From: Muribaculaceae bacterium
Lineage (GTDB): Bacteria; Bacteroidota; Bacteroidia; Bacteroidales; Muribaculaceae
DNA: 64,000 bases
Assembly (NCBI GenBank): GCA_051871275.1
Contig: JBJECR010000116.1
Span: 6,775-70,774 of the forward strand
Direction of reading: 5' to 3'
Shown one piece after another: positions 1 to 64,000 of the stretch. The translations under genes and the position numbers were made by a program. Numbering within the stretch: the first letter of the stretch is position 1; each line of letters starts with the position of its first letter. The notes below the pieces were generated by a model. That model searched no databases, was not told where the DNA came from, and saw only the letters and a list, made by a program, of their open reading frames with translations.

Positions 1-912
1 CAGGTTGATGAAGAGGATATTGAAGACTACGATGACACAGATGAAACAGACGATGTAGAAGCCGACGTTGATGAAGATGTTGACACAACGGATAATGCCA
101 GTACAACGTCTTCTAATACTCATACGTCTAACACATCTCACGCTTCATCAAACAAACCCCATAAGGATTATGATTCTGACCGCAATGGATACATGGGATC
201 TGTTGATAAGGACAAGAATTATCAACCTGTTGGCGACAGACCTTACAAACCTCGTACACGTAAGCATCCGAAGATTTTCACCAAAAAGGAATTAGAACGC
301 CTTCGCTCACATGGAACGCCTCTTGAACTGGAATCATTACCACCAACGAGGGAGGAAATAGACCTCTTAGCTCAATGTAACATCAAGCCAGAGCAGATTG
401 CCGACACCAACTATCTTGCTCAGTTGCGTCTGTACCAGAACCTCAGAAATGAGATGCACGCAGAGCCTGAGGAAACAATGGAAGAGTTCGTGCATAATGC
501 TAGTGATGTAACAGTACACAAACTTAAAGATGGTAGATACATTCATACTTGTAGTGCTGCTCGTGGCGTGATGTATGCTTCTCCTTCTGTATGGAATAAG
601 ATGGTTGATGACAAGTGGAAGATATGCGTTTATCTTGATGGACAAGGCAAGAACTTCCATTACATTAACAATGCCGAGGAATTCCTGAAACTCGTAGAAA
701 AAGACGATGTTGTTATCAAGATTACTGGTAAGGAGAAGGTTGATGTAGTAAGGGCTCTTTATACAGGCATACTAGAAGATGCCAGAGGTACTGCATACAC
801 CTTGATTCGTGTGGCGGCTCGTACAAATATGGATGCCGTATTCGCTCACTATGTTGGTGCTATGGCAGAAGCGGAAGATGGTAACGATGATTACAACGAT
901 AACGACTATTGA
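1..912 (+). CDS. Hypothetical protein, 5'-truncated by the window edge. It has an acidic D/E-rich then S/T/N-rich low-complexity tract, followed by a globular C-terminal domain and an acidic tail.
   Basis: Frame 1 is open from nt 1 (QVDEEDIEDYDDTDETDDVEADVDEDVDTT...) straight into the ORF-track entry 193..912, so the true start lies upstream of the window. The stop TGA at 910-912 overlaps or abuts the start of the next gene (TTG 909 / ATG 915). I recognise no family. Confidence 0.55.
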   Translation, partial: QVDEEDIEDYDDTDETDDVEADVDEDVDTTDNASTTSSNTHTSNTSHASSNKPHKDYDSDRNGYMGSVDKDKNYQPVGDRPYKPRTRKHPKIFTKKELERLRSHGTPLELESLPPTREEIDLLAQCNIKPEQIADTNYLAQLRLYQNLRNEMHAEPEETMEEFVHNASDVTVHKLKDGRYIHTCSAARGVMYASPSVWNKMVDDKWKICVYLDGQGKNFHYINNAEEFLKLVEKDDVVIKITGKEKVDVVRALYTGILEDARGTAYTLIRVAARTNMDAVFAHYVGAMAEAEDGNDDYNDNDY

Positions 913-3254
913 TTATGATTGACAATATCAAACTTGCTAACTATAAGTCATTCTTTGCTGACCAGGTGAAGGAGGCTATCGACGAGCAACAAAAGATTAA
1001 TCGCTCGCAGATGCGGAACTTATTCAAGACAGGTGAATTATCGCTTGCTTATGTTGATTCCATTCAGCATGAGACAGGCATGATTATCCTCAAATGCCCT
1101 CGTCGTATGGCTCCACGCTTGAAAGTTCTGAAGGGCGTGTGCATAATTAAGAAAGGTGCTAAGCAAGCATTAGGTGAACACGTTACGGAGTGGATCTGCC
1201 GTTGGGAGGAGTTCGTTGACAATAAGGATTTTCATTCTCCTGGTTCTGACATGACCCCAATGTACTATGTTCATACTGGTGATTCCAACTATGACTATGT
1301 TGCATGCTCTGGATTCAGTTTTAAGTTGTACGATATCTTGTCAAAGGCGTTGGCTGATGGCAAAAGTCTTTCACTTATCGTCCATAATCCATTTCCTCCT
1401 GTAGAGTATTTCCGCAACCTTGCCAGCTACATGGATGCGTTCTTTTCAAACGAGGAATTGAACCTTGAACCGACTATAGATTATGAGGAATGGACACCCG
1501 AAGAACTTGCGTTTGACGAACAGAAGCCAACAGGCATTTCTGACACAATCATAGACACGCTCGCTAATGAACATTGTTGTATCGTACAAGGTCCTCCGGG
1601 AACTGGTAAGAGTTACACCATCGCTTCTGTGATTTCATCGTATCTTGATGCTGGCAAAACCGTCTGCGTCACCACCATGGCGAACAAGGGCCTTATCGAG
1701 TTGATAAAGCAGAAGCCTTTGCAGAAGTATGTGAAGGGAGGTTGTGTCAGCAAGACAAATCTCTCTATTGACGAACGCAAACAGGTGTCTGGTGTAAAAG
1801 CTGCCTCTGCCGACTTGCAGGTCCCTGGTGGCGAGATGCTCTGTGCGACAAACTATCAGTTGTCAAGCGTTTTTAGCGAAAAGAAGATGACTCTGTATGG
1901 TTTGCCACAATACGATTTGGTAGTCATAGAAGAGGCTTCTCAGGCATTCCTTACTGCTATAGTTGCATTCAAACAGTTGGGTGTGGATTGTATGATAGTA
2001 GGTGACCCTATGCAGTTGCCGCCTATCGTGAAACTTAACAATCCACAATATAATTCGTGGAATGTGGCAACTCAAGTTGAAGGATTAAAGTCTATGGCGC
2101 TGGGAACATCTATAAAATCTTATCGTATAGTAACCACTTTCCGTCTCACGAGTCGATCTGCCTCCCTTACAAAATGCTTTTACGGGAATCGTTTTGTGTC
2201 TGTGAAGAAAGACTATTTAGATTTTACCAAAGCGAATAGTGTCTTATTCCCACAAGATGGCGGTGTACTTTACCATTGTACACAAGATGTCCGCAATGGA
2301 GTTTATTCAGATAAAGCAGATGCTATTATACGAGATGTGATTGAAAAGCTGGAAAAATTTTATCCTAATCGTTCTTTAGCTATCATAACACCTTTTAGAG
2401 ATTCAGTAAAGGAACTGCAGAAACGTTTCTGTACGTCTGACATTGAACTGGATATAACTATCGAAACGATAGATAGAATCCAAGGAATGACTGTTGATTA
2501 TGCAATTCTATACATTCCTGGAAGGAATCCGGGTTTCGCACTCGAAGATCGACGTTTTAATGTTGCTACAAGCCGTTCGCTTAGTACGACTCTCATTATT
2601 TCAGATATGCCTCTTAACGAATTTCATACTGTCTCACCTACAGTATTACAGTTTATAGATAATTGTGATAAGTTTGATGGTAAAACAGGTGTATGGAGAA
2701 CTAATTTGCAAGAGTCAGAATCATTAGGCCCTATAGTCCAACCTGTATCTGAAGAAAAAACAGCATCAACGGTCTCCTCCACAATAGGGTTGAAAGTTGT
2801 AGGTATAATTGATCTCTCTCAGTTTGAACGGAAAAAGAGGGAATTAAGTATGACGAAGAAAAACTACTATATCATTGATACTAATGTTTTTGTAGACTAT
2901 CCTGATATTATTTCTAAGATTGACAGAAAGTATCCTATCATCTTGTCTGCAAAGGTGACGGATGAACTCGATAAGATGAAAATCAAATTAACTGAAGAAC
3001 GAAGACAAAACGCGGAGAAGGCATTACGCAATCTTAATAATGAGTCACAGCATGAGATTTTATACGAGTTCGCAGATACTTCTTTATTGCCTGATGATTT
3101 TGATAAACGTTCACCTGACAATATGATATTATCAACTGCATTAAAGTACAAAGAACAGAATCCCATTATGCTGACATCGGACAATGGGTTACAATTAAAA
3201 TCGAAAGTCTTAGGAATTTCGTCAATAAGTTTAAAACAGTTCTTAAAACGATAA
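909..3254 (+). CDS. Superfamily-1 (Upf1/DNA2-like) helicase fused to a C-terminal PIN-domain nuclease.
   Basis: Helicase motifs: Walker A GPPGTGKS (nt ~1590-1613), Walker B-like LVVIEEASQ, motif III GDPMQLPP, motif V/VI TIDRIQGMTVD and FNVATSRS. The last ~125 aa resemble PIN/PhoH-N (YYIIDTNVFVDYPD ... VTDELDKMK ... PDNMILSTAL ... MLTSDNGLQLKS), with the acidic residues in the expected order. The start may be ATG 915 rather than TTG 909. Confidence 0.8.
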   Translation: MIMIDNIKLANYKSFFADQVKEAIDEQQKINRSQMRNLFKTGELSLAYVDSIQHETGMIILKCPRRMAPRLKVLKGVCIIKKGAKQALGEHVTEWICRWEEFVDNKDFHSPGSDMTPMYYVHTGDSNYDYVACSGFSFKLYDILSKALADGKSLSLIVHNPFPPVEYFRNLASYMDAFFSNEELNLEPTIDYEEWTPEELAFDEQKPTGISDTIIDTLANEHCCIVQGPPGTGKSYTIASVISSYLDAGKTVCVTTMANKGLIELIKQKPLQKYVKGGCVSKTNLSIDERKQVSGVKAASADLQVPGGEMLCATNYQLSSVFSEKKMTLYGLPQYDLVVIEEASQAFLTAIVAFKQLGVDCMIVGDPMQLPPIVKLNNPQYNSWNVATQVEGLKSMALGTSIKSYRIVTTFRLTSRSASLTKCFYGNRFVSVKKDYLDFTKANSVLFPQDGGVLYHCTQDVRNGVYSDKADAIIRDVIEKLEKFYPNRSLAIITPFRDSVKELQKRFCTSDIELDITIETIDRIQGMTVDYAILYIPGRNPGFALEDRRFNVATSRSLSTTLIISDMPLNEFHTVSPTVLQFIDNCDKFDGKTGVWRTNLQESESLGPIVQPVSEEKTASTVSSTIGLKVVGIIDLSQFERKKRELSMTKKNYYIIDTNVFVDYPDIISKIDRKYPIILSAKVTDELDKMKIKLTEERRQNAEKALRNLNNESQHEILYEFADTSLLPDDFDKRSPDNMILSTALKYKEQNPIMLTSDNGLQLKSKVLGISSISLKQFLKR

Positions 3255-3255
3255 T

Positions 3256-4926
3256 ATGACCGAACTCGAACTACAACAATATCTCCTTCGCGAGTACCCA
3301 CAGGAAAATACTCGCTGCGAGTGGAAGGAATTTAAGAATCTGAAGAACTCGTTCTGTGGGGACGAGAAGGACGATGTGATTTCCTACGTGTCGGCTATCG
3401 CCAACATGGAGGGAGGGCATCTTGTTATAGGTGTGCATGATAAGACATTAGATATCATTGGAACTGACACCTACAATTATGATAGACAGAAAGCTATTCT
3501 GAGATTGACGGAACGCTGTGTCAATCTATCTACAGAAGGACTTGATGTTGAAGAATTCATCACGAATGATACCAGAAAGAGGGTTTGGGTGATTCACATT
3601 CCTAAACATCGCACCAAATTACCGGTATATGCCCATAACAAGGCATGGCAACGCATTGAGGATTCCCTGGTGGAATTAACCCAAGAGAGGTTGAATGCCA
3701 TATTGGAAGAGAATAGTCCTGTTTTTGATTGGTCTGCAGAGATTGTTGAAAATGCCACTTTGGACGACCTTGACAGAAAGGCCTTGGTTAAAGCACGTGA
3801 TGAGTACAAGGCAGTTCATCCCCGCTTAGCAGATGAAGTTGATGAATGGGATGATATGGAGCTGCTTAATCGTGCTGGCGTGGCAATAAAAAGTAAACTG
3901 ACACGTGCTGCAATTTTGCTGCTGGGTAAAGAAACTGCAATCCATCTCATCAGTCCCGTTGTGGCTACTATCACATGGGTACTGATTGATGACCATGACG
4001 AGAAGATTGATTACGAGCACTTCCATACACCATTTGTTCTGACAGTAAATGAGGCTTTGTCAAAGATTCGCAATCTGAATCAGCGTATCTTACCCGGTGG
4101 AACTTTGTTTCCAGACATTGTCAAACAATACGATGACTACAGCATACGCGAAGTGCTTCATAATTGTATAGCTCACCAAGATTACACCATGCAGGAGCGT
4201 ATTACTATGGTGGAAGACCCAAATTCCGTGACATTTGCAAATGGAGGATATTTTCTTCCTGGCACAGTCAGGAATGCTATTGAGCAGAATGGCCCACAGA
4301 AATTCTATCGTAACTATGCCCTGTGTCAGGGTATGGTAAATTTTAATATGATAGACACAATCGGACGAGGAATCCGCAAGGTGTTCACAGAACAACAAAA
4401 ACGTTTCTTCCCAATGCCCGATTACAAGATAGACCAAGCAAGAAAGGAAGTCACAGTAAAAATCTACGGAAAACTTATCAATGAGAAATATTATCGTTTG
4501 TTGAAAGCCAATCCTGATCTGTCTCTAAATGACTGCATCGCTTTGGATATGGTACAGAAACATGACGCTATAGACAAAGAGACTGCCACTCGATTAAGGA
4601 AGTTGCACCTTATAGAAGGACGCTATCCTAAGTTGTATCTGTCGGAATATGTTGCCAAGACTGCCAATAATGACGAACTGAAAACTGAATACATCAGAAA
4701 CAGAAGCTTCAATGATATGCACTTCAAAGAGATGATCATATCATACCTGAAATCGTTCGGTGGAGCTACCAGAGGCGAACTCAACCAGCTATTGCAATCC
4801 AAGTTGTCTGATGTATTGACAGATGAGCAGAAGATTCGAAAGATAAGTAATTTGCTATCGGCTCTCAAGAAAGACGGCATTATAGAATTAACAAATGGCA
4901 AGAAGTGGATCTTAGTCAAAGTTTAG
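3256..4926 (+). CDS. AlbA_2 (Schlafen-like) plus HATPase_c_4 ATP-binding protein, a putative nucleic-acid-binding regulator.
   Basis: N-terminal CEWKEFKNLKN ... VSAIANMEGGHLVIGVHDKTLDIIG matches the AlbA_2 pattern. Central IREVLHNCIAHQDYT matches the HATPase_c_4 ('RecG C-terminal-like') signature. The C-terminal part looks like a wHTH. The ATG lies 1 nt after the stop of the helicase-PIN gene. Confidence 0.7.
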   Translation: MTELELQQYLLREYPQENTRCEWKEFKNLKNSFCGDEKDDVISYVSAIANMEGGHLVIGVHDKTLDIIGTDTYNYDRQKAILRLTERCVNLSTEGLDVEEFITNDTRKRVWVIHIPKHRTKLPVYAHNKAWQRIEDSLVELTQERLNAILEENSPVFDWSAEIVENATLDDLDRKALVKARDEYKAVHPRLADEVDEWDDMELLNRAGVAIKSKLTRAAILLLGKETAIHLISPVVATITWVLIDDHDEKIDYEHFHTPFVLTVNEALSKIRNLNQRILPGGTLFPDIVKQYDDYSIREVLHNCIAHQDYTMQERITMVEDPNSVTFANGGYFLPGTVRNAIEQNGPQKFYRNYALCQGMVNFNMIDTIGRGIRKVFTEQQKRFFPMPDYKIDQARKEVTVKIYGKLINEKYYRLLKANPDLSLNDCIALDMVQKHDAIDKETATRLRKLHLIEGRYPKLYLSEYVAKTANNDELKTEYIRNRSFNDMHFKEMIISYLKSFGGATRGELNQLLQSKLSDVLTDEQKIRKISNLLSALKKDGIIELTNGKKWILVKV

Positions 4927-5037
4927 TCCAACTTTAGTCGAAATCTTAGTCGAAGTGTATAAACTTAAAATTGTAATATTCTGATAATCAGCTATTATAT
5001 TTCTATTATGTGTTAGTAGAACAAAATTTATTTAGTC
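4912..5037 (+). promoter_or_regulatory. Iterated TTAGTC(R)AA motifs: four phased copies plus two more upstream of the XRE gene.
   Basis: TTAGTC occurs at 4912, 4923, 4934 and 4946 (spacing 11, 11, 12 nt), and again at 5032, with a TTAGTA variant at 5013. The array spans the end of the AlbA_2 gene and the intergenic region before the XRE gene (ATG 5060). Confidence 0.45.
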
Positions 5038-5059
5038 GAACTCAAAGAAAGCGAAAGAT

Positions 5060-5347
5060 ATGTTATTCGGAGACAAAATCAGAGAACTCAGAGACGAGCA
5101 AGGTTTGTTGCAACGCCAACTGGCAGCTGCATTAGAGATTGATACCCCCATGTTCAGCAAGATTGAGCGTGGAGACAGACGAGCCAAACGAGAGCAAGTA
5201 GTCAAACTTGCAAAATTGCTGCATCAGGATGAAAACGAGATGCTGAAACTATGGCTTGCCGACAAAGTGATAGATGCAGTTGGGGATGAAAATGACCATA
5301 TTCTGAAACACGATGCCATAGAAATGGCACAAAAAACAATCTTGTAA
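5060..5347 (+). CDS. XRE-family helix-turn-helix transcriptional regulator.
   Basis: LRELRDEQGLLQRQLAAALEIDTPMFSKIERGDRRAKREQVVKLAKLL is a canonical HTH_3/Cro-C1 pattern. The gene lies 10 nt upstream of the next gene. Confidence 0.85.
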   Translation: MLFGDKIRELRDEQGLLQRQLAAALEIDTPMFSKIERGDRRAKREQVVKLAKLLHQDENEMLKLWLADKVIDAVGDENDHILKHDAIEMAQKTIL

Positions 5348-5357
5348 GACAACGATT

Positions 5358-8204
5358 ATGGATGCAGACACCCTCATGAGAAGATTGCATGAGTTGGAAG
5401 AGGAGAACAAACGGTTGAAGTCTCTTCTTTCCGAACATGGCATACCGTTTGAAGCGTATACTCATGATGGGAATCTTACTGCGTCCCAATTCTCAAACTC
5501 GACGGATTCAACCATCAGCCTTTCTTTGCAGGAAAAGGTTGAGCTGTTCCAAAGCCTATTCAAAGGGCGCGAGGATGTGTTTGCCCAAAGATGGTATAGC
5601 GATACGAGTAAGAAGTCAGGCTATCAGCCAGTATGCGAACGAGAATGGAACCGAGAGTTCTGCGACAAGCGTAAATACAAATGTTCAGAATGTCCTAACC
5701 GAAAGTTCGCTCCACTATCATACGAACATATATTCAATCACCTTGCGGGTAAGGATGCCTATGGCCGTGATGTAGTTGGCTTATATCCGCTGTTAAATGA
5801 TAATACCTGCTATTTCCTCTGTACCGATTTTGATGACAAGAGTTGTGAGCATGGGTATCAGCAAGATGTGCTTGCTTTTACAAGTGTATGCAAGGAATGG
5901 GGAGTTCCTTGCTATATAGAGCGGTCACGTTCCGGCAATGGAGCACATGTGTGGGTGTTCTTTGAGAGTGCCATCGTAGCCATAAAGGCAAGACGACTGG
6001 GAAAGTCAATTCTGTCAGAGGCTATGAATAAGGACGTGCATCTTTCCTTCAAAGCGTACGACCGGTTTTTCCCCAATCAAGACACCTTACCCGAAGGCGG
6101 AATGGGAAACCTCGTAGCCCTACCCTTACAAGGACAGGCACGAAGGAATGGAAACAGCATTTTTGTAGATGAAAGTTTCCAGCCTTATCCCGACCAATGG
6201 GTATTCCTTCTCAGTATTCAGAAAATGTCAGAGGCAACCGTTGATGCCATTCTACAAGAACACGCTTCGACATTGGGTGAATTGACAAAAAGCAGCGAGG
6301 GAAAGCCTTGGGAAACACCTAAGCCAGAGACTATTGACCAATCAGATTTCCCGACAAGTATATCATTGACAAGGGCGAATATGCTGTACGTCCCTTTGGG
6401 TTGTCTGTCGGCAAAGGCTGTCAACTATTTCAAGCGAATGGCAGCATTCCATAATCCTGAGTTTTATGCAAGGCAAGGTATGCGGCTGTCAACCCATGAT
6501 GTTCCTCGTATAATATCATGCTCAGAATTGACGGACAACTTTATAGCCCTGCCTCGTGGATGCGAGGATGATGTGGTGAATCTCCTTGAAGCAAACAATG
6601 TTGAATACTTCATAGATGACAAGACCAGCCATGGGCGAACCATTGATGTGTCATTCAAAGGTGAACTTCGTGAAGAACAACAACGAGCCATGTCCTCTAT
6701 GTTTCCTCATCCTGTAGGCACACTGTCTGCCACAACGGCTTTTGGGAAAACCGTGTTTGCTATTGCGATGATTGCTCAAAGGAAATTGAATACGTTGATA
6801 TTGGTACACAGGAAATCTCTGCTCGACCAGTGGAAAAAGCAAATGAAAGACTTTTTGGAAATAAGCGAAGTCGTAGAGGATAATTCAAAACGACGGAAGA
6901 AAAATCTTTCGCCCATAGGGGAACTATGCTCGGGAAAGGACTCTCTGCATGGAGTGATTGACATTGCCTTGATACAATCATGCTTGGAGAACAACGAGGT
7001 CAAACCTTCCGTTAGAGACTATGGCATGGTGATTGTCGATGAATGTCATCATGTCTCATCTGTGAGCTTTGAACAAGTACTGAAACAGGTAAACGCCCGT
7101 TATGTTTATGGACTTACAGCTACTCCTATACGCAAGGACGGACATCAGCCCATCATCTTTATGCAATGTGGAAAGATACGATATACTGCAGATGCTAAAA
7201 GTCAGATGGACAGACAGAACTTTGTCCGTACCCTAATACCGCGTTTCACATCTTTCCGTAATGTTTTGCCCGACAACAAAACATATACTCAAACCATAGA
7301 GGCTTTATCGACAGACGATGTGAGAAACAAGCTCATCATAGAGGATGTGAAAAAGGAAATTGCAGAAGGACGGACTCCCATTATCCTTACCAATTTGACA
7401 TCCCACGTGAGGATTCTTACGGATTTGTTGCTGCCTCATGCAATGCATGTAGTCAGTCTTGTCGGTGCAGACTCTGCGAAAGAGAAGAGGATTGCAATGG
7501 AAAAATTGGAGAACATTCCCGCATCCGATACGTTAGTCATAGTTGCCACAGGCAAATACATCGGTGAAGGTTTCGACTATTCTAGACTTGACTCGCTGTT
7601 TCTTGCGCTACCCATTTCATGGAAAGGGAATATAGCCCAATATGCAGGCAGATTGCATCGGGATTATGAGGGAAAGAATGAAGTGCGCATCTTTGACTAT
7701 GTTGACATACGCATTCCCCTCTGCGATTCCATGTATAGAAAGCGATTGAGAGGGTACGCATCTGTGGGTTATGGTGTCACGAAGCCAACAGAAGGAAACA
7801 GCGTTTCAAAGCGAGAATTGATTTACGATGGTCAGACTTTTTCAGAACCATTCCGTCAAGACCTGCTTACAGCCAAACATAGCATAGTCATCTCCTGTCA
7901 GAAGATAAAGTTCAATTATGCACCTCGATTACTATATCTTTTACGAGACCTTATGACCAATGGTATTGAAGTTGTTATTTGGGTCAAGGAACAAGGCATT
8001 AGCGAAAATGAATTACGGAATAATGGCATAGAAGTACAATGCGACGAAACTCTGTCAGTGCAATGTGCGATAATTGATAAATCCACAGTCTGGTACGGTA
8101 GCATCAACTTCTTTGGTTACAACACAGAAGAGAACAACGTGATACGAATCGCTGACTCATTCATAGCCAATGAACTGCTGGATATTATATATGGACAGTG
8201 TTAA
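5358..8204 (+). CDS. Fusion protein: coiled coil, archaeo-eukaryotic primase (AEP/Prim-Pol) domain, SF2 DExH helicase, and a degenerate PLD-like C-terminal domain.
   Basis: AEP motifs: FLCTDFDD (motif I), SRSGNGAHVWVFF (motif II), YDRFFPNQD..GNLVALPLQG (motif III region). Helicase motifs: ATTAFGKT (Walker A), IVDECHHV (DExH), GLTATP, GEGFDY, QYAGRLHR. C-terminus: SVQCAIIDKSTVWYGSIN fits HxKxxxxDxxxxxxGSxN with H->S and K->Q (nt 8055-8108). From memory, similar N-terminal domains are labelled 'TOTE conflict system AEP domain'; this is not verified here. Confidence 0.8.
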   Translation: MDADTLMRRLHELEEENKRLKSLLSEHGIPFEAYTHDGNLTASQFSNSTDSTISLSLQEKVELFQSLFKGREDVFAQRWYSDTSKKSGYQPVCEREWNREFCDKRKYKCSECPNRKFAPLSYEHIFNHLAGKDAYGRDVVGLYPLLNDNTCYFLCTDFDDKSCEHGYQQDVLAFTSVCKEWGVPCYIERSRSGNGAHVWVFFESAIVAIKARRLGKSILSEAMNKDVHLSFKAYDRFFPNQDTLPEGGMGNLVALPLQGQARRNGNSIFVDESFQPYPDQWVFLLSIQKMSEATVDAILQEHASTLGELTKSSEGKPWETPKPETIDQSDFPTSISLTRANMLYVPLGCLSAKAVNYFKRMAAFHNPEFYARQGMRLSTHDVPRIISCSELTDNFIALPRGCEDDVVNLLEANNVEYFIDDKTSHGRTIDVSFKGELREEQQRAMSSMFPHPVGTLSATTAFGKTVFAIAMIAQRKLNTLILVHRKSLLDQWKKQMKDFLEISEVVEDNSKRRKKNLSPIGELCSGKDSLHGVIDIALIQSCLENNEVKPSVRDYGMVIVDECHHVSSVSFEQVLKQVNARYVYGLTATPIRKDGHQPIIFMQCGKIRYTADAKSQMDRQNFVRTLIPRFTSFRNVLPDNKTYTQTIEALSTDDVRNKLIIEDVKKEIAEGRTPIILTNLTSHVRILTDLLLPHAMHVVSLVGADSAKEKRIAMEKLENIPASDTLVIVATGKYIGEGFDYSRLDSLFLALPISWKGNIAQYAGRLHRDYEGKNEVRIFDYVDIRIPLCDSMYRKRLRGYASVGYGVTKPTEGNSVSKRELIYDGQTFSEPFRQDLLTAKHSIVISCQKIKFNYAPRLLYLLRDLMTNGIEVVIWVKEQGISENELRNNGIEVQCDETLSVQCAIIDKSTVWYGSINFFGYNTEENNVIRIADSFIANELLDIIYGQC

Positions 8205-8309
8205 TGAATGTGAACCACAAATAGTGTAGGTATAATACGCTCAATTATCGATTCCAATTCGTGTAAGGGGGAAACAATGACCTAAACAATCGATGGGAAA
8301 TATATGGTA

Positions 8310-8696
8310 TCAAAACAGCCCTTTCGCTATATATAAGTACTGACATACAGATAGTTAAGTGCTGTATTTAGGTTCAAGCGTGAGAGTCTGTACTTGTTAC
8401 TCGTCCCACACCTTGAGGCTCTCGCATTGCCCATCTCAGTTATAACGAGCAACGCTGCAGAGGCCTCACGCATAATATGTACGTACAGTCATTATGAAAC
8501 TATAAAAGTACCATAACAACTCGAATATACATATCCACAAGGCATCTACCGTTGCTACATTCCTGACTGAGATTTTGAAACTTGCGAGATTTCAAGATGC
8601 CGGGAATGAGCGTAAAGTAAACGCTTCCTTTATGTCTGCATACCCACCCTCAAATCCCATATCGGGTCTCTGCGAGCAATATGCACTGCAAATATA
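8310..8696 (-). ncRNA. Candidate structured non-coding element, copy A. It is a paralogue of the element at 19848-20186.
   Basis: It sits in a 635-nt ORF-free gap. On the minus strand there is a TATATTTG (TAnnTTTG, Bacteroides -7 box) at 8696-8689. The ordered blocks GGGTGGGT (8649-8642), GGAATGTAGCAACGGTAGATGCC, GGGCAAT (8432-8426) and GGACGAG (8406-8400) are shared with copy B at near-identical spacing. A long-range helix pairs 8378-8384 (gcgtgag) with 8465-8471 (ctcacgc). The 3' end is uncertain. Confidence 0.3.
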
Positions 8697-8839
8697 ATTA
8701 AAATTTTTTATATACACATATATCAATGCCTTTTTTCCTGATTTTTACAAAAAGGCAGTTTGCAAATTTTTTCCACAAACAAAACTGAACTGACACAAAT
8801 AAAAAAATTTGATTCAAAAGATTAGAACCTGTTTTGAAA

Positions 8840-9640
8840 CTAAAACCACTCCTCTTTCATTCTCTTAAGAAACTCCTTCGTGATAGGATACCCGGAGGCA
8901 TCTCCGAGCACGGCATCGGTGTGGCAATATGGGCAACATGCGGTTGCCTCTCCATTCTTTTCTGTATAGAATGTTGCTTCATTCGCTGAAAAGGTTTTCA
9001 GGCACGAAAAACAACCACATACTTTTGAATTGAGGACTGACTCCTTATTTTTGAATGAGGCTTGATGTGCTTTTTCTAAGTATTGGTATTCGGTAGTGAA
9101 CTTATAGCATATCCGTTTCACCGCCTCCTCGGATACATGATGTCCACCGGGTATGAAGTAGAAACAACCTATCTCATCACCGTATATATCTTGATATCTG
9201 TCACCTAACAATTCATCATCCGCTGCAAAGTATGCTGTAATTCGCTGCTTATCCGCATCATTTATCTGTTTGAGCTGAGGTTCAAAGGCTGCATAAGTGG
9301 CAACCATCTCCGGTGACGGTGCAGGCAGTCCGTTATGTGGACCTAACTTAGGCAACTCCACGGATGGAGAATAGCAAGGGTTGATGACAATACGCTGAAT
9401 GCCTGTTGTCAACAGCGTCAGGAAACCACCGAGCGAAGAGCCGACAACAAGGTCAATGTGTTCACTCTCAATAGTTTCTCGTATTTGTTTCAGGGCTGTA
9501 GCACAGTCTTCTTGACAATAGTCCATCCCTATAACCTGCCATTCTTCTGCGGGCATATACTTCCTGAACAGGCGGCAACTGCCACCTTCCGGAGAGCCGT
9601 TATAACCATGAATATAGAGTAACTTTTTCATAAGGGTCAT
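8840..9640 (-). CDS. YqiA/UPF0227-like alpha/beta hydrolase fused to a C-terminal 4-Cys zinc-ribbon-like domain.
   Basis: LLYIHGYNGSPEG at the N-terminus, nucleophile elbow VVGSSLGGF, and late GGHH. The C-terminal ~65 aa contain CGCFSC ... CCPYCHTD ... EEWF. Confidence 0.7.
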   Translation of the reverse strand: MTLMKKLLYIHGYNGSPEGGSCRLFRKYMPAEEWQVIGMDYCQEDCATALKQIRETIESEHIDLVVGSSLGGFLTLLTTGIQRIVINPCYSPSVELPKLGPHNGLPAPSPEMVATYAAFEPQLKQINDADKQRITAYFAADDELLGDRYQDIYGDEIGCFYFIPGGHHVSEEAVKRICYKFTTEYQYLEKAHQASFKNKESVLNSKVCGCFSCLKTFSANEATFYTEKNGEATACCPYCHTDAVLGDASGYPITKEFLKRMKEEWF

Positions 9641-9720
9641 AATATATGATTAAGAATAGATATTATCATGAAAATGCTCAAAAATTTTCCGATTATTTAC
9701 AAATTATACCGCTCGCCCGT

Positions 9721-9744
9721 TAGGTCGCACCGAGATGCGACCTA
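9721..9744. terminator. Perfect 9-bp hairpin between the PD-(D/E)XK gene and the hydrolase gene; a possible terminator or processing site.
   Basis: taggtcgca (9721-9729), loop ccgaga, tgcgaccta (9736-9744). It is followed by cgtttt on the plus strand. There is no clean U-tract on the minus strand, where the flanking genes lie. Confidence 0.35.
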
Positions 9745-9796
9745 CGTTTTCCGGGACAGGCGATTTGCACATGCAGTCAAGTGCACATACGATTGC

Positions 9797-11299
9797 TTAA
9801 TACTGACGTATGCGAACACGTGCAAATATGTCTTTGCTGTGTTCGTTAATATGATTAAGAAGGCGTTCGAAATCGGCTTTACGCCACATCTTGGCAATCA
9901 TTGCTACGCCGTTCTTTTCCGAACCATTCCACACAAGACCATATCCTAATCCGGAATCGTCATCTATGGTTGATTTATGTACAATCGGGTACAAATCCCA
10001 AGGAGCATCTTTTATCTCCACGCTGAAACCGGACTCGGTAACTGCATTAACTTCATCCGTAGAATGCCAGATAAGACTGTCATACGATTTCGTGGTGCGG
10101 TTGTAATAAGAGTTGATGGTAGTCGGGAATGCTGCTCGAACTTCTTCAAGCGTTTTTCCGGGATTGAGTTTCATCCACTGCATAAAGAATACTGCAGCAG
10201 CCTTGCTTTTCGACAACGGTTTTGCATATTCGGGTATTGGTTGCCAATCTGCTCCATCGCCATTCTCATCTATCTCAACCATATACTTGACGGTATCTCT
10301 TCTGCTTTTCTTGAATACATCCATCAACTCCGACTCGTTACCGGGTGCAATTTTAGACTTGCAAACATAAAGGATGGTGTTGAACAGCGAGATATTGTAG
10401 TCCCAAAAGTTTTGCAGCAATTCTGCGGCTTCCGTATCCTCTACCAATGTGCCGATAATCTTCTCTGCCTTATCGCCTCCGACTACCGTTATGGCTGCAT
10501 CAATCAATGGCTTATAGTTATCGTATAGGGTGTTGATATCATCACGACACTCTTTCAAAATTGCCATAATCGTATTGACAAGTTTCATCGGGTCTTTCTC
10601 TTCATCCGCAGATTTGGTAGCAGGTGTGCCAAGTGTATTGATATAAGCATTTACCAAGCTCTTTGCATCGTTAGGCATAGCATACGACGTCAGAGGCTCA
10701 ATCACATTGTCCAAAAGTTGCTGATAAGTAATATTTGTAAAATCGCTGCAAGAAGGTGCGGTCTCGTCAGGAGTTAGAAAAATCTCTACTGAAAAATCGG
10801 TATGCTCAATTTTATTGAATGCCTCCACTGCTTTATGATATCTCACGGTTTGCTCTTCGCCCTCACCGGAATATATCTTGTTTTCAACAGCCAGAGGAAT
10901 CCTGTAACGATTTCCATCATTGTCGATTACCCATACGTGCATCCAAATGTCTATGCGGTCCTTTTCGTTCGTACCGGATATATCACGTAAGAGTTTTTCA
11001 GTGGTACATTCATCTACTTCAATCGAATAATTGCCGCTAAGCAGAAGAGCGTCCAAATCAGTTCTTTTAGAAGCAACATGGGTGTATAGAGCCAATAGCT
11101 TCTTAATCGGTTCGACACCTAAAGCATGATCGGATTGAGGATCCAAAAGCCAGCAAAGAAATGCACTGTGACGATTCTCATTTCGCTCAACCTTTAAAAC
11201 ATTAAACACATTTTTCTTAGAATAGTATGCTGACATTTTTTGGAACTTACTATCATTCTGCATTGATAATAAGTACGTTTTTACTTCTTTATTATTCAT
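9797..11299 (-). CDS. PD-(D/E)XK nuclease-superfamily protein (PDDEXK_4-like N-terminal half) with a C-terminal half of unknown function.
   Basis: FNVLKVERNENRHSAFLCWLLDPQSDHALG ... DRIDIWMHVW ... IPLAVENKIYSGEGEEQTVRY gives the D ... E-x-K arrangement and the HSxFLxWLLxP signature of that family. The start lies 39 nt downstream of the preceding gene on the same strand. Confidence 0.6.
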   Translation of the reverse strand: MNNKEVKTYLLSMQNDSKFQKMSAYYSKKNVFNVLKVERNENRHSAFLCWLLDPQSDHALGVEPIKKLLALYTHVASKRTDLDALLLSGNYSIEVDECTTEKLLRDISGTNEKDRIDIWMHVWVIDNDGNRYRIPLAVENKIYSGEGEEQTVRYHKAVEAFNKIEHTDFSVEIFLTPDETAPSCSDFTNITYQQLLDNVIEPLTSYAMPNDAKSLVNAYINTLGTPATKSADEEKDPMKLVNTIMAILKECRDDINTLYDNYKPLIDAAITVVGGDKAEKIIGTLVEDTEAAELLQNFWDYNISLFNTILYVCKSKIAPGNESELMDVFKKSRRDTVKYMVEIDENGDGADWQPIPEYAKPLSKSKAAAVFFMQWMKLNPGKTLEEVRAAFPTTINSYYNRTTKSYDSLIWHSTDEVNAVTESGFSVEIKDAPWDLYPIVHKSTIDDDSGLGYGLVWNGSEKNGVAMIAKMWRKADFERLLNHINEHSKDIFARVRIRQY

Positions 11300-11338
11300 T
11301 TTGAATTATTTAACGGTTTATACAAACACAAATATCTA

Positions 11339-12982
11339 TTATACAAGATTCTCTATTTCTTTTGTTTTGAGGTTATAATATTCTTCCAACGATATAGATT
11401 TTTGCAAATCACGAAGAGTTTTATCCTTACCATCCGGTAATAAAGTTCTTAATGTAATTCTATTAAAGAATGACTCACATATGGTAACAATATAGTCGGT
11501 TCTCCATTCGCGTCCTTGCAACTTATAACCTACGACGTAGTCATCGAAAAGATTTAAGTGTTCAGGATAAATGAATGTGCATTGCGATTCATCATTATAT
11601 GCCGGGCACAGTTTCTCGGCGTCAAACGATTGAACATCTTTTGCAAACCAATGTTGTACACCGGGACAGTCCGTATGACAAAGAGAGTTAGGCATGATGA
11701 TTAATTTATCACGTAGGTTTGTAAAGCTTTTTAGTATGTTCAACGAACGCGTAAATGGATAGAACATTACAATATAGTCATAATAAGTGAAATCCATCTT
11801 CCGAATGTCTTTACAGAGCCGCTGAACAATACTTGAAATAACTAACAAATTCGGATTATACTCTTTTATAATTTTTGCATTTTTGTCATTAGCAATAATA
11901 AAGCCACAAGCTCCTAATTTGGTATAGTAGTCTAAAAGTTCTTTTGATATTACGCTATCCCTATCTTGCCATAGGACGACAAATCTCAGATTTCCGGATT
12001 TTATTAAATGCATATGGTATTCATATTCCTCACGCGACTGAGGCATATATGAACGACCTTTCATCTTGCTTTGCAAGTATGTCCTCGTATTGAAAGTATC
12101 ATCCTTGTAAGGAGGGAGAAATAGGAAATTAATGAAGCCGGAATATTTCTCATAATAAGGAAGAATTTCTTCATCAAAATTATATGGAACTTCAAACTTC
12201 TTTATTTTCAAGGACCGAGCGTCAGATGTAGTTAATGAATTCGTTTCAATTGCAACTCCATTGCATACGTCTAATAGCGTGCGTGTTATTTGTGAGACAA
12301 AATCGAACGGGCAACTAAACGTAGTACATTTATCTTGTCGGTACACAGTATAAGCATAAGAAAACAAATAGACAACCGGAATATCAAGTATTTGACCAAT
12401 ATATTTCACAATAGGTTCGGATGTTACAATAGCCTTTATTCGGCTACGGTTCTTTATTATTTCATCGATTTCTATCAATTCTCTGAAATCATAAGCACCT
12501 TCCAACAAAACCTCTCTCTTTGTACCACAACACACAGGGGAGAGACCGTTGTCGCATAAATTCGCAACAACTTGTTTTAGATATGAAGAGATGAAGAATT
12601 CTCTTTCGTTTAAATAATAGCAAAAAAGAACAACTTTTTCTTTTGTAGCAAGTTGCTCGTCAATTTCATTCTTTTCTCTGACAAAGCCAAGATATGGGTG
12701 AAAGATGCCCTCATGTTGAACATTTAGAATGTTAGCAGTTTTCTCACACAGAATCCGGAATGGTGCATAATCCGGCAAATCCAAAACGAGCACACTATCT
12801 TCTTCTTTTTCCTTAGGATGACCAATATTCACATTTTCAAGTTTGCCGAGATATTTCGAAGCGATGTCTGTCCTAACAACATTATAGCATTCTTTGGACA
12901 CATTTACGACTGTTGCCACAGCTGCAGCTTTAATCTCATCGTACCCTGAGTTTGTTTTTTTGATATATATCCAATTTTTCAT
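11339..12982 (-). CDS. Two-domain Cys-rich protein of unknown function, the last gene of the RiPP-like operon. The C-terminal half is possibly U32-like (TIM-barrel).
   Basis: 547-aa ORF starting 6 nt after the rSAM stop. Cys pairs are SPVCCGTK and CTTFSCPFD, and a C-terminal cluster reads LCHTDCPGVQHW-x-KLCPAYNDESQCTF (C-x3-C-x19-C-x8-C). The alternating beta/alpha-like pattern (RFVVLWQ, GFIIANDKNAKIIKEYNPNLLVISS, YIVMFYP) only loosely recalls the peptidase-U32 / UbiU-UbiV family. The function call is weak. Confidence 0.55.
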   Translation of the reverse strand: MKNWIYIKKTNSGYDEIKAAAVATVVNVSKECYNVVRTDIASKYLGKLENVNIGHPKEKEEDSVLVLDLPDYAPFRILCEKTANILNVQHEGIFHPYLGFVREKNEIDEQLATKEKVVLFCYYLNEREFFISSYLKQVVANLCDNGLSPVCCGTKREVLLEGAYDFRELIEIDEIIKNRSRIKAIVTSEPIVKYIGQILDIPVVYLFSYAYTVYRQDKCTTFSCPFDFVSQITRTLLDVCNGVAIETNSLTTSDARSLKIKKFEVPYNFDEEILPYYEKYSGFINFLFLPPYKDDTFNTRTYLQSKMKGRSYMPQSREEYEYHMHLIKSGNLRFVVLWQDRDSVISKELLDYYTKLGACGFIIANDKNAKIIKEYNPNLLVISSIVQRLCKDIRKMDFTYYDYIVMFYPFTRSLNILKSFTNLRDKLIIMPNSLCHTDCPGVQHWFAKDVQSFDAEKLCPAYNDESQCTFIYPEHLNLFDDYVVGYKLQGREWRTDYIVTICESFFNRITLRTLLPDGKDKTLRDLQKSISLEEYYNLKTKEIENLV

Positions 12983-12988
12983 ATCTTC

Positions 12989-13987
12989 CTATAGTCTAAA
13001 GTGTCCTTCTTCATGAAAGTGACTTAGTGTATGCGCCAAACAACCTCCTGAACATAACTCCATCTCAAAATTTTTACAAGTATCGCATTGTTGATATACG
13101 CCTTTAATCTCTTTGCGGTAGTTCTCCTGTATCATATTGAAATATGAATATAACTCTTCATACGTTTGAAAATCTTTTAATGATTTTCTATTAATATTAG
13201 ACAATGGGAAACAAGACCAACAAGTGAGATCCGGGCCAATATCGATTGTAGGACCGCAATCAAATGATAATGCATTTCTCGTGTACTTATACAACAAGCC
13301 TATTTCTTCGTCGGTAAACATGCACATGGGGAATCCGCAGTCAAGTCCCGGATGAATTTTCAAGTCGTACATTTTTCTTAGTCCATCCATCAATTTAATC
13401 TTAGCTTGTTTAAAGTCGGCGGGGGCAATGTACTCATTCTGAGAATCCGGAATCGGATTCGCAATTCCAAATCGGACATGTCTTCTTAATCCATATTTTA
13501 AGATATAGTCCTCCAGAAAATCAATATTAAAATCTAACCTATAGATGTTGAAACTAAGTGCACACAAGCTACCTAAAGACCTAAGAAATTTATGTACTTT
13601 CAAAAGTTCACTTTGGGAAGAAAGGAGCGGTTCGTTGACATTAACAACGAATTTAAGTTTGTTACTTTCCTTTATGGACTCCGCTTGCATTCTTTTTACG
13701 AAAGGCTCCAACTTATTGGAGGGCATAATTCCACTAGTAAAAATGCAGACCTCAAAACCTCTGTCTAATATCAAATATTCGATTATTTCTGCTACGCGAG
13801 GGTGAATCAGAGGTTCTCCACCTAACAATGAAATGCGGCTAATTCCTGATTTTTCCAAGAAATTCACAACATATACAAGATTTTCTTTTGGTATAGCACT
13901 CCGATCTTCAACGCCTTCCATATATTGTTTTGCAAAACAGTAAGGACATTTTCTAACACAAACTTCAGTCAACAACAAATTTGCCAT
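12989..13987 (-). CDS. Radical SAM enzyme with a C-terminal SPASM/twitch-like Cys-rich domain.
   Basis: CVRKCPYC is the CX3CX2C motif at aa 10-17. GGEPL is the SAM-binding motif. C-terminal cysteines: CGFPMC, CWSC, CDTCKNFEMELCSGGC. Confidence 0.9.
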   Translation of the reverse strand: MANLLLTEVCVRKCPYCFAKQYMEGVEDRSAIPKENLVYVVNFLEKSGISRISLLGGEPLIHPRVAEIIEYLILDRGFEVCIFTSGIMPSNKLEPFVKRMQAESIKESNKLKFVVNVNEPLLSSQSELLKVHKFLRSLGSLCALSFNIYRLDFNIDFLEDYILKYGLRRHVRFGIANPIPDSQNEYIAPADFKQAKIKLMDGLRKMYDLKIHPGLDCGFPMCMFTDEEIGLLYKYTRNALSFDCGPTIDIGPDLTCWSCFPLSNINRKSLKDFQTYEELYSYFNMIQENYRKEIKGVYQQCDTCKNFEMELCSGGCLAHTLSHFHEEGHFRL

Positions 13988-14006
13988 TTAGGATTTAATT
14001 TTAGAT

Positions 14007-14558
14007 TTACACACTTATTGTTCTCACACTATTCACAAAAATCGATTTCTCGTATTTAAGCTTATCTAAAGATTTATAAATAGTAGTTCTATCTCTAGCT
14101 ACTTCTTTAAAGCAGAGGCTTTCTTGAAATTTATCAGCACGCCGATTGTTTATACTACAAGTTGTTTTAAGAGCATATTTATAAAGCAGAATAAAGTCTA
14201 ATAAAGTCACTAAGGAGCGAAAAATCTCCTTAAAATATTTTCTATCATGGTCCCAAGTACCACCGTGAAAAATCACTTCTCCTCTTTTGTGAAAATTTTC
14301 TTCTAAATATACCATTCCTCTTGGAGTGTTCGTTGCCCTGTCACACCACACGAGTATAACGACATTTGCACAAGTAGATATATCTTTCAAGTCACCCTCC
14401 ACCATACCGGGGAAAATTTTTTGCCAATCGTCGTTAGTATACTTTGAAACAATATCCTCTTCTTGGGGATTATACCATCTAAAATACATTTTATCAACAG
14501 GATTACTGTACTCCCGGAAATGTTCTTCAAATAGAGATTTGAGTCCTTTTGTCTTCAT
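14007..14558 (-). CDS. GNAT-fold-like protein, a putative N-acetyltransferase.
   Basis: 183 aa. The pattern MVYLEENFHKRGEVIFHGG ... FKEIFRSLVTLLDFIL ... LKTTCSINNRRADKFQESLCFKEV resembles GNAT beta4-alpha3-beta5-alpha4 (the N..A..fyeklGF-type ending). The assignment comes from pattern only. Confidence 0.45.
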   Translation of the reverse strand: MKTKGLKSLFEEHFREYSNPVDKMYFRWYNPQEEDIVSKYTNDDWQKIFPGMVEGDLKDISTCANVVILVWCDRATNTPRGMVYLEENFHKRGEVIFHGGTWDHDRKYFKEIFRSLVTLLDFILLYKYALKTTCSINNRRADKFQESLCFKEVARDRTTIYKSLDKLKYEKSIFVNSVRTISV

Positions 14559-14566
14559 TCACCTTA

Positions 14567-15568
14567 TTACATAACAGGAAGACAATTGCAAAGGCAATCA
14601 ACCATTGCCTCACTCATAGGAATTTTGCATAAGTCTTCAATCCAACCCCATTGTCCATTCGGATTGCACTCAAGAAAAACATACTCGTCTTCAGGAGTCA
14701 AGATAAAATCAAAACAGCCAAAGTTGAGATTGAGTCGAGATAGGTATTTTTTGCAGAATTCAGCAATAATGTCCGGAGTTGGTATTATCTCGTGTTTTAG
14801 TCCGTGATCATATCCTTGACGCCAATCTATCGAACCCGTCATTTCAGTTTGTCTCTGCGAGTCCAACATACACGTAAATATATGTGGTCCCATAACAGTA
14901 ACTCTCAATTCATATTTTTTCTCCACATACTGCTGTGCAAAGACTACCGTTTGTGAAAATGCCTCTTGTGGTTGATTCATCAACTGTTTAGAAGGAATTT
15001 TTTGTGTACACAAATCAAACACCTTCTCGTCTGCAGTTTTCATCCAGTGATTACGGAGACACTTTAAGCTTATATTGTCAAAGTCTCTGGAAAAGTTTAC
15101 GATATCAGTTTTCGAGTTAGAAATACAGGTAGGGGCAATTTTCATTCCTAACTCTACTGCAATTTTCGATTGAATCATTTTAGAATTTGCTCTCTTGTCA
15201 TACAGATGATGCCCAATAGAATAAATATCTGTGAGATAATGCATCAAATACAAAAAGAACTGTTTACTTTCCACTATGTTATGCCTGTCGACTTCTTCGT
15301 TAATAGTATATGGAAGATATTTAGGGAAGTCCGGTTTTCTATACCATACCGACTTTATCTCATGCCCCCAAATAATAGCATTTGTGGAACGGTCTTTGAT
15401 ATAAAAATCGGGTGTCTCGCCATTATTATGAAACCAAGCAAAAGTATAATCCACCATCAAAGCCTCAGTATTCAACCTAAAGAAAGGAATGTTGTCTCTT
15501 TTCATTAAATTGATTACTGAGGTCGGGTGAAAATCACTTTTATCTGTGAGAATTAGGATTTTCCTCAT
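14567..15568 (-). CDS. ATP-grasp peptide macrocyclase of the MdnC/MvdD (graspetide ligase) type.
   Basis: Colinear with microviridin ligases as I recall them: ILILTDKSD..FFRLNTE (cf. VLIVTFSRD..FRFDTD), SVWYRKP (cf. AVWYRR), ELRVTVMGPHIF (cf. ELRITIVGEQIF), IDWRQ, and LNFGCFDFILTPEDEYVFLECNPNGQWGWIE (cf. LNYGAIDMIVTPDERYIFLEINPVGEFFWLE). Confidence 0.9.
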   Translation of the reverse strand: MRKILILTDKSDFHPTSVINLMKRDNIPFFRLNTEALMVDYTFAWFHNNGETPDFYIKDRSTNAIIWGHEIKSVWYRKPDFPKYLPYTINEEVDRHNIVESKQFFLYLMHYLTDIYSIGHHLYDKRANSKMIQSKIAVELGMKIAPTCISNSKTDIVNFSRDFDNISLKCLRNHWMKTADEKVFDLCTQKIPSKQLMNQPQEAFSQTVVFAQQYVEKKYELRVTVMGPHIFTCMLDSQRQTEMTGSIDWRQGYDHGLKHEIIPTPDIIAEFCKKYLSRLNLNFGCFDFILTPEDEYVFLECNPNGQWGWIEDLCKIPMSEAMVDCLCNCLPVM

Positions 15569-15644
15569 TTACAAAAAGTACAATTAACTGATGTTTCGCA
15601 AGCTCAACTATAAAGGAGTCTAAACTTTTGAAACTTCAATACAA

Positions 15645-15878
15645 TTAATCGTCTGTCCAATGTTCTGCATCGTTATGCTCATAGTAACCGCCACCGTTTT
15701 TTTCCTTAGTACTTTTGTACCCATCATAACTCCGAGAACCTGAAGAACTACCACCTCCCATTAAGAAAGTTATCTGTTCTTTGGGATCATACACAATCTG
15801 CATCTCTCTATCCGAAATCACCTGCGGTTCTTCGGGAACCATAAAGTTGGCAATCAAAGGATTTACTGTTATTCTCAT
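15645..15878 (-). CDS. Putative graspetide-type precursor peptide (77 aa).
   Basis: MRITVNPLIANFMVPEE... contains P-L-I-A-N-F-M, resembling the microviridin leader motif PFFARFL. A Gly/Ser linker (GGGSSSGS) follows. The C-terminal stretch SYDGYKSTKEKNGGGYYEHNDAEHWTDD is rich in Ser/Thr/Lys donors and Asp/Glu acceptors. There is no Cys. It lies 76 nt upstream of the ATP-grasp gene on the same strand. Confidence 0.65.
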   Translation of the reverse strand: MRITVNPLIANFMVPEEPQVISDREMQIVYDPKEQITFLMGGGSSSGSRSYDGYKSTKEKNGGGYYEHNDAEHWTDD

Positions 15879-15944
15879 ATTTATTATTAATTTAGATTTT
15901 TGCCTACCTCCTTTAAAGCGAATCGGCTTCCTCTTTGTTTCACT

Positions 15945-16193
15945 TTATTTTTTTAAATAACTTTCAATTTCATCAACAGATATTTCCCCTCCAATCCAGT
16001 CCTTAGTAGCATGTGAAGAATCTATGCTTATTTTTCTTGATTTAAGTCCTTCTCCATTGTAATCAATTGTAACTCGACAAGAATTGAAAAGATCAATTAT
16101 CAATTTACCATCACCTTCTTCTGATTTTGAAATATTGCGGATAATACATAACGCAACATCTATATCTGTCAATTTAATCTTCATATTTTTCAC
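15945..16193 (-). CDS. Small hypothetical protein (82 aa, or 79 aa from the ATG at 16184).
   Basis: ORF-track entry with no signal peptide and no recognisable motifs. It directly abuts the upstream 68-aa ORF. Confidence 0.45.
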   Translation of the reverse strand: MKNMKIKLTDIDVALCIIRNISKSEEGDGKLIIDLFNSCRVTIDYNGEGLKSRKISIDSSHATKDWIGGEISVDEIESYLKK

Positions 16194-16400
16194 CTAACCT
16201 TTTATTTCCTTCACAATCCAATTACCGGGTGATGCCCAACTATCGGCACGAACTGTGAAATCGGCACGATGAAGTGCTTCTTTAACCTCACTTATATCAG
16301 GTGCAAAACCTGTTCTTGATGATACAACTTGTAATATGAACCCCTTTGGGATACTTGCATCCACAAAGTCTCTTGGGGATTGAAGTAAGAAAGTTTTCAT
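16194..16400 (-). CDS. Small hypothetical protein (68 aa).
   Basis: ORF-track entry. It vaguely resembles small Bacteroidota-specific DUF proteins (IPKGFILQVVSS...SPGNWIVKEI). The family is not established. Confidence 0.45.
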   Translation of the reverse strand: MKTFLLQSPRDFVDASIPKGFILQVVSSRTGFAPDISEVKEALHRADFTVRADSWASPGNWIVKEIKG

Positions 16401-16442
16401 TTTTACTAAATTTTATATATGATTATTTAATTATAAGAATTA

Positions 16443-16673
16443 TTATTTAAATACTATCACACGAGCTATGCCGTCATGAAAACCGTATGCATCATCAAAA
16501 CGTGGCTCTATAATCCGGAATCCGGTCTTATCTATATAGCCATATTTACCGCCTATTTCTACTGCGGCAACATCTTCCCTGAAATCGCCTGCATAGTCAA
16601 ATTGCGGCTCCGCAATCCAGGTTCCGGTCTTGTCTATATAGCCATATTTAGGTTCACCTTTTTCCGGTTTCAT
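16443..16673 (-). CDS. Two-repeat WG-repeat mini-protein (76 aa), or a detached remnant of the upstream repeat gene.
   Basis: KYGYIDKTGTWIAEPQFDYAGDFREDVAAVEIGGKYGYIDKTGFRIIEPRFDDAYGFHDGIARV gives two more units of the same 34-aa repeat. The ATG lies 18 nt after the stop of the 1027-aa gene. Confidence 0.5.
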   Translation of the reverse strand: MKPEKGEPKYGYIDKTGTWIAEPQFDYAGDFREDVAAVEIGGKYGYIDKTGFRIIEPRFDDAYGFHDGIARVIVFK

Positions 16674-16690
16674 ATTTGAATGTTCAATTT

Positions 16691-19600
16691 TTACAATTTG
16701 CCTTTTACAGAAGCAACGCCGTCACTAAAATTGTATGCTTCAATAAATTTAGGTTCTGCAATCCAAGCACCGGTCTTGTCTATAAAGCCATATTTCCTGC
16801 CGATTCTTACCTTAGCTATGCCGTTTACAAAACTGAACGCATCATCAAATTGAGGTTCTATAATAACAGTTCCCGTCTTGTCTATATAGCCCCATTTACC
16901 GTCAATTTTTACTTCGGCAATGCCGTCTTCAAAACTTCTTACAAAATCAAATTGCGGCTCTGCAATCCAGGCTCCGGTCTTGTCAATTAAGCCATATTTA
17001 CCGCCTATTTCTACTGCGGCAACACCTTCCCTAAAATCGCGTGCATCATCAAATTGCGGCTCTGCAATCCAGGTTCCGGTCTTGTCTATATAGCCATATT
17101 TTCCGTCAATTTTTACATAGGCAATGCCATCAACGAAATCTCCTGCTTCTTCAAATTTTTGCTTTACAATAAATGCTCCTGTTTTATCAATATAGCAATA
17201 TTTTTTGCCAACTTCTACTAAGGCTATGCCGTCTTTGAAATCGTAGACAAACTTAAATTTCGGCTTCGCAATCCACGCTCCTGTCTTATCTATAAAACCC
17301 CATTTACGGTCAATTATTGCAGAGGCAATGCCATCAACGAAATTTCCGACATAATCATATTTCGGCTCTATAATCCAGGCTCCAGTCTTGTTTATATAGC
17401 CCCATTTACCGTCAATTTTTGCTTTTGCTATGCCGTCTTCAAAATTCTCTGCTTTTTCAAATTGCGACTCTATAATCCATGCTCCCGTCTTGTCTATATA
17501 GCCCCATTTACCGTCAATTTTTGCTCTGGCTATGCCGTCTTCAAAATTCTCTGCTTTTTCAAATTGCGACTCTATAACCCATGCTCCCGTCTTGTCTATA
17601 TAGCCATACTTACCGCCAATTTTTACATAGGTAATGCCGTCTTCAAAGTGCCATGCATCATCAAATTGAGGTTCTATAATCCAGGCTCCGGTCTTGTCTA
17701 TATAACCATATTTATCGCCAATTTGAACCGGGGCTATGCCGTCTTCAAAAGACCATACTTTATCAAATTTCGGATCTATAACCCAGGCACCGGTCTTGTC
17801 AATTAAGCCATATTTACCGCCTATTTCTACTGCGGCAACACCTTCCCTAAAATCGCCTGCATCATCAAATTGCGGATCTGCAATCCAGGTTCCGGTCTTG
17901 TCTATATAGCCCCATTTAGCGTCAATTTTCGCTTTGGCTACGCCGTCTTTAAAACTATCTACATCATCAAATTTCGGCTCTATAACCCACGCTCCCGTCT
18001 TATCTATATAGCCATCTTTCCAGTTGATTTGTGCTCGGGCAATGCCGTCTTCAAAACTTCTTACAGAATCAAATTGCGGCTCTGCAATCCAGGCTCCGGT
18101 CTTGTCAATTAAGCCATATTTATCGCCAATTCTTACTTTGCCAAAACCATCTCTAAAATCTTCTGCACCATCAAATTGAGGTTCTATAACCCACGCTCCG
18201 GTCTTGTCTATATAGCCCCATGTACCGTCAATTTTCGCTTTGGCTACGCCGTCTTTAAAATCGCCTACATCATCGAATTTCGGCTCTATAACCCAGGCTC
18301 CGGTCTTATATATATAGCCATCTTTCCAGTTGATTCTTGCTTTGGCAATGCCGTCTTTAAAATGGAATGCATAATCAAATTGCGGCTCTATAACCCATGC
18401 TCCGGTCTTGTCTATATAGCCCCATTTACCATCAATTTCCACTTTTGCAATGCCGTCTTCAAAGTGCCATGCATCATCAAATTGAGGTTCTATAATCCAG
18501 GCTCCGGTCTTGTCTATATAACCATATTTACCGCCAATTTTTACATAGGTAATGCCGTCTTGAAAATCTTCTGCATCATCAAATTGCGGCTCTATGATCC
18601 ATGCTGCGGTTTTGTCTATATAACCCCATTTATCGTCAATTTCTGCTGCGGCTATGTCATCTTTAAAACGCCATACATCATCAAATTGCGGATCTATAAC
18701 CCAGGCTCCCGTATTGTTTATATAGCCACATTTACCCTCAATTTTTGCTTTTGCTATGCCGTCAAGAAAATCTTGTGCTTCGTCAAATTGCGGCTCCGCA
18801 ATCCATGCACCGGTCTTGTCTATATAGCCCCATTCACCATCAATTTCTACCCTGGCAATGCCGTCTTTAAAATCTTCTGCTTCATCAAATTGCGGCTCTG
18901 CAATCCATGCTCCGGTCTTGTCTATATAGCCCCATTTACCATCAATTTCCACTTTTGCAATGCCGTCTTCAAAGTGCCATGCATCATCAAATTGAGGTTC
19001 TATAATCCAGGCTCCGGTCTTGTCTATATAACCATATTTACCGCCAATTTTTACACTGGCAATGTCATCGCAAAATTCTTTTGCTTCATCAAATTGCGGC
19101 TCTATAACCCATGCTCCGGTCTTGTCTATATAGCCCCATTCACCATCAATTTCTACCCTGGCAATGCCGTCTTTAAAATCTTCTGCTTCATCAAATTGCG
19201 GCTCTATAATCCATGCTCCCGTCTTATCTATATAGCCACATTTAGGTACTCTCTTTTCTTCGTTATCCTCATCTTCGTCGTCATAAACAGACCAAATCTG
19301 TTCTTCATCTATTTCTCTTGAGTCCATAGGGTAGCAGTCTGTATAGGCTACTCCATCATAGACAAAAGCAATAAGCATTGGCTCGTCAATGTCGTTAGGA
19401 TATATAAAATCGCGGCACATAAGATGAGCCTTTTTTGGATCAAATTCTTCATCCTCCGGTATCTCGATATTAAAATTACAGGAAGACTTGTTGATATGGC
19501 AAATACCTGTGTCCGCTTCGACATTTTCAAAAAATTCCGCAGCAACAACTTCTCCCATTCCTTCAAATTCTTCATTACCATAGTCTCCTTCATCAAAATC

Positions 19601-19774
19601 TTCAGGAGTATATCGCTTGTCATCAATTATAAAAACAAGGTCTTCTTCCGCAGAGAATCGGGAAATACCATCAATTAAATCGCCTGCCCCATCTTGAGCA
19701 TAAAGTTCTTTCTCAATTCCAAAAATGCTGACCGATACTGATTTCTTAGCCTTTTCGCCTTTTTTTGTTTTCAT
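16691..19774 (-). CDS. WG-containing-repeat (KWG/WG_beta_rep) protein: a ~175-aa acidic non-repeat N-terminal domain plus 25 tandem 34-aa repeats.
   Basis: I counted 25 consecutive units of G(Y/L/F)IDKTGAW(I/V)IEPQFD.A..F.DGIA.V.I.GKW, each exactly 34 aa. The N-terminus MKTKKGEKAKKSVSVSIFGIEKEL... has no signal-peptide-like hydrophobic segment or lipobox. Confidence 0.85.
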   Translation of the reverse strand: MKTKKGEKAKKSVSVSIFGIEKELYAQDGAGDLIDGISRFSAEEDLVFIIDDKRYTPEDFDEGDYGNEEFEGMGEVVAAEFFENVEADTGICHINKSSCNFNIEIPEDEEFDPKKAHLMCRDFIYPNDIDEPMLIAFVYDGVAYTDCYPMDSREIDEEQIWSVYDDEDEDNEEKRVPKCGYIDKTGAWIIEPQFDEAEDFKDGIARVEIDGEWGYIDKTGAWVIEPQFDEAKEFCDDIASVKIGGKYGYIDKTGAWIIEPQFDDAWHFEDGIAKVEIDGKWGYIDKTGAWIAEPQFDEAEDFKDGIARVEIDGEWGYIDKTGAWIAEPQFDEAQDFLDGIAKAKIEGKCGYINNTGAWVIDPQFDDVWRFKDDIAAAEIDDKWGYIDKTAAWIIEPQFDDAEDFQDGITYVKIGGKYGYIDKTGAWIIEPQFDDAWHFEDGIAKVEIDGKWGYIDKTGAWVIEPQFDYAFHFKDGIAKARINWKDGYIYKTGAWVIEPKFDDVGDFKDGVAKAKIDGTWGYIDKTGAWVIEPQFDGAEDFRDGFGKVRIGDKYGLIDKTGAWIAEPQFDSVRSFEDGIARAQINWKDGYIDKTGAWVIEPKFDDVDSFKDGVAKAKIDAKWGYIDKTGTWIADPQFDDAGDFREGVAAVEIGGKYGLIDKTGAWVIDPKFDKVWSFEDGIAPVQIGDKYGYIDKTGAWIIEPQFDDAWHFEDGITYVKIGGKYGYIDKTGAWVIESQFEKAENFEDGIARAKIDGKWGYIDKTGAWIIESQFEKAENFEDGIAKAKIDGKWGYINKTGAWIIEPKYDYVGNFVDGIASAIIDRKWGFIDKTGAWIAKPKFKFVYDFKDGIALVEVGKKYCYIDKTGAFIVKQKFEEAGDFVDGIAYVKIDGKYGYIDKTGTWIAEPQFDDARDFREGVAAVEIGGKYGLIDKTGAWIAEPQFDFVRSFEDGIAEVKIDGKWGYIDKTGTVIIEPQFDDAFSFVNGIAKVRIGRKYGFIDKTGAWIAEPKFIEAYNFSDGVASVKGKL
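16694..19246 (-). repeat. 102-bp tandem coding repeat array (25 units) inside the WG-repeat gene.
   Basis: The periodicity is seen at both the DNA and protein level. Units 3 and 8 are identical at the protein level. Units 1/4 and 17/18 differ by 1-2 residues. Unit 16 is a mosaic of the head of units 3/8 and the tail of unit 7. Confidence 0.9.
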
Positions 19775-19847
19775 ATTTGCATTGCATCTTGCCTTTAGAA
19801 ACCCGGTGAGGCATTTATATTAAACTTAAGGTAAACTACACAACAAT

Positions 19848-20186
19848 AAAAAAACGTAGGTTTCCAACTCTGCTCGTCCGCTGTTTTGGCCCTGAGATTG
19901 CCCTGTGTGTGAACTCGCAGAGTGACTACCTACGCCGGTATGATACACGTAACTCCGGGAAAGTGTGCCCTGAGGAAATAAAATACCCTCATGCACACCC
20001 CGGGATACCATTTATTGCATACCCGTAGCATTCACTTCCGACATTGTCCTTGACACACAATTTGAGTTTCTCAGGTTCAAACAGCCAATAGACAAAGCAT
20101 CGATGACGCTTTTACATTATGTAGTGCCCCACCCACCCGCTGCATCCTTTTTGATGGCACGGCGCAGGCAAGACGCTACAAATATA
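19848..20186 (-). ncRNA. Candidate structured non-coding element, copy B. It is a paralogue of the element at 8310-8696.
   Basis: It lies in an ORF-poor gap between the secDF terminator and the WG-repeat gene. On the minus strand there is a TATATTTG at 20186-20179, then GGGTGGGT (20138-20131) 40 nt downstream, followed by GGAAGTGAATGCTACGGGTATGC, GGGCAAT (19903-19897) and GGACGAG (19879-19873). A closing helix pairs 19928-19934 (acctacg) with 19855-19861 (cgtaggt) and is followed by a U7 tract (19848-19854). Confidence 0.3.
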
Positions 20187-20270
20187 GATATTAATTCTAA
20201 AAAGTTCAAATAAATTGCAATTTTTTTTAAATAATAATTAAAAACTACACGCACGCAGTGAAAGAAGCAC

Positions 20271-20301
20271 AAAAAAAGCCGCCCGGAATTTTCCGAGCGG
20301 C
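20271..20301 (-). terminator. Rho-independent terminator of secDF.
   Basis: The minus strand reads GCCGCTCGGAAAATTCCGGGCGGC followed by TTTTTTT. It lies 28 nt downstream of the secDF stop. Confidence 0.7.
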
Positions 20302-20328
20302 TTGTGGTATTTCTATGTTGCTACCTGC

Positions 20329-23211
20329 TTATTTCTTTTTGGAAACGAGGTATGCAACAGGAGATGCGATGTAAATTGTGGCAAGTGTACCGATAACAAC
20401 ACCGAGTGTCATTGCGAAGATGAAACTGCGGAGGCTGTCACCACCAAGGATGAAGATACACAGAAGCACGAGCAATGTGGTTCCTGATGTCATAACCGTA
20501 CGAGCCAAAGTGGAGTTGATTGACTTGTTGATTGTGTCAAAGAATGTTGCCTTTGGATAGAGTGCAGTGTTTTCACGTACACGGTCAAAGACTACCACGG
20601 TATCGTTTATCTGATAACCGATAACGGTCAAGATTGCAGCGATGAAGTTCTGGTCAACTTCCATTGCGAATGGGAGGATTCCCCAGAAGAAGCTGTAAAT
20701 ACCGATGATTGAGAATGCCGTGAATGCTACTGCGGAGAGTGCACCGAGTGAGAATGCAACGTTGCGGAAGCGGAAGAGGATGTAGAGGAACATTGCGAGG
20801 AGTGAGAGTGCTACTGCAATGTATGCTTCGTTACGCATATCGTTTGCCACTGTAGGACCTACTTTCTGTGAAGAAAGGATACCTTGCGTATCGTCTGTTG
20901 CGGAGAAGCTTTCAATAGTCATGCCTTCCGGAACGTAGTTTTGTGCCTGGCAAACTTTATAGAGCTTTTCTACGATTTCCTGTTCTACGCCTGCTTCTTC
21001 GTTATTGATTTTGTAGTTTGTGGAAATACGTACCTGATTTGAACTTTCAATAGTGATTACTGAAACTTGTGCACCGTCAAATTCCGGAGCGAGCGCTGCC
21101 TGGAGTTCTACTGTGTTGATAGGTTCTTCGAATTTCACTACGTAGTTGCGACCACCGGAGAAGTCAATACCCTGGTTGAGTCCGCGGCCGAAGAGTGATG
21201 CGATAACTGCTACAACGAATACTGCAACAACGATGAAGCTTACTTTACGCTGTCCAATGAAGTTCACTGCCATGTTCTTGAAGACGTTGCGTGAAATAGC
21301 AGTCTCAAATTTGAGGTTCCGGAACGATTTTGCTTTTCCACCTACGATGAACACAATACGTGTGAGGAATACTGCCGTGAAGAATGAGCAGATAATACCG
21401 ATGATAAGTGTAGTGGCGAAACCTTTGATAGGACCTGTACCGTAAAGGAGGAGGATAAGACCTGTGATTACGGAAGTCAAGTTAGAGTCGAAGATTGCAG
21501 AGAAAGCGTTGCTGTAACCGTCGGCGATAGCTGTGCGAACAGGCTTGCCTGCACGGAGCTCTTCTTTTGTACGTTCAAAGATAAGTACGTTTGCGTCAAC
21601 TGCCATACCGAGTGCGAGTACGATACCGGCGATACCGGACATTGTGAGCACTGCCTGGAATGAAGCAAGAATACCGAATGTGAAGAATAGGTTGCAGATA
21701 AGTCCGAGGTCTGCTACGAGTCCCGGGATTACACCGTAGTAGCATACCATAAATATCATAAGGAGAACGAGTGCTATGATAAATGATATGAAACCTGCTT
21801 CAATAGCTTGCTGTCCGAGTGACGGACCGATTACCATGTCTGAGATGATATCTACTTTTGCAGACATCTTACCACTCTTGAGGACGTTTGCAAGGTCTTG
21901 TGCTTCTTCAATAGTGAACTGACCTGTGATTTGTGAACGTCCGCCTTCAATAGCGTTGTTTACATTAGGGAATGAATAAACTACGTCATCAAGGAGAATT
22001 GCGATGGATTTACCGATGTTTGCTTTTGTGATACGAGCCCACTGTTTAGCACCTTCGCTGTTCATTGTCATGGAAACAACGTTTCCCTGGAAATTGTCAA
22101 CGTCTGCAGATGCAGCCACTACGCAAGAACCGTCGAGTGCAGGTTTGCCGTTAGAAGCCTTGAGGGCGATGAGGCGGTAAAGTTCTGCAGGACGAGTTTT
22201 GCCGGATACGGTGTCGTTGAACTGTACTTCTTGCGGCTTAACTTCCCAGCGGAGTTTGAGGTTTGACGGGAGAGCATTGTGTGCTTCCGGTGAATTGAGG
22301 AGTGAGTCGATAGTTTCGCGGTTTTTAGCAAGAGCGTAACCAACGATAGGAGTAGCGGAGTTGTCAACATTCAAGAAATAGTTGAAAAGACCGATACCGC
22401 CGTTTTTCTCGTTGTTTCTCAGAGCAGCGTCAAGGTTACGGAGACCACCGTAAATTTCAGAAGCCTTGTAAGTTTCATAGAACTCAAGGTTTGCAGCACG
22501 CTGGAGAAGGTCACGAACACGCTGGTGGTCCTTCACGCCCGGGAGCTCGAGGAGGATTTGTCCGTCTTTACCCTGGAGCACTTGGATGTTCGGAGAAACC
22601 ACGCCGTAAGCGTCAATACGGCTACGGAGCACGTTAGTAGCAGAGTTGTTCACGCGGTCCTTAACTTCTTGCTTGAGAGTCTTGGCAACAGCGTTGTCGT
22701 CGTCACCGCGTTTTACAACGCCGCTGAAAACGACGGAGAAATCTGCGTTCGGGTTCAACTCGCGATATTTGCGAGTGAATACGCCAACGTAGTCCTCTTC
22801 AATATGATTGTTAATAATAGAATCAGAATAAGCGAGAGCAGCATCAAACGCTTCGTCCGGGTCTGCATTCTTCATAGACTTGAGGATGTCCGGCATAGAC
22901 ACCTGAAGAATAACGTTCATACCTCCTTTGAGGTCAAGACCGAGACCTACGCCCCATTTCTGTACTTCTGAAAATTTGTAACCCAAGAATACGGGTTCTT
23001 TGGCAAGAGAGTCCAGGTAAGCTTTCTTTGCCTTGTTAAACTGGTCGGAATGTTCTCCCGCAGCACCTGCTACGCTTAATGCATACTCATCAGCCTTGCT
23101 TTCATAGTGGTTAGACACTAATGAGAAAGACAAATAAAATAAGCATATCAACACGAGGAACACGGCAATTACGCCGGCAATGATACTTCCTAAAGTTCCT
23201 TTGTTTTGCAT
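20329..23211 (-). CDS. secDF: Fused protein translocase subunit SecDF.
   Basis: 960 aa. N-terminal TM helix, periplasmic domain with GLDLKGG, and two RND-like 6-TM bundles (GIAGIVLALGMAVDANVLIFER; QINDTVVVFDRVRE). Confidence 0.95.
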   Translation of the reverse strand: MQNKGTLGSIIAGVIAVFLVLICLFYLSFSLVSNHYESKADEYALSVAGAAGEHSDQFNKAKKAYLDSLAKEPVFLGYKFSEVQKWGVGLGLDLKGGMNVILQVSMPDILKSMKNADPDEAFDAALAYSDSIINNHIEEDYVGVFTRKYRELNPNADFSVVFSGVVKRGDDDNAVAKTLKQEVKDRVNNSATNVLRSRIDAYGVVSPNIQVLQGKDGQILLELPGVKDHQRVRDLLQRAANLEFYETYKASEIYGGLRNLDAALRNNEKNGGIGLFNYFLNVDNSATPIVGYALAKNRETIDSLLNSPEAHNALPSNLKLRWEVKPQEVQFNDTVSGKTRPAELYRLIALKASNGKPALDGSCVVAASADVDNFQGNVVSMTMNSEGAKQWARITKANIGKSIAILLDDVVYSFPNVNNAIEGGRSQITGQFTIEEAQDLANVLKSGKMSAKVDIISDMVIGPSLGQQAIEAGFISFIIALVLLMIFMVCYYGVIPGLVADLGLICNLFFTFGILASFQAVLTMSGIAGIVLALGMAVDANVLIFERTKEELRAGKPVRTAIADGYSNAFSAIFDSNLTSVITGLILLLYGTGPIKGFATTLIIGIICSFFTAVFLTRIVFIVGGKAKSFRNLKFETAISRNVFKNMAVNFIGQRKVSFIVVAVFVVAVIASLFGRGLNQGIDFSGGRNYVVKFEEPINTVELQAALAPEFDGAQVSVITIESSNQVRISTNYKINNEEAGVEQEIVEKLYKVCQAQNYVPEGMTIESFSATDDTQGILSSQKVGPTVANDMRNEAYIAVALSLLAMFLYILFRFRNVAFSLGALSAVAFTAFSIIGIYSFFWGILPFAMEVDQNFIAAILTVIGYQINDTVVVFDRVRENTALYPKATFFDTINKSINSTLARTVMTSGTTLLVLLCIFILGGDSLRSFIFAMTLGVVIGTLATIYIASPVAYLVSKKK

Positions 23212-23275
23212 GTTAAGTTGTTAAAATATTAGTAGTTATTTAATTATTTAATTTTTTCGACACTATTTCAGCCTG

Positions 23276-23283
23276 CAAATTTA
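23276..23283 (-). promoter_or_regulatory. Candidate Bacteroides-type -7 promoter box (TAAATTTG) for secDF.
   Basis: The plus strand reads caaattta, so the minus strand reads TAAATTTG and matches TAnnTTTG. It lies ~65 nt upstream of the secDF ATG. Confidence 0.35.
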
Positions 23284-23384
23284 GTAATAATCTTTGACAA
23301 TTACGCCATATTAAAGCCGAATTTTTCCACTTTCCGCCATTTTTACCTCATTTTTAGGGCTATTTGTGCTGTTTTTTGCCTCTT

Positions 23385-24668
23385 TCAGTCTTTCAAACAC
23401 CCTACAGGGATAACATAAACGCCATCTTTCCTGCAATACGCATAGCTTCCCACAGCAACAATAACAGCCATAAATGACGGACTTTGCATTTTTTCCGTGT
23501 CAATATTGCCGGCAAGTGATTTCAGGTTTGCCGCTCCTTCATTGATGTTTTCTTCTCCACCAAGTTTCACTTCTATAAGTGCATAACTTCCATTTCTTCT
23601 ATGCAGCACGCAGTCACATTCCAATCCGGAACTATCTCTATAGTGATAAAGCTCACCATCCAGGGCTTCCGAATATACACGCAAATCTCGCACCACCAAA
23701 TCTTCAAAAAAGAATCCAAAAGATTTTAAGTCGTTTATCAAATCATTCGGACCAAGACCTAAAATTGCCGTTCCGATGCTCGGATCCACAAAATGCCTTG
23801 TATCACTCGTTCTTATTGCGGATTTACTCCTTATATTAGGATTCCAAGCGGGAAGGTCTTCAATAACGAAAAGCTTTTTAAATGCATTCACATATTCCGC
23901 AACCGTGTCTTCATCCAGTGTATTGGAATCATTGGAAAGCATATCTTTTCGTATGGTTGTGAATGGTACCTGCTGAGAAATGTTTCGTGCGTATGACCGC
24001 AAAAGGAGTTTTGCACGTTCCGGATTTCTCTTTACTTTGCCAACTCTAACTATATCACGTTGCACAACGGAATCAACATAATCAACAGCCTGGTCCAATG
24101 CAACATCTTTTGGTATCATAGTTGACCAAGGCCAACCTCCTCTACATACCAAATATGCTATATCATTTATATCCAAGTCATTCTTTTGAATATTAAACGG
24201 CTGCCCGTCAAACAAATCTTTCAAACTGACAGAACCTGCAGATTCTCCGGATTCATATAAACTCATAGTACGCATTTTTATAGTTGCATACCTACCTGTC
24301 CCACTATGAACAGTTTCTTCCGCAGACGGCAATACGGAAGACCCGGTAAGAATAAATTGTGACGGTTCTCCTAGAGAATCCACCTCACTTCTGATAGAAT
24401 CCCAAATAGGTGGCAGTGCTTGCCATTCGTCTATCAATCTGGGTGTTTCACCGGACAAAAGCATTTTAGGACTTATTTCTATCATTTGTTCGCTTTGCCG
24501 CAACACTGCTGAATCACCCAAGTCCAAAACGCTTTTTGCTATTTGCTTGGCAGTGGTGGTCTTTCCGCACCATTTAGGACCTTCTATAAGAACTGCACCT
24601 TTACCACGTATTTTTCGTGCTAAAATGCCGTCTGCTATTCTATGTTTATAATTCGTCATCATCTTCAT
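23385..24668 (-). CDS. AAA-family ATPase (AAA_14 plus DUF4143-type architecture).
   Basis: Walker A GPKWCGKTT, Walker B-like PRLIDEWQ, and a C-terminal PD-(D/E)XK-like region (ECDCVL ... ALIEVKLG) typical of DUF4143 proteins. Confidence 0.85.
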   Translation of the reverse strand: MKMMTNYKHRIADGILARKIRGKGAVLIEGPKWCGKTTTAKQIAKSVLDLGDSAVLRQSEQMIEISPKMLLSGETPRLIDEWQALPPIWDSIRSEVDSLGEPSQFILTGSSVLPSAEETVHSGTGRYATIKMRTMSLYESGESAGSVSLKDLFDGQPFNIQKNDLDINDIAYLVCRGGWPWSTMIPKDVALDQAVDYVDSVVQRDIVRVGKVKRNPERAKLLLRSYARNISQQVPFTTIRKDMLSNDSNTLDEDTVAEYVNAFKKLFVIEDLPAWNPNIRSKSAIRTSDTRHFVDPSIGTAILGLGPNDLINDLKSFGFFFEDLVVRDLRVYSEALDGELYHYRDSSGLECDCVLHRRNGSYALIEVKLGGEENINEGAANLKSLAGNIDTEKMQSPSFMAVIVAVGSYAYCRKDGVYVIPVGCLKD

Positions 24669-24727
24669 TATTTTATTGCCGCAAAAATAATTCTTTTTTG
24701 CCTAATTTCCAAATATTTACAAAACTT

Positions 24728-24819
24728 TTCGGTAATTTGTGGCAATTTTATTCGGTGAATTGTGACAAATTTATTCGGTGAATTGTGACGATTTTATTCG
24801 GTGATTTGTGGAAAAAGGG
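24728..24819. repeat. Four tandem 23-nt direct repeats upstream of the ATPase gene.
   Basis: Copies at 24728-24750, 24751-24773, 24774-24796 and 24797-24819 (ttcggtgaattgtgacaaattta and variants). The minus-strand reading of copy 2 contains TAAATTTG (24773-24766). Confidence 0.85.
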
Positions 24820-24871
24820 CAATTTTTGTGTAAAAGACGCAAAAGGTGGACACAGAATTATTTAATGCAAA

Positions 24872-26677
24872 TTATTTCACTAATTGCGGTAATAAATTAT
24901 ATTTGATAATAGTTTCACTTATATCTTGTGCTTGACGTAACATCGTAGCGGTGCTATCGCTTACTTCACTGTTTGATACAATATCTCCTGCGGAACCCAC
25001 TGCAGCTTTGGGGTGATTTGTTCTAATAGCTGAATACCCTATGCCTTTCCATTTATAATCAGCAAAACCGAGCAAATCCATCAGTGTGGAATACACATCT
25101 ACTTGCCCCATAACTTCCGTAATACGCCCTACTACAGGAGAATTTATTACTATAAACGGCACACATTTACGCTTGCTCACAAGTTCCGGACAATTCTCAT
25201 AAAGTTCTTCTCTATAATCTGCCAGCCCTTCATGGTCACCCATAATCACAAACATTGTACTGTCATAGTCCGGCCTTGATTTCATATACTGCAAAAACAT
25301 GCCAATCGCATTATCGGCGTAATTATATGAATAGCAATAATCGCACAATTTTTCTTTATATTTTTCTCCAAAATCCACTTTGCGAAATTCTTTTCTGAGT
25401 GTAAAAGGCATGTGAGTGGAATAAGTGGCTATTTGCATGTATTTATTACCGCTTTGCGTCCAAAATTCACTATTTCTAATTTTTTCTATTACTTGTTCAA
25501 AGAGGTCGTAATCGCTCAGATGATAGTTATAATCTCGGATTTGCTCTTTGATATCCCAACATGGGCGGCTGAGAATAGAGTCCACCTCAAACATTTTCGC
25601 CAAATGAGAAATATTCCATGTATTTATGGGGTCTCCTGTCAGCATATACGTATAATAGCTATTCTCACTGTGTTTCAGTGTCTGTAAAAGAGAAAAATAA
25701 GTATTATCCAATTTTGTAAAAACATCATCAGACAAAGGGTGAAGCCCTGTAAGAGACAAGAGCTGTGCATCAATAGAACGCCCTGCTCTGACTTGTGAAA
25801 CAACCTCGCTTGCATATAACACCGTGCTATCTTTAAGCACTTCATTTAAACAAGGACTTATCTCCACTCCATTCAGCTTTTCACCAAGCGGCCAACTTTC
25901 AAAGGATTCCAAGATTAAGAAAACCACATTGTTTATATTGACGTCTCTTTTTTTCACAGTTTCTATATATGCAGCATCTACATAATTCTTATTATGCTCT
26001 GCTATAAATGATTTTACGTTTGCAAGTTCTTCTGCTGTCAGCTTTTTTGCTCCTTTTTTGATATCAAAGTATATTTTAGGGAAAATAGTATATGCCACAA
26101 CAGGACAATTTAGCGTATGTCCTGAACTCTCGACTTTCCTTATATCTTTTTCCACTCCGCCAAAACATATCAATGGCAAGAGATAGCATACTGCCAGAAG
26201 AATAACAAATGAAACTGAATATATTTTCACCGACACTTCTTCCGCCTTAACTTTCCATATACTAATGCAATACGCAACTAAAGGAAATGCATGGAAAATA
26301 TCGGAAGTTCTAAAGGAATCATAAATGCTGTCCTTAAACTCCGCCATATTGCTTACAAGGAGATAAGCAGCTCCCGGTATAGCACAAAAATATGTTCTGA
26401 AATACATCAAATTCGCTTCAAGTGCAATATAAACAGCAATAAACAGCAATAACTGAACCCACCTGAAACGAGGCAATAGTACTGAAGGCAAACACAAAAC
26501 TATTGATGCCAGAAATGCGTATAGATATGTCGTTGCCCAAGACATAGGGCGAAAAGTGGTCTGAAAGCACCATAGCACATCAAATGTCAGAAACAAAGCT
26601 AACATACATAGCACTGAAAATACAAAAGATTTTTTCCACAATGATGCCGGAAATAACACTTTGAATACCTTTTTCAT
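24872..26677 (-). CDS. LTA-synthase/sulfatase-family membrane protein (phosphoglycerol or phosphoethanolamine transferase-like).
   Basis: The N-terminal ~170 aa are polytopic membrane segments. An alkaline-phosphatase-superfamily domain follows (VVFLILESFESWP ... FVIMGDHEG). Confidence 0.8.
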   Translation of the reverse strand: MKKVFKVLFPASLWKKSFVFSVLCMLALFLTFDVLWCFQTTFRPMSWATTYLYAFLASIVLCLPSVLLPRFRWVQLLLFIAVYIALEANLMYFRTYFCAIPGAAYLLVSNMAEFKDSIYDSFRTSDIFHAFPLVAYCISIWKVKAEEVSVKIYSVSFVILLAVCYLLPLICFGGVEKDIRKVESSGHTLNCPVVAYTIFPKIYFDIKKGAKKLTAEELANVKSFIAEHNKNYVDAAYIETVKKRDVNINNVVFLILESFESWPLGEKLNGVEISPCLNEVLKDSTVLYASEVVSQVRAGRSIDAQLLSLTGLHPLSDDVFTKLDNTYFSLLQTLKHSENSYYTYMLTGDPINTWNISHLAKMFEVDSILSRPCWDIKEQIRDYNYHLSDYDLFEQVIEKIRNSEFWTQSGNKYMQIATYSTHMPFTLRKEFRKVDFGEKYKEKLCDYCYSYNYADNAIGMFLQYMKSRPDYDSTMFVIMGDHEGLADYREELYENCPELVSKRKCVPFIVINSPVVGRITEVMGQVDVYSTLMDLLGFADYKWKGIGYSAIRTNHPKAAVGSAGDIVSNSEVSDSTATMLRQAQDISETIIKYNLLPQLVK

Positions 26678-26695
26678 TCTTTTCTATATTAAATT

Positions 26696-27994
26696 TTATA
26701 CCAATTTTACCTCATTTATATATGCAAAATATTTGTCAATCAGGTTGCTGAGCGGCAAATCACCTTTTTCATAACGATCCGCATCAAGGGCGAGTATTCT
26801 TTCACGAACACGCCGGCTCCTATATGTGGCTGTCAAAAAATATGATTTACCTTCGTTTTCAATGGAAATATCGGAAAAATCCGCTATTATCAGGCTTGAA
26901 TCACCTCCGTAGCAAATAGAAAATGAAGGACGTTTGGCATCCGGAATATCTACAGTAAGAACGCCTTTCCGAACCAAGTCCTGAATATCACGAAGGGCAG
27001 TATCCACTGAACATTTATTAATATCAGCCCACTTCTTGGAAGTGATTTTTGCCTCATAGCCGTCAAGGAAAATATTCAGGGTGTTTATCTGTCGGGGCGT
27101 CATAGAAATGCCGGAAACCCTAAGCCAAAAAAAACTTTTCCTCAAAACATTGCTGATAAGTGCATTTGATTCGTTAACAGCATTGATAAGCATCTTTATG
27201 TACCATACCAGCCACTCCGTAATGTCGCCGTCACCGTGCTGTGTTCGTTCCAAAACGTCGTAATAGTGATTTTTATCTTTGTTTATCTCAGACGACATAT
27301 TGTAAAACCTGAATTTGCTCTTATCGCCTCTTGCCAGACAAATATCTCCAAGGATTCGAGCAAGTCTGCCATTGCCATCTTCAAAGGGATGAATGGAAAC
27401 AAACCAAAAGTGTGCTATTGCCGAGCGGATTACGGACGGCACGGATTTTTCCGAATTAAACCACTCTATAAACAGTGCCATCTCCTGCTCCACTCTTTCC
27501 GGTGACGGTGCTATATAATGAATACGCTCTTTACCGAAATATCCGGATACAATGTATTCCTCATGTGTGCGATATTGCCCTACCTCAATTTCTCTGCCCT
27601 CACTGAATCCATTTGAAAAAAAAGCAGATTGCCAACCACAAAGTTTTTCTTTTGTCAATGGCATATCATAGTGCTCCATCGCTTCAAGCATCACCGTGAC
27701 AATGGCATCAACATAGTGCGACGGTGTCTTTTTGCTTTCGTATCTCATACCGAGTTTGCGTGCAATGGATGAGCGAACTTCTTCCACATTCAGTTTCACT
27801 CCTTCTATTTCCGATGAATACACCACATCGCTTATCAAATTTTCCGCCGTGGCTAAAATCTGATTCTCAAATCCCAGGTCACTAAGCCTGCCATACAATT
27901 TTCCCTGAAGACGCACTGCCTCTTCAAGCAACAATGTCACTTGCTTATCGTCCCACCGGAAATTTGTCCAATTTGTATGCTCGTGTATATACAT
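26696..27994 (-). CDS. Fic-family protein (AMPylase-type) with a DUF4172-like N-terminus and a C-terminal wHTH extension.
   Basis: Fic motif HPFEDGNGRLARIL. The N-terminus MYIHEHTNWTNFRWDD is typical of Fic N-terminal domains. The start was moved to ATG 27994 because the upstream 41 codons of the ORF-track entry translate a repeat region. Confidence 0.88.
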   Translation of the reverse strand: MYIHEHTNWTNFRWDDKQVTLLLEEAVRLQGKLYGRLSDLGFENQILATAENLISDVVYSSEIEGVKLNVEEVRSSIARKLGMRYESKKTPSHYVDAIVTVMLEAMEHYDMPLTKEKLCGWQSAFFSNGFSEGREIEVGQYRTHEEYIVSGYFGKERIHYIAPSPERVEQEMALFIEWFNSEKSVPSVIRSAIAHFWFVSIHPFEDGNGRLARILGDICLARGDKSKFRFYNMSSEINKDKNHYYDVLERTQHGDGDITEWLVWYIKMLINAVNESNALISNVLRKSFFWLRVSGISMTPRQINTLNIFLDGYEAKITSKKWADINKCSVDTALRDIQDLVRKGVLTVDIPDAKRPSFSICYGGDSSLIIADFSDISIENEGKSYFLTATYRSRRVRERILALDADRYEKGDLPLSNLIDKYFAYINEVKLV

Positions 27995-28010
27995 AGTTTG
28001 TGTATTGGGG

Positions 28011-28144
28011 AAATAATACCGCAGATTTTGCGGCAAATTTAGGTAAAAAATACCGCAAAACAAACTTTTTTGCTTAAAAATGGCTGATTTTAGACTTTTT
28101 GCGGTGTTTTCAGGCAAATAATGCCGCAGATTTTGCGGTGTTTT
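28011..28144. repeat. Repeated hairpin-containing units between recQ and fic.
   Basis: aaataataccgcagattttgcgg (28011-28033) and aaataatgccgcagattttgcgg (28116-28138). Each holds the inverted repeat CCGCA-gattt-TGCGG. ttttgcggtgtttt is also duplicated (28097-28110, 28131-28144). Confidence 0.6.
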
Positions 28145-28176
28145 GCTTGCGAATTTGGGATATTGGACTAATTGGT

Positions 28177-30129
28177 CTAATTGGACTTATTAGTTAAGAT
28201 TATGCCTGAAATTTTGATTTTACCTTCATCTGCAAGGCGGCGGAGAGCCTCAATTGTGGCTTCACGCTCTTTCTCGGAGGCGACACCAAGGAGAGAAAGA
28301 AGTTCCGGCAGCGAAATTTGACTTCGCTCGGAAAGAATAGTCGCCACTTGTGAGAAAAGAGAGGATTGCTGTACCTTTGGAGCAGACACCTGCCCTTTTA
28401 TTTCTTTGACTGTGCGGCAATAATCACATTTGCCACATGGCTCCGTTTTCTGCCCGAAATATTCCAGCATAATCTCAACTCGGCAACGGCCATGCGAAAA
28501 GGCAAAACGCTTTATGGATTCTATCCGCTCCTTCATTTGGTTCATTCTGTCCTCATACACCGTCAGGGGAATGGAAACGTATTTTTCTTCCTCGCGTGCA
28601 GTGGTGAAAAGGATGTATGGACAAGTGCGACGCGGCACATAGTGGAGCACGTGCATACGAGAGAGAAGAAGCAATGCCTGATAAACTTGCTCTTGCGTCA
28701 TTTTCAGGCGGTTTGCTATAGATGCTTCGCTGATATAGACATAGTCTGCAAACAATCCTGCACACGTTCTGAGCAATGCCATGAGGACGCGATCCGCATC
28801 ATCTGGCAAATCCAGGGAATACAGGTCCTCACGCGTCATTATCATCATCACTCTTGCCTGAGAGGCGGTATCCTCGTTGTACTCCAAGTAGCCGGACTGA
28901 GTGAGAATGGTGAGTGCACGTTGCACGGGTGCTTGCTTGAGATTGTTTATTCGGCAAAACTCACGGATGTCAAATTCATAAAGGCTCAAATAGCCTGAGC
29001 CAACCGCCACATTGAGAAATACGGATACAAGGGTGTAAATGCGGCGAATAAAATCTTTGTCCGTGTAAGACTCCGATATTCTGCGGGAAAGTGTGCTACG
29101 GTCGTAATTATTAGTAAGCATCACGGCAAAGGACGGTTTGCCGTCACGTCCTGCACGTCCCGCCTCCTGGTAGTATTCCTCCAGCGAAGAAGGGATATCG
29201 TAGTGCAAAACTATTCTCACGTCAGGCTTGTCAATACCCATACCGAAAGCCGTTGTGGCAACAATAATACGTGTTTCACCGCTTTTCCACTTGTTTTGCC
29301 GTTCGTTTTTCTCTTCCGGTGAAAGTCCTGCATGGTATGCTTCAGCGGAAATCCCCTCATTCACAAGTGCTTCCGCCAGTTCTGACGTACGTTTTCTGGA
29401 GCGGACATAGACAATACCCGTGCCTTGCACATTATTTAATATGTGGCACATTTGTGCAATTTTGTCTGTGGTGTTGCGTACGATATAGGAAATGTTTTGT
29501 CTCTCGAAACTGAGTGTAAACCGCTGTGCACCCTCTTTGAAGTTCAGTTTGGCACAAATATCGTCTGCCACGGCTTTTGTGGCGGAAGCGGTGAGTGCAA
29601 TCACGGGGGCTTCCGGAAAAAGTTTACGCAACGAACTGATTTTGAGGTAAGAAGGACGGAAATCATAGCCCCACTGAGAAATGCAGTGAGCCTCGTCAAC
29701 CACTATCAGCCTCACGTCAAACATACGCATAGTGTATTCCCACGTGGTGGATTGCAATTTTTCCGGTGAGACGTAGAGGAGTTTTACTTTTCCGTAGCGA
29801 CACTTGTCAATAGCAAGGTCCGCCTCACGTTTTGAAAGTCCGGAGTGAATAAAAGTGGCAGGAATATCTTTTGCACGGAGGTTGTCCACCTGGTCCTTCA
29901 TAAGCGAAATAAGTGGCGTCACCACCACAGTAATGCCGCCCAAAATAAGTGCCGGAACCTGAAAAGTGATGGATTTTCCGCCACCCGTGGGCATAAGTGC
30001 AAGAGTGTCACAGCCGGAAAGCACGGAGGATATGATATCTTCCTGCATAGGGCGGAAAGAATCATATCCCCAGTAGTCTTTAAGTACTTGTAGAGGAGAA
30101 CAATCTTGTGAGGAGTGTTTTCTCGGCAT
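28177..30129 (-). CDS. recQ: ATP-dependent DNA helicase RecQ.
   Basis: PTGGGKS, VVDEAHCISQWGYDFRPSY, ATTAFGMGIDKPDVR, QEAGRAGRDG, and the Zn-binding CGKCDYC. Confidence 0.95.
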   Translation of the reverse strand: MPRKHSSQDCSPLQVLKDYWGYDSFRPMQEDIISSVLSGCDTLALMPTGGGKSITFQVPALILGGITVVVTPLISLMKDQVDNLRAKDIPATFIHSGLSKREADLAIDKCRYGKVKLLYVSPEKLQSTTWEYTMRMFDVRLIVVDEAHCISQWGYDFRPSYLKISSLRKLFPEAPVIALTASATKAVADDICAKLNFKEGAQRFTLSFERQNISYIVRNTTDKIAQMCHILNNVQGTGIVYVRSRKRTSELAEALVNEGISAEAYHAGLSPEEKNERQNKWKSGETRIIVATTAFGMGIDKPDVRIVLHYDIPSSLEEYYQEAGRAGRDGKPSFAVMLTNNYDRSTLSRRISESYTDKDFIRRIYTLVSVFLNVAVGSGYLSLYEFDIREFCRINNLKQAPVQRALTILTQSGYLEYNEDTASQARVMMIMTREDLYSLDLPDDADRVLMALLRTCAGLFADYVYISEASIANRLKMTQEQVYQALLLLSRMHVLHYVPRRTCPYILFTTAREEEKYVSIPLTVYEDRMNQMKERIESIKRFAFSHGRCRVEIMLEYFGQKTEPCGKCDYCRTVKEIKGQVSAPKVQQSSLFSQVATILSERSQISLPELLSLLGVASEKEREATIEALRRLADEGKIKISGIILTNKSN

Positions 30130-31853
30130 TATTTCACCCTTATCTCCTTAACAAGCAACTGAATGGAATTTACAATGCCGTGATGACGGTTTTCCTCAAT
30201 AGTGAAGCAGATGTCAAACGGCTTTTGAGAGTGAATATGGTCGAAATACTGCGCACTGTTAAAGGCAATACCGTTAAACACCTTTCCACAAGTATCGTCA
30301 ACCAATTCCAGTTTCACATGTTCCAGATTGCGTCCCACAAGTTTACTTGTGCCAAAGTCTATTACGCCTTTTGTGCAGAACACGGGCTTGTTGTTTCCCG
30401 GACCGAAGGGATTAAACTTATGGAGAACGGAGATAAATTCCGGTGTGATGTCCGCAAAATTGATGTTTGTGTCTATGTCTATTTGCGGGCGAAGCTGTGA
30501 GGGAAGAATGTTTGCAGACACGTATTCCTCAAAACGGCGAGTAAATTCCGGTATATTTTCTTCCTTGAGCGAAAGACCCACAGCATAGGGGTGTCCGCCA
30601 AAGTTTTCCAGCAAATCGCGAGCGGAATCCACAGCCTTGTAAATGTCAAAACCTTGCACGGAACGTGAAGAACCTGTTGCAAGACCGTCGGAAAGCGTGA
30701 GCACCACGGAGGGCTTGTAATAGAGTTCCGTAAGGCGTGATGCCACGATGCCTATAATACCCTTGTGCCAGTCTTTATTATAAATTACAATAGACTTTTT
30801 GTCGGAATCTTTTTCTCCGCGAGATTCAAGGATGGCATTAGCCTCGTCTGTGATACGCTTGTCAAGTTCTTTGCGGTCCTTGTTGTACTGGTCTATATTC
30901 TTGCCTTTTTCGTAAGCCTCTGCAATATCGCGAGACACGAGGAGTTCCACAGCCTCACTACCGCTCTGCATACGTCCGGAAGCATTTATTCTGGGACCGA
31001 TTTTGAAAATCAGGTCGCTCACAGTAATTTCCTTTCCTCCGAGTTGGCAAATCTTGGCAATTGCACGCAGACCCACGTTTGGATTTGAATTAAGTCTCTT
31101 CAATCCATAGTAAGTCATAATTCTGTTTTCGTCTATCATAGGCACTATGTCTGCCGCAATGCTGACAGCCACCAGATCCAACATTCCCTCCAGGTCCGTT
31201 TGGCTGATGCCGTTACTGATAGAAAACGCTTGCATAAACTTATACCCTACTCCACAGCCGGAAAGTTCGTGGAAAGGATACGGACTGCCTTCAATTTTAG
31301 GATTCAGAATTGCACAAGCTTTTGGGAGTTGCTCGTCAGGCACATGGTGGTCGCAGATAATAAAATCAATACCTTTTGAGCGAGCATATTCCACCTCCTC
31401 GTTAGCCTTGATACCACAGTCAAGTATTATCACAAGTTTTACTCCTTGCTCGGCAAATTCGTCAATAGCACGGAGCGATACGCCATATCCCTCATCATAT
31501 CTTGTGGGGATATAAAAATCAATGTTGGAATAATAGATACGGAGGTACTTATACACGAGTGCCACGGCAGTGGTGCCGTCAACATCGTAGTCGCCGAATA
31601 CCATTATTCTCTCCTTAGACCCCATAGCACGGTTGAGCCTAGTCACGGCTTTATCCATGTCGGGCATTAGGAACGGGTCATGCAAATCAGACAAGGAAGG
31701 ACGGAAAAATTTTTCCGCTTCGCTTATCGTCTTTATCCCACGCTGCACTAATAGCTCACCGACGGGCGGACAGGAAGCATAGCGTTCTGCTAACGCCGCC
31801 TCCGCTTTTTGCTCTTCTGTAGAAAGGGGTAAATAGTTCCATTTCTTGGTCAT
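30129..31853 (-). CDS. recJ: Single-stranded-DNA-specific exonuclease RecJ.
   Basis: DHH-family motifs DYDVDGTT, ILDCG and ICDHH, plus DHHA1 GGHPYAVG. The stop TAA overlaps the recQ ATG by 1 nt (TAATG). Confidence 0.95.
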   Translation of the reverse strand: MTKKWNYLPLSTEEQKAEAALAERYASCPPVGELLVQRGIKTISEAEKFFRPSLSDLHDPFLMPDMDKAVTRLNRAMGSKERIMVFGDYDVDGTTAVALVYKYLRIYYSNIDFYIPTRYDEGYGVSLRAIDEFAEQGVKLVIILDCGIKANEEVEYARSKGIDFIICDHHVPDEQLPKACAILNPKIEGSPYPFHELSGCGVGYKFMQAFSISNGISQTDLEGMLDLVAVSIAADIVPMIDENRIMTYYGLKRLNSNPNVGLRAIAKICQLGGKEITVSDLIFKIGPRINASGRMQSGSEAVELLVSRDIAEAYEKGKNIDQYNKDRKELDKRITDEANAILESRGEKDSDKKSIVIYNKDWHKGIIGIVASRLTELYYKPSVVLTLSDGLATGSSRSVQGFDIYKAVDSARDLLENFGGHPYAVGLSLKEENIPEFTRRFEEYVSANILPSQLRPQIDIDTNINFADITPEFISVLHKFNPFGPGNNKPVFCTKGVIDFGTSKLVGRNLEHVKLELVDDTCGKVFNGIAFNSAQYFDHIHSQKPFDICFTIEENRHHGIVNSIQLLVKEIRVK

Positions 31854-32151
31854 TTATGTTGTTTTTTTTTATTATCAAAGGGAGGCACGCACAAATGGTA
31901 TTAGCAGGCTTTCACCTGTCAGCGTGAGGAGAGGGAAATATGTCATATATATGTTTACGCAGTGCTTTAATTATGCTAAAACACTGGTATATAACACTTT
32001 ATGCGGCATAGGCTTTCCGGTTTATAAGGAGAGACAGAATCAGCCTTTTGCACCGCTATTCTTTAATTTGCAAAATTAGCAATTTTTTTTGGCTCTACAG
32101 TAATACATTATGCTAAATAATCAAAAAAAATTTCGGACATATATAAAATGA

Positions 32152-32183
32152 AGGCAGGCCGGGAGAATATTTCCTGACCTGCC
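32152..32183 (-). terminator. Candidate terminator hairpin downstream of the T9SS cargo gene.
   Basis: aggcagg (32152-32158) pairs with cctgcct (32177-32183). T-rich sequence follows on both strands. It lies ~50 nt beyond the stop at 32236. Confidence 0.4.
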
Positions 32184-32235
32184 TTTTATTATGCAAGCAA
32201 AAACTATCGTAAGTTTTGCTGATTATTTTGCTGAA

Positions 32236-34620
32236 TTAGCGGGCAATTTTAGCTGTGGCAATTCCGTTTGCAGTGCGAGCTGTAACAACGTAAATGCCTG
32301 TTGTGAGATTGCTGATATTGAGTGAAGAGCCCTGAGCAGCGGCAACAATGCGTCCGCTCATGTCTGTCACTGTGATAGCAGCATCTTCACTTACACGGAT
32401 AACGTTTCCGCTTACTGCGATAGCAGCATCACTGTCAGCTTTTACGGATTCCACACCACCTGTAACAAGTGAACAGCCATAGAACTGAAGATTGTCAAGT
32501 ACGAGAGCATCACCCGGCTTGGAAATCATACGGATTTGAATTTGAACTTCCGTTCCTTTATAACTTCCAAGGTTTACACCACGGTATTGGCGATTTGTGC
32601 CTTCAAGTAAAACTTCTGAAAGTTTATCATAAGTTGAGCCCCATGTCGGGTCTTCGTAGAGAACACGAATCTGATAAGATTCAAAGAAATACGGACTGAT
32701 AGAACCTGCATTCCAAACAAAGCAAGCATCGTCTGCTTCCACACTTACTGCCGGGAGAATACAAGAACGGTCAAGTTCTTCCACTCCGTCAACCCAAGAT
32801 GAACCTGCAAACATTTTGGTGCCAAAGTATTCGTGTTCACCGATGTTTACGAGACCCCAACCGGTTTCGCCAAATTCTTCAACAGCACTTGAATTCAGTG
32901 TACCTTCATCTTCTACTATATATGTAAATTTTTCAGGAACCACACCGTCTTCAAAGTCGTATTCAATATCCGGATTGCCAAGAATGCGGAATGTTCTTGA
33001 TAAAGTGTTGTTATCCGGATTCTTATCACCGTCACAAGCAATAGAGATTTCTACAGTGTGTTCACCGGGAGCAAGGTCTGCGAGAAGACCATCAATAGAA
33101 ATTTCTCTTTCTTCCTGTGCTGCAAAATTCACAGTCATTGCAGGTTTGCTTGCGTCATCAACCTTTATTGTAACAGAAGTGCTTTGATTTGAAATACCAA
33201 GGTTTTTAGCTGTGAAAGTCACTTTCTGCGAAGACTTTATAGGAAGATAGTCTGTAGGGTTTATCAAAGTGAGAGCGGCAACATCAACGTCTGTGCTTTC
33301 AACACGTTCAAAGCTGAGGTCGTCGATAGTAATCCAGTTTTCATCTTTGTCTGAGAATGCATAGAAGCCGAAATATACAGTTTGAGCCTTATCAAATTTT
33401 ATGATATTGATAGATTCCTCGTATGCACTGCGAGCGAAAGGAGCATATTCCACAACCTTGTTTGTCATAGCTTCCGGATCGCAAGCATTGCCATAATATA
33501 CAGCAAGTTTTTCCGGGTGACTGTCATCGCCGGAATACCAGAATTTGAGTGCATAATATCCCGGTTCAACCTTTATAGGCTCAAGGATAAACCAGTCGTC
33601 GGCATTATTGTTTTTATCGTAGTTGTAACCAAGGAAACCGACACCTGTGCGAGCCATAGAGAACCACATAGAACCCACACCAATTTCCCAGTCACCGTCA
33701 TCTTCATTGAGGTTGAAAGATTTACATTCGTCAAGGTATTCACCCGGTTCAAAACCAGTGAAATACGGAACAGTTGCTTCAGCAATGTGGCGTACGGATG
33801 TTGATGCCGTGTTATTTGATGCTTCAATATCGTTTGCCACTTCCACTGTAACAGACACGTTGTAGAGTTCTCTCGGTGTTGAAAGGTCTGCTTTTGCATT
33901 AAATGTGTATTCTTTGCTTTCACCTGCTTTCAACTGTTCATTAACAGTCTCTGTAGCAACATTTTCACCATTTACGGCAAACGAGAGAGAGTATGAATCC
34001 ACATCATCTATACCAACATTTTCAACTTTTACGGTTACCGCTTCTTCTGCAAGATTTTTTCCTGAAATCGGTGACAAAATTTCAGTAACTGCAAGGTCTG
34101 CAATAGAACTTGCATCTTCAATGCTGAAAGAATTGATATACAAACGCCAGCGGTCCGGCTCGGAAATAGCATGAACGCCAAAACGATATTCTTGTCCCGC
34201 ATTCAATTCCAATATGGTATAAAAGCCATATAATTTATCTTCCAAGTCTTTGTGCGAACCCAACACTGTTGTCATTGAAGCAACGTCTGTGGAAGTACCC
34301 AGGCATAATTCCGCTGCTTCCTTGTAATAACTACCTTTGAAACCATAGCGGACAAGATAACGTCCACTTGCCGTAGGAACAAAAGCGGGTGATATCAACC
34401 AGTCATCAGCTTGATTTGAGGAGTCATAAGAATAATATACACGCAAGCCTTCATCGTTATCTGCAGAATATCCCCACGTCTTACCATCATTGTTTGCGTC
34501 AACAACAGTCCAGCTTGCAAAACCTTCCTCTGTGTTGAAATCTGCTGTGTAAAAAGCTTCACCGGCATTCGCAACTGTCGCAACAGCCAATGCCACTAAA
34601 TAAGTAAAAAATTTCTTCAT
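32236..34620 (-). CDS. Secreted T9SS cargo protein with two choice-of-anchor-J-like domains and a C-terminal Por/T9SS sorting domain.
   Basis: Signal peptide MKKFFTYLVALAVATVANA. ADDWLISPAF and ADDWFILEPI motifs. The C-terminus ...TDMSGRIVAAAQGSSLNISNLTTGIYVVTARTANGIATAKIAR fits the T9SS CTD pattern. Confidence 0.8.
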   Translation of the reverse strand: MKKFFTYLVALAVATVANAGEAFYTADFNTEEGFASWTVVDANNDGKTWGYSADNDEGLRVYYSYDSSNQADDWLISPAFVPTASGRYLVRYGFKGSYYKEAAELCLGTSTDVASMTTVLGSHKDLEDKLYGFYTILELNAGQEYRFGVHAISEPDRWRLYINSFSIEDASSIADLAVTEILSPISGKNLAEEAVTVKVENVGIDDVDSYSLSFAVNGENVATETVNEQLKAGESKEYTFNAKADLSTPRELYNVSVTVEVANDIEASNNTASTSVRHIAEATVPYFTGFEPGEYLDECKSFNLNEDDGDWEIGVGSMWFSMARTGVGFLGYNYDKNNNADDWFILEPIKVEPGYYALKFWYSGDDSHPEKLAVYYGNACDPEAMTNKVVEYAPFARSAYEESINIIKFDKAQTVYFGFYAFSDKDENWITIDDLSFERVESTDVDVAALTLINPTDYLPIKSSQKVTFTAKNLGISNQSTSVTIKVDDASKPAMTVNFAAQEEREISIDGLLADLAPGEHTVEISIACDGDKNPDNNTLSRTFRILGNPDIEYDFEDGVVPEKFTYIVEDEGTLNSSAVEEFGETGWGLVNIGEHEYFGTKMFAGSSWVDGVEELDRSCILPAVSVEADDACFVWNAGSISPYFFESYQIRVLYEDPTWGSTYDKLSEVLLEGTNRQYRGVNLGSYKGTEVQIQIRMISKPGDALVLDNLQFYGCSLVTGGVESVKADSDAAIAVSGNVIRVSEDAAITVTDMSGRIVAAAQGSSLNISNLTTGIYVVTARTANGIATAKIAR

Positions 34621-34659
34621 AAGGTTATGATTTTTGTTAATAATAAATTAATTTGGGCG

Positions 34660-34667
34660 CAAAATTA
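34660..34667 (-). promoter_or_regulatory. Candidate -7 promoter box (TAATTTTG) for the T9SS cargo gene.
   Basis: The plus strand reads caaaatta, so the minus strand reads TAATTTTG (TAnnTTTG). It lies ~40 nt upstream of the ATG at 34620. Confidence 0.35.
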
Positions 34668-34736
34668 GTAAAAATAATTCTTTTTATGCTATTTTTTTGA
34701 ATTTTACGATGAAATTTGGTTCTTGAAAATTGTCTA

Positions 34737-34772
34737 TTTGAAATTTACTGCAAATTTGCAGTAAATTTCAAA
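34737..34772. repeat. Perfect 36-bp palindrome.
   Basis: tttgaaatttactgcaaa / tttgcagtaaatttcaaa. The two 18-nt halves are exact reverse complements with no spacer. It lies ~200 nt upstream of the ATPase gene at 34976. Confidence 0.9.
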
Positions 34773-34834
34773 TGGGATTTTGCCTCAGAATTTTTCTTGA
34801 TGAGGAATGAGCGAAAGTGCGGAGAAAACGAGGA

Positions 34835-34933
34835 AAATGGAATAAGTGGGTGTTTTTATGCCATAAAAATCGGAATAAGTGGCTTAAAATGGTATTAAAA
34901 AAACGGAATAAGTCATTTTTTTCTTGGAAAAAT
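34835..34933 (+). repeat. Three direct repeats with 33-nt periodicity, core (C)GGAATAAGT.
   Basis: GGAATAAGT(G/C) occurs at 34839, 34872 and 34905, between the palindrome and the ATPase ATG (34976). Confidence 0.7.
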
Positions 34934-34975
34934 GAGATTTTTAATATAGTTTTGCAGTAAAATTAAAGGATAGCT

Positions 34976-36343
34976 ATGCTTGAAAGAAAATTCACTTCAT
35001 ATCTGGAACGTTTCCTCAAAGAAGAGCGAAACAAAATACTCCTTGTGAATGGAGCCAGACAAATAGGAAAATCATACCTAATCCGCTACGTAGGCAAGAA
35101 AATGTTTACCCATTTCGTGGAGATAAACCTCAAAGAAGATGCGGAAGGCGACAAAGTATTTGCCGATGTTCATTCAACAGACGACCTCTATATGCGTTTG
35201 AGTAATTACTATTCACAGCCATTAGGAGATAACGAGGACACACTAATATTTCTGGACGAAATTCAAAGCTATCCGCACCTAATGACTATGCTGAAGTTTC
35301 TCAATCAAGAATCACGCTACAGATTTATAGCCAGCGGTTCCCAATTAGGCGTAGCCTTACATCAGACACCATCCGTACCAATTGGCAGTGTGACTATTGA
35401 GCAAATGTATCCTCTTGATTTTGAGGAGTTTTTATGGGCAACAGGTGTTGGCAAGGAATGGATAGAAAATTTGTATGAACATTTTAAGCAAGAAAAGCCG
35501 TTAGAGGAAGATACACATAATTTTTTACTGAAACGATTCCAATATTATCTGCTTGTGGGAGGTATGCCGGAGGCTGTCAATAATTATCTTGCAGACAGAA
35601 ATATTACTCGTGTCCGACAAACTCATAGAGATATACATAACTTATACAGCATAGACGCCTCACAATACGATGAGGAACACAAACTGAAAATTCGTAAAAT
35701 TTACGACCTTGTGCCAAGCAATCTGGAAAATAAGAAAAAACGCATAGTATATAAAAACATTGAGGGCATGAAAGGAAAAACTTTTTCTGACTACGCAGAA
35801 GAATTTGAGTACTTGACAAATTCCGGTGTTGCTCTACAGGTATCCGCTATCAGCAATCCACGTTTTCCTCTTTTGGAATCAGAACAAAAACAATTGGTTA
35901 AACTATATCTTAATGACGTGGGCTTGCTGACAAATCTTCTCTACGGATTAAACGTTAATGCCGTGCTGCAAGACATTAAAAGTATAAACCTCGGTACGGT
36001 GTATGAATCTGTGGTTGCACAAGAACTTGCAGCACACGGTTTCAAACTCCATTATTACGACAACAAGAAAAAAGGTGAAGTAGATTTCCTCATTGACGAT
36101 TATAACACCTTGAATGTACTGCCATTAGAAATCAAATCCGGAAAAGACTACACTCAACATAGTGCACTCACTACATTCTTGGAAACCCCTGATTACTGCA
36201 TTAATCGAGCTATTGTGTTTTCTAATGAAAGAAACATTTTCACAAAGAAGGGTGTCACGTATCTCCCTATTTATTTTTGCATGTTTCTTAGCAACAATTG
36301 TGATGAAGAATCCATGATATTGCCGGAACTTCCGCAAATTTAA
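34976..36343 (+). CDS. AAA-family ATPase (AAA_14 plus DUF4143-type).
   Basis: Walker A GARQIGKSY, Walker B LIFLDEIQ, and a C-terminal EVDFLI ... LPLEIKSG PD-(D/E)XK-like region. Confidence 0.85.
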   Translation: MLERKFTSYLERFLKEERNKILLVNGARQIGKSYLIRYVGKKMFTHFVEINLKEDAEGDKVFADVHSTDDLYMRLSNYYSQPLGDNEDTLIFLDEIQSYPHLMTMLKFLNQESRYRFIASGSQLGVALHQTPSVPIGSVTIEQMYPLDFEEFLWATGVGKEWIENLYEHFKQEKPLEEDTHNFLLKRFQYYLLVGGMPEAVNNYLADRNITRVRQTHRDIHNLYSIDASQYDEEHKLKIRKIYDLVPSNLENKKKRIVYKNIEGMKGKTFSDYAEEFEYLTNSGVALQVSAISNPRFPLLESEQKQLVKLYLNDVGLLTNLLYGLNVNAVLQDIKSINLGTVYESVVAQELAAHGFKLHYYDNKKKGEVDFLIDDYNTLNVLPLEIKSGKDYTQHSALTTFLETPDYCINRAIVFSNERNIFTKKGVTYLPIYFCMFLSNNCDEESMILPELPQI

Positions 36344-36412
36344 CAATACAAAATCAGCACTAATACTCTGATTTTCAAGGAAAAATATGCTTGTTTTTCA
36401 AAATTAAATAAA

Positions 36413-36457
36413 TTTATTTCAAATAAGTTTATTTCAAATAGATTTATTTCAAATAAA
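36413..36457 (+). repeat. Three tandem 15-nt repeats (tttatttcaaataNN).
   Basis: Copies at 36413-36427, 36428-36442 and 36443-36457, immediately upstream of the ATPase gene at 36494. They are mirrored in the spurious antisense ORF (EINLFEINLFEINLF). Confidence 0.9.
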
Positions 36458-36493
36458 ATTATTAAATTTGCGGAAAAAAAAAGTATAAACATT

Positions 36494-37615
36494 ATGAAAG
36501 TACCATTTGTTTTTGGAAAAATAGCTGACGGCGATGATTTCACGGATCGAAAGGAAGATACAAAAAAACTTGTAAATAACTTTCAGGGACTGGTAAACAC
36601 AATCATCATTTCGCCAAGAAGATGGGGTAAAACATCACTTGTAAACCACGCACTCAAGCAGCTTAGCGGTGATTCCGAATACCTGATTTGCAAAATAGAT
36701 ATATTCAACTGCAGGTCCGAAGCACAATTCTATCAGACCTACGTAAATGCCATTCTTCAAGCCTCATACACAAAATTTGACGAATTTAAATTGGCACTAA
36801 GAAAATATTTGAGCACTTTCGGACCTAAAATCACTTTATCGGACTTAGGCTCACAATTTGAACTCGGATTTGGCATAGACTTTTTTGACAAAAACTACTC
36901 TTACGATGAAATTTTGGACTTACCTCAAAAAATTGCCGCAGACAAGGATAAAAAATTCATCATCTGCATTGATGAATTTCAAAATGTAAGTTCATACGAG
37001 GATTCTATTGGTTTTCAGCGTAAACTACGTTCTCACTGGCAAAATCACACCTCCGTAGGTTATTGCTTGTTCGGCAGCAAACGACACATGCTTTTAGACA
37101 TTTTCAGTAATTACGAAATGCCTCTGTATAAATTTGGAGACATATTGTTTTTGGACAAAATAAGTGCTGAAGAATGGACTGAATACATCGTTCAACGCTT
37201 TGAAGACTCCGGTAAAGAGATTTCACGCACAACTGCCTGCAAAATAGCGGAATACGTTGAATGTCACCCTTATTATGTGCAACAATTAGCACAACTCACA
37301 TGGCTACGAACAGAAAACCATTGTAATGACGAAATTGTGAAAGATGCATTTATATCTCTTGTAAATCAACTTAGTCTGCTTTTCAGCAATATCATAGACA
37401 CTCTTACTTTGAGGCAAATTCAGTTCTTAAAAGCAATCGCAAATGGTGTCACTCAATTCACTTCTTCCGCTACTATAAAAAAGTATAATCTTGGCACATC
37501 CGCCAACGTAAAAAATTTGCGTAATTCATTACAAGATAAAGATTTAATAGATATTCTGCCCAACAAAATTTCTATTCAAGACCCTGTTTTCGCATACTGG
37601 ATAAAACAGTATTAG
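36494..37615 (+). CDS. ATP-binding protein (archaeal-ATPase / AAA_35-like NTPase).
   Basis: Walker A SPRRWGKTS, Walker B FIICIDEFQ, and a helical C-terminal region. Confidence 0.8.
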   Translation: MKVPFVFGKIADGDDFTDRKEDTKKLVNNFQGLVNTIIISPRRWGKTSLVNHALKQLSGDSEYLICKIDIFNCRSEAQFYQTYVNAILQASYTKFDEFKLALRKYLSTFGPKITLSDLGSQFELGFGIDFFDKNYSYDEILDLPQKIAADKDKKFIICIDEFQNVSSYEDSIGFQRKLRSHWQNHTSVGYCLFGSKRHMLLDIFSNYEMPLYKFGDILFLDKISAEEWTEYIVQRFEDSGKEISRTTACKIAEYVECHPYYVQQLAQLTWLRTENHCNDEIVKDAFISLVNQLSLLFSNIIDTLTLRQIQFLKAIANGVTQFTSSATIKKYNLGTSANVKNLRNSLQDKDLIDILPNKISIQDPVFAYWIKQY

Positions 37616-38531
37616 CATTTCTTTGCAGACCTGCCAATTTTGTGCGTTTAACAGCGGAATGGGAGAAAATGGCGGAAAATTCAGGCTGTGCGAGTGATAA
37701 AACCGCCTGAGGAGTGAGCGAGGAAAGAGCCGGTCGGATGTGAAAGGCTCTCAATGGAGTGAAAGGCGGTGCGGCATTATGCGGGCAACATTTCTGACAT
37801 TCATCGCAGCCGTAAATGCCACGCAATGAGACGTTTGCAGGCAAATCACCGCGATGCTCAATGGTGAGATAAGAATGGCATTTGCGAGCATCAATATGGT
37901 GGTTTTCTATGGCTGCACCGGGGCAATGCTTCACGCACGCCATGCAGTCGCCGCAAGAAAGTGTGCAAGGCTCATTTGCTGGCAAAGCAATAGACGTAAC
38001 TATCTCACACAAAAAGAAATAACTTCCTGCACCGGGAACTATCAGCATTGAATTTCTACCCTGAAACCCTACTCCGGCTCGTACTGCCCAATATCTCTCG
38101 AGAATAGGAGCGGAATCCACACAAACTCGTGCCGCAAATCCTTGATTTTCAACATATTGAACAATAGGTTTGAGACGTTCCCTCAGCACTTCGTGATAGT
38201 CGTCGCCATGTGCATAAAGAGCAAAATTGCACGGATTTTCACCCTCAGCCACTTTGTGGAAATAACTCATAGCCAGCACTATAACTGTTTTTGCACCATC
38301 AAGAAGTAAACGAGGGTCACGGCGGATTTCAGCATGGTTTGCAAGGTACGCCATATCCGCATTTTTACCTTCCGCTATCCATTTGCCATAAAACTCTGTC
38401 ACAGAAGCATCTACAGGCTCTGCATCTGCAAAACCGATAGCATAAAAACCGGCATCTGCGGCAAGACGTTTTATTTCTTCCTTACATTTCAATGGGGAGC
38501 AGCTCATAACCCTGTTCTTTGAGCCATTCAA
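37572..38531 (-). CDS. queG: tRNA epoxyqueuosine(34) reductase QueG.
   Basis: Two ferredoxin-type clusters, CGDCMACVKHCP and CDECQKCCP, and a C-terminal HEAT-like LQRNA. The start may be the internal Met at 38507. Confidence 0.88.
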   Translation of the reverse strand: MNGSKNRVMSCSPLKCKEEIKRLAADAGFYAIGFADAEPVDASVTEFYGKWIAEGKNADMAYLANHAEIRRDPRLLLDGAKTVIVLAMSYFHKVAEGENPCNFALYAHGDDYHEVLRERLKPIVQYVENQGFAARVCVDSAPILERYWAVRAGVGFQGRNSMLIVPGAGSYFFLCEIVTSIALPANEPCTLSCGDCMACVKHCPGAAIENHHIDARKCHSYLTIEHRGDLPANVSLRGIYGCDECQKCCPHNAAPPFTPLRAFHIRPALSSLTPQAVLSLAQPEFSAIFSHSAVKRTKLAGLQRNANTVLSSMRKQGLE

Positions 38532-39099
38532 TAGACTTAGGCAGTGCGAATTTTATGTGCTCTATGGACTTCAGAGAATCGTGAAAAACAATGATAGAGC
38601 CATTTCTGGCATATCGCTTCACGTTTTTGAAAATTCTCTCGGACGACAGCGAAGGGTCATAGTCACGAGTCACAAGGTCGTACATTATAATATTATAATG
38701 TTCTTTTATGACTTGCATTTGGGACCAACCGAGAAGCCCGTGAGGCGGACGGAAGAGAGTACTGTCAATGAGTGCGGCAGCCTCCTCAATATCACGGATA
38801 TAAGTATGAAAAGACGATTTAAGCCCCTGAATATGGTGCATAGTGTGATTACCGTAAGAGTGTCCGCGGCGTTTTATTTCCTCAAAGAGTTCCGGATGCT
38901 TGCGAACATTGTCACCCACCATAAAAAAAGTGGCTTTCACATCGTATTTGTCAAGGGTGTCTAAAATCCAGGTAGTAAGTTCCGGGATAGGACCGTCGTC
39001 AAAAGTGAGATAAGCCACCTTTCTCCCCTTGCGAGGCAATCGCCAGATTGCCTCGGGGAAGAATAGACGGTAAAATAGAGGTGGCTGCTCAATAAGCAT
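38482..39099 (-). CDS. Polysaccharide deacetylase (NodB-homology / CE4) family protein.
   Basis: LTFDDGP, HTMHH and RPPHG motifs. Confidence 0.85.
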   Translation of the reverse strand: MLIEQPPLFYRLFFPEAIWRLPRKGRKVAYLTFDDGPIPELTTWILDTLDKYDVKATFFMVGDNVRKHPELFEEIKRRGHSYGNHTMHHIQGLKSSFHTYIRDIEEAAALIDSTLFRPPHGLLGWSQMQVIKEHYNIIMYDLVTRDYDPSLSSERIFKNVKRYARNGSIIVFHDSLKSIEHIKFALPKSIEWLKEQGYELLPIEM

Positions 39100-39110
39100 T
39101 ACGAATAAAA

Positions 39111-42100
39111 TTAGTTAGAGGCTTGCACTTCCAGGAGGTGTGTCAGGTCAATACCCTGCTCAACAAGTGTATTGAGCAATTCTTCCACATCACCACCATT
39201 ATCGGTGTAAGTTGTGAGCAAAGACACCACGTATGTAGGAGCGTATCTGTCAATACGGCTTATAGTGGCAAGTTGCCACGGTTTTCTCTGGAGAACGGTG
39301 AGATACTTGTAAGTTTTTGCGTAACGTACAATTTCCGAAGCCAGGATTTCAAAACCTTTCTGCTTGAGTTCCTCGTTGTCCGTAATAGTGCCGAGTTTGC
39401 AGTAAATATCACCTATAGACTCACCCATTTGTATTCCGTACGGAGCAAATTTCACGGGGAGCTTAGTGTCCATTATGTCCAGAATATTTTTAGTCTTGGC
39501 AAAGTATTCGTCTCCTTTGGCTTTTCTTTCCGCATCTGCAGTTTCATCACCGTTTTCGTCATACTTATAGTCAATACCCTTGTTGTAAAGTTCACGAGCA
39601 AGGTCCATGAGCGAGCTGCGGTGAGTAGTCACCATGCGTCGGATAGTTTCGTCAAGGTAAAGGTCTTTGCCGTTTGCGTATGCTTCGTCAAGACCACCCC
39701 AGCGGAATTTTGTAGTGACGTTTTCATACATTCTGTCCACATCCGGCATCGGGTCTGTGTCCGGAGCATTCACAAGCAGAGGAGTGACCATATAAGCAAG
39801 ACCGGTGTTACGCATATATGGTGAAAGACCGATATAGTAGCTTTCCGGAACGGTCATAGCGAAATAAACAGGGCGATTCCAACCGTTTTTAATGCTTGTG
39901 GCAAGGAAATCCAGCGATAAAGCCTTGCTGAGGCTTGCACCGCCTTCCGCTTTTACGTCTTTATCCTCAAGGAAGTTAACAGCAATGTAATCTTCCGCCG
40001 TTTCAGCCTCTTCCGCAGTGATAATGCCTGCTTGGACAGCCTTGTTTACATCAATAGGAATATACATATTTGGATACTTCCAATATGAAATGTCCTTTGA
40101 ACCCGGAGCAGGAGCGGATTTATAGAGCGAATCCAGTGCGGAGAGAGCTTCCACAGGAGAGTTAACGGCAGTTTCTTCGTCAATATAGCTGAACTGAATC
40201 CTGTCGTAAGCGTAGTTTTCCGGTTTTGCAAGCATATCAATGCCCGGTGCGCCTTCCGTCTCAATACGCATCTGGTTTGCGTACCAGTCTGTGGTGAGGT
40301 ATGAAAGGTTCACCACGCGAACGTCCGTTCTGTAGCCTTCCACTTCCTGTGCGTACCAGAGCGGGAAAGTATCATTGTCACCGTTTGTGAAAATAATAGA
40401 GTTTGGAGCAAGGCTGGAAAGATAATTGAATCCGAAGTCGCGTGCACAATATCTGCCGGAGCGGTCGTGGTCGTCCCATGTTTGTGACACCATTTGGAGT
40501 GGCACGAGGATACCCACAAGTGCTGCAAATGCAGCTGCAGGCAGTTCCGCTTTCGGATTTTTCTTCATAAAGTTCTTGATAATATTTGCAATAGCGAGTA
40601 CACCAAGACCCACCCAGATGGAGAACGCATAGAAAGAGCCTGCAAAAGCATAGTCACGTTCACGCGGCTGCAAAGGCGGCTGATTGAGGTAAAGCACGAT
40701 AGCAATACCCGTCATAAAGAAGAAGAAAAATACCACCCAGAACTGCTCAATACCGCGTTTTGAATAAAACGCTTGCCATAGCATACCTATAAGACCAAGA
40801 AGGAGCGGCAGCATATAGAACACGTTGTGACCTTTGTTGCCCTCACCGTATTCGTCAGGGAGAAGCGACTGGTCGCCCAGGCGAGCATTGTCTATAAACG
40901 GAATACCTGAAATCCAGTTACCGCGGTTCACTTCCCCATTGCCTTGAATATCGTTTTGGCGACCTGCAAAGTTCCAGAGGAAATAACGCATATACATGTG
41001 GTTAAACTGGTAGTTTATAAAGTATTGCAGGTTCTGCACAGCTGTAGGCTTGTTTGTGTCAACTCCGTAAGGCGAACCCGGGTAAAGTTCGAAGGTAGAG
41101 CCGTCCTCGTTTTGATACGGATATATTGTCACCTTTTCCATATCAGCCTCCGTGGCGCCAATCCAGTCCAGATAAGCCTTGGGGTGCTGTCCGGAGCGGC
41201 TGTACATACGCGGGAAGAGGACATTCGGTGTCCATTCGTATTCTTCTTTTTGACCTGTTACCACATACTCGTCTCTCTGCAGAGAATCCGTTTTCACAAC
41301 CTTTGCATAGAGGTTTTTGCCTTTATTCATCTTTGCAGTAGCACCACCGTTGGAACTTACGATATATATAGGCGAAGATGTGAATTGGCGACCGTAAAAG
41401 AGGGGATTTTCACCATACTGCTCGCGGTTCAGGTATGAAGAAAGTGCAAAAACGTTGTCCGGAGTATTCTGGTTCATTGTAGGGTTTGCATCGGAGCGAA
41501 CAAGAATGAGAGCATAACTTGAATAGCCGATGAAAATCACGAGAATACTCGTTGTGGCAATGCTCAGAAGGCGGTATGGCAATTCTTTTGCCTTGAAAAT
41601 CCATATCAGCAATGCAAGTGTGAGAAGTGCCGGTATCAGCATGGAATCGCCTATAAACGTGATTCCGGAAAGGAACACCGCAAGCACAAAGGAGATGCGT
41701 ATTTTTGCATCACTCGTCTGCGTATATAGCTCATAAATGCTCCATAACAGAACTGCTATCAAAAGGAACGCATAAACCGCCACACCAACGTTATAGCTAC
41801 ATGAAAAACTGTTTACAAACAGAAGTTCAAAGTACTGTGCCATTTCAATAAAGCCCGGCACAAGTCCGTAAAGGATAAGTCCTATGACCACGCAGGAAAT
41901 GCCGAGTGTGATGAGCGAACCTTTTGCAGTGGTATCTTTATATTTGCGGTAGTAAATCACAAGTGCTATTGCCGGAATACACAGCAAGTTCAGCAAGTGC
42001 ACGGCAATGGAAATACCTATAACGTACGCTATAAGCAGCAAATATTTGTCGCTGTGCGGCATATCGGCACGATCCTCCCAGCGGAGAATGAGCCAGAACA

Positions 42101-42575
42101 CGAGTGCCGTGCAGAATGATGAAAAGGCATAAACCTCACCTTCCACGGCAGAAAACCAGAATGTGTCGCTCCAGGTATATACCAGTGCTCCACAAAGTCC
42201 GGAACCGAGGATAGCAATAGTTTTAGGCAAGGAAATCTCCTGTGCATCGTCTGCCACCACAAGGCGACGTGCCAGATGCGTCACGCTCCAGAAAAGGAAG
42301 AGTATTGTTCCGGCACTGAGGAGTGCGGACATAGTATTCACGCAGTAGGCTGCCAGCGAAACGTCACCACCTGCAAAGTTCACGAAAAAGCGTGCTGCAA
42401 GCATAAATATCGGGTTGCCCGGCGGGTGTCCCACTTCAAGTTTAGTACCTTGTGCTATAAATTCCGGGCAGTCCCAGAAACTTGCGGTAGGCTCGAGGGT
42501 GAGAATGTACGTCACCGCAGCCACCACGAAGCAAAGCCACCCCAGAGATGCGTTGAGAATCTTAAATCTTTTCAT
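39111..42575 (-). CDS. DUF2723 (GT117-like) polytopic membrane protein.
   Basis: The N-terminal WDCPEFIAQGTKLEVGHPPGNPIFML signature, many TM helices, and a large C-terminal soluble region. Confidence 0.85.
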   Translation of the reverse strand: MKRFKILNASLGWLCFVVAAVTYILTLEPTASFWDCPEFIAQGTKLEVGHPPGNPIFMLAARFFVNFAGGDVSLAAYCVNTMSALLSAGTILFLFWSVTHLARRLVVADDAQEISLPKTIAILGSGLCGALVYTWSDTFWFSAVEGEVYAFSSFCTALVFWLILRWEDRADMPHSDKYLLLIAYVIGISIAVHLLNLLCIPAIALVIYYRKYKDTTAKGSLITLGISCVVIGLILYGLVPGFIEMAQYFELLFVNSFSCSYNVGVAVYAFLLIAVLLWSIYELYTQTSDAKIRISFVLAVFLSGITFIGDSMLIPALLTLALLIWIFKAKELPYRLLSIATTSILVIFIGYSSYALILVRSDANPTMNQNTPDNVFALSSYLNREQYGENPLFYGRQFTSSPIYIVSSNGGATAKMNKGKNLYAKVVKTDSLQRDEYVVTGQKEEYEWTPNVLFPRMYSRSGQHPKAYLDWIGATEADMEKVTIYPYQNEDGSTFELYPGSPYGVDTNKPTAVQNLQYFINYQFNHMYMRYFLWNFAGRQNDIQGNGEVNRGNWISGIPFIDNARLGDQSLLPDEYGEGNKGHNVFYMLPLLLGLIGMLWQAFYSKRGIEQFWVVFFFFFMTGIAIVLYLNQPPLQPRERDYAFAGSFYAFSIWVGLGVLAIANIIKNFMKKNPKAELPAAAFAALVGILVPLQMVSQTWDDHDRSGRYCARDFGFNYLSSLAPNSIIFTNGDNDTFPLWYAQEVEGYRTDVRVVNLSYLTTDWYANQMRIETEGAPGIDMLAKPENYAYDRIQFSYIDEETAVNSPVEALSALDSLYKSAPAPGSKDISYWKYPNMYIPIDVNKAVQAGIITAEEAETAEDYIAVNFLEDKDVKAEGGASLSKALSLDFLATSIKNGWNRPVYFAMTVPESYYIGLSPYMRNTGLAYMVTPLLVNAPDTDPMPDVDRMYENVTTKFRWGGLDEAYANGKDLYLDETIRRMVTTHRSSLMDLARELYNKGIDYKYDENGDETADAERKAKGDEYFAKTKNILDIMDTKLPVKFAPYGIQMGESIGDIYCKLGTITDNEELKQKGFEILASEIVRYAKTYKYLTVLQRKPWQLATISRIDRYAPTYVVSLLTTYTDNGGDVEELLNTLVEQGIDLTHLLEVQASN

Positions 42576-42600
42576 CTATTCTAAAAAATACAATATTTTT

Positions 42601-44040
42601 TTATCTACGAACGAGTTTCACACCTGTCACGGTTCCGTCTGCCATAGTCACTCTCACTATGTACAGTTTTGTTTGCCACTGTGAGGTAGAAATCCGAGCA
42701 TTATCAGCATTTATGCTTTCCGCTGCAAGCTGCAAACCTGTAGCATCATAAACTTCCACATTGAGTATTTCGTTGTCTGCCAAGACGTTAATTACATCGG
42801 CATCAAACCAAACAGCAATTTTTGCCTCCTTGAGGTCGTCCGAAACCACATTGTCCGAACCGGTTGTGGATTCCGTTAATTTAAACTCTTTCCACTGATT
42901 TTCCGCTTCGAAAACCGCCTTGTTTGAAGCAGTGACGTAAAGCCAAACTTCAGGCTGATTTACTCCGCTCCAAACATTTTCACCAAGTGCGGGAGCTTCG
43001 CTTAATTCTCTCACAAAGAGGTCGCCGAGTGAAGTCCAGTTTGCCATTGCATAGTCGCCGAGGTATTCTACAGTAGCAGGCAAAACAAACTGATTTATTT
43101 TGCTGCAACCGGCAAGTCCGTAACGACCAACAGAAACCAAAGATGTGTTCACACCCGGAGTTTCAGAATATTCTTTTGTGTATTCATAAGCAAGTTCGGA
43201 AAGTCCGTAAAAGCCATAGTCGTCAATCACTTGGAGACTGCTCGGAAAATTGAGCGATGTGAGTGCCTTTGCAGCAAAAACGGCACTATTGCCAACGGTT
43301 GTCAGGTTTTCCGGCAATTTAAGCGTTGCAAGTGAACCACATTCCGCAAAAGCACCGGCAGAAAGCTCCGTAAGTTTTGTGCAGGCAGACAAATCCGCAG
43401 CAGCAAGAGCAGTTGCGGCAAATGAATATTCGCCTATATTTTCAAGATTTTTTCCAAAAGTGAAAACGGCAAGCGATGTGCAACCCTTAAAGGCACTATT
43501 GCCGATATTTACAAGGTTTGCACTTCCTGCTACACTTTCAAGTGCCGTACAACCGGCAAATGCTTCGTCTGAAACACTTGTTGCACCGGAAAAATCCACA
43601 GTGCGGAGAGATGTGCAGTCTTTGAAAGCACGATTTCCAACAGCCGCACCGGCAGGTATAGTCAGAGACTCCAAGTTTGCTGAAGCAAGTGCAAATTCAC
43701 CGATTTCCGCCAGGGAAGCAGGGAAAGCGATAGACTTAACGGAAGAACCGAAAAGAGCATAACTTTGCAGCACATTTGCAGGTGAAGTAAAGTTGCCGTT
43801 ACGCAAAGCTGCACCTTCGTATGCCACGATTGTAGCACCGGAGATATCCAGGCTTTCCAGTTTTGTCATTTCAGACGCTATAAATTCAAGGTCTGAAGCA
43901 TCAATGCTACCTGTAACGGTGAGTGATGTTTCATTAGTGTTTTCGCCTACAAGTGCAGCCAGTCCACCGGGAGTGGATTCAACAGCCATAGCAGAGCAAG
44001 TCATTGCTGCCGCAGCGGAAAAAAGTATAAATTTTTTCAT
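42601..44040 (-). CDS. BspA-type leucine-rich-repeat surface protein with a T9SS C-terminal sorting domain.
   Basis: Signal peptide MKKFILFSAAAAMTCSAMA. Repeated ~23-aa units follow the pattern L.sv.i....IG..AF.gCtsL. The C-terminus is ...KLYIVRVTMADGTVTGVKLVRR. Confidence 0.85.
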   Translation of the reverse strand: MKKFILFSAAAAMTCSAMAVESTPGGLAALVGENTNETSLTVTGSIDASDLEFIASEMTKLESLDISGATIVAYEGAALRNGNFTSPANVLQSYALFGSSVKSIAFPASLAEIGEFALASANLESLTIPAGAAVGNRAFKDCTSLRTVDFSGATSVSDEAFAGCTALESVAGSANLVNIGNSAFKGCTSLAVFTFGKNLENIGEYSFAATALAAADLSACTKLTELSAGAFAECGSLATLKLPENLTTVGNSAVFAAKALTSLNFPSSLQVIDDYGFYGLSELAYEYTKEYSETPGVNTSLVSVGRYGLAGCSKINQFVLPATVEYLGDYAMANWTSLGDLFVRELSEAPALGENVWSGVNQPEVWLYVTASNKAVFEAENQWKEFKLTESTTGSDNVVSDDLKEAKIAVWFDADVINVLADNEILNVEVYDATGLQLAAESINADNARISTSQWQTKLYIVRVTMADGTVTGVKLVRR

Positions 44041-44270
44041 AAATCCGAATATTGTTTTCTTATTTTGCCAAATTATGCATCAATTTCACAGCACGCATCG
44101 CCTGAAACGTAAGTGCATAATTATCAATTTGCAAAGTTACAATTTTTTATCGGATTATTCTCCGAATAAACACCATAATAATTGTTAACTTGCATGATAT
44201 TTGCAAAATGTTGAAAATAACAATCCCTATATTCACCCAACAAAGCAATTTCAGGCTCTTACTGCTACAA

Positions 44271-44927
44271 TCATGGCTTGGATAGCCAATATGATTTTAT
44301 AGAATTAAACCAAGTTTTTCTTTCACCAATTTTTGAAATCTCTTCATCATAGAAAATGAATAATTTTTCGCATAAATCAAGCATCCATTGTTTTCGATTG
44401 GTATTTCTTGCAGTAAGAAACTTTAATTTATTCGCATTTGCAATTTGAATCTGTCCCCAACCTAAAGCACCTAATGTCAAACAACTCCAATCAAAAGACT
44501 CAATTCTCTTAAAATCACATCTTGTATATTTAATTTCATTTTCTATAACTTTATATGAAACTATTAATATACAAAAATTGTTTTTGTCATCATTTTTGTA
44601 AAATGTTGCTAATCTCTTAACTGATATAAGATTAGGCATATTAAAATCAGTATCTACATTATGTGTTTTAACATCTACAGCATAATAATTACCTACAGCA
44701 TCCTTAAAAGCCATATCCTCCATAGACCTTCTACTAAAATCAGAACTAACATCTATTCCATATTCGTTTAGAACTAATTCCAACCCTGTTTTTCCAAGAT
44801 AATCTTGAACGGCATCTCCAACAGCCCTTGGTGAACTCAATGAAGAACCTGATACTATTTTTGTTGCTTTTTCTGTAAGGTTTTTGAGTATTGAAGATGC
44901 TATTTTCTCTAAATTCATTTTTTTCAT
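44271..44927 (-). CDS. Putative type II restriction endonuclease (PD-DxK).
   Basis: It lies 3 nt downstream of the methyltransferase gene on the same strand. A candidate catalytic core is EDMAF ... YYAVDVKTH. I do not recognise the enzyme family or its specificity. Confidence 0.5.
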   Translation of the reverse strand: MKKMNLEKIASSILKNLTEKATKIVSGSSLSSPRAVGDAVQDYLGKTGLELVLNEYGIDVSSDFSRRSMEDMAFKDAVGNYYAVDVKTHNVDTDFNMPNLISVKRLATFYKNDDKNNFCILIVSYKVIENEIKYTRCDFKRIESFDWSCLTLGALGWGQIQIANANKLKFLTARNTNRKQWMLDLCEKLFIFYDEEISKIGERKTWFNSIKSYWLSKP

Positions 44928-44930
44928 AAC

Positions 44931-46010
44931 CTATCCGAATAATGTTGGTAAATCAAATATTTCATCTGTGGTTTTAGAAACTACTTTTGATGAAGATTGT
45001 TGTTTTTTTTGTTCTCCCAAAGAATTTCGTTCCCAAAAAATGCCATCTACATATCCTTGTATAGAACTATCTTTCAAAGAATTTATCAACCTTTTGGCCG
45101 CCCAAAGACAATATTCATGATTTATTTCTACTCCGCAGAACTTTCTACCAAGTTTTTGTGCAACAACAGCGGCAGTTCCACTTCCTAAAAAAGGGTCAAA
45201 AACTTTATCTCCCGGTTTAGTAGAAGCAAGTATAAGTTTTGCATACAATTTCTCCGGTTTTTGTGTAGGGTGATTTGTATTCTCAGGCATAGACCAAAAA
45301 GGAACACTAATATCGTCCCAAAAATTTGATGGATACGTAATGCGGAAATTACCCATATTTGTTTCTTCCCAATCTTTTGGTTTTCCATCAACTCTATACG
45401 GTGCAATAACCTTTCGCTTCATCTTGACAGATTCTACATCAAAGTAATAATTCCTTGGATTCTTGACAGCAAACCAAATATCCTCCATAGAGTTTTTCCA
45501 ATTTGTTTTTGCTCCTCTGCCCTTTTCTCTTTGCCACGTAATGCGATTTACAATAGTAAGCCGTTCTTCTATTACTCGCTGCATTGATGACGAACATTTC
45601 CAATCACCACACATATATAAAGTTCCATTAGGTACCAATTTGTCGCAAACTTTATAAAACCAACTCCTAAGATAGTCCTCATATAAATATGATTTCATAC
45701 TGGAAAACTTATTACCATGAAAATCCTTATCAAGATTATATGGAGGGTCTATTATGATTAAGTTGAAGTATTCGGAGGGGATATAGTCTATGCAATCAAA
45801 CAAGTCTGCATTGATAATGCAATTGTCTGCAAAAGACTTTTTTATAGCATTTTTTGAAAATAATAATTTTTCTAATTCTGGTATTTCATTTTCTGAAACA
45901 ACCAATGTCCTATTTCGCTCTGCCGGATTCTTCTCAACCATTTGATGAATATTTATGTTAAATTTTATTGAAACAATATTGAAAATCACCAAAATGTCTT
46001 TTAATATCAA
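44931..46010 (-). CDS. Beta-class N6-adenine/N4-cytosine DNA methyltransferase.
   Basis: Motif IV IIDPPYN precedes motif I FDPFLGSGTAAV, the circular permutation of the beta class. The start is probably the internal ATG at 45941 (MVEKNPAE...). Confidence 0.9.
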   Translation of the reverse strand: MILKDILVIFNIVSIKFNINIHQMVEKNPAERNRTLVVSENEIPELEKLLFSKNAIKKSFADNCIINADLFDCIDYIPSEYFNLIIIDPPYNLDKDFHGNKFSSMKSYLYEDYLRSWFYKVCDKLVPNGTLYMCGDWKCSSSMQRVIEERLTIVNRITWQREKGRGAKTNWKNSMEDIWFAVKNPRNYYFDVESVKMKRKVIAPYRVDGKPKDWEETNMGNFRITYPSNFWDDISVPFWSMPENTNHPTQKPEKLYAKLILASTKPGDKVFDPFLGSGTAAVVAQKLGRKFCGVEINHEYCLWAAKRLINSLKDSSIQGYVDGIFWERNSLGEQKKQQSSSKVVSKTTDEIFDLPTLFG

Positions 46011-46203
46011 TCAGTTGGGCAACAATTATATTGATATACTAATTTTATATACACAAAGGTGATAGAATAAACTACTGATAATGGAAACCTAATTTTCAAT
46101 TATACTGCAAATTAAAAACTTTTTACCGAAACATTACCTGTTTTTATAAATATTTTTTAACTTTTTAACACTTATCTCACCGATATCTCCTATCCACGTT
46201 ATT

Positions 46204-46818
46204 TCACAAAGACAGCAAACGAGCGGCATTTTGGGCTACAATCCGGATGAGTTCTTCCGGAGTTTGATTGCGTACGGCTGCAATAGTGGTGATGATTTGA
46301 GATATGGAATAGGAAGAAGTGTCCGTTTCCAGGAGAAGGCGACTGTCCGGGATAGCACGCACGGCATCCGGATTAAAACGCTCACCTATAGAGAGATAAA
46401 AACCTGCACGAAGGAGCTGCTCCGCAAGGATTTCCTTGCCGCGAAAACTATGAATAATCCACGGCATCTGAGGACAAAACTTGTTTTTTATGGGAATGAG
46501 CAAATCCGTAGATTTCACGGCATGAATCACGAGCGGCAGACCGTGTTTTTCGCTCATCTGTGCTTGAACCATAAAAATTCGCTTCTGGATTTCTATGTCT
46601 GCCCCGCGAACACGGTCCAGACCGGATTCACCTATTGCCACTACTCTTTTGTCTGCCAAACGGCTCTCCAAAATCACGAAATCCATAGCACTAAACTCTT
46701 TCCACGGGTGAATACCCACAGATATAAATCCCTCACCCTGAGGAATTTCCTCCTCCACGGAAAAAGATGTGACCGCTTCCGTGGAAATGTCTCCGTGATG
46801 ATGAAAATCAAGAATCAT
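46204..46818 (-). CDS. TatD-family metal-dependent hydrolase (short form).
   Basis: DFHHH at the N-terminus, IGESGLD, VIHAV, HSF and ETD motifs in TatD order. Confidence 0.75.
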
Positions 46819-47039
46819 GGCACAGGGTCGTAACCGCTACCACCCCAAGGGTGACAGCGACAAATTCTTTTTATAGCGAGCCAAAGTCCTTTTATGGGTC
46901 CATGCTTGCGAAGAGCCTCAATAGCATATTGGCTGCAAGTGGGAGTATATCTGCAGGAGGCAGGGAGCATGGGAGAAATGCAAAGCTGATAAAACCTCAC
47001 AGGTAAAATCAGGATTGCACAGAAGAATCTTGAGAGCAT
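46815..47039 (-). CDS. yidD: Membrane protein insertion efficiency factor YidD.
   Basis: [31 protein letters not shown]. Confidence 0.9.
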
Positions 47040-47419
47040 TGCTGAGCAATTTTACTTAGAATCTTTACCACCGCACGATTTATCTGCTTGTAATCCGTGA
47101 TTTTATCAGCGATATAAACAAAAGCCATATCAATAGGCAAAGATAAACCTCCGAGGATAGCCGGGCGGTTCAAACGATAAGCCTCACGGATTCTCCTACG
47201 CAGCAAAACGCGGTCCACGGCGTGGCGAATTTTTCTGCGAGGAACGGATATAAGAAATTTGGGGGTGTCTGCGTCAGCCTTACGCTTATCGTTCACCCTC
47301 CAAACAATACGCAAAGGATATGCGAGGGCGGCTTTAGAGTCGCCGTCACGCATAAACAGTGCGTCAATAGCAATGGTTGAGCAAAGTTTATGAGCCTTGT
47401 TCAGCCCAAAAGGTTTCAT
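47009..47419 (-). CDS. rnpA: Ribonuclease P protein component.
   Basis: Small basic protein with [24 protein letters not shown] (the RNR-type motif region). It shows conserved synteny immediately upstream of yidD. Confidence 0.85.
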
Positions 47420-48165
47420 GAGTTATGCTCCGTAAGATAAGCATCAAGAGCAGCGGTCATAGACGGAGTTTTAGGGTTCGGTGCCTGGAAATCAAGGCGC
47501 AGACCGGCATCTTCCACAGCCTTTGCAGTAGAATTGCCAAAAGCTCCAATCTTAATATCACCCTGGTTAAATTCCGGGAAGTTTTTCAGCAGCGAGTCAA
47601 TACCGGCAGGACTGAAGAAAAGAAGCATATCATAGTCAAAAGCCTCTTCCGGAGTGAAATCGTTGCTCACGGTGCGGTACATCACAGCTTTTTCGTACTT
47701 AATCTTGGTGTTGTCCAGCGGACAAGCCTCGTCTTTATGTACGTCGCTCACTGCATAGATGTAGTTTTCCTTGCAGTGCTTGTTCATATATTGAACCAGA
47801 ACAGGGTCGTCCAGTTTACCTGTAGTTCCGTGGAAAACTTTGCGTTTACGGTAAATGGTGTATTTTTGCAGGTAAAGAGCAATTGACTCTGTGGTGCAGA
47901 AATATTTCATAGTTTCAGGGACAGTGTATCTCATTTCTTCACAGATATGAAAGAAACTGTCTATTGCAGCCTTAGCGGTAAAAATCACTGCCGTACATTC
48001 CGGAATAGAAACTTTCTGCTGGCGAAATTCCTTTGCAGACAATCTTTCCACTTTGATAAACGGGCGGAATACCACCTCAACGTTATGTCGCTGTGCGATA
48101 TCGTAATACGGCGACTTATCGTTTGACGGCTTCGGTTGGGATACTAAAATTTTCTTTACGCTCAC
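47416..48165 (-). CDS. Uroporphyrinogen-III synthase (HemD)-like protein.
   Basis: Two-lobed HEM4-like pattern (ILVSQPKP ... IFTAKAAIDSF ... LLFFSPAGIDS ... IGAFGNSTAKA). The position next to rnpA and DUF4271 is common in Bacteroidota. Confidence 0.7.
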   Translation of the reverse strand: MSVKKILVSQPKPSNDKSPYYDIAQRHNVEVVFRPFIKVERLSAKEFRQQKVSIPECTAVIFTAKAAIDSFFHICEEMRYTVPETMKYFCTTESIALYLQKYTIYRKRKVFHGTTGKLDDPVLVQYMNKHCKENYIYAVSDVHKDEACPLDNTKIKYEKAVMYRTVSNDFTPEEAFDYDMLLFFSPAGIDSLLKNFPEFNQGDIKIGAFGNSTAKAVEDAGLRLDFQAPNPKTPSMTAALDAYLTEHNS

Positions 48166-48197
48166 TTCGCTAAAATCTTTTGATTTTTGTTAACAAA

Positions 48198-48974
48198 TTA
48201 TCTACACAAAAGCCGTACTTCCGCGTAGATTACTATCAAAGGTATTATTTCGAGAGTGCAAAGGTACAAAATAAAATAAAGCAAAGAGTAAATTTCGTCA
48301 AAAAAAATTCGAAAACCTTTCACGATAAACAGCGATTTCACGCCTAAAAACAGGCATAAAGCCGTGATTATCATTGCATTAGTGAATGGAGGGTAAAAAA
48401 CGGCTATTAGAGTGGGGAGAATCAGAAGCAGCGAGCTGACAGACGACGAAATGTTGTAACCTCTCAGCCAAAGCTTTGTTGCTTCCTTGTCTGCAAACAC
48501 GGCTCCCACCACAAAATATGCGGACACCTGAAAGGCGTAAAGTCCTGCCGTGAGCAGCACTGTTTTGCCGAGTGCACCGCTGATAATCCCCTCAAAACCG
48601 AAATGCGAACGGAAATGGAGATATAGGAGTATCGCCTGGCACACACAAAGTTGCAAAATCAGCACAAAAGAGGCACGAAGTTCATTTGCAGTATGGTCGT
48701 CAAAAGCATTTGAGCGACGGCGCACACCTATCAGATCCTCCTGAATATTCTTGAACATTCTGCTGCAATGGTGATAATTCAGGACTACCGCCACTATAAA
48801 TGTGAGAAGCACCGCAGTGAGAGGATAACTGTCTCCGGGAGATGAATTACGCTCCACAGGCGTCTCTCCTTGCAGATAGCCTATTCTGCCCGTTGCACAC
48901 AGCCGAGCGTCCTCCACAGACGAGGGTGCGTCCATGGCAGAACACTTGTGTATGCAAAAGGGTATAGGTTCCAT
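48198..48974 (-). CDS. DUF4271-like polytopic membrane protein.
   Basis: There are ~6 predicted TM segments. The position downstream of ftsZ and upstream of the hemD-like gene matches other Bacteroidota. The start codon is uncertain. Confidence 0.65.
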   Translation of the reverse strand: MEPIPFCIHKCSAMDAPSSVEDARLCATGRIGYLQGETPVERNSSPGDSYPLTAVLLTFIVAVVLNYHHCSRMFKNIQEDLIGVRRRSNAFDDHTANELRASFVLILQLCVCQAILLYLHFRSHFGFEGIISGALGKTVLLTAGLYAFQVSAYFVVGAVFADKEATKLWLRGYNISSSVSSLLLILPTLIAVFYPPFTNAMIITALCLFLGVKSLFIVKGFRIFFDEIYSLLYFILYLCTLEIIPLIVIYAEVRLLCR

Positions 48975-49072
48975 ATCTGTTTTTGCCTATATCAGCGTGG
49001 TCAGAGCTTAATATTTCAAAAATCTATCTGCTTGCTATTATATAAGAGCCAATTATATAAAAGCCGGATTTA

Positions 49073-50404
49073 TCAGAAATTTATCTCCTTACCAGCTTTG
49101 AGTTCACCGTCTTCAGCCTCGGAATCGTCGGCAACTTGCTCTTTAGCCATAGCCTTGAATCTATCCACGATTGTCTTGTCTCTGTTGTAAGCCGGATATT
49201 GCTCCAGAAGTTCAAGAATAGACTCATCGTCAATCTGCTGCGGAGAGAGAATAAAGAAACGCTGACGCTCAGCCTTAAATCTCTGAGTGGCATCTTTACC
49301 ATAGGTTTCAATTATTTTCTGTTCGTAGCCGTCGTTTTTCTGTGCTTCCTGTTCTGCATCGGTTTGTTCCGCTTTTGCTGCGTCATCTTGCTCATAGTCG
49401 CCGTTTGAGTCGGTATCAAAGCCTGCAGCGAGTACGGAAACTTTAATTTCCTCGTTCAGAGTATCGTCTTGATAAACACCCCAGATGTAAGTCTTGTTTT
49501 GAGTGAAATTGCTCATAAACTGAGTGAGCTGGTTCACTTCCTGAGTTTTGAACGGGCGTTTAGAGTCCTTGTTGAAGTGGATACAGATAAGGATACGCTT
49601 GGCAGTGAAGATATTCTTGTTTTTGAGCAACGGAGAGTTCAAAGAATTGTTTATAGCCTCCGTGATTCTGTTTTCTCCCGTACCATAGCCTGTAGAAATA
49701 ATTGCAGTACCACCATTACGCAGAGTGGTGCAAACGTCTTGCAAGTCACAGTTTATGTAGCCTTGCATATTGATAAGGTCCGAAATACTTTTTGCCGCAT
49801 TGCATAGAGTTTCGTCAGCCTTATGGAAAGCATTCATAAAGTCCAGGTCCGGATAGATGTCGATAAGACGCTCATTGTTCACAACAAGCATCACATCAAC
49901 GTATTTGCTCATTTCCTCAGCACCTGCAAGGGCGGATTTAATTTTTTCAAAGCCCTCAAAGAGGAAAGGAATTGTGACGATACCCACGGTGAGAATACCA
50001 CGAGCTTTGGCGATACGTGCCACAACGGGAGAAGCACCCGTACCTGTTCCTCCACCCATACCGGCAGCGATGAACACCACCTTTGTGGAATCGTTGAAAA
50101 GAGCCTCAATAGCAGCCGCACTCTCTTCCGCAGCCGCACGAGCCTTTTCCGCTATCGCCCCTGCACCGTTACCGCCGCAAGTTTTGGGGCCGAGGAGTAC
50201 CTGTGTAGGCACGTTCGAGCCTTGCAGAGCCTGACGGTCCGTGTTTGCAATAGCAAAGGTTATATCTTTGTAACCTTGGCTGTACATATAGTTTACGGCA
50301 TTACAACCACCGCCACCAACACCAAGCACTTTTATCTGTACCGGAGCAGGTTGATTTTTACTACCGTTAAAATTGTTTGTATCTGCGATATCTTCTATTG
50401 TCAT
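49073..50404 (-). CDS. ftsZ: Cell division GTPase FtsZ.
   Basis: GGGTGTGASPVVA tubulin signature, NTD, and an acidic linker plus C-terminal peptide. Confidence 0.97.
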   Translation of the reverse strand: MTIEDIADTNNFNGSKNQPAPVQIKVLGVGGGGCNAVNYMYSQGYKDITFAIANTDRQALQGSNVPTQVLLGPKTCGGNGAGAIAEKARAAAEESAAAIEALFNDSTKVVFIAAGMGGGTGTGASPVVARIAKARGILTVGIVTIPFLFEGFEKIKSALAGAEEMSKYVDVMLVVNNERLIDIYPDLDFMNAFHKADETLCNAAKSISDLINMQGYINCDLQDVCTTLRNGGTAIISTGYGTGENRITEAINNSLNSPLLKNKNIFTAKRILICIHFNKDSKRPFKTQEVNQLTQFMSNFTQNKTYIWGVYQDDTLNEEIKVSVLAAGFDTDSNGDYEQDDAAKAEQTDAEQEAQKNDGYEQKIIETYGKDATQRFKAERQRFFILSPQQIDDESILELLEQYPAYNRDKTIVDRFKAMAKEQVADDSEAEDGELKAGKEINF

Positions 50405-50439
50405 GATTCAAAAGTTTTAAGCCTATTAAAAATGTGTTT

Positions 50440-51768
50440 TTAGTCCTCAGGGTCATTGTCTGAGAGCAAATCTTTAAGACGGTCCAGGATAGACCTTGTG
50501 TTTGCCTTGTGAGGTTTGGCAGGTTTTTCGTCTTCCTCCTCATCAAGAGTCACATTTTCCTCCTCACCTATTCTGGACTTGTCGTTTTGCTCTTCCGCCG
50601 GTTTTTCTTCCGGCACGGCAAGCATGCTGGTTTTAACTTTGAGTTTTTCCGCATGAGCCAGGAGAGCGATAATATCAACATGGTCCGACGGACGGAGAGT
50701 TTTATCGCATATTTCAATATCTGCAGCAGGTTCGGCAGTACGGATTTTGAGTCCTGTCTGTTGGCTCAAGAGGGAATTGAAGCCCACAAGTTTGGAACCA
50801 CCGCCTGCAATAATTATTCCGCAGGGCAAATCTTCCGCCTTAAGTCCGGCGTACGTCAGTTGCTCGTTAATATTAGCCACAATTTCACTTGCACGAGCGT
50901 AGATATAATTATTAACCTCCTCATTTTCAGAGTTTGACGCCTTCTGTTCCGGATCAATATTTCCAACGGCTTTTTTGAGTTCTTCCGCAGTGCTTTCCAG
51001 GCAAGAGCGGAGAATCATAATGTCGCGAGTGATGTTTCGCGAGCCTAAAGGCAGAGTGACAAGGTAACGGAGCCTTTCGTTTTTATAAATGGAAACAGTG
51101 GTGGTTTCCGCACCGAAATCCACAAGCATACACCCGAGTTTTTTCTCTTCATCTGTCAGAACGTGGCTTGCAAGAGCTATAGGGAGAATAGGATATTTCT
51201 GCACTTGGAGTACATTTTCCTCATCTGCCGACTGATTTTCAAATACTCTTGCCAGATTTATTTTAAGTTGCGGATTGCAGTACACAACATTCATGGAAGC
51301 ACTGATGGAATTGCAGAAAATACCCACGGGATTTTGCTGCAAAGTGCCGTCAACCACAAAGTCACGCAGAAGCACTTTCACCACTTCCTTGTCACGCACA
51401 CCATCTTCGCCTATTTCACGACGAATGTCACGGATTATTTCTTCCGTAATTTTAGTTTCTTCCGTAAATTTCTTTTCCGCGGATTTCACTGTGGAACGCA
51501 GTGTGTGTCCGGAGAGCGAAATAAGTGCCGTTTTAATCTTGTTTGGAGCAATTTTTGGATTTTCCTCCAGTTTGCGGCGGATAGACACAATGTGAGAATA
51601 GACGTCTGCCGGCTTTCTCACACAACCGTAGTGAACGATATCGTTCGCACGTTCCTCTTCAATAGCTATCACAGACATTTTGCCTGTCAAGGAATCCACA
51701 GACGCCACAGCTCCCTTAATCTTGGAGCTTGCAATTTCAAATGCTGCAATATATCTTGTTTCTGACAT
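50440..51768 (-). CDS. ftsA: Cell division protein FtsA.
   Basis: Actin/HSP70-fold blocks (IAAFEIASSKI, LVDFGAETTTVS, IIIAGGGSKL). It is located between ftsQ and ftsZ. Confidence 0.93.
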   Translation of the reverse strand: MSETRYIAAFEIASSKIKGAVASVDSLTGKMSVIAIEEERANDIVHYGCVRKPADVYSHIVSIRRKLEENPKIAPNKIKTALISLSGHTLRSTVKSAEKKFTEETKITEEIIRDIRREIGEDGVRDKEVVKVLLRDFVVDGTLQQNPVGIFCNSISASMNVVYCNPQLKINLARVFENQSADEENVLQVQKYPILPIALASHVLTDEEKKLGCMLVDFGAETTTVSIYKNERLRYLVTLPLGSRNITRDIMILRSCLESTAEELKKAVGNIDPEQKASNSENEEVNNYIYARASEIVANINEQLTYAGLKAEDLPCGIIIAGGGSKLVGFNSLLSQQTGLKIRTAEPAADIEICDKTLRPSDHVDIIALLAHAEKLKVKTSMLAVPEEKPAEEQNDKSRIGEEENVTLDEEEDEKPAKPHKANTRSILDRLKDLLSDNDPED

Positions 51769-51822
51769 AATTGTGGTGTATTATTATATGGTTGTTTTTT
51801 ATTTATTCTAATATACTGAGTA

Positions 51823-52707
51823 TCAACTTGTTTTCTTTTTATTCTTTTTGATAATTCCCGTTTCTCCCTCCGGAAGCGGCACTATGCTTTCATCTATTTC
51901 GCCTTCCATTTCCGTGGAATCCGGCTCAGCGGTGAGCACTGGAACAGGACTTGCTTTTTTGCGTTTTGTGGCTACCACCTGGCCGTCCCATTTAAGCGAG
52001 ATTGTGTCGTAGTACTCCCACCCTTTTTTCTTCATGATAGCGGAGTAAAAACACTTGAGGCGTCGCATCTTGTTTTCCAGATTATTAGCCTTTCCGAGGT
52101 TTACCACATGATTTGAAATCATAGGCACGGCAATGATGTCGCCGTTATCCGCCACACTGAAAGAGGTGAAATAGTTGTCGTAGTCCTTATTGCCGTTTAT
52201 GAAGTCCAGGAGAGGCAAATAGTCATGGATTTGCCCTGCACTGTCCATGTGAGCAATGAGAACGGGAACGTCCGCCCTATAAGCATAGTCTGCAAAAAGG
52301 CGTTTTCCGTCACGGTTCACATAGTACGAGTCACCGCGGTCAATAAGCCTTGCCACAGGCTGCATAGCCAGAATATCAACACTTATATACACGGAATCCG
52401 CACTGTATTTTCTCACCACGTTTGCCCACTCGATGTTGTCAAACTTATTTAGGTGACATTCAATAGTATCAATATCAATGCTATATACAGGCACTCCGGC
52501 TGTGTATGAACAAACTTCACGGATTCTGTCCAGGGCATCTTCCGCTTTCACAAAACGGTTTTCCGGGTCGATAAGATGAATTTTCACACCTGCGGAACGA
52601 TCCTGAGCAGCCTTAATGTCGCACAAGGTAATGCTCACCGATAGGTATGCTATCAGGAGTATTGAAAGAATCATGTATATTATCGCCTTGCGTGACATAT
52701 TATTCAA
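51823..52707 (-). CDS. ftsQ: Cell division protein FtsQ.
   Basis: Single N-terminal TM helix followed by a POTRA-like domain. It is located between murC and ftsA. Confidence 0.8.
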   Translation of the reverse strand: MNNMSRKAIIYMILSILLIAYLSVSITLCDIKAAQDRSAGVKIHLIDPENRFVKAEDALDRIREVCSYTAGVPVYSIDIDTIECHLNKFDNIEWANVVRKYSADSVYISVDILAMQPVARLIDRGDSYYVNRDGKRLFADYAYRADVPVLIAHMDSAGQIHDYLPLLDFINGNKDYDNYFTSFSVADNGDIIAVPMISNHVVNLGKANNLENKMRRLKCFYSAIMKKKGWEYYDTISLKWDGQVVATKRKKASPVPVLTAEPDSTEMEGEIDESIVPLPEGETGIIKKNKKKTS

Positions 52708-52728
52708 TCGGGTTCGTTTATATCTTTT

Positions 52729-54111
52729 TTATTGCCTTTGCTTTCGGGCATTTTCCACTATTTCCGGCAGCAGATTCACCATATCACCGGCACCTGCCGT
52801 CAAAAGGACTTCAAAGTTACAATTTTTTATTGTATCTATCAAATCCGACTTGACTATCAAACGTTTTTGCGGTGCTTTTATGTCGTCGAAAATAATTTTA
52901 GACGTCACCCCGGGTATCGGTTCTTCTCTTGCGGGATAAATATCCAGGAGCACCACCTCATCTGCAAGCGAAAGTGCCTGAGCAAACTGCGGAGCGAAGT
53001 CGCGAGTGCGTGTATAGAGGTGCGGCTGAAAAGCCACAGTGAGTTTTCTATGCGGGTAAAGTGCTTTTACAGAGGAGATTGAGGCTTTCAGTTCATCCGG
53101 GTGATGTGCATAGTCGTCTATAATCACACGTCCGTTTTCACCGGGTTCTTTGAGGTAAAATTGAAAGCGGCGTTCCGCTCCCATGTAAGACGCCAAAGCC
53201 TTTTTTGCAGACTCGGGGTCAAATTCTTTGAGGCGAGAACAAGCAGCCACTGCGGCAATGGCATTTTCAATATTTATTTCCACAGGCACACCGAGGTTTA
53301 CGTCTTTTATCACCATTTCCGGTGTGACAATGTCAAAGACTATTTCGCCATTTCCGCGGCGAATATTTTCCGCATGGAAATCTCCTTCATCACGGGAGTA
53401 CGTAAACACCTTAACTCCCTGTTTTTGACGCGGTTTCATCTTAAGCCCCGTGTGGATAATCAGGTAGCCGTCGTCGGCTATCAGTTCCGTGAAATGAGAA
53501 AAACTTTCCAGGTACGCTTCTTCCGTGCCATAGATATCCAGATGGTCCGGGTCCGTGGCGGTTACCACGGCAATGTATGGCGAGAGATGATGAAAAGAGC
53601 GGTCAAACTCGTCTGCTTCTATCACGGAATATGGTGATTTTGCATTTAAGATAAAATTACTGCCGTAATTTCTCAGCACACCGCCCAGAAAAGCGTTGCA
53701 GCCTGCACCCTGAGTGCAAGTGAGGATATGTGCAGCCATAGAGGAAGTGGTAGTTTTGCCGTGTGTGCCGGAAAAGCAAAGGCTATGCGAATTTCTGGTC
53801 ACCTCACCCAGCACTGCGGCACGCTTCACAACGTCAAAACCGCCGTTGCGGAAAAATTGCAGTCCGCGGTGTTCTTCCGGGATTGCCGGGGTGTAAACCA
53901 CAAGTGTTTCTTCGGGGTTACGGAAATCCGCCGGGATAAGTTCCGGGTCATCGTCAAAGAATATTTTTACGCCCTCTTTTTCAAGTGCTGCCGTGAGTGG
54001 AGTAGCGGTCTTGTCGTAGCCTACAATTTTGCAGCCGAGTGAGAGGAAATAGCGTTCCAATGCCGCCATTCCTATACCGCCTGCTCCTATGAAATACAAT
54101 TTGCTTTTCAT
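52729..54111 (-). CDS. murC: UDP-N-acetylmuramate--L-alanine ligase.
   Basis: GAGGIGMAAL, GTHGKTTTSSM and DDYAHHP. Confidence 0.95.
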   Translation of the reverse strand: MKSKLYFIGAGGIGMAALERYFLSLGCKIVGYDKTATPLTAALEKEGVKIFFDDDPELIPADFRNPEETLVVYTPAIPEEHRGLQFFRNGGFDVVKRAAVLGEVTRNSHSLCFSGTHGKTTTSSMAAHILTCTQGAGCNAFLGGVLRNYGSNFILNAKSPYSVIEADEFDRSFHHLSPYIAVVTATDPDHLDIYGTEEAYLESFSHFTELIADDGYLIIHTGLKMKPRQKQGVKVFTYSRDEGDFHAENIRRGNGEIVFDIVTPEMVIKDVNLGVPVEINIENAIAAVAACSRLKEFDPESAKKALASYMGAERRFQFYLKEPGENGRVIIDDYAHHPDELKASISSVKALYPHRKLTVAFQPHLYTRTRDFAPQFAQALSLADEVVLLDIYPAREEPIPGVTSKIIFDDIKAPQKRLIVKSDLIDTIKNCNFEVLLTAGAGDMVNLLPEIVENARKQRQ

Positions 54112-54126
54112 TGCCTTAATTATCTT

Positions 54127-55236
54127 TTATTTTCCGGAATCTTTGCGAGATTCCAAAATTTCATAGACTTTTTCCACAATTTTTGTTGCGGCACCGGGGA
54201 GTGCCATTTTGAGTGCATTTTCCGCAAGAGTCTGTCGCTTTTTTTCGTCTGCCAGGAGTGCAACCACCTCTTTTGCAAGGTCTTTTTCACAGTCGGCATC
54301 AAGCACCATCACGGCGGCATCACGGTCTGCCAGTGCTTGTGCATTTTTTCTCTGGTGGTCCTCAGCCACGTTTGGCGAAGGAACAAGCACGGAAGGCATA
54401 CCCACAAGTTGGATTTCTGAAATTGTGCTTGCTCCGGCACGCGAAATCATCACGTCGGCAGCCCTGTAAGCGAGGTCCATACGGCTTATAAAAGCCATAG
54501 CGGTGACGTTTTCCTTGCCGCTGACTTCCGCTATGCACTCTTTTGCATACAGTTTGCCGGTTTGCCACAGCAGTGAAGCCCCGGCTTCCAAAATTTGCGG
54601 ATAAATCTTTTTTATAGTGTCGTTTATAGTTCTTGCACCCAGGCTACCGCCTACGGAAAGCACGAGCGGACGACTTGGGTCAAAGCCGAGTTGGCGTTTT
54701 GCTTCTTCTTTTGTGATATCGGAGTTCACAATGTTTGCACGGACAGGGTTTCCCGTGAGAACAATTTTTTCTGCCGGGAAAAACTTTTCCATTCCCTCGT
54801 ATGCCACACAGATAGCGTCTGCACCTTCAGCGAGAAGTTTGTTTGTCTTTCCGGCGTATGAATTTTGCTCCTGTATAAGTGTGGGAATACCCAGTTTTTG
54901 AGCCTCCTTGAGAGTAGGTCCGCTGGCATATCCACCCACTCCAATCACAATATCCGGTTTGAAGTCCAAAAGGATATTTCTTGCCATTCTCATGCTCTTG
55001 AACAGTTGCCACAGCACCTTTATATTGCGGAAAATATTTTTGCGGTCAAAGCCCATAACAGGCAAGCCGTAAATAGGATAGCCTGCCTCCGGAACGCGTG
55101 TCATTTCCATTCTGCCTTCCGCTCCCACAAAAATGATGTCTGTAGTACACTTTTCCGTGCGATGCAGTTCGTTTGCTATGGAAATGGCAGGAAAAATGTG
55201 TCCACCTGTACCTCCGCCACTTATTATTACTTTCAT
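54127..55236 (-). CDS. murG: Undecaprenyldiphospho-muramoylpentapeptide beta-N-acetylglucosaminyltransferase.
   Basis: GGGTGGHIFPAISIA and SRAGASTISE. Confidence 0.95.
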   Translation of the reverse strand: MKVIISGGGTGGHIFPAISIANELHRTEKCTTDIIFVGAEGRMEMTRVPEAGYPIYGLPVMGFDRKNIFRNIKVLWQLFKSMRMARNILLDFKPDIVIGVGGYASGPTLKEAQKLGIPTLIQEQNSYAGKTNKLLAEGADAICVAYEGMEKFFPAEKIVLTGNPVRANIVNSDITKEEAKRQLGFDPSRPLVLSVGGSLGARTINDTIKKIYPQILEAGASLLWQTGKLYAKECIAEVSGKENVTAMAFISRMDLAYRAADVMISRAGASTISEIQLVGMPSVLVPSPNVAEDHQRKNAQALADRDAAVMVLDADCEKDLAKEVVALLADEKKRQTLAENALKMALPGAATKIVEKVYEILESRKDSGK

Positions 55237-55279
55237 TATTTCTAATTTAATTTGTAATATCTTATATCGTAAAACATTA

Positions 55280-56641
55280 TCACTTTATCATACCCGGATT
55301 TTCCGCTTGCATGTCTTCCGGCAAGTTTTCTTTTTCATCTGCATTTTCTTCCTTCTTGGCAGACATTGCAGCCGTACGGCTCACGCTCAGCATAATACCA
55401 AAGGCAAAAGACGTGACAAGGATTGACGTTCCACCTTTTGATATCATTGGCAAGGGCTGACCGGAAACAGGGAAAAATCCGGTATTGATGCCTATATGGA
55501 ACAGTGCTTCAAACACTATAAACACAGCCATTCCTATAATCATCATTGCAGGATAAGCACGGCGGCAACGTGATGCTATTCGTCCGGCTCGGAAAAGAAT
55601 GGAGAGATATATCACCAGCACTATTATACCGCCTACAAATCCCCAGTCTTCCACCACTATAGAGTAAATATAGTCAATGTTCGGCAGCGGCAATCGCGAC
55701 ACCTCGCGGGAGTTGCCCGGTCCGTTGCCTATCACGCCTCCATGTGCCTGAGCCATACGTGAATAAACCACCTGGCGATTTTCGTCTGTGATAGGTTGCT
55801 CGTAAAGCGGAACGGTGTCACCATTCAGCCAGCGGTCCAGACGTGCCGTCCAAGTGCCGGAACGACCGAAAATGCCGTTTTTTTTCTCCTTGGCTTCTGC
55901 AGTTTGGACTTGTTCACCGGCTGTTTGTACATCTGACGGTGCTGCCTGAACCACTTCCGTAGTCTGCTCTTTTTTGTCTTTTGAATCACCACTCTTGATA
56001 AGTGAATGGATAAAAAGCACGCCTACACCTATCATCATATACACCACCAGCAAAAGTCCCAGATGCTTCCAGCGTATGCCACCCAAAAACATCATTGACA
56101 CTGATATTGCCATAAGCAAAACGGTGTTTGTAAGTCCCTGAGTGATAAGCAATCCGCCAAACACGGCAACACATATTGCTATGATTCGTACTCCTCTCGC
56201 GGATAGTTTCTTTTCCTTGTCTTGCGATTTTGATGCCACAAGGGCTATCACCGCTACTGCAGAAAGTTTTATAAATTCCGACGATTGCAACTGGAAACCT
56301 AAAATTTCTATTGAGCGAACGGCATTGTTTGCACCAAAACCAAAAAGAAATACAACAATAGCCAATATAATACTTAATAATACCATAAGCGGCGTTAGCG
56401 GCAATAAATGGCGATAATTAAGCCTTGACGTGGCAAATGTTACAGCAACTCCCAGGGCAAGCGTGATGCCATGCCTGATTATCGGACCGAATATATTGTT
56501 CGGACTTACTTCCGGCGATGATGCACTGCTCACCTCTATTATAGAGATGAAAACAAGTGCCAGGTATGCTCCCCAGATGTACTTGTCCGCAGGACGGGAA
56601 AATTCCGTGCTGCTCGGGTTTGTTGTTTCTGCTGTTGCCAT
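55280..56641 (-). CDS. ftsW: SEDS-family peptidoglycan glycosyltransferase FtsW.
   Basis: Polytopic membrane protein with QPLPMISKGGTS. Located in the dcw cluster between murD and murG. Confidence 0.9.
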   Translation of the reverse strand: MATAETTNPSSTEFSRPADKYIWGAYLALVFISIIEVSSASSPEVSPNNIFGPIIRHGITLALGVAVTFATSRLNYRHLLPLTPLMVLLSIILAIVVFLFGFGANNAVRSIEILGFQLQSSEFIKLSAVAVIALVASKSQDKEKKLSARGVRIIAICVAVFGGLLITQGLTNTVLLMAISVSMMFLGGIRWKHLGLLLVVYMMIGVGVLFIHSLIKSGDSKDKKEQTTEVVQAAPSDVQTAGEQVQTAEAKEKKNGIFGRSGTWTARLDRWLNGDTVPLYEQPITDENRQVVYSRMAQAHGGVIGNGPGNSREVSRLPLPNIDYIYSIVVEDWGFVGGIIVLVIYLSILFRAGRIASRCRRAYPAMMIIGMAVFIVFEALFHIGINTGFFPVSGQPLPMISKGGTSILVTSFAFGIMLSVSRTAAMSAKKEENADEKENLPEDMQAENPGMIK

Positions 56642-56653
56642 TGTTTTCCGGTT

Positions 56654-58012
56654 TTATAGCGCTTTTACGGCATCCTTAAATTGGCGACCGCGATCCTCAT
56701 AGCTCTTGAAGAGGTCAAAACTTGCACAGCAGGGTGAAAGAAGCACGGTGTCGCCTTCCGTAGCCGCATTTTTGCAAGCAGTGACTGCATCTGCAAGCGA
56801 ATGAGTATCAATCACTTGCACCGTATCGCCAAAAAAGTCCACAATTTTCTTGTTGTCTTTGCCCATTGCCACGATAGTTTTCACTCTTTCCTGCACAAGC
56901 GGCAAAATCTCCGTGTAGTCATTGCCCTTGTCTTTTCCGCCAAGGATAAGCACGGTGGTTTTGCTCTTTGGCATGCTTTCCAGAGCATACCAGCAAGAAT
57001 TTACGTTTGTGGCTTTGGAATCGTTTATATAGCGAACACCGTCAACGTCTTTCACGTATTCCAAACGGTGTTCCACACCTGCAAAGTCTGAAAGTGAACG
57101 GCGTATATCTTCCTTTTTCACGTCAAGAAGACAGCCGGAAAGACCTGCCGCCATAGAGTTGAAAAGATTATGCAGTCCCGTCAGAGCAAGGTCCGCACGC
57201 GGCATTTTGAGTGACGTTTCCGGAGTGTTCAAAATGAGTTCTTCATCATCGTCAACGAATGCGGCACTGCCTGCATGGCGATGCTCCGCAAACGGGTAGA
57301 GGTGTGCCTCTGTGGTGATATGTTTGAACTGGTCCATAATCACAGGATCGTCCTGCCAGTAGATAATGGCGTCCTGTGATGTCATATTGTTTATGATTCT
57401 GAATTTGGCTTTTACGTAGTTTTGCATCTGATAGTCGTAGCGGTCCAAGTGGTCCGGTGTGATGTTCATCAGCACAGCCACGTTAGCCTTGAAATGATAC
57501 ATATTTTCAAGTTGGAAACTGCTGAGTTCTATCACATAAACGTCGTGCTTCTCCGTTGCTACCTGGTACGCGAGCGAGCGTCCCACATTTCCTGCAAGAC
57601 CCACATTTACACCTGCATCGGAGAGAATATGATACGTGAGCAGTGTTGTGGTGGTTTTGCCGTTACTACCTGTGATACAAACCATTTTTGCATCCGTGTA
57701 CCTGCCTGCAAATTCAATTTCAGAAATCACGGGAATGTTTTTCTCCGCAATTTTACGCATAATGGGAGATGTTGGCGGAATACCCGGGCTTTTTATCACC
57801 TCATCTGCATTGAGGATGAGTTCTTCCGTGTGCTTACCTTCTTCAAAAGGAATTTCGTATTTTTCCAGCATATCGCGGTACTTCTGCGATATTGCTCCAA
57901 AATCACTTAAAAACAAATCAAAACCTTTCACCTTGGCAAGCACTGCAGCACCCACACCGCTTTCGCCGCCGCCAAGGATTACGATACGTCTTTTATTACC
58001 TTCTGTAGCCAT
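56654..58012 (-). CDS. murD: UDP-N-acetylmuramoylalanine--D-glutamate ligase.
   Basis: GGGESGVGAA, ITGSNGKTTT and NDSKATN. Confidence 0.95.
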   Translation of the reverse strand: MATEGNKRRIVILGGGESGVGAAVLAKVKGFDLFLSDFGAISQKYRDMLEKYEIPFEEGKHTEELILNADEVIKSPGIPPTSPIMRKIAEKNIPVISEIEFAGRYTDAKMVCITGSNGKTTTTLLTYHILSDAGVNVGLAGNVGRSLAYQVATEKHDVYVIELSSFQLENMYHFKANVAVLMNITPDHLDRYDYQMQNYVKAKFRIINNMTSQDAIIYWQDDPVIMDQFKHITTEAHLYPFAEHRHAGSAAFVDDDEELILNTPETSLKMPRADLALTGLHNLFNSMAAGLSGCLLDVKKEDIRRSLSDFAGVEHRLEYVKDVDGVRYINDSKATNVNSCWYALESMPKSKTTVLILGGKDKGNDYTEILPLVQERVKTIVAMGKDNKKIVDFFGDTVQVIDTHSLADAVTACKNAATEGDTVLLSPCCASFDLFKSYEDRGRQFKDAVKAL

Positions 58013-58068
58013 TGTAATATGTTTTTATTGTCTTTATTGTCTATTGCTTGTCCTTAAAAATCAACGTT

Positions 58069-59334
58069 TTACCTTATCTTAAGCGTTACAAATGTCATAA
58101 CGGCAAGAATAATGCCAATAATCCAAAAGCGAATCACAATCTTGGATTCCGGCACGGACTGGAGCGGTTTCTGGATAAGTGCGTCTATTCCACTGTTTCC
58201 GGGTTTCTGGAAATGGTGGTGAAGCGGCGTCATTTTGAATACTCGCTTGCCTTCACCAAACTTTTTCTTTGTAAACTTGAAGTATGCCACTTGAATCATC
58301 ACGGAAATGTCTTCCACAAAGAAAATGGCGCAAAGCAGTGGAATAAGCAGCTCTTTGTGAATCAAAATTGCAAACACGGCTATCACACCGCCGAGGGTGA
58401 GGCTGCCGGTGTCGCCCATAAACACTTGTGCCGGGTACGCATTGTACCACAAGAAACCGATAAGTGCACCGATAAATGCCGCCATATACACCACAAGCTC
58501 CGCAGAGCCGGGGACGTACATTATATTCAGATAGCCGGAATATATAAAGTTGCCGCCAAGGTATGCCATAATAGCAAGTGCCACACCTATTATGGCAGAC
58601 GTTCCCGTTGCCAGTCCGTCAAGTCCGTCTGTCAGGTTTGCACCGTTTGAAGTGGCTGTCACGGCTATTATCGTCACTAAAATAAAGAGTATCCACCCTG
58701 CCGTTTCCGCATAGTCGCCGAGCCAAGATGTGAGATATGTATAGTCAAAGTTATTGTCTTTCACAAAGGGGATTGTGGTGATAGGTGCTTTGATGCTTTC
58801 CGCCTCAAATCCGGCAGAAACGGCTGTCTGTGAAACACGCTGAACCACAGTAACATTCTCACTCACCACCATATCATCGTTAAGGTACATCGTGAGTCCT
58901 ACAATAAGTCCGAGTCCCACCTGACCCACAATTTTGAACTTGCCTTTAAGTCCGTCTTTATTGTGGCGGCTCACCTTGATATAATCGTCAAGAAAACCAA
59001 TGGCGCCAAGCCAAATTGTGGCAAATATCATGAGTTGCATATATGTGCTGGTGAGGTCGCCGAGCAGCAAACACGGCACAAGGATGGAAACAATGATGAT
59101 AACACCACCCATTGTGGGTGTGCCTTGCTTTTTCATTTGTCCTTCCAAATCCAGGTCACGAATTATCTCTCCAACCTGCATTTTCTGCAACTTGTGTATT
59201 ATTTTCTTTCCTATAAAAATGGCTATCAGGAGCGACAACACAAGTGCCGCACCGGAGCGGAATGTGATGTATCCCATAAGTCTTGAACCCGGGAAATCCA
59301 GCCCGTAGAGATAGTCAAACAGATGATATAGCAT
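58069..59334 (-). CDS. mraY: Phospho-N-acetylmuramoyl-pentapeptide transferase.
   Basis: GTPTMGG, NGANLTDGLDGLA, MGDTGSL and PLHHHF. Confidence 0.95.
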   Translation of the reverse strand: MLYHLFDYLYGLDFPGSRLMGYITFRSGAALVLSLLIAIFIGKKIIHKLQKMQVGEIIRDLDLEGQMKKQGTPTMGGVIIIVSILVPCLLLGDLTSTYMQLMIFATIWLGAIGFLDDYIKVSRHNKDGLKGKFKIVGQVGLGLIVGLTMYLNDDMVVSENVTVVQRVSQTAVSAGFEAESIKAPITTIPFVKDNNFDYTYLTSWLGDYAETAGWILFILVTIIAVTATSNGANLTDGLDGLATGTSAIIGVALAIMAYLGGNFIYSGYLNIMYVPGSAELVVYMAAFIGALIGFLWYNAYPAQVFMGDTGSLTLGGVIAVFAILIHKELLIPLLCAIFFVEDISVMIQVAYFKFTKKKFGEGKRVFKMTPLHHHFQKPGNSGIDALIQKPLQSVPESKIVIRFWIIGIILAVMTFVTLKIR

Positions 59335-59398
59335 TTCTTTTTACTGATTTTTTGCGTTTATAAATCTTTTTTACCTGATAATTTTTTGCCACACAACC

Positions 59399-60874
59399 TT
59401 ATTTGTGGTCTTTCTCCAGTTCAAAAATGTCGCGGATTACTTCGCGGTCATCAAAATGGAGTTTTACACCGTTCACGTCTTGATACGTTTCATGACCTTT
59501 TCCTGCCACAAGCACCACATCACCACGCTGTGCAAGCACCGTTGCCACTCGGATTGCCTCTTTTCTGTCCGTAATGGTGAGAGTTTTCCTGCGTAACTGG
59601 TGTGTGTCCAGTCCTGCTTCCATATCCGCCAGAATAGCCTTAGGGTCTTCCGTACGCGGATTGTCGGAGGTGAGAATGAGCCTGTCGCTAAGTTTTGCAG
59701 CCTCGCGTGCCATTATGGGGCGTTTACCTTTGTCACGGTCGCCGCCGGCTCCCACAACGGTGATGATTCTGCCTGTGTTTCCGATAACTTCACGGATTGT
59801 GGTGATAACGTTTTTCACTGCGTCCGGTGTGTGAGCGTAATCCACAATAGCGGTATAGCCTATAACCGGTGACGTGAAAGTCTGGAAACGTCCTGCCACA
59901 GGCACGAGTTTACTCATATTCAGCAGCACTTTTTCATCGTTCCACCCCAGGAGGAGCGAAACGCCGTAAAGTGCGGTGAGATTGTAAGCGTTAAAGCGGC
60001 CTGTAAACATCACTTCCACTTCGCGGCGGTTAAACGTGATGAGAGTGCCGTCAAGTCTCTGCTCCAGGATTCTGCCGTTGTAGTCGCCGAGTTTCTGGAG
60101 TGAATATGTGTGCTTTGACGCAGCAGTGTTCTGGAGCATAACCTGTCCCACTTTGTCGTCAAGGTTCGTGAGTGCGAAAGCGCCTTTTTCAAGGCTGTCG
60201 AAAAACGATTTTTTTGCAGCGAGGTACGCATCCACGGTTTTGTGATAGTCCAGGTGGTCACGAGTAAGGTTTGTGAACACTCCTCCGGCAAATTTCAGCC
60301 CTGCAATTCTATGCTGATGTGCCGCATGGCTGCTCACTTCCATTGCCACGTATTCGCATCCGGCATCCACCATACGATGGAGCAAACCGTTCAGTTCTAT
60401 AGGGTCCGGAGTGGTATGCGTAGCCGCAACCGCTTCCGTATCAACATAGTTCACAACCGTTGAAAGCAGTCCTGCCTTATAGCCGCAGAGACGTGCCATT
60501 TCATAAATAAGCGTAGCGATAGTGGTTTTGCCGTTTGTACCCGTCACGCCCACGAGTTTGAGTTTGCGTGAAGGATTGTCGTACCATTCAGAGGCTATCA
60601 CTCCGAGTGCAATAGCACTGTTTTCCACTGTGACGTATGGCACATTTTCCGGTGTTTCCACCTCATAATCCGCCACAACAGCCACTGCACCGGCTTTCAC
60701 GGCATCACCGATAAATGTGTGTCCGTCCACGTTCACGCCGCGGACTGCCACAAAAAGCATACCCGGTTTCACACTGCGTGAATCCGACGTAATGCCCTCT
60801 ATTTGTATATCCTTATTGCCTTTTACGGCTTTAGGATTTATGTTTTCTATCAGTATTCCTAATGACTTTGACAT
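59399..60874 (-). CDS. murE: UDP-N-acetylmuramoyl-L-alanyl-D-glutamate--2,6-diaminopimelate ligase.
   Basis: GVTGTNGKTT, DYAHTPDA and LTSDNPR. Confidence 0.95.
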   Translation of the reverse strand: MSKSLGILIENINPKAVKGNKDIQIEGITSDSRSVKPGMLFVAVRGVNVDGHTFIGDAVKAGAVAVVADYEVETPENVPYVTVENSAIALGVIASEWYDNPSRKLKLVGVTGTNGKTTIATLIYEMARLCGYKAGLLSTVVNYVDTEAVAATHTTPDPIELNGLLHRMVDAGCEYVAMEVSSHAAHQHRIAGLKFAGGVFTNLTRDHLDYHKTVDAYLAAKKSFFDSLEKGAFALTNLDDKVGQVMLQNTAASKHTYSLQKLGDYNGRILEQRLDGTLITFNRREVEVMFTGRFNAYNLTALYGVSLLLGWNDEKVLLNMSKLVPVAGRFQTFTSPVIGYTAIVDYAHTPDAVKNVITTIREVIGNTGRIITVVGAGGDRDKGKRPIMAREAAKLSDRLILTSDNPRTEDPKAILADMEAGLDTHQLRRKTLTITDRKEAIRVATVLAQRGDVVLVAGKGHETYQDVNGVKLHFDDREVIRDIFELEKDHK

Positions 60875-60919
60875 TTACCTTTATTTTTCCTTTTGATTTT
60901 GATTCAAAATTATGTTTTT

Positions 60920-63034
60920 TCAGTTTAGGGTAAGTGTAATCGTCGTGCCTCGCTCGGCTCTCTGTCCGGGTGCCGGCGACTGGCTCACAACGTAACCCGT
61001 ACCTACCGTTTTAACGTTATATCCACACAGTTCCACACGTTTTATAGCTTCACGCAGTCCCATGGAAACCACATTCGGCACCAATCCGCGACGCAATGTG
61101 TCCGGCATGGCTTTCGGGCAAATAATACCCGTGATATCCGTAACGGACTCGTAAGTTTTCGCATCTGCAGTGCGGAAAATGTGTGCTTTATCGTCTTTTT
61201 TCTTTTCGTCTTCCTCTATTTCCATTTTGCCGAGATAGCCGCGTGCGTACATTTTTTCCGCCATTCGTCCTATCACCACACCGCAGGACCTACCCGGAGA
61301 AACAGACCTTGCAACCACGTCGTCAAAAATTACGAGCATGGTGTACTGCGGGTTGTCGTAAGGAAACATTCCGCAGAAAGAAAGGCGCTGATTTGAACCG
61401 GAATAACCTTTTCCCGGCTGAGTTTCCTTAAATGCAGTACCGGTTTTTCCGGCAATAGGAATCTTGAACTGCCTCATACCGAATGATGCCGTACCCTCCG
61501 TAACCACGGCACGCATACACTTGCGAACCTGGCGTGCATGATCCTCCGTGCAAATGCGGTCTCGGATGTAAGACACCGGATTTTCTATCACCGTATCCGG
61601 ACTTATAAGTTCCGTGTAAAGTCTCGGACGGACGTACTTTCCGTCGTTCGCAATGGCATTGTAAAGCGATATGAGCGAAATAGGCGTAAATGCAATTCCG
61701 TAGCCGTAAGACATCTGAGCAAGCATGTCTTTCTTAAAATTTTTCGGAATAAAAGGCAATACTGCATTTCCGATACCGATGTTCATTGGCTCGAAAAAGC
61801 CCATATCTTCGTATCTCTTGCGGTAAAGCGGAGGATTTTCCGGGTATGGCGACTTAGGGTCAAACACCATTCTCACCATACCTGAGTTTTCAGACTTCTT
61901 GATGATATCAATGCTGGAGGCATAATCCGTGTGCAAATAGTGGCGTGCTATCGGCTTTGCTCTGCCCGGAACCTTTATGGAGCGAATATCTCTTAAAGAT
62001 TCCACATCCTTCACAATTCCGTCTTCCAGCATAATCATTAGCGTGATTGGCTTAAGTGTGGAACCGGACTCGTAGCGTCCTTCAAAACAATAGTTCATTG
62101 CCTCTATAAACTCTCCGTTTTTGTTGTCAAAATTTGAGATTGCGAGTATATCACCCGTTTTGACTTCCATAAGAATGGCACATGCCATAGACGGTTTACT
62201 CGGCATTGCATCAGACTTCATCAAGTCCAGCATAGTATTGTCCAGCAAATCTTGCAGAGTGACATCAATAGTGGTTTTCACATCATATCCTCGCACAGGA
62301 GGCTCTATCACCCAGTCGTTTGCACCTTTGGTAAAAAGCTGAGGACGGCTTTTTCCCGGCTTGCCTCGCAGAAGTGAATCCAGTGCCGCTTCAAGTCCCC
62401 ATTTTCCGAATACTCTGTCGCCGGATTCCTTTTCCATTCCCACTGCACCGATAGAGCGGCGTGCCATTTCTCCGCAAGGACGAACCCTCACGGCTCTTGC
62501 CACCATTTTCTTCATTCCGGCACGTGAACGATAGCGGAAAGCGGAATCTTTATCGCAGTGATAGAGCGGAAATTTTTTCACAGTGAGGTACTGCGAATAA
62601 TTCATTCCGGAAATAACCTTGAAATAATACGGACGACTTTTTCTATCCGATATTTTCAGCGGTTGGGTCAAAGTATCCATCCAATGCTCGCGTGTGCCGG
62701 ATTCCGGAAAAGTCTGCACAAGTCTATCCACAAATTTGGGCAGTTCTCGGACAAATTTTTCTTCATCCTGCACATCACGGTAGTCTATCACCAAGTCATA
62801 CACCATCATATTCGTGGCAAGGATACTTCCATCGCGAGCAAGGATATTTCCTCGCTCCGCCTGTTCTTCTTTCACTCTTTGAAATTCTTTTTTTGCTTTC
62901 TCATTGTAGTTCGGAGCTTCTATCACGGTGTTATAGAACAGTTTATACACCATTCCTGCAGACACTAAAAGAAAAGCTGCCGCAATAATCAAGTATCTGG
63001 CTATAATATTCCCGTTTCCTTTACTTTTCTTCAT
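60920..63034 (-). CDS. ftsI: Class B penicillin-binding protein (FtsI/PBP3-type) with a C-terminal PASTA-like domain.
   Basis: N-terminal TM helix. Transpeptidase motifs are STLKP (SxxK), SEN (SxN) and KTGT. The final ~65 aa (VPNVVSMGLREAIKRVELCGYNVKTVGTGYVVSQSPAPGQ...ITLTL) are PASTA-like. Confidence 0.9.
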   Translation of the reverse strand: MKKSKGNGNIIARYLIIAAAFLLVSAGMVYKLFYNTVIEAPNYNEKAKKEFQRVKEEQAERGNILARDGSILATNMMVYDLVIDYRDVQDEEKFVRELPKFVDRLVQTFPESGTREHWMDTLTQPLKISDRKSRPYYFKVISGMNYSQYLTVKKFPLYHCDKDSAFRYRSRAGMKKMVARAVRVRPCGEMARRSIGAVGMEKESGDRVFGKWGLEAALDSLLRGKPGKSRPQLFTKGANDWVIEPPVRGYDVKTTIDVTLQDLLDNTMLDLMKSDAMPSKPSMACAILMEVKTGDILAISNFDNKNGEFIEAMNYCFEGRYESGSTLKPITLMIMLEDGIVKDVESLRDIRSIKVPGRAKPIARHYLHTDYASSIDIIKKSENSGMVRMVFDPKSPYPENPPLYRKRYEDMGFFEPMNIGIGNAVLPFIPKNFKKDMLAQMSYGYGIAFTPISLISLYNAIANDGKYVRPRLYTELISPDTVIENPVSYIRDRICTEDHARQVRKCMRAVVTEGTASFGMRQFKIPIAGKTGTAFKETQPGKGYSGSNQRLSFCGMFPYDNPQYTMLVIFDDVVARSVSPGRSCGVVIGRMAEKMYARGYLGKMEIEEDEKKKDDKAHIFRTADAKTYESVTDITGIICPKAMPDTLRRGLVPNVVSMGLREAIKRVELCGYNVKTVGTGYVVSQSPAPGQRAERGTTITLTLN

Positions 63035-63404
63035 AGTCTTCGTACTTTAACTCATAAACGGGATTTTTTGCCACTTGCAAATTAAGGTTCAGCGAATCCA
63101 CAAGTTGCTGCATATTTTTCTCACGAATGTTGGACATATACTTGCCTTTCTCGTAAAGTGCTCGCGTGCTTACGTCTTCACGATTCTGCTCCAAAACGTT
63201 TATTATCTCCATTCGTGTCACACAATAGTATCTGCTGGAAATGTAAAGTATTGACAGAAACAACACACCAAGCAGAACTCTCCAATATTTCTTGAAAAAT
63301 TCCTGCGACAACAGTCTGCCGTAAAATGTCTTTCTCAGCACTGTTGACTCTTTTGCCACGGATTGACGCTTGTTTTTGCCTTCTTCCATTTTTTCACTTT
63401 CCAT
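63021..63404 (-). CDS. ftsL: FtsL-like small bitopic cell-division protein.
   Basis: 127 aa with one TM helix (WRVLLGVLFLSILYISS). Located between rsmH and the PBP gene. Confidence 0.6.
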   Translation of the reverse strand: MESEKMEEGKNKRQSVAKESTVLRKTFYGRLLSQEFFKKYWRVLLGVLFLSILYISSRYYCVTRMEIINVLEQNREDVSTRALYEKGKYMSNIREKNMQQLVDSLNLNLQVAKNPVYELKYEDYEEK

Positions 63405-63407
63405 TTT

Positions 63408-64000
63408 TTACTCTTCCACAACCTCCGCTATTCTCATTTTGGCACTTCTGGAACGTGGATTTGCTTCCACTTCCGCTGCGTCCGGCACTATGGGCTTGGA
63501 CGTGATAAGTTTCAGCGGCGAGAGATTTCTACCGTAAAAGTCTTTCTCCACGTTGCCCTCAATGTTGCCTGTTTTCATAAAGTTTTTCACAAGTCGGTCT
63601 TCCAGAGAATGATACGTTATCACCACCAGTCTGCCACCGGGCTTCAGCACCTTGAGCGACTGCGAGAGAAAGTGCTTGAGAGCTGTCATCTCGTCGTTTA
63701 CCTCTATTCTCAATGCCTGAAAAACTTGTGCAAGTTCTTTTTTCTCCTGTTTGGGATTTATATGCGGGCGGATTGCGGAAAGCAGCTGCTCTACGGTTTT
63801 TATTTCGTTTTCATTTCTGAATTTCACTATCGCAGAAGCTAATTTTCTGGACTGTCGCAGTTCACCGTAAAGGTAAAACATATCTGCAAGCGCTTCTTCA
63901 CTGTAGCCGTTTATCACCGCCGCCGCATCTTTTGCAGCACCGCGATTCATTCGCATGTCCAGTTTTCCCTCCCAGCGAAACGAAAAACCTCGCTCCGGGT
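63408..64000 (-). CDS. rsmH: 16S rRNA (cytosine1402-N4)-methyltransferase RsmH, N-terminally truncated by the window edge.
   Basis: The frame stays open upstream of the ORF-track Met to nt 64000 (..PERGFSFRWEGKLDMRMN..). The LDMRM and ITYHSLEDR signatures are present. Confidence 0.9.
   Translation of the reverse strand, partial: PERGFSFRWEGKLDMRMNRGAAKDAAAVINGYSEEALADMFYLYGELRQSRKLASAIVKFRNENEIKTVEQLLSAIRPHINPKQEKKELAQVFQALRIEVNDEMTALKHFLSQSLKVLKPGGRLVVITYHSLEDRLVKNFMKTGNIEGNVEKDFYGRNLSPLKLITSKPIVPDAAEVEANPRSRSAKMRIAEVVEE

Follow-up and report, generated by a model that had tools for sequence, protein, structure and literature searches.

We identified five adjacent minus-strand genes in a 64,000 nt stretch of DNA (the window) from a Muribaculaceae/Bacteroidales MAG that, judged by sequence comparison, comprise a real, horizontally mobile cassette of gut and rumen Bacteroidales. 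The cassette probably (we estimate a probability of about 0.75) makes a graspetide-class ribosomal peptide (RiPP) that undergoes extra tailoring. An ORF check of the window recovered the five genes at the coordinates reported here, with products of 77, 333, 183, 332 and 547 aa and gaps of 76, 8, 19 and 6 nt between successive genes. The original prediction described five co-directional genes 6-76 nt apart, forming, in a host-associated Bacteroidales background, a graspetide-type RiPP operon whose other genes encode a radical SAM (rSAM)/SPASM enzyme, a GNAT-like protein and a further protein of 547 aa, and the analysis supports this description. Horizontal acquisition of a region more AT-rich than its flanks had also been proposed. 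The GC content is 35.8% in the cassette versus 41.8% and 41.7% in the flanks, and the cassette is placed in differing genomic contexts, both in agreement with that proposal.

At least nine contig lineages whose flanks are unrelated share the cassette in syntenic order; those with a name are all Bacteroidales. The full gene order is shared by the window (L001), L002-4, L005-6, L007-8, L012, L017, L019 and L024, and the same order without the rSAM gene occurs in L018 and L025. Because this gene order recurs across the loci, the arrangement is not due to chance. Co-occurrence of the ATP-grasp, rSAM and 547-aa genes outside this genome, suggested earlier as a check, is thus observed. Flanking proteins compared in seven cassette lineages have no similarity between loci. 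Eight lineages, between which the 547-aa protein has diverged to 42-66% identity, keep all five ORFs intact.

The 77-aa precursor ORF (15645-15878, minus strand) was divided into leader and core using alignments of 8-12 orthologues. The leader (residues 1-43; 15750-15878) has the motif P-L-I-x-N-F, of the form Phhx(1,2)h, followed by (I/V)YDPxxQIT and a terminal Gly-Gly. Phhx(1,2)h and GG are signature motifs defined for graspetide leaders, and actinobacterial graspetide precursors have similar PF[AG]L...YDPQxQ leaders (PMC8939145 and its supplement). The core (residues 44-77 plus stop, GSSSGSRSYDGYKSTKEKNGGGYYEHNDAEHWTDD; 15645-15749) is rich in Asp, Ser, Thr and Lys. T57, D76 and D77 are unchanged in 12 out of 12 aligned precursors, among which S50, G53, N69-D70-A71 and T75 are near-invariant. 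The peptide contains no Cys, as a composition count confirmed. Orthologues from other cassettes share 49-67% identity with the window peptide, and pN values of 0.21-0.38 against saturated pS values of 0.67-0.90 indicate purifying selection. Lack of conservation of this ORF had been named as evidence that would speak against the prediction. The ORF proved to be conserved and under purifying selection, and these comparisons show a conserved gene that encodes the 77-aa product and its graspetide-type leader.

The precursor gene is separated from the ATP-grasp gene by a 76 nt spacer (15569-15644, minus strand). RNA folding of 82 nt (15569-15650, extending 6 nt into the precursor 3′ end) predicted that a hairpin (-16.9 kcal/mol, z = -2.7) precedes a U-run. 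The hairpin may be an attenuator that raises the level of precursor transcript relative to the enzyme transcripts. This is a weak assignment: the spacer is only ~24-27 nt long in L002, L007 and L017, and the hairpin is therefore not conserved.

Adjacent to the precursor is a gene for a 333-aa graspetide-type ATP-grasp macrocyclase with an MvdD-type pre-ATP-grasp (leader-binding) domain (14567-15568, minus strand; PF21068, 3e-8). It is matched by the profiles for TIGR04187 (2e-54), MvdC (4e-47), MvdD (1.5e-41) and TIGR04192 (3e-31), in each case falling under the cut-off, as it does for every curated NCBIfam model. Residues 3-326 are colinear with MdnB (5ig8, 6e-31), and full-length homology extends to AMdnB (7m4s), CdnC (7mgv) and MdnC (5ig9). 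The original prediction named an MdnC/MvdD-type macrocyclase; these alignments show an MdnB/CdnC-like enzyme, homologous over its full length to the ligases of microviridin and chryseoviridin biosynthesis.

The 183-aa protein (14007-14558, minus strand) has no family in Pfam, NCBIfam or PADLOC. Its AF2 model (pLDDT 85) was searched against the PDB using Foldseek, and the best 50 matches were all GNATs, including FdhC, SpeG, RimJ and NatD (E 1e-6 to 5e-5, TM 0.6-0.7). As the model matches only GNATs, the earlier designation "GNAT-like" holds at the fold level, but not as a match to a GNAT profile in Pfam or NCBIfam. The canonical Q/RxxGxG/A acetyl-CoA loop is not visible. Orthologues are present in every cassette, and the gene is also kept in a wider family (L021, L022) that does not have the 547-aa gene. 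Based on the modeled fold, the protein could be either an acyltransferase or a non-catalytic ligase partner.

The 332-aa rSAM enzyme (12989-13987, minus strand) matches PF04055 (2e-14) and Fer4_12, and has the motifs CVRKCPYC and GGEPL. As its CX3CX2C motif is already found at residues 10-17, the enzyme is without an N-terminal RRE/PqqD domain. Across seven orthologues, the tail has nine further invariant Cys in a SPASM-like pattern, CX11(GX4)C...CX2CX7CX3C, in line with the SPASM/twitch-like tail predicted earlier, and the full invariant set is C10, C14, C17, C217, C222, C244, C256, C259, C301, C304, C312 and C316. NCBIfam matches mostly cover the N-terminal 90-118 residues, NirJ2 (residues 7-321, E 7e-4) being the sole full-length match, and TIGR04193 is absent among the matches listed. 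The enzyme is colinear with the StsB-like rSAM/SPASM protein of L011 (22% identity).

The rSAM gene has been cleanly deleted in L018 and is a decayed remnant in L025, and these two loci are not sisters in neighbor-joining trees of the ATP-grasp or of the 547-aa protein. In both of their precursors E72 is replaced by P, Y65 is lost and P32 is changed; Pro32, Tyr65 and Glu72 are all kept in the eight rSAM-positive precursors, and Y65 and E72 occur only where the cassette has the rSAM gene. The coincidence of two independent rSAM losses, the only such events in this comparison, with loss of these residues points to a Tyr/Glu-directed rSAM step. The more distant precursor of L021, which is counted in neither of these two groups, also has Pro at position 72. 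The likeliest target would be Tyr65 and/or Glu72, for example in a PqqE-like Tyr-Glu carbon-carbon crosslink, a tentative assignment that may well prove wrong. The covariation is compatible with the earlier suggestion of non-thioether chemistry on Tyr, Trp or Lys. As the cassette persists without the gene, the rSAM step is dispensable.

The 547-aa protein (11339-12982, minus strand) is a GT9-like domain fused to a divergent barrel of the U32 "peptidase/oxidase" family. The original prediction missed this make-up and called the protein Cys-rich; it does contain 16 Cys (2.9%), but this proportion is lower than that of the rSAM enzyme (4.2%). The N-terminal domain (residues 1-257; 12212-12982) is modeled as a GT-B-like double-Rossmann fold (pLDDT 88). 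In Foldseek searches it most resembles GT9 heptosyltransferases (1psw, TibC 4rb4/4rap and 3tov; E 1e-5 to 5e-4, with TM only 0.33-0.41). GT9 nucleotide-sugar motif residues are absent, and there are few invariant polar residues (N50, D165, R167 and T187).

The C-terminal domain (residues 258-547; 11339-12211) is a TIM barrel whose closest specific match by fold is Mk0906, a U32 protein (5d88, E 2e-4, TMt 0.56). Its family has 239 representatives among 1.84 billion proteins. PF01136 is matched by 13 of 58 family members (best 4e-13); any other Pfam family is matched by one of the 58 at most. Profile comparison with E. coli UbiU gave a weak match (E 0.009, probability 4.5%) and with UbiV none. 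Conserved throughout are S384, N432, C435, C439, H444, C459, K487 and R491. With its spacing of CX3CX4HX14C, the metal-binding-like cluster (C435-x3-C439-x4-H444-x14-C459, plus C502) departs from CX6CX15CX3/4C, the pattern usual in U32 proteins. Those U32 members that have Cys motifs coordinate 4Fe-4S clusters, and genetic evidence implicates them in O2-independent aromatic-ring hydroxylation (PMC6747719, PMC10990095, PMC11574389).

In L009-11 and L013-16, genes for a StsB-like rSAM/SPASM enzyme and a 33-43-aa ...CxCW... peptide are immediately followed by one for a standalone homologue of the U32-like domain. The same context occurs in 19 of 22 standalone metagenome loci, and two more keep the rSAM gene with no peptide detected. 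In total, ~28 Bacteroidales loci place a standalone U32-like homologue next to genes for a Cys-x-Cys-Trp peptide and a StsB-like rSAM. No paper that we found connects the U32 "peptidase/oxidase" family with RiPP pathways of these kinds, and the genomic association reported here newly links the U32-like domain to apparent rSAM peptide pathways.

We infer the following scheme for ring closure, the rSAM reaction and the steps served by the GNAT-fold and 547-aa proteins. The ATP-grasp would bind the leader helix (PLIxNF) via its pre-ATP-grasp domain and close omega-ester rings in the core, from Ser/Thr to Asp/Glu, possibly with one Lys55 amide. The RRE-less rSAM/SPASM enzyme would next install a non-thioether modification, likeliest at Tyr65 and/or Glu72. 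The GNAT-fold protein would acylate the peptide or be an obligatory ligase partner. The 547-aa protein could perform a further step through its U32-type Cys/His metal center, with the GT9-like domain serving in docking or glycosyl transfer. A conserved aromatic residue may be oxidized or hydroxylated in this step without O2, a reading to which we give a little under even odds. Export would be supplied in trans, as would leader removal after Gly-Gly unless the U32 domain does so.

The main alternative to oxidation or hydroxylation is that the U32-like domain is the missing leader peptidase and the GT9-like domain merely docks the substrate, which is possible but rather doubtful. In favor of this, the peptidase definition of U32 goes back to reported collagenases, P. 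gingivalis PrtC among them. U32 is defined as a peptidase family (IPR001539). Three architectures whose cores are unrelated (the five-gene cassette, its four-gene form lacking the rSAM, and the module of rSAM + CxCW peptide) have only a U32-like protein in common, and a leader peptidase is the sole function that every RiPP pathway needs. Moreover, no other peptidase is linked, and in both peptide families the core is preceded by a hydrophobic-x-Met-Gly junction, which is (L/Y)MGG in one and (T/K)MGRLK in the other. However, the one crystallized member of U32 is said to have shown no protease activity. The mechanism of U32 "peptidases" is not known and their peptidase role is termed only putative (PMC11574389), and the characterized Cys-motif members are Fe-S hydroxylases (PMC6747719). 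The domain keeps its conserved Cys/His cluster, and the fusion of an rSAM to a U32-like domain in P0120 suggests coupled redox chemistry. The original prediction noted no exporter or peptidase. Indeed, no ABC exporter or recognized leader peptidase occurs within ~10 kb in the window or the other loci, but "no peptidase" is uncertain given the U32 domain. No immunity gene is linked in any locus checked; the lack of all three is unusual among secreted RiPPs.

The absence of a linked exporter or peptidase would also fit an intracellular conflict or defense module rather than a secreted natural product. The modified 77-aa peptide would then act within the producing cell, perhaps as a toxin, signal or enzyme inhibitor released upon infection or stress. 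The window cassette lies in a defense-island-like region (PIN_4-helicase, SLFN_AlbA_2, TOTE AEP-helicase and a PDDEXK_4 protein that matches PADLOC PDC-S26). Related loci adjoin PDDEXK_4, AAA_14/DUF4143, protein kinases and Fic, those of the wider family nSTAND3 and DUF87/FtsK/PLD/R2K, and the three-gene module of L009 adjoins SLFN_AlbA_2. The flanking defense genes differ between loci, however, and co-location may merely reflect insertion into variable islands. PADLOC models match no cassette protein, except for a generic rSAM-core similarity to pVip (residues 2-92 only), the double-glycine-type leader is typical of exported peptides, and nothing was found on the viral contigs searched. We regard a defense role as unlikely. 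Far less probable is that the cassette is a remnant that is decaying or no longer functions, or that the 77-aa ORF arose by chance and the enzymes act on another substrate. The two rSAM losses, the lack of a linked transporter and the lack of a Pfam or NCBIfam family for the peptide, 183-aa and 547-aa proteins could be read in this way. Against it, the ORFs remain intact across divergent lineages, the enzymes keep their invariant catalytic Cys and motifs, and the small ORF is always directly upstream of the enzyme genes, its protein conserved against saturated synonymous sites.

The original prediction considered an rSAM/SPASM enzyme to be outside the graspetide paradigm, but this pairing is documented. 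It defines the "grasp-with-spasm" system (TIGR04192/TIGR04193), and in ATP-grasp directons SPASM maturases rank third among families by frequency, being characteristic of a branch specific to Bacteroidetes (PMC8939145). All clusters of graspetide group 14 have a SPASM maturase (PMC13097080), and in Porphyromonas gingivalis, a host-associated anaerobe, ATP-grasp/SPASM clusters are carried by conjugative elements (bioRxiv 10.64898/2026.08.04.741601). That the cassette does not belong to this known ATP-grasp + SPASM system had been missed. In contrast to grasp-with-spasm, it fails the TIGR04192 and TIGR04193 models and, by these profile comparisons, is a separate lineage.

Five genes are encoded in the same direction on the minus strand of the window between positions 11339 and 15878, at exactly the coordinates of the original prediction and with spacers of 76, 8, 19 and 6 nt. 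In order, they encode a 77-aa precursor peptide (15645-15878), a 333-aa ATP-grasp ligase (14567-15568), a 183-aa GNAT-fold protein (14007-14558), a 332-aa radical SAM enzyme (12989-13987) and a 547-aa protein (11339-12982). The predicted AT-richness of this cassette was borne out by a GC content of 35.8%, compared with 41.8% for the left flank and 41.7% for the right. In the annotation of a Muribaculaceae MAG, the 183-aa and 547-aa proteins are listed as hypothetical. Co-occurrence of the cassette genes extends beyond this genome, and the gene order is shared by the window locus (L001) and L002-L004, L005-L006, L007-L008, L012, L017, L019 and L024. Across these loci the identity of the 547-aa orthologues to the window protein goes down to 42-66%, and the flanks are entirely different from locus to locus, with no detectable similarity between them. 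All relatives found are from Bacteroidales MAGs. Among 185,579 GTDB species representatives, five have a relative of the C-terminal (U32-like) domain of the 547-aa protein and only one (L012) has the full cassette; no relative was detected in the viral contigs searched.

A scan of the flanking genes revealed no exporter or recognised peptidase at the cassette loci. Flanking genes were also considered as a hidden exporter, peptidase or immunity function, and were rejected given that they show no similarity across loci and that Pfam identified only PDDEXK-like or HTH proteins among them. Two ORFs of 82 and 68 aa upstream of the operon (15945-16400) were dismissed as further precursors or components, as the other loci do not conserve them. 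Scanning for sigma-70 promoters and terminators gave scores no better than those of shuffled sequence. The spacer between the precursor and ligase genes, which is much shorter at other loci than in the window, contains an RNA hairpin (15569-15650, minus strand; -16.9 kcal/mol, z = -2.7) followed by a U-run, and this may be an attenuator.

An orthologue of the precursor gene is located directly upstream of the ATP-grasp gene at every locus. Conservation of the 77-aa ORF was confirmed, as the orthologues share 49-67% identity and have a pN of 0.21-0.38 against a saturated pS of 0.67-0.90, indicative of purifying selection. Judged by its sequence, the 77-aa ORF is a genuine precursor gene. The leader (the N-terminal 43 residues) contains a Gly-Gly and the sequence PLIANF, which fits the helix motif "Phhx(1,2)h"; these are the two graspetide-leader signatures derived by Makarova et al. 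(PMC8939145). A second leader motif, (I/V)YDPxxQIT, resembles the YDPQxQ motif that occurs in actinobacterial graspetide precursors in the supplement of that study (PMC8939145), and a leader motif of this type fits TIGR04187 being the best model for the ligase. The core (residues 44-77) is Cys-free, with conserved Ser50, Asp52, Tyr54, Thr57, Asn69-Asp70-Ala71 and a C-terminal Thr-Asp-Asp, and abounds in donor (Ser/Thr/Lys) and acceptor (Asp/Glu) residues, the composition required of a graspetide precursor. The peptide has no match in Pfam or NCBIfam and is not of the PF14406, TIGR04139 or TIGR04149 type. Its motifs are absent from the searched portions of the supplements of two graspetide surveys.

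The ligase was predicted to be of the MdnC/MvdD type, and it does match the MvdD pre-ATP-grasp domain PF21068 (34.1 bits, cut-off 27). Alignments with MdnB, AMdnB, CdnC and MdnC span the entire ligase (E values of 6e-31 to 1e-23). Among the NCBIfam models the best is TIGR04187 (184.9 bits, 2e-54), followed by MvdC (160.9), MvdD (142.6) and TIGR04192 (108.8), all of them under the curated cut-offs (350 bits for TIGR04187 and 230 bits for TIGR04192). By ligase and precursor criteria, both read from sequence, the cassette is graspetide-type and its product is predicted to contain macrocycles closed by side-chain omega-ester or omega-amide bonds.

The 183-aa protein had been described as GNAT-like, which holds for its fold and not for its sequence family. 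In a Foldseek search against the PDB with the AF2 model (pLDDT 85), GNATs made up all of the top 50 matches (E values of ~1e-6 to 5e-5, TM 0.46-0.71, with the best at 0.6-0.7). Pfam and NCBIfam gave no GNAT match, and no family was assigned by Pfam, NCBIfam or PADLOC. On inspection, the acetyl-CoA loop Q/RxxGxG/A was not seen; the beta4-alpha3 segment, FHGGTWDHDRKYFKE, contains no Gly-rich loop. A sub-cut-off Pfam match to Nuc_deoxyri_tr2 (E 0.006) was superseded by the GNAT fold match.

More distant relatives of the ligase help to define which genes belong together. The ligases of L021 and L022 are 54-56% identical to that of the window, and these loci retain the precursor type and the GNAT-fold gene, while the 547-aa gene is missing from this group where the contig reaches far enough (the L021 contig stops inside the GNAT-like gene). 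In detail, L022 (839-4245) encodes a ligase with 54% identity, a precursor whose leader is of the window type, a partner with the GNAT fold, and no GT9/U32 protein; its radical SAM enzyme is of another type (PqqD plus SPASM, 472 aa) and is encoded upstream of the precursor. The graspetide genes of L022 are followed by a Lactamase_B gene and then by a gene for a 1513-aa nSTAND3 protein. In L023 the ligase is 49% identical to the window's and similarity is retained only in the leader. Given this wider clade, the core unit appears to be the precursor, the ligase and the GNAT-fold protein, with the other two genes as accessories.

The CX3CX2C motif and SPASM-like tail proposed for the radical SAM enzyme were both recovered. 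The enzyme matches PF04055, and nine further C-terminal Cys, invariant in 7 orthologues, have SPASM-like spacing, with no match to the Pfam SPASM model itself. The C-terminal NCBIfam matches are to YhhB and NirJ2, both weak. Most family matches are limited to the first 90-118 residues; that to NirJ2 is full-length but weak (E 7e-4). The CX3CX2C motif begins at residue 10, and thus the enzyme has no N-terminal RRE/PqqD domain, a leader-recognition domain that is typical though not universal and is present as PqqD in the L022 enzyme. TIGR04193 is not among the best 25 of the 48 NCBIfam matches, the weakest of which listed has an E value of 0.0025, so any match to TIGR04193 would fall far under the cut-off. 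We rejected assignment as a prokaryotic viperin (pVip), as that match covers only residues 2-92, the generic N-terminal core, and none is full-length (46.5 bits in PADLOC; 43.3 bits in NCBIfam against a cut-off of 180). This partial match was all that PADLOC returned for the cassette. Since the precursor is Cys-free, the chemistry of the enzyme must be non-thioether.

The radical SAM gene has been lost twice, independently. In the four-gene variant at L018 (203-3719) it is cleanly deleted. In that at L025 (1503-5214) an N-terminal remnant with a degenerate, broken CX3CX2C motif runs into the ORF of the homologue of the 547-aa protein (P0016, 588 aa). L025 clusters with L002 and L024, which have the radical SAM gene, and L018 is on another branch. 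In both variants the precursor has Pro32 replaced by Leu or His, has lost Tyr65 and has Glu72 replaced by Pro; all three residues are retained in the eight precursors (8/8) from loci with the enzyme. The covariation, seen in only two loss events, suggests that the YDP motif of the leader is what the enzyme recognises and that its target is Tyr65 and/or Glu72, the same residue types as the pair crosslinked by PqqE in PqqA. These natural variants nominate Tyr65 and Glu72 as targets and make the radical SAM chemistry directly testable.

At the sequence level, the 547-aa protein matched nothing in Pfam, NCBIfam, PADLOC or the PDB, and a family sequence and profile search against PDB sequences also returned nothing. 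Its model is confident (pLDDT 88) and comprises two domains. Residues ~1-250, in the N-terminal domain (1-257), resemble GT9 heptosyltransferases (RfaF, TibC), which account for the top 21 Foldseek matches and 24 of the top 29, with TM scores of only 0.33-0.41. The GT9-motif region reads VTSEPIVKYIG, a position where GT9 enzymes presumably carry (D/N)(S/T)GPMH. Residues ~260-547, in the C-terminal domain (258-547), form a TIM barrel with the U32 protein Mk0906 as the best specific match (5d88; E 2e-4, TMt 0.56).

A profile of the C-terminal domain recovered 239 representatives among 1.84 billion proteins. PF01136 (Peptidase_U32) was matched by 13 of 58 family members (best 4e-13), and no second Pfam family recurs; the window domain itself has no PF01136 match. 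Residues conserved across the family include C435, C439, H444, C459, K487 and R491. The cluster thus consists of three Cys and one His family-wide, joined in most cassette members by a fourth Cys, C502, and its pattern is CX3CX4HX14C, as against CX6CX15CX3/4C for the 4Fe-4S site of canonical U32 proteins. Alignment of the family profile with single E. coli sequences by hhalign gave a match to UbiU (E 0.009, probability 4.5%) that is too weak to count by itself, and nothing for UbiV. Based on the profile family, the PF01136 matches and the conserved residues, we call this a divergent U32-family domain, which it probably is, with a predicted metal or Fe-S site.

Standalone U32-like proteins (~295 aa) share 42-55% identity with this domain. 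Their genes are directly downstream of an StsB-like radical SAM/SPASM gene (~445 aa; NF045574 at 1e-35, sub-cut-off), and between the two is an ORF of 33-43 aa. The C-terminus of the encoded peptide follows ...M(G/A)(R/K)L(K/R)(S/T)(G/H)C(S/T/G)CW..(W/Y)(F/Y/W)x(G/D), for example ...MGRLKSGCSCWxxxW(Y/F)xG, and the peptide is by its sequence a credible sacti- or ranthipeptide-like precursor. This three-gene RiPP-like module (L009-L011, L013-L016 and L026-L047; for example, L011 123-2663) is widespread among gut and rumen Bacteroidales. The arrangement was found in L009-L011, in L013-L016 and at 19 of the 22 metagenome loci; two further loci keep the radical SAM gene, with the peptide not detected. 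Other fusions were seen: P0120 (728 aa) has an N-terminal radical SAM domain joined to a U32-like domain, and P0095 (507 aa) a U32-like domain with a C-terminal region that weakly matches GT8. In both U32-associated peptide families a Trp or Tyr is conserved. We found no description of the module, and no paper tying U32 proteins to RiPPs, in the literature searched, and the link appears to be previously undescribed. The cassette connects a divergent enzyme of the U32 family with ribosomal peptide pathways at ~37 loci (28 with the module plus nine cassette lineages).

The window cassette sits in a stretch that resembles a defence island. The left flank (909-8204 and 9797-11299) encodes a PIN_4 plus AAA_11/12 helicase protein (909-3254), a SLFN_AlbA_2 plus HATPase_c_4 protein (3256-4926), a fusion of the TOTE conflict-system AEP primase with a ResIII helicase (5358-8204) and, at 9797-11299, a nuclease of the PDDEXK_4 type that matches the PADLOC candidate PDC-S26. 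The nuclease was excluded as a system component: the genes found downstream of the cassettes of the window and L002, and an ORF of L019, are mutually dissimilar. The latter (311 aa, 2802-3737) is located between the precursor and ATP-grasp genes and has weak YhcG-type (YhcG_C) PD-(D/E)XK similarity. At 8840-9640 (minus strand) the window encodes a 266-aa UPF0227/YqiA-like alpha/beta-hydrolase with an extra Cys-rich C-terminal tail (CGCFSC...CCPYC) of very weak BCAM0308-family similarity; the gene is not kept beside the cassette at other loci. Just upstream of the operon is a gene for a 1027-aa protein with 25 WG_beta_rep repeats (16691-19774, minus strand), and a long antisense ORF (18176-19321) is probably a repeat artefact. 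In four other unrelated contexts, repeat proteins of the WG_beta_rep or LRR_5 type are encoded next to the cassette or to a member of its wider family (L007 415-2175; L017 1264-3114 and 5137-5964; L019 13003-14643; L021 2844-4451). Beyond SecDF, the window has AAA_14/DUF4143 ATPase and DUF4172-Fic genes (23385-24668 and 26696-28117, minus strand); elsewhere, the cassette of L002 is close to an AAA_14/DUF4143 gene and that of L018 to a Fic gene.

In combination, these observations lead us to propose a pathway in which the ATP-grasp ligase, by homology, would macrocyclise the core under guidance of the leader. The radical SAM/SPASM enzyme might then make a non-thioether change at Tyr65/Glu72, a step drawn from the covariation that we consider possible rather than probable. 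The GNAT-fold protein would act as an acyltransferase or as a partner of the ligase. For the U32-type step we lean towards O2-independent oxidation of a conserved aromatic residue. Those U32 enzymes with Cys motifs that have been characterised contain Fe-S clusters and are implicated in aromatic-ring hydroxylation in which prephenate donates the oxygen (PMC6747719, PMC10990095, PMC11574389). The main alternative is that the U32-like domain is the leader peptidase rather than an oxidase, as it is the sole protein common to three architectures, namely the three-gene module, the five-gene cassette and its four-gene variants. Export would presumably be provided in trans. A minority reading makes the cassette an intracellular conflict module; both the island setting and the lack of an exporter agree with it.

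A more far-reaching reading, to which we give a probability of roughly one in four, is that metal- or Fe-S-dependent U32-family proteins of gut anaerobes form a class of RiPP-tailoring enzymes not recognised before, which would carry out O2-independent, prephenate-type aromatic hydroxylation or oxidation beside radical SAM/SPASM enzymes in at least two unrelated peptide families, and that the cassette peptide would receive a PqqE-like Tyr65-Glu72 crosslink in addition to its ATP-grasp macrocycles. If this is true, the product would be a graspetide bearing three or four mechanistically distinct modifications, all made without oxygen, and the two unrelated U32-tailored families would be the cassette graspetide and the CxCW peptides. 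If the domain is an oxidase, O2-independent hydroxylation, known for quinones and RNA, would be extended to peptides; if it is a peptidase, the U32 family would gain a defined role in proteolysis. Either outcome would help genome mining for the RiPPs of anaerobes, as current rule sets would probably tag the cassette merely as "ATP-grasp plus hypothetical proteins."

With the U32 "oxidases" UbiU/UbiV, TrhP and RlhA (PF01136) the C-terminal domain shares a predicted TIM barrel (by its match to 5d88), a Pfam membership that is transitive, and an anaerobic host, known members being implicated in O2-free, prephenate-using aromatic hydroxylation. As in UbiU, a Cys cluster follows the same beta-strand, and C176 of UbiU aligns with C435 in a low-confidence alignment. 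It differs in that the window protein has no PF01136 match, the Cys spacing is different, the substrate is presumed to be a peptide, and the domain has a GT9-like fusion partner and is linked in the genome to radical SAM peptide maturases. PqqE/PqqA likewise combine a radical SAM/SPASM enzyme with a Cys-free peptide; here the covarying Tyr and Glu are seven positions apart, and the cassette enzyme has a weak N-terminal TIGR02109 match (E 1.6e-4). However, it lacks PqqD/RRE and its overall similarity to PqqE does not exceed that to many other radical SAM families. By this analogy, a PqqE-like Tyr-Glu crosslink in the cassette peptide is a hypothesis. Corallotide and rosaritide (PMC13097080) are graspetides that need a co-occurring partner protein, or that are hydroxylated on a macrocyclised residue after ring closure. 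They offer precedents for the role proposed for the GNAT-fold partner and for post-cyclisation oxidation, but they involve, in aerobes, a partner resembling PPIases and a 2OG-Fe(II) oxygenase that needs O2, and they have no sequence relationship to the cassette.

With the microviridin (MdnA-E) and chryseoviridin (CdnC) systems the cassette shares a leader-dependent ATP-grasp enzyme with full-length homology to MdnB, MdnC and CdnC, a GNAT-fold protein in the operon (cf. MdnD) and a leader helix motif, PLIxNF, analogous to PFFARFL. In contrast to microviridin clusters it has one ligase rather than two, a core unrelated to TxKYPSDWEEY, no ABC transporter, a GNAT-fold protein without a sequence-level family match, and added radical SAM and U32-like proteins. 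The best-scoring ATP-grasp model (TIGR04187, 185 bits) is that of the SAV_5884-type actinobacterial graspetides (Strep_pep), which we take to include the graspimides. Their bipartite leader, P-h-h plus (V/I)YDPxxQ(I/L/M)(S/T) in precursors of the supplement, is also shared (PMC8939145). However, the cassette ligase falls short of the 350-bit cut-off, the 77-aa peptide is not matched by the Pfam Strep_pep model, there is no PIMT O-methyltransferase (TIGR04188), and the phylum is another one.

The original prediction placed the pairing of a radical SAM enzyme with an ATP-grasp ligase outside the graspetide paradigm. This was not upheld, as the pairing is a curated "grasp-with-spasm" system (TIGR04192/TIGR04193). 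SPASM maturases are the third most frequent family in graspetide directons and typical of a Bacteroidetes branch (PMC8939145), they occur in every cluster of graspetide group 14 (PMC13097080), and conjugative elements of P. gingivalis carry gwsG/gwsS-type clusters (bioRxiv 10.64898/2026.08.04.741601). Like these systems, including group 14 and the "branch 5" of Makarova et al., which are common in Bacteroidota, including host-associated anaerobes, and on mobile elements, the cassette combines a small precursor, a graspetide ATP-grasp and a radical SAM/SPASM enzyme in a single operon. It differs in the ligase, which at 108.8 bits is well short of the TIGR04192 cut-off of 230 and scores better with TIGR04187, MvdC and MvdD, and in the radical SAM enzyme, with no RRE and no TIGR04193 among the matches listed. 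Its precursor is Cys-free, whereas PF14406/TIGR04139/TIGR04149 precursors usually contain Cys, and has the Phhx(1,2)h motif, which is missing from branch 5 precursors (PMC8939145). Moreover, the cassette has no type I secretion system or PCAT and adds the GNAT-fold and GT9-like/U32-like proteins. Given the ligase score, the absence of TIGR04193 and the other precursor type, the cassette falls outside grasp-with-SPASM. We found no paper characterising a grasp-with-SPASM product in the literature searched. Graspetides with SPASM partners are numerous, with >1,600 clusters in group 14 alone, none chemically characterised in that literature, and the cassette is a compact five-gene representative from abundant gut and rumen Bacteroidales.

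Follow-up and report, generated by a model that had tools for sequence, protein, structure and literature searches.

The question raised by this locus is whether a short open reading frame lying beside an ATP-grasp ligase gene encodes a substrate of that ligase and, if so, what kind of peptide would be made from it. The window, by which the whole stretch of analysed DNA is meant, comprises 64,000 nt from a Muribaculaceae bacterium (GCA_051871275.1, contig JBJECR010000116.1, positions 6,775-70,774, forward strand). Graspetides are ribosomal peptides in which an ATP-grasp ligase forms links between side chains; they form a fast-growing class of constrained peptides, many of which are potent protease inhibitors. 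By 2022, about 11 of the 24 predicted graspetide groups had a characterised member (PMC9576775). According to the comparative data presented here, the 77-codon frame very probably encodes a graspetide precursor with a leader of the PFFARFL type and a core different from that of the microviridins. Sequence comparison places the peptide in a large family of gut Bacteroidales with a shared leader logic, within which the branch of the window gained a radical-SAM enzyme and a 547-aa partner protein. No description of this family of peptide clusters was found in the literature searched.

The probable precursor gene and its family

The precursor gene occupies 15645..15878 of the minus strand (read 15878→15645) and consists of 77 codons and a stop. 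It starts with ATG, its translation in the ORF list is exactly MRITVNPLIANFMVPEEPQVISDREMQIVYDPKEQITFLMGGGSSSGSRSYDGYKSTKEKNGGGYYEHNDAEHWTDD, and this sequence contains no Cys. A sequence-only reading had placed a precursor peptide here without stating the strand; the frame is real, as judged from the ORF list, homologues, synteny and dN/dS. It opens a tight operon of five genes, in which it is followed by genes for an MvdD/MdnC-type ATP-grasp ligase, a 183-aa probable GNAT protein (p183), a radical-SAM/SPASM enzyme and a 547-aa protein (p547), with intergenic gaps of 76, 8, 19 and 6 nt calculated from the ORF coordinates. The cassette has no gene for a protease, leader peptidase or exporter, and a scan for promoters and terminators in the operon gave counts not above those of shuffled sequence. 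When all six frames of the window were scanned with the motifs of the family, no second precursor-like ORF was found, the sole other match being a chance one inside a WG-repeat protein.

The check proposed along with the earlier reading, an alignment of homologous small ORFs next to orthologous ATP-grasp genes, gave a clear outcome. Of the 80 genome loci examined, 68 have a small ORF related to that of the window immediately 5' of their homologue of the ATP-grasp gene, with leader and core positions kept, and these ORFs group with that of the window in a single BLAST cluster. Nearly all of the 80 loci belong to Bacteroidales from animal guts and rumen and represent several families of the order; a relative of the ligase is encoded by 572 matches in GTDB species genomes. 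In the comparative data, the genes for the small peptide, the ligase and the 183-aa protein run in one direction as a conserved module. Pairwise dN/dS of the precursor ORF ranges from 0.10 to 0.47 wherever dS could be estimated, indicating from sequence comparison that it is under purifying selection. The precursor has five close protein homologues. In all 6 aligned sequences, NPLIxNFMVP, YDPKxQITFLMGG and SRSxDG are invariant, and NDAE[RH]WTDD is kept in the five that are full-length. The window precursor matches no Pfam or NCBIfam model, and none of the NCBIfam precursor models is reached; TIGR04186 comes closest with a best E of 0.1, and this for a main-clade relative only.

Two leader elements can be recognized when the motif statistics are computed on the 72 distinct precursors of the family. 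The element N6-PLIANFMVP-15 (15834..15863, minus strand) is predicted to be the helix recognized by the ligase. Its pattern P-h-h-x-x-[FYCL], here PLIANF (P7-L-I-A-N-F12), is present in 71 of the 72 precursors and fits the general graspetide leader signature 'Phhx(1,2)h', which was derived from PFFARFL (PMC8939145). The likeness of PLIANFM to PFFARFL that had been suggested at the outset is thus a family-wide property, and PLIANFMVP would be the ligase-binding element. The other element, Y30-DPKEQITFLM-40 (15759..15791, minus strand), had been overlooked, as had the genes of the GNAT-like protein and of p547; 70/72 precursors share its family motif Y[DN]xxx[QEH]. The leader is followed by the G41-G42-G43 hinge (15750..15758, minus strand), a possible double-glycine cleavage site. 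The glycine linker noted previously is therefore genuine and, by the branch alignments, conserved: GG is invariant in the branch of the window, although only 10 of the 72 precursors have it family-wide. Leader cleavage would presumably take place at this hinge.

Branch and family alignments assign residues 44-77 to the core (15648..15749, minus strand). In the branch it reads [ST]48-R-S50-x-D52-G-Y54-K55-x-T57 ... Y65 ... N69-D-A-E72-[RH]-[WY]74-T75-D76-D77, ending at the C-terminus, or in short MGG(G)…[ST]RSxDGYKxT…Y…NDAER[WY]TDD-COOH. By its sequence, the branch of the window has its own core. Across the family, the invariants in the core are two Thr/Ser and two Asp, and an Asp-Asp pair lies within the last 12 residues of all 72 distinct precursors. 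Conserved donors in the branch are [ST]48, S50, K55, T57 and T75, and conserved acceptors are D52, D70, E72, D76 and D77, so that the proposal of a core made of ring donors and acceptors is borne out by the conserved hydroxyl and Lys positions and the acidic C-terminal cluster. The residue counts given earlier for the last 28 residues (S50-D77) stand for three Lys, two His and one Trp; Tyr, however, occurs four times (Y51, Y54, Y65, Y66) rather than three, and the acidic residues number seven (D52, E59, E67, D70, E72, D76, D77) rather than five. The microviridin core TxKxPSDx(E/D)(E/D) is missing from the 77-aa sequence, as had been observed, and from all aligned relatives. The family motifs are likewise absent from the supplementary text of the 174-cluster graspetide catalogue (Makarova et al. 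2022), the one catalogue against which the suggestion of a new core class was compared.

The motif counts (71/72, 70/72 and 72/72), the low dN/dS and the conserved position upstream of the ligase gene all support the interpretation of the small ORF as a graspetide precursor.

Enzymes of the operon

The ligase gene (14567..15568, minus strand, 333 aa) codes, according to profile and structure matches, for an MvdD/MdnC-type ATP-grasp ligase of ribosomal peptides. The protein scores 34.1 against the PF21068 cut-off of 27, and its matches to graspetide maturase models and to the PDB chains 5ig8 (6e-31), 5ig9 (1.4e-23), 7m4s (AMdnB) and 7mgv (CdnC, 1.8e-24) cover the whole protein. Both 5ig8 and 5ig9 are deposited as 'ATP grasp ligase' and are presumably the microviridin ligases MdnB/MdnC. 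Among NCBIfam models, TIGR04187 scores best at 184.9 bits against a cut-off of 350, followed by TIGR04185 (160.9 vs 425), TIGR04184 (142.6 vs 475) and TIGR04192 (108.8 vs 230); neither the ligase nor the radical-SAM enzyme passes any NCBIfam cut-off. The ligase has 1243 homologues and is the sole such ligase in the cassette.

The gene of p183 (14007..14558, minus strand) is present wherever sequence 3' of the ATP-grasp gene of the branch was available. Its product is a probable divergent GNAT-fold acyltransferase, as suggested by synteny and weak profile matches. The best PDB matches of the wider p183 family profile are the GNAT acyltransferases 5kta (E 0.011), 4m85, 2kcw, 2eui and 3eo4, with E values of 0.011-0.4, and remote members give nine weak GNAT Pfam matches, the best at 6.8e-4 and all under the curated thresholds. 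The first, small p183 profile had zero matches in PDB or Pfam, hhalign against YhbS was not significant, and the single-sequence AF2 model was unusable (pLDDT 46). Two possible relatives of p183 were rejected. The proteins of 180-205 aa encoded downstream of main-clade ligases (cluster c2) proved on alignment to be unrelated, membrane-protein-like sequences. Membership in cluster 23, a lipoprotein family of Makarova et al., is judged unlikely because the N-terminus of p183 does not by eye resemble a signal peptide or lipobox.

The radical-SAM gene (12989..13987, minus strand) encodes a 332-aa enzyme with a SPASM-type C-terminal domain, scoring 54.4 against the PF04055 cut-off of 29.5. Cys residues invariant among 7 homologues are C10-x3-C14-x2-C17, C244-x6-G251-x4-C256-x2-C259 and C301-x2-C304-x7-C312-x3-C316. 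Compared with the patterns used, CX3CX2C for radical SAM and CX9-15GX4C ... CX2CX5CX3C ... C for SPASM, the sequence appears to fit both, with x7 instead of x5 between C304 and C312. SPASM enzymes are typically peptide maturases (PMC8939145). No RRE was found at the N-terminus, and TIGR04193 is absent from the best 25 models of this protein, which reach down to E 0.0025.

The last gene, p547 (11339..12982, minus strand), codes for a protein of no known family, with matches in neither Pfam nor NCBIfam. It has 41 homologues, all at least 42% identical except the weakest, a short match to a 400-aa AAA-ATPase. An AF2 model (pLDDT 86.9) predicts two modules. The N-module (residues 1-245) is modelled as a double-Rossmann, GT-B-like fold, and the C-module as a (beta/alpha)8 barrel in which C435, H436, C439, H444, C459 and H475 are invariant and C502 is nearly so. 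Foldseek matches the protein to the GT9 heptosyltransferases TibC and WaaF (E 4e-6) and to TIM barrels such as TrpA (TMt 0.48-0.50), the fold matches being weak overall (TM 0.26-0.5). A barrel like that of the U32 peptidases, with Fe-S of the UbiU/UbiV type, was considered and dropped for want of support: one member reached only 0.068 to PF01136, and neither UbiU nor UbiV of E. coli was matched by hhalign.

The same set of five genes is found again in loci L001-L003, L087/88, L089, L090 and L091, and L095 represents a four-gene variant in which the N-module of p547 is a stand-alone 224-aa protein encoded directly after the radical-SAM gene. All four genomic contexts retrieved through p547 place it inside the cassette, as do the remaining loci that carry it, and the radical-SAM gene and p547 (or its N-domain) were found only within the cassette. 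Three-gene versions consisting of precursor, ligase and p183 also exist. One of these, L081/L082, has a ligase 84% identical to that of the window and a core ending in NDAERWTDD, yet lacks the radical-SAM enzyme and p547. Thus the two proteins are dispensable for keeping the precursor, and they may act only optionally.

Proposed biosynthesis and alternative readings

The pathway that may be proposed begins with the leader (residues 1 to about 43), which would dock on the ligase through PLIANFMVP as PFFARFL does in microviridin biosynthesis, the YDPKxQITFLM element probably contributing as well. In the acidic cluster at the C-terminus, side-chain carboxylates would then be activated by the ligase, D76 and D77 being the ones conserved family-wide and E72, D70 and D52 possible extras. 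With these the ligase would form omega-esters to [ST]48 and T57, possibly also to S50 and T75, and perhaps an omega-amide to K55. The two Thr/Ser and two Asp kept throughout the family suggest at least two ester bridges, which would close a hairpin or bicyclic core. In the branch of the window, the radical-SAM/SPASM enzyme together with p547 would add a further modification. The aromatic residues had been named as possible crosslink sites of the radical-SAM enzyme; this is plausible, but weaker than stated, since W74 is replaced by a non-aromatic residue in L095, which carries the enzyme, and the same core is found in L081/L082, which do not. The aromatic positions kept in all loci with the radical-SAM gene are [YW]54-[KR]55 and Y65, and these would be the best candidate sites. 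By analogy with MdnD, the GNAT-like p183 would acylate the product, whereas factors encoded elsewhere would cut off the leader at the GG hinge and export the peptide. For the peptide itself, protease inhibition or a part in inter-microbial or anti-phage conflict may be supposed by analogy.

A more specific proposal, which we put forward tentatively and at somewhat below even chances, is that the branch makes an undescribed hybrid ribosomal peptide, in which ATP-grasp lacing is followed by radical modification at G-[YW]-[KR]-x-T or at Y65 by the SPASM enzyme and p547. If true, gut Muribaculaceae and Prevotellaceae would hold an enzyme pair of a new kind, and the crosslink or anaerobic tailoring reaction it carries out may be new as well. 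This proposal has to be weighed against the view that the small gene does encode a graspetide precursor while the radical-SAM/SPASM enzyme and p547 form a separate two-gene module, serving another substrate or a small-molecule pathway. We regard a separate module as rather unlikely. The best scores of the N-terminal half of the enzyme, against viperin and MoaA models, would fit it, but these matches cover residues 2-92, which is the generic radical-SAM core only, whereas the SPASM cysteine pattern is intact. The missing RRE domain, the core without Cys (the commonest target of radical-SAM/SPASM enzymes) and the three-gene versions lacking both genes despite the almost identical core of L081/L082 speak for separation. 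Against this, the two genes have been found nowhere but in the cassette, on the same strand and with gaps of 6-20 nt or overlaps, and no second small conserved ORF was found in the cassette-bearing loci.

It is improbable, in our estimation, that the small protein is an intracellular component of conflict or defence, the modified peptide acting in the cell, for instance as an inhibitor of a protease or phage protein or as a signalling switch. The cassette of the window does sit in a conflict island, its neighbours including helicase-PIN, Schlafen/AlbA_2, AEP-TOTE, PDDEXK_4 (1.6e-31 against the PADLOC candidate PDC-S26) and an AAA_14/DUF4143 ATPase, and genes of the PDDEXK_4 and AAA_14/DUF4143 types recur beside the module in other genomes; the main-clade two-gene modules, however, occur in many different neighbourhoods. 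No cassette protein matches PADLOC models apart from the generic viperin similarity of the radical-SAM enzyme. The missing exporter and leader peptidase would also be expected of an intracellular peptide, but in graspetides the double-glycine peptidase/ABC exporter is commonly unlinked (PMC8939145). Viral contigs in IMG/VR carry only relatives at 23-28% identity, on which ground a phage origin was rejected as well. Hardly credible is the idea that the frame is a chance or non-functional one and that the substrate of the ATP-grasp enzyme lies elsewhere, for example in RimK-like C-terminal glutamylation of a protein. Although spurious frames are more frequent at the low regional GC (0.36), the frame has no Pfam or NCBIfam match and the ligase shows weak similarity to the RimK family (29 bits), the architecture of the ligase, with its MvdD-type pre-ATP-grasp domain, is not that of RimK, dN/dS is well under 1, and position, length and motifs of the frame are conserved in the 68 loci across Bacteroidales families. 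This idea is already contradicted by the comparison of sequences.

The reading of the frame as a graspetide precursor gives the locus a wider interest. The family offers a defined pair of substrate and enzyme for the study of leader recognition beyond the microviridins, and in the branch of the window, new peptide chemistry of strict anaerobes could be sought in a compact set of no more than five genes. The repeated placement in conflict islands raises the testable question of what role such peptides have in gut communities.

Comparison with known graspetide systems

Chryseoviridins, made with the CdnC ligase in Chryseobacterium, are Bacteroidota graspetides whose ligase (7mgv) shows homology to that of the window from end to end. 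Their cores are of the microviridin type and lie in multi-core precursors, whereas the window precursor has a single, unrelated core. The microviridin system itself (MdnA, the ligases MdnB/MdnC, the GNAT MdnD and the transporter MdnE) also has a small precursor directly upstream of an MvdD/MdnC-type ligase, a Pro-hydrophobic-hydrophobic-x-x-aromatic leader element, as in PFFARFL, and a core abundant in Thr/Ser/Lys donors and Asp/Glu acceptors, and the probable GNAT downstream may extend the likeness. In contrast, the cassette of the window has one ligase rather than the pair MdnB/MvdC and MdnC/MvdD, with TIGR04184 and TIGR04185 far below their cut-offs; its core lacks TxKxPSDx(E/D)(E/D) and ends at the C-terminus with TDD; its leader bears the YDxxxQ motif in addition; and an ABC transporter is missing, while a radical-SAM/SPASM enzyme and p547 are extra.

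The grasp-with-spasm systems (TIGR04192 and TIGR04193; Branch 5, Makarova et al. 2022) share the Bacteroidota host and the combination, in one operon, of an ATP-grasp ligase and a radical-SAM/SPASM enzyme predicted to act on one ribosomal peptide. However, the models of these systems fit neither enzyme of the window, as the TIGR04192 score and the absence of TIGR04193 from the best 25 models of the radical-SAM enzyme indicate. In Branch 5, the precursors have leaders of the form MKKL...GG that lack Phh, they often contain Cys, and their partners are LPL-family and cluster-23 proteins (PMC8939145), whereas the window precursor has a Phh leader and a core without Cys, and its partners are a GNAT-like protein and p547.

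Comparison with the SAV_5884-type graspetides or graspimiditides (TIGR04187 ligase, TIGR04186 precursors, TIGR04188 O-methyltransferase) shows differences in host, which is Bacteroidales and not Actinomycetota, in the ligase score, which is about half of the TIGR04187 cut-off, in the precursor, which does not match TIGR04186, and in the operon, which has no O-methyltransferase or aspartimide step. TIGR04187 is nevertheless the top NCBIfam model of the ligase. The leader is also of two parts in both, a P-h-h element being followed by a YxYDxxxQ element, visible in the quoted actinobacterial precursors, that is similar to the second leader motif of the window. In both systems the Asp cluster at the C-terminus is preceded by hydroxyl donors, an arrangement which suggests a stem-loop ester topology.

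The precursor gene and its conservation

The precursor ORF (15645..15878, minus strand) begins with ATG and, according to the window sequence and ORF list, encodes 77 aa without Cys; its translation is identical to the peptide quoted in the sequence-only reading. Among the last 28 residues are four Tyr, two His, one Trp, and three Lys, together with S50, S56 and T57 plus T75, and 7 Asp/Glu. Aromatic and acidic residues are thus slightly more numerous than the sequence-only reading had stated.

The precursor gene (15878-15645) leads a tightly packed operon lying entirely on the minus strand. It is followed after 76 nt by the ATP-grasp ligase gene (333 aa, 15568-14567), after a further 8 nt by p183 (183 aa, 14558-14007), after 19 nt by a radical-SAM (rSAM) gene (332 aa, 13987-12989), and after 6 nt by p547 (547 aa, 12982-11339). 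GC is 0.36 at the cassette versus about 0.45 in the flanks. Two abutting small ORFs of 68 aa and 82 aa (15945..16400, minus strand), the latter with a GTG start right behind the stop of the former, lie between a WG-repeat fragment and the precursor; they have no family match and are not kept in related loci.

Five close precursor homologues were found by a word-indexed protein search. All 6 aligned precursors share NPLIxNFMVP, EM..YDPKxQITFLMGG, and SRSxDG without variation, and NDAE[RH]WTDD is kept in all five full-length ones. The sequence-only reading had proposed examining small ORFs beside homologous ATP-grasp genes. A search of the ATP-grasp alignment against GTDB species genomes gave 572 confirmed hits, and 80 loci were fetched, nearly all of which carry a small plus-strand ORF directly 5' of the ligase gene. 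Of these upstream ORFs, 68, including that of the window, form one BLASTP single-linkage cluster and align end to end. Of 72 distinct precursors, 71 have the leader motif P-h-h-x-x-[FYCL] and 70 have a second leader motif, Y[DN]xxx[QEH]; all 72 have an Asp-Asp pair inside the final 12 residues. Pairwise dN/dS was 0.10-0.47 for pairs with estimable dS (for the homologous loci L001 and L091, dN 0.115 and dS 0.98). A six-frame motif scan of the window revealed no second precursor.

These data indicate that the small ORF is a real gene and support the sequence-only reading of it as a genuine graspetide-type precursor, with a leader like PFFARFL and a core unlike that of microviridin. The comparative sequence data establish conserved synteny, leader and core positions, and enzyme superfamilies; how the rings are placed, what the rSAM enzyme does, and which role the peptide has are inferred. 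Beyond the earlier reading, the family is seen to be very large and Bacteroidales-wide, a second leader motif is recognized, the rSAM pair is facultative, and the branch has as its own partners a SPASM enzyme, a protein of two modules and no known family, and what is probably a GNAT.

Cassette variants and genomic neighbourhood

The wider family is usually a bare two-gene module, with ligases 40-50% identical to that of the window and the core RTVGT[RK][SC]LK..T.K......D.KNEIDD[QS]K.VK. In 16 loci of this main clade (L012, L013, L020, L022, L024, L025, L027, L029, L040, L041, L046, L056, L058, L060, L061, and L063), an acidic protein of ~140-170 aa (cluster c3, e.g. MDNTKFTKQFVALTMATLRADG...) is encoded directly upstream of the precursor, at about 7240-7730, and is a possible further conserved partner of the two-gene module.

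Ligases in the window's own branch share at least about 52% identity with that of the window, and precursors there have an MGG(G) hinge and end in [DE]R[WY]TDD or PVMTDD. The p183 gene comes next after the ligase in every branch locus with downstream sequence available. The full five-gene cassette is found in the window, L001-L003, L087/88, L089, L090, and L091, and context look-ups based on p547 returned the same cassette in 4 of 4 cases; in L093 the contig ends inside the rSAM gene. Three-gene versions without rSAM and p547 occur in L081/L082, L083/84, L085/86, and L005. As L081/L082 has a ligase 84% identical to that of the window and a nearly identical core, TRSFDGYKATRKRLSGCCYSTDNDAERWTDD, the rSAM pair was lost, or never gained, without change in the peptide. 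In L094, the precursor homologue (about 850..1200) is split over two frames by frameshifts, with neither rSAM nor p547 behind it; this is either a decaying cassette copy, as it looks, or an assembly error. In L095, a separate protein of 224 aa, homologous to p547 residues 1-229, is encoded after the rSAM gene; this N-terminal module is therefore the constant partner of the rSAM enzyme, and p547 is a fusion.

The cassette sits in a stretch resembling a conflict island. A defence-island-like run of conflict-system genes (909..8204, plus strand) encodes a fusion of a helicase (AAA_11/12) with a PIN_4 domain at 909-3254, a Schlafen/AlbA_2 protein at 3256-4926, and, at 5358-8204, an AEP-TOTE primase joined to a ResIII/DEAD helicase. 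Directly downstream of p547 lies the gene of a 500-aa PD-(D/E)XK_4 protein (9797..11299, minus strand), matched by the single-gene PADLOC defence candidate PDC-S26 (E 1.6e-31); the graspetide module also has related genes next to it in L001, L002, L005, L015, L078, and L087/88. The same-strand run ends with a YqiA/UPF0227-like alpha/beta-hydrolase (esterase) of 266 aa with a Cys-rich C-terminal extension, CGCFSC...CCPYC (8840..9640, minus strand), which is not kept with the cassette elsewhere. The opposite flank encodes WG-repeat proteins, SecDF, and an AAA_14/DUF4143 ATPase (23385..24668, minus strand); AAA_14/DUF4143 genes also occur within a few kb of the module in several unrelated genomes, at L085 (three copies), L087, L091, L093, and L094. 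Just upstream of the cassette are a WG_beta_rep protein of 1027 aa with about 25 repeats and a 76-aa fragment that likewise carries WG_beta_rep repeats (16443..19774, minus strand). An LRR_5 and WG_beta_rep protein (415..2175) immediately precedes the precursor in L089, and a Ser/Thr-kinase gene lies upstream in L093, L095, and L096, with LRR_5 repeats in the last two. These upstream genes reflect either linkage or coincidence. PADLOC models recognized no known defence protein among the cassette proteins, and the family is not phage-borne.

Cassette enzymes and proposed maturation

The ligase has an MvdD pre-ATP-grasp domain above the Pfam cut-off and aligns over its full length with PDB chains 5ig8, 5ig9, 7m4s (AMdnB), and 7mgv (CdnC) (E 6e-31 to 1e-23). 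Both 5ig8 and 5ig9 were deposited as 'ATP grasp ligase' and are presumably the microviridin ligases MdnB/MdnC. Among NCBIfam models, TIGR04187 (SAV_5884 type) scored best at 185 bits, followed by the microviridin-type models TIGR04185 and TIGR04184 and by the grasp-with-spasm model TIGR04192 at 109 bits. Every score fell far short of the model's cut-off, and the ligase therefore represents a separate clade of graspetide maturases.

PLIANFMVP would dock on the ligase in the manner of the microviridin PFFARFL element, and it fits the general leader signature 'Phhx(1,2)h' (PMC8939145). The YDxxxQ element, also present in actinobacterial precursors, probably adds to recognition. [ST]48 at the core start, T57 about 9 residues on, and terminal D76-D77 are kept family-wide, which points to two or more Thr/Ser-to-Asp omega-esters that would close a hairpin-like bicycle. 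S50 and K55 are both unlikely to serve as donors throughout the family, since many relatives have Cys at the former position and some have Arg or His at the latter; K55, T75, D52, D70, and E72 may be extra ring sites specific to the branch.

The rSAM enzyme has an invariant C10-x3-C14-x2-C17 and a SPASM-type pattern, C244-x6-G-x4-C256-x2-C259 and then C301-x2-C304-x7-C312-x3-C316; it has no N-terminal RRE and reached no curated NCBIfam model. The aromatic residues that the sequence-only reading had offered as crosslink sites can be narrowed to [YW]54-[KR]55 and Y65 as possible sites. These are kept in every rSAM-bearing locus, including L095 (core TTSQRGWRNT...YHDYNDAPVMTDD), where W74 is Met.

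No direct family match was obtained for p183 in Pfam or NCBIfam, or with a first small profile against PDB/Pfam. With a profile of 40 relatives from an exhaustive HMMER search, the PDB list was headed by GNAT-fold acyltransferases (FdhC 5kta, E 0.011; 4m85, YjaB, 2eui, MJ1062), and remote members gave nine weak GNAT Pfam matches, suggesting that p183 is probably a divergent GNAT; it may acylate the product.

A Muribaculaceae MAG encodes a protein 100% identical to p547, so that the window most likely derives from this family. p547 has only 41 homologues in 5.8 billion clusters and no sequence match in Pfam, NCBIfam, or PDB. A confident AF2 model (28-sequence alignment; pLDDT 86.9, pTM 0.88) matched, in Foldseek, GT-B heptosyltransferases of family 9, among them TibC, which glycosylates proteins as an O-heptosyltransferase (E 4e-6, about 240 columns), and TIM barrels such as TrpA (target TM-score about 0.5). 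Together with the secondary-structure map, these matches indicate that an N-terminal double-Rossmann module (1-245) is connected through a disordered linker (249-258) to a (beta/alpha)8 barrel at the C-terminus; which match belongs to which half is inferred. Invariant C435, H436, C439, H444, C459, and H475 in the barrel, with C502 nearly invariant, suggest that it binds a metal or an Fe-S cluster. Tests of a U32-like identity gave no support.

No peptidase or exporter gene is present in the cassette, so leader cleavage at GG and export would have to be supplied in trans, as is common among graspetides (PMC8939145).

Comparison with known graspetide systems

Judged by the testable features of the class, the system appears to work like a graspetide system. 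It is not a microviridin system: the core motif is absent, only one ligase is present, and the equivalog cut-offs are missed. If p183 is a GNAT, it would correspond to MdnD of the microviridin clusters. It is likewise distinct from SAV_5884/graspimiditide, since the ligase scores at half of the cut-off and there is no methyltransferase. In the catalogue of Makarova et al. (PMC8939145), 11 of 12 signature strings from both clades (NEIDD, PLLMNF, MPLLM, PPIMNF, IDDQK, IDDSK, WTDD, ERWTD, ERYTD, NFMVP, and PLIANF) are absent from the 187 supplementary files, including 174 precursor-cluster alignments; the twelfth, PLLMG, has a single hit, to an unrelated precursor from Streptomyces. That supplement likewise names none of Muribaculaceae, Alistipes, Duncaniella, Odoribacter, and Paludibacter. 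As the searched text of some files was truncated, both absences are good, not absolute, evidence. The Bacteroidetes grasp-with-spasm systems, Branch 5 of the same catalogue, are characterized by MKKL/GG leaders in which Phh is absent, by cores with Cys, by LPL and cluster-23 proteins, and by enzymes of the TIGR04192/TIGR04193 models; as its leader, core, partner proteins, and enzymes differ from these, the window's system is set apart from grasp-with-spasm.
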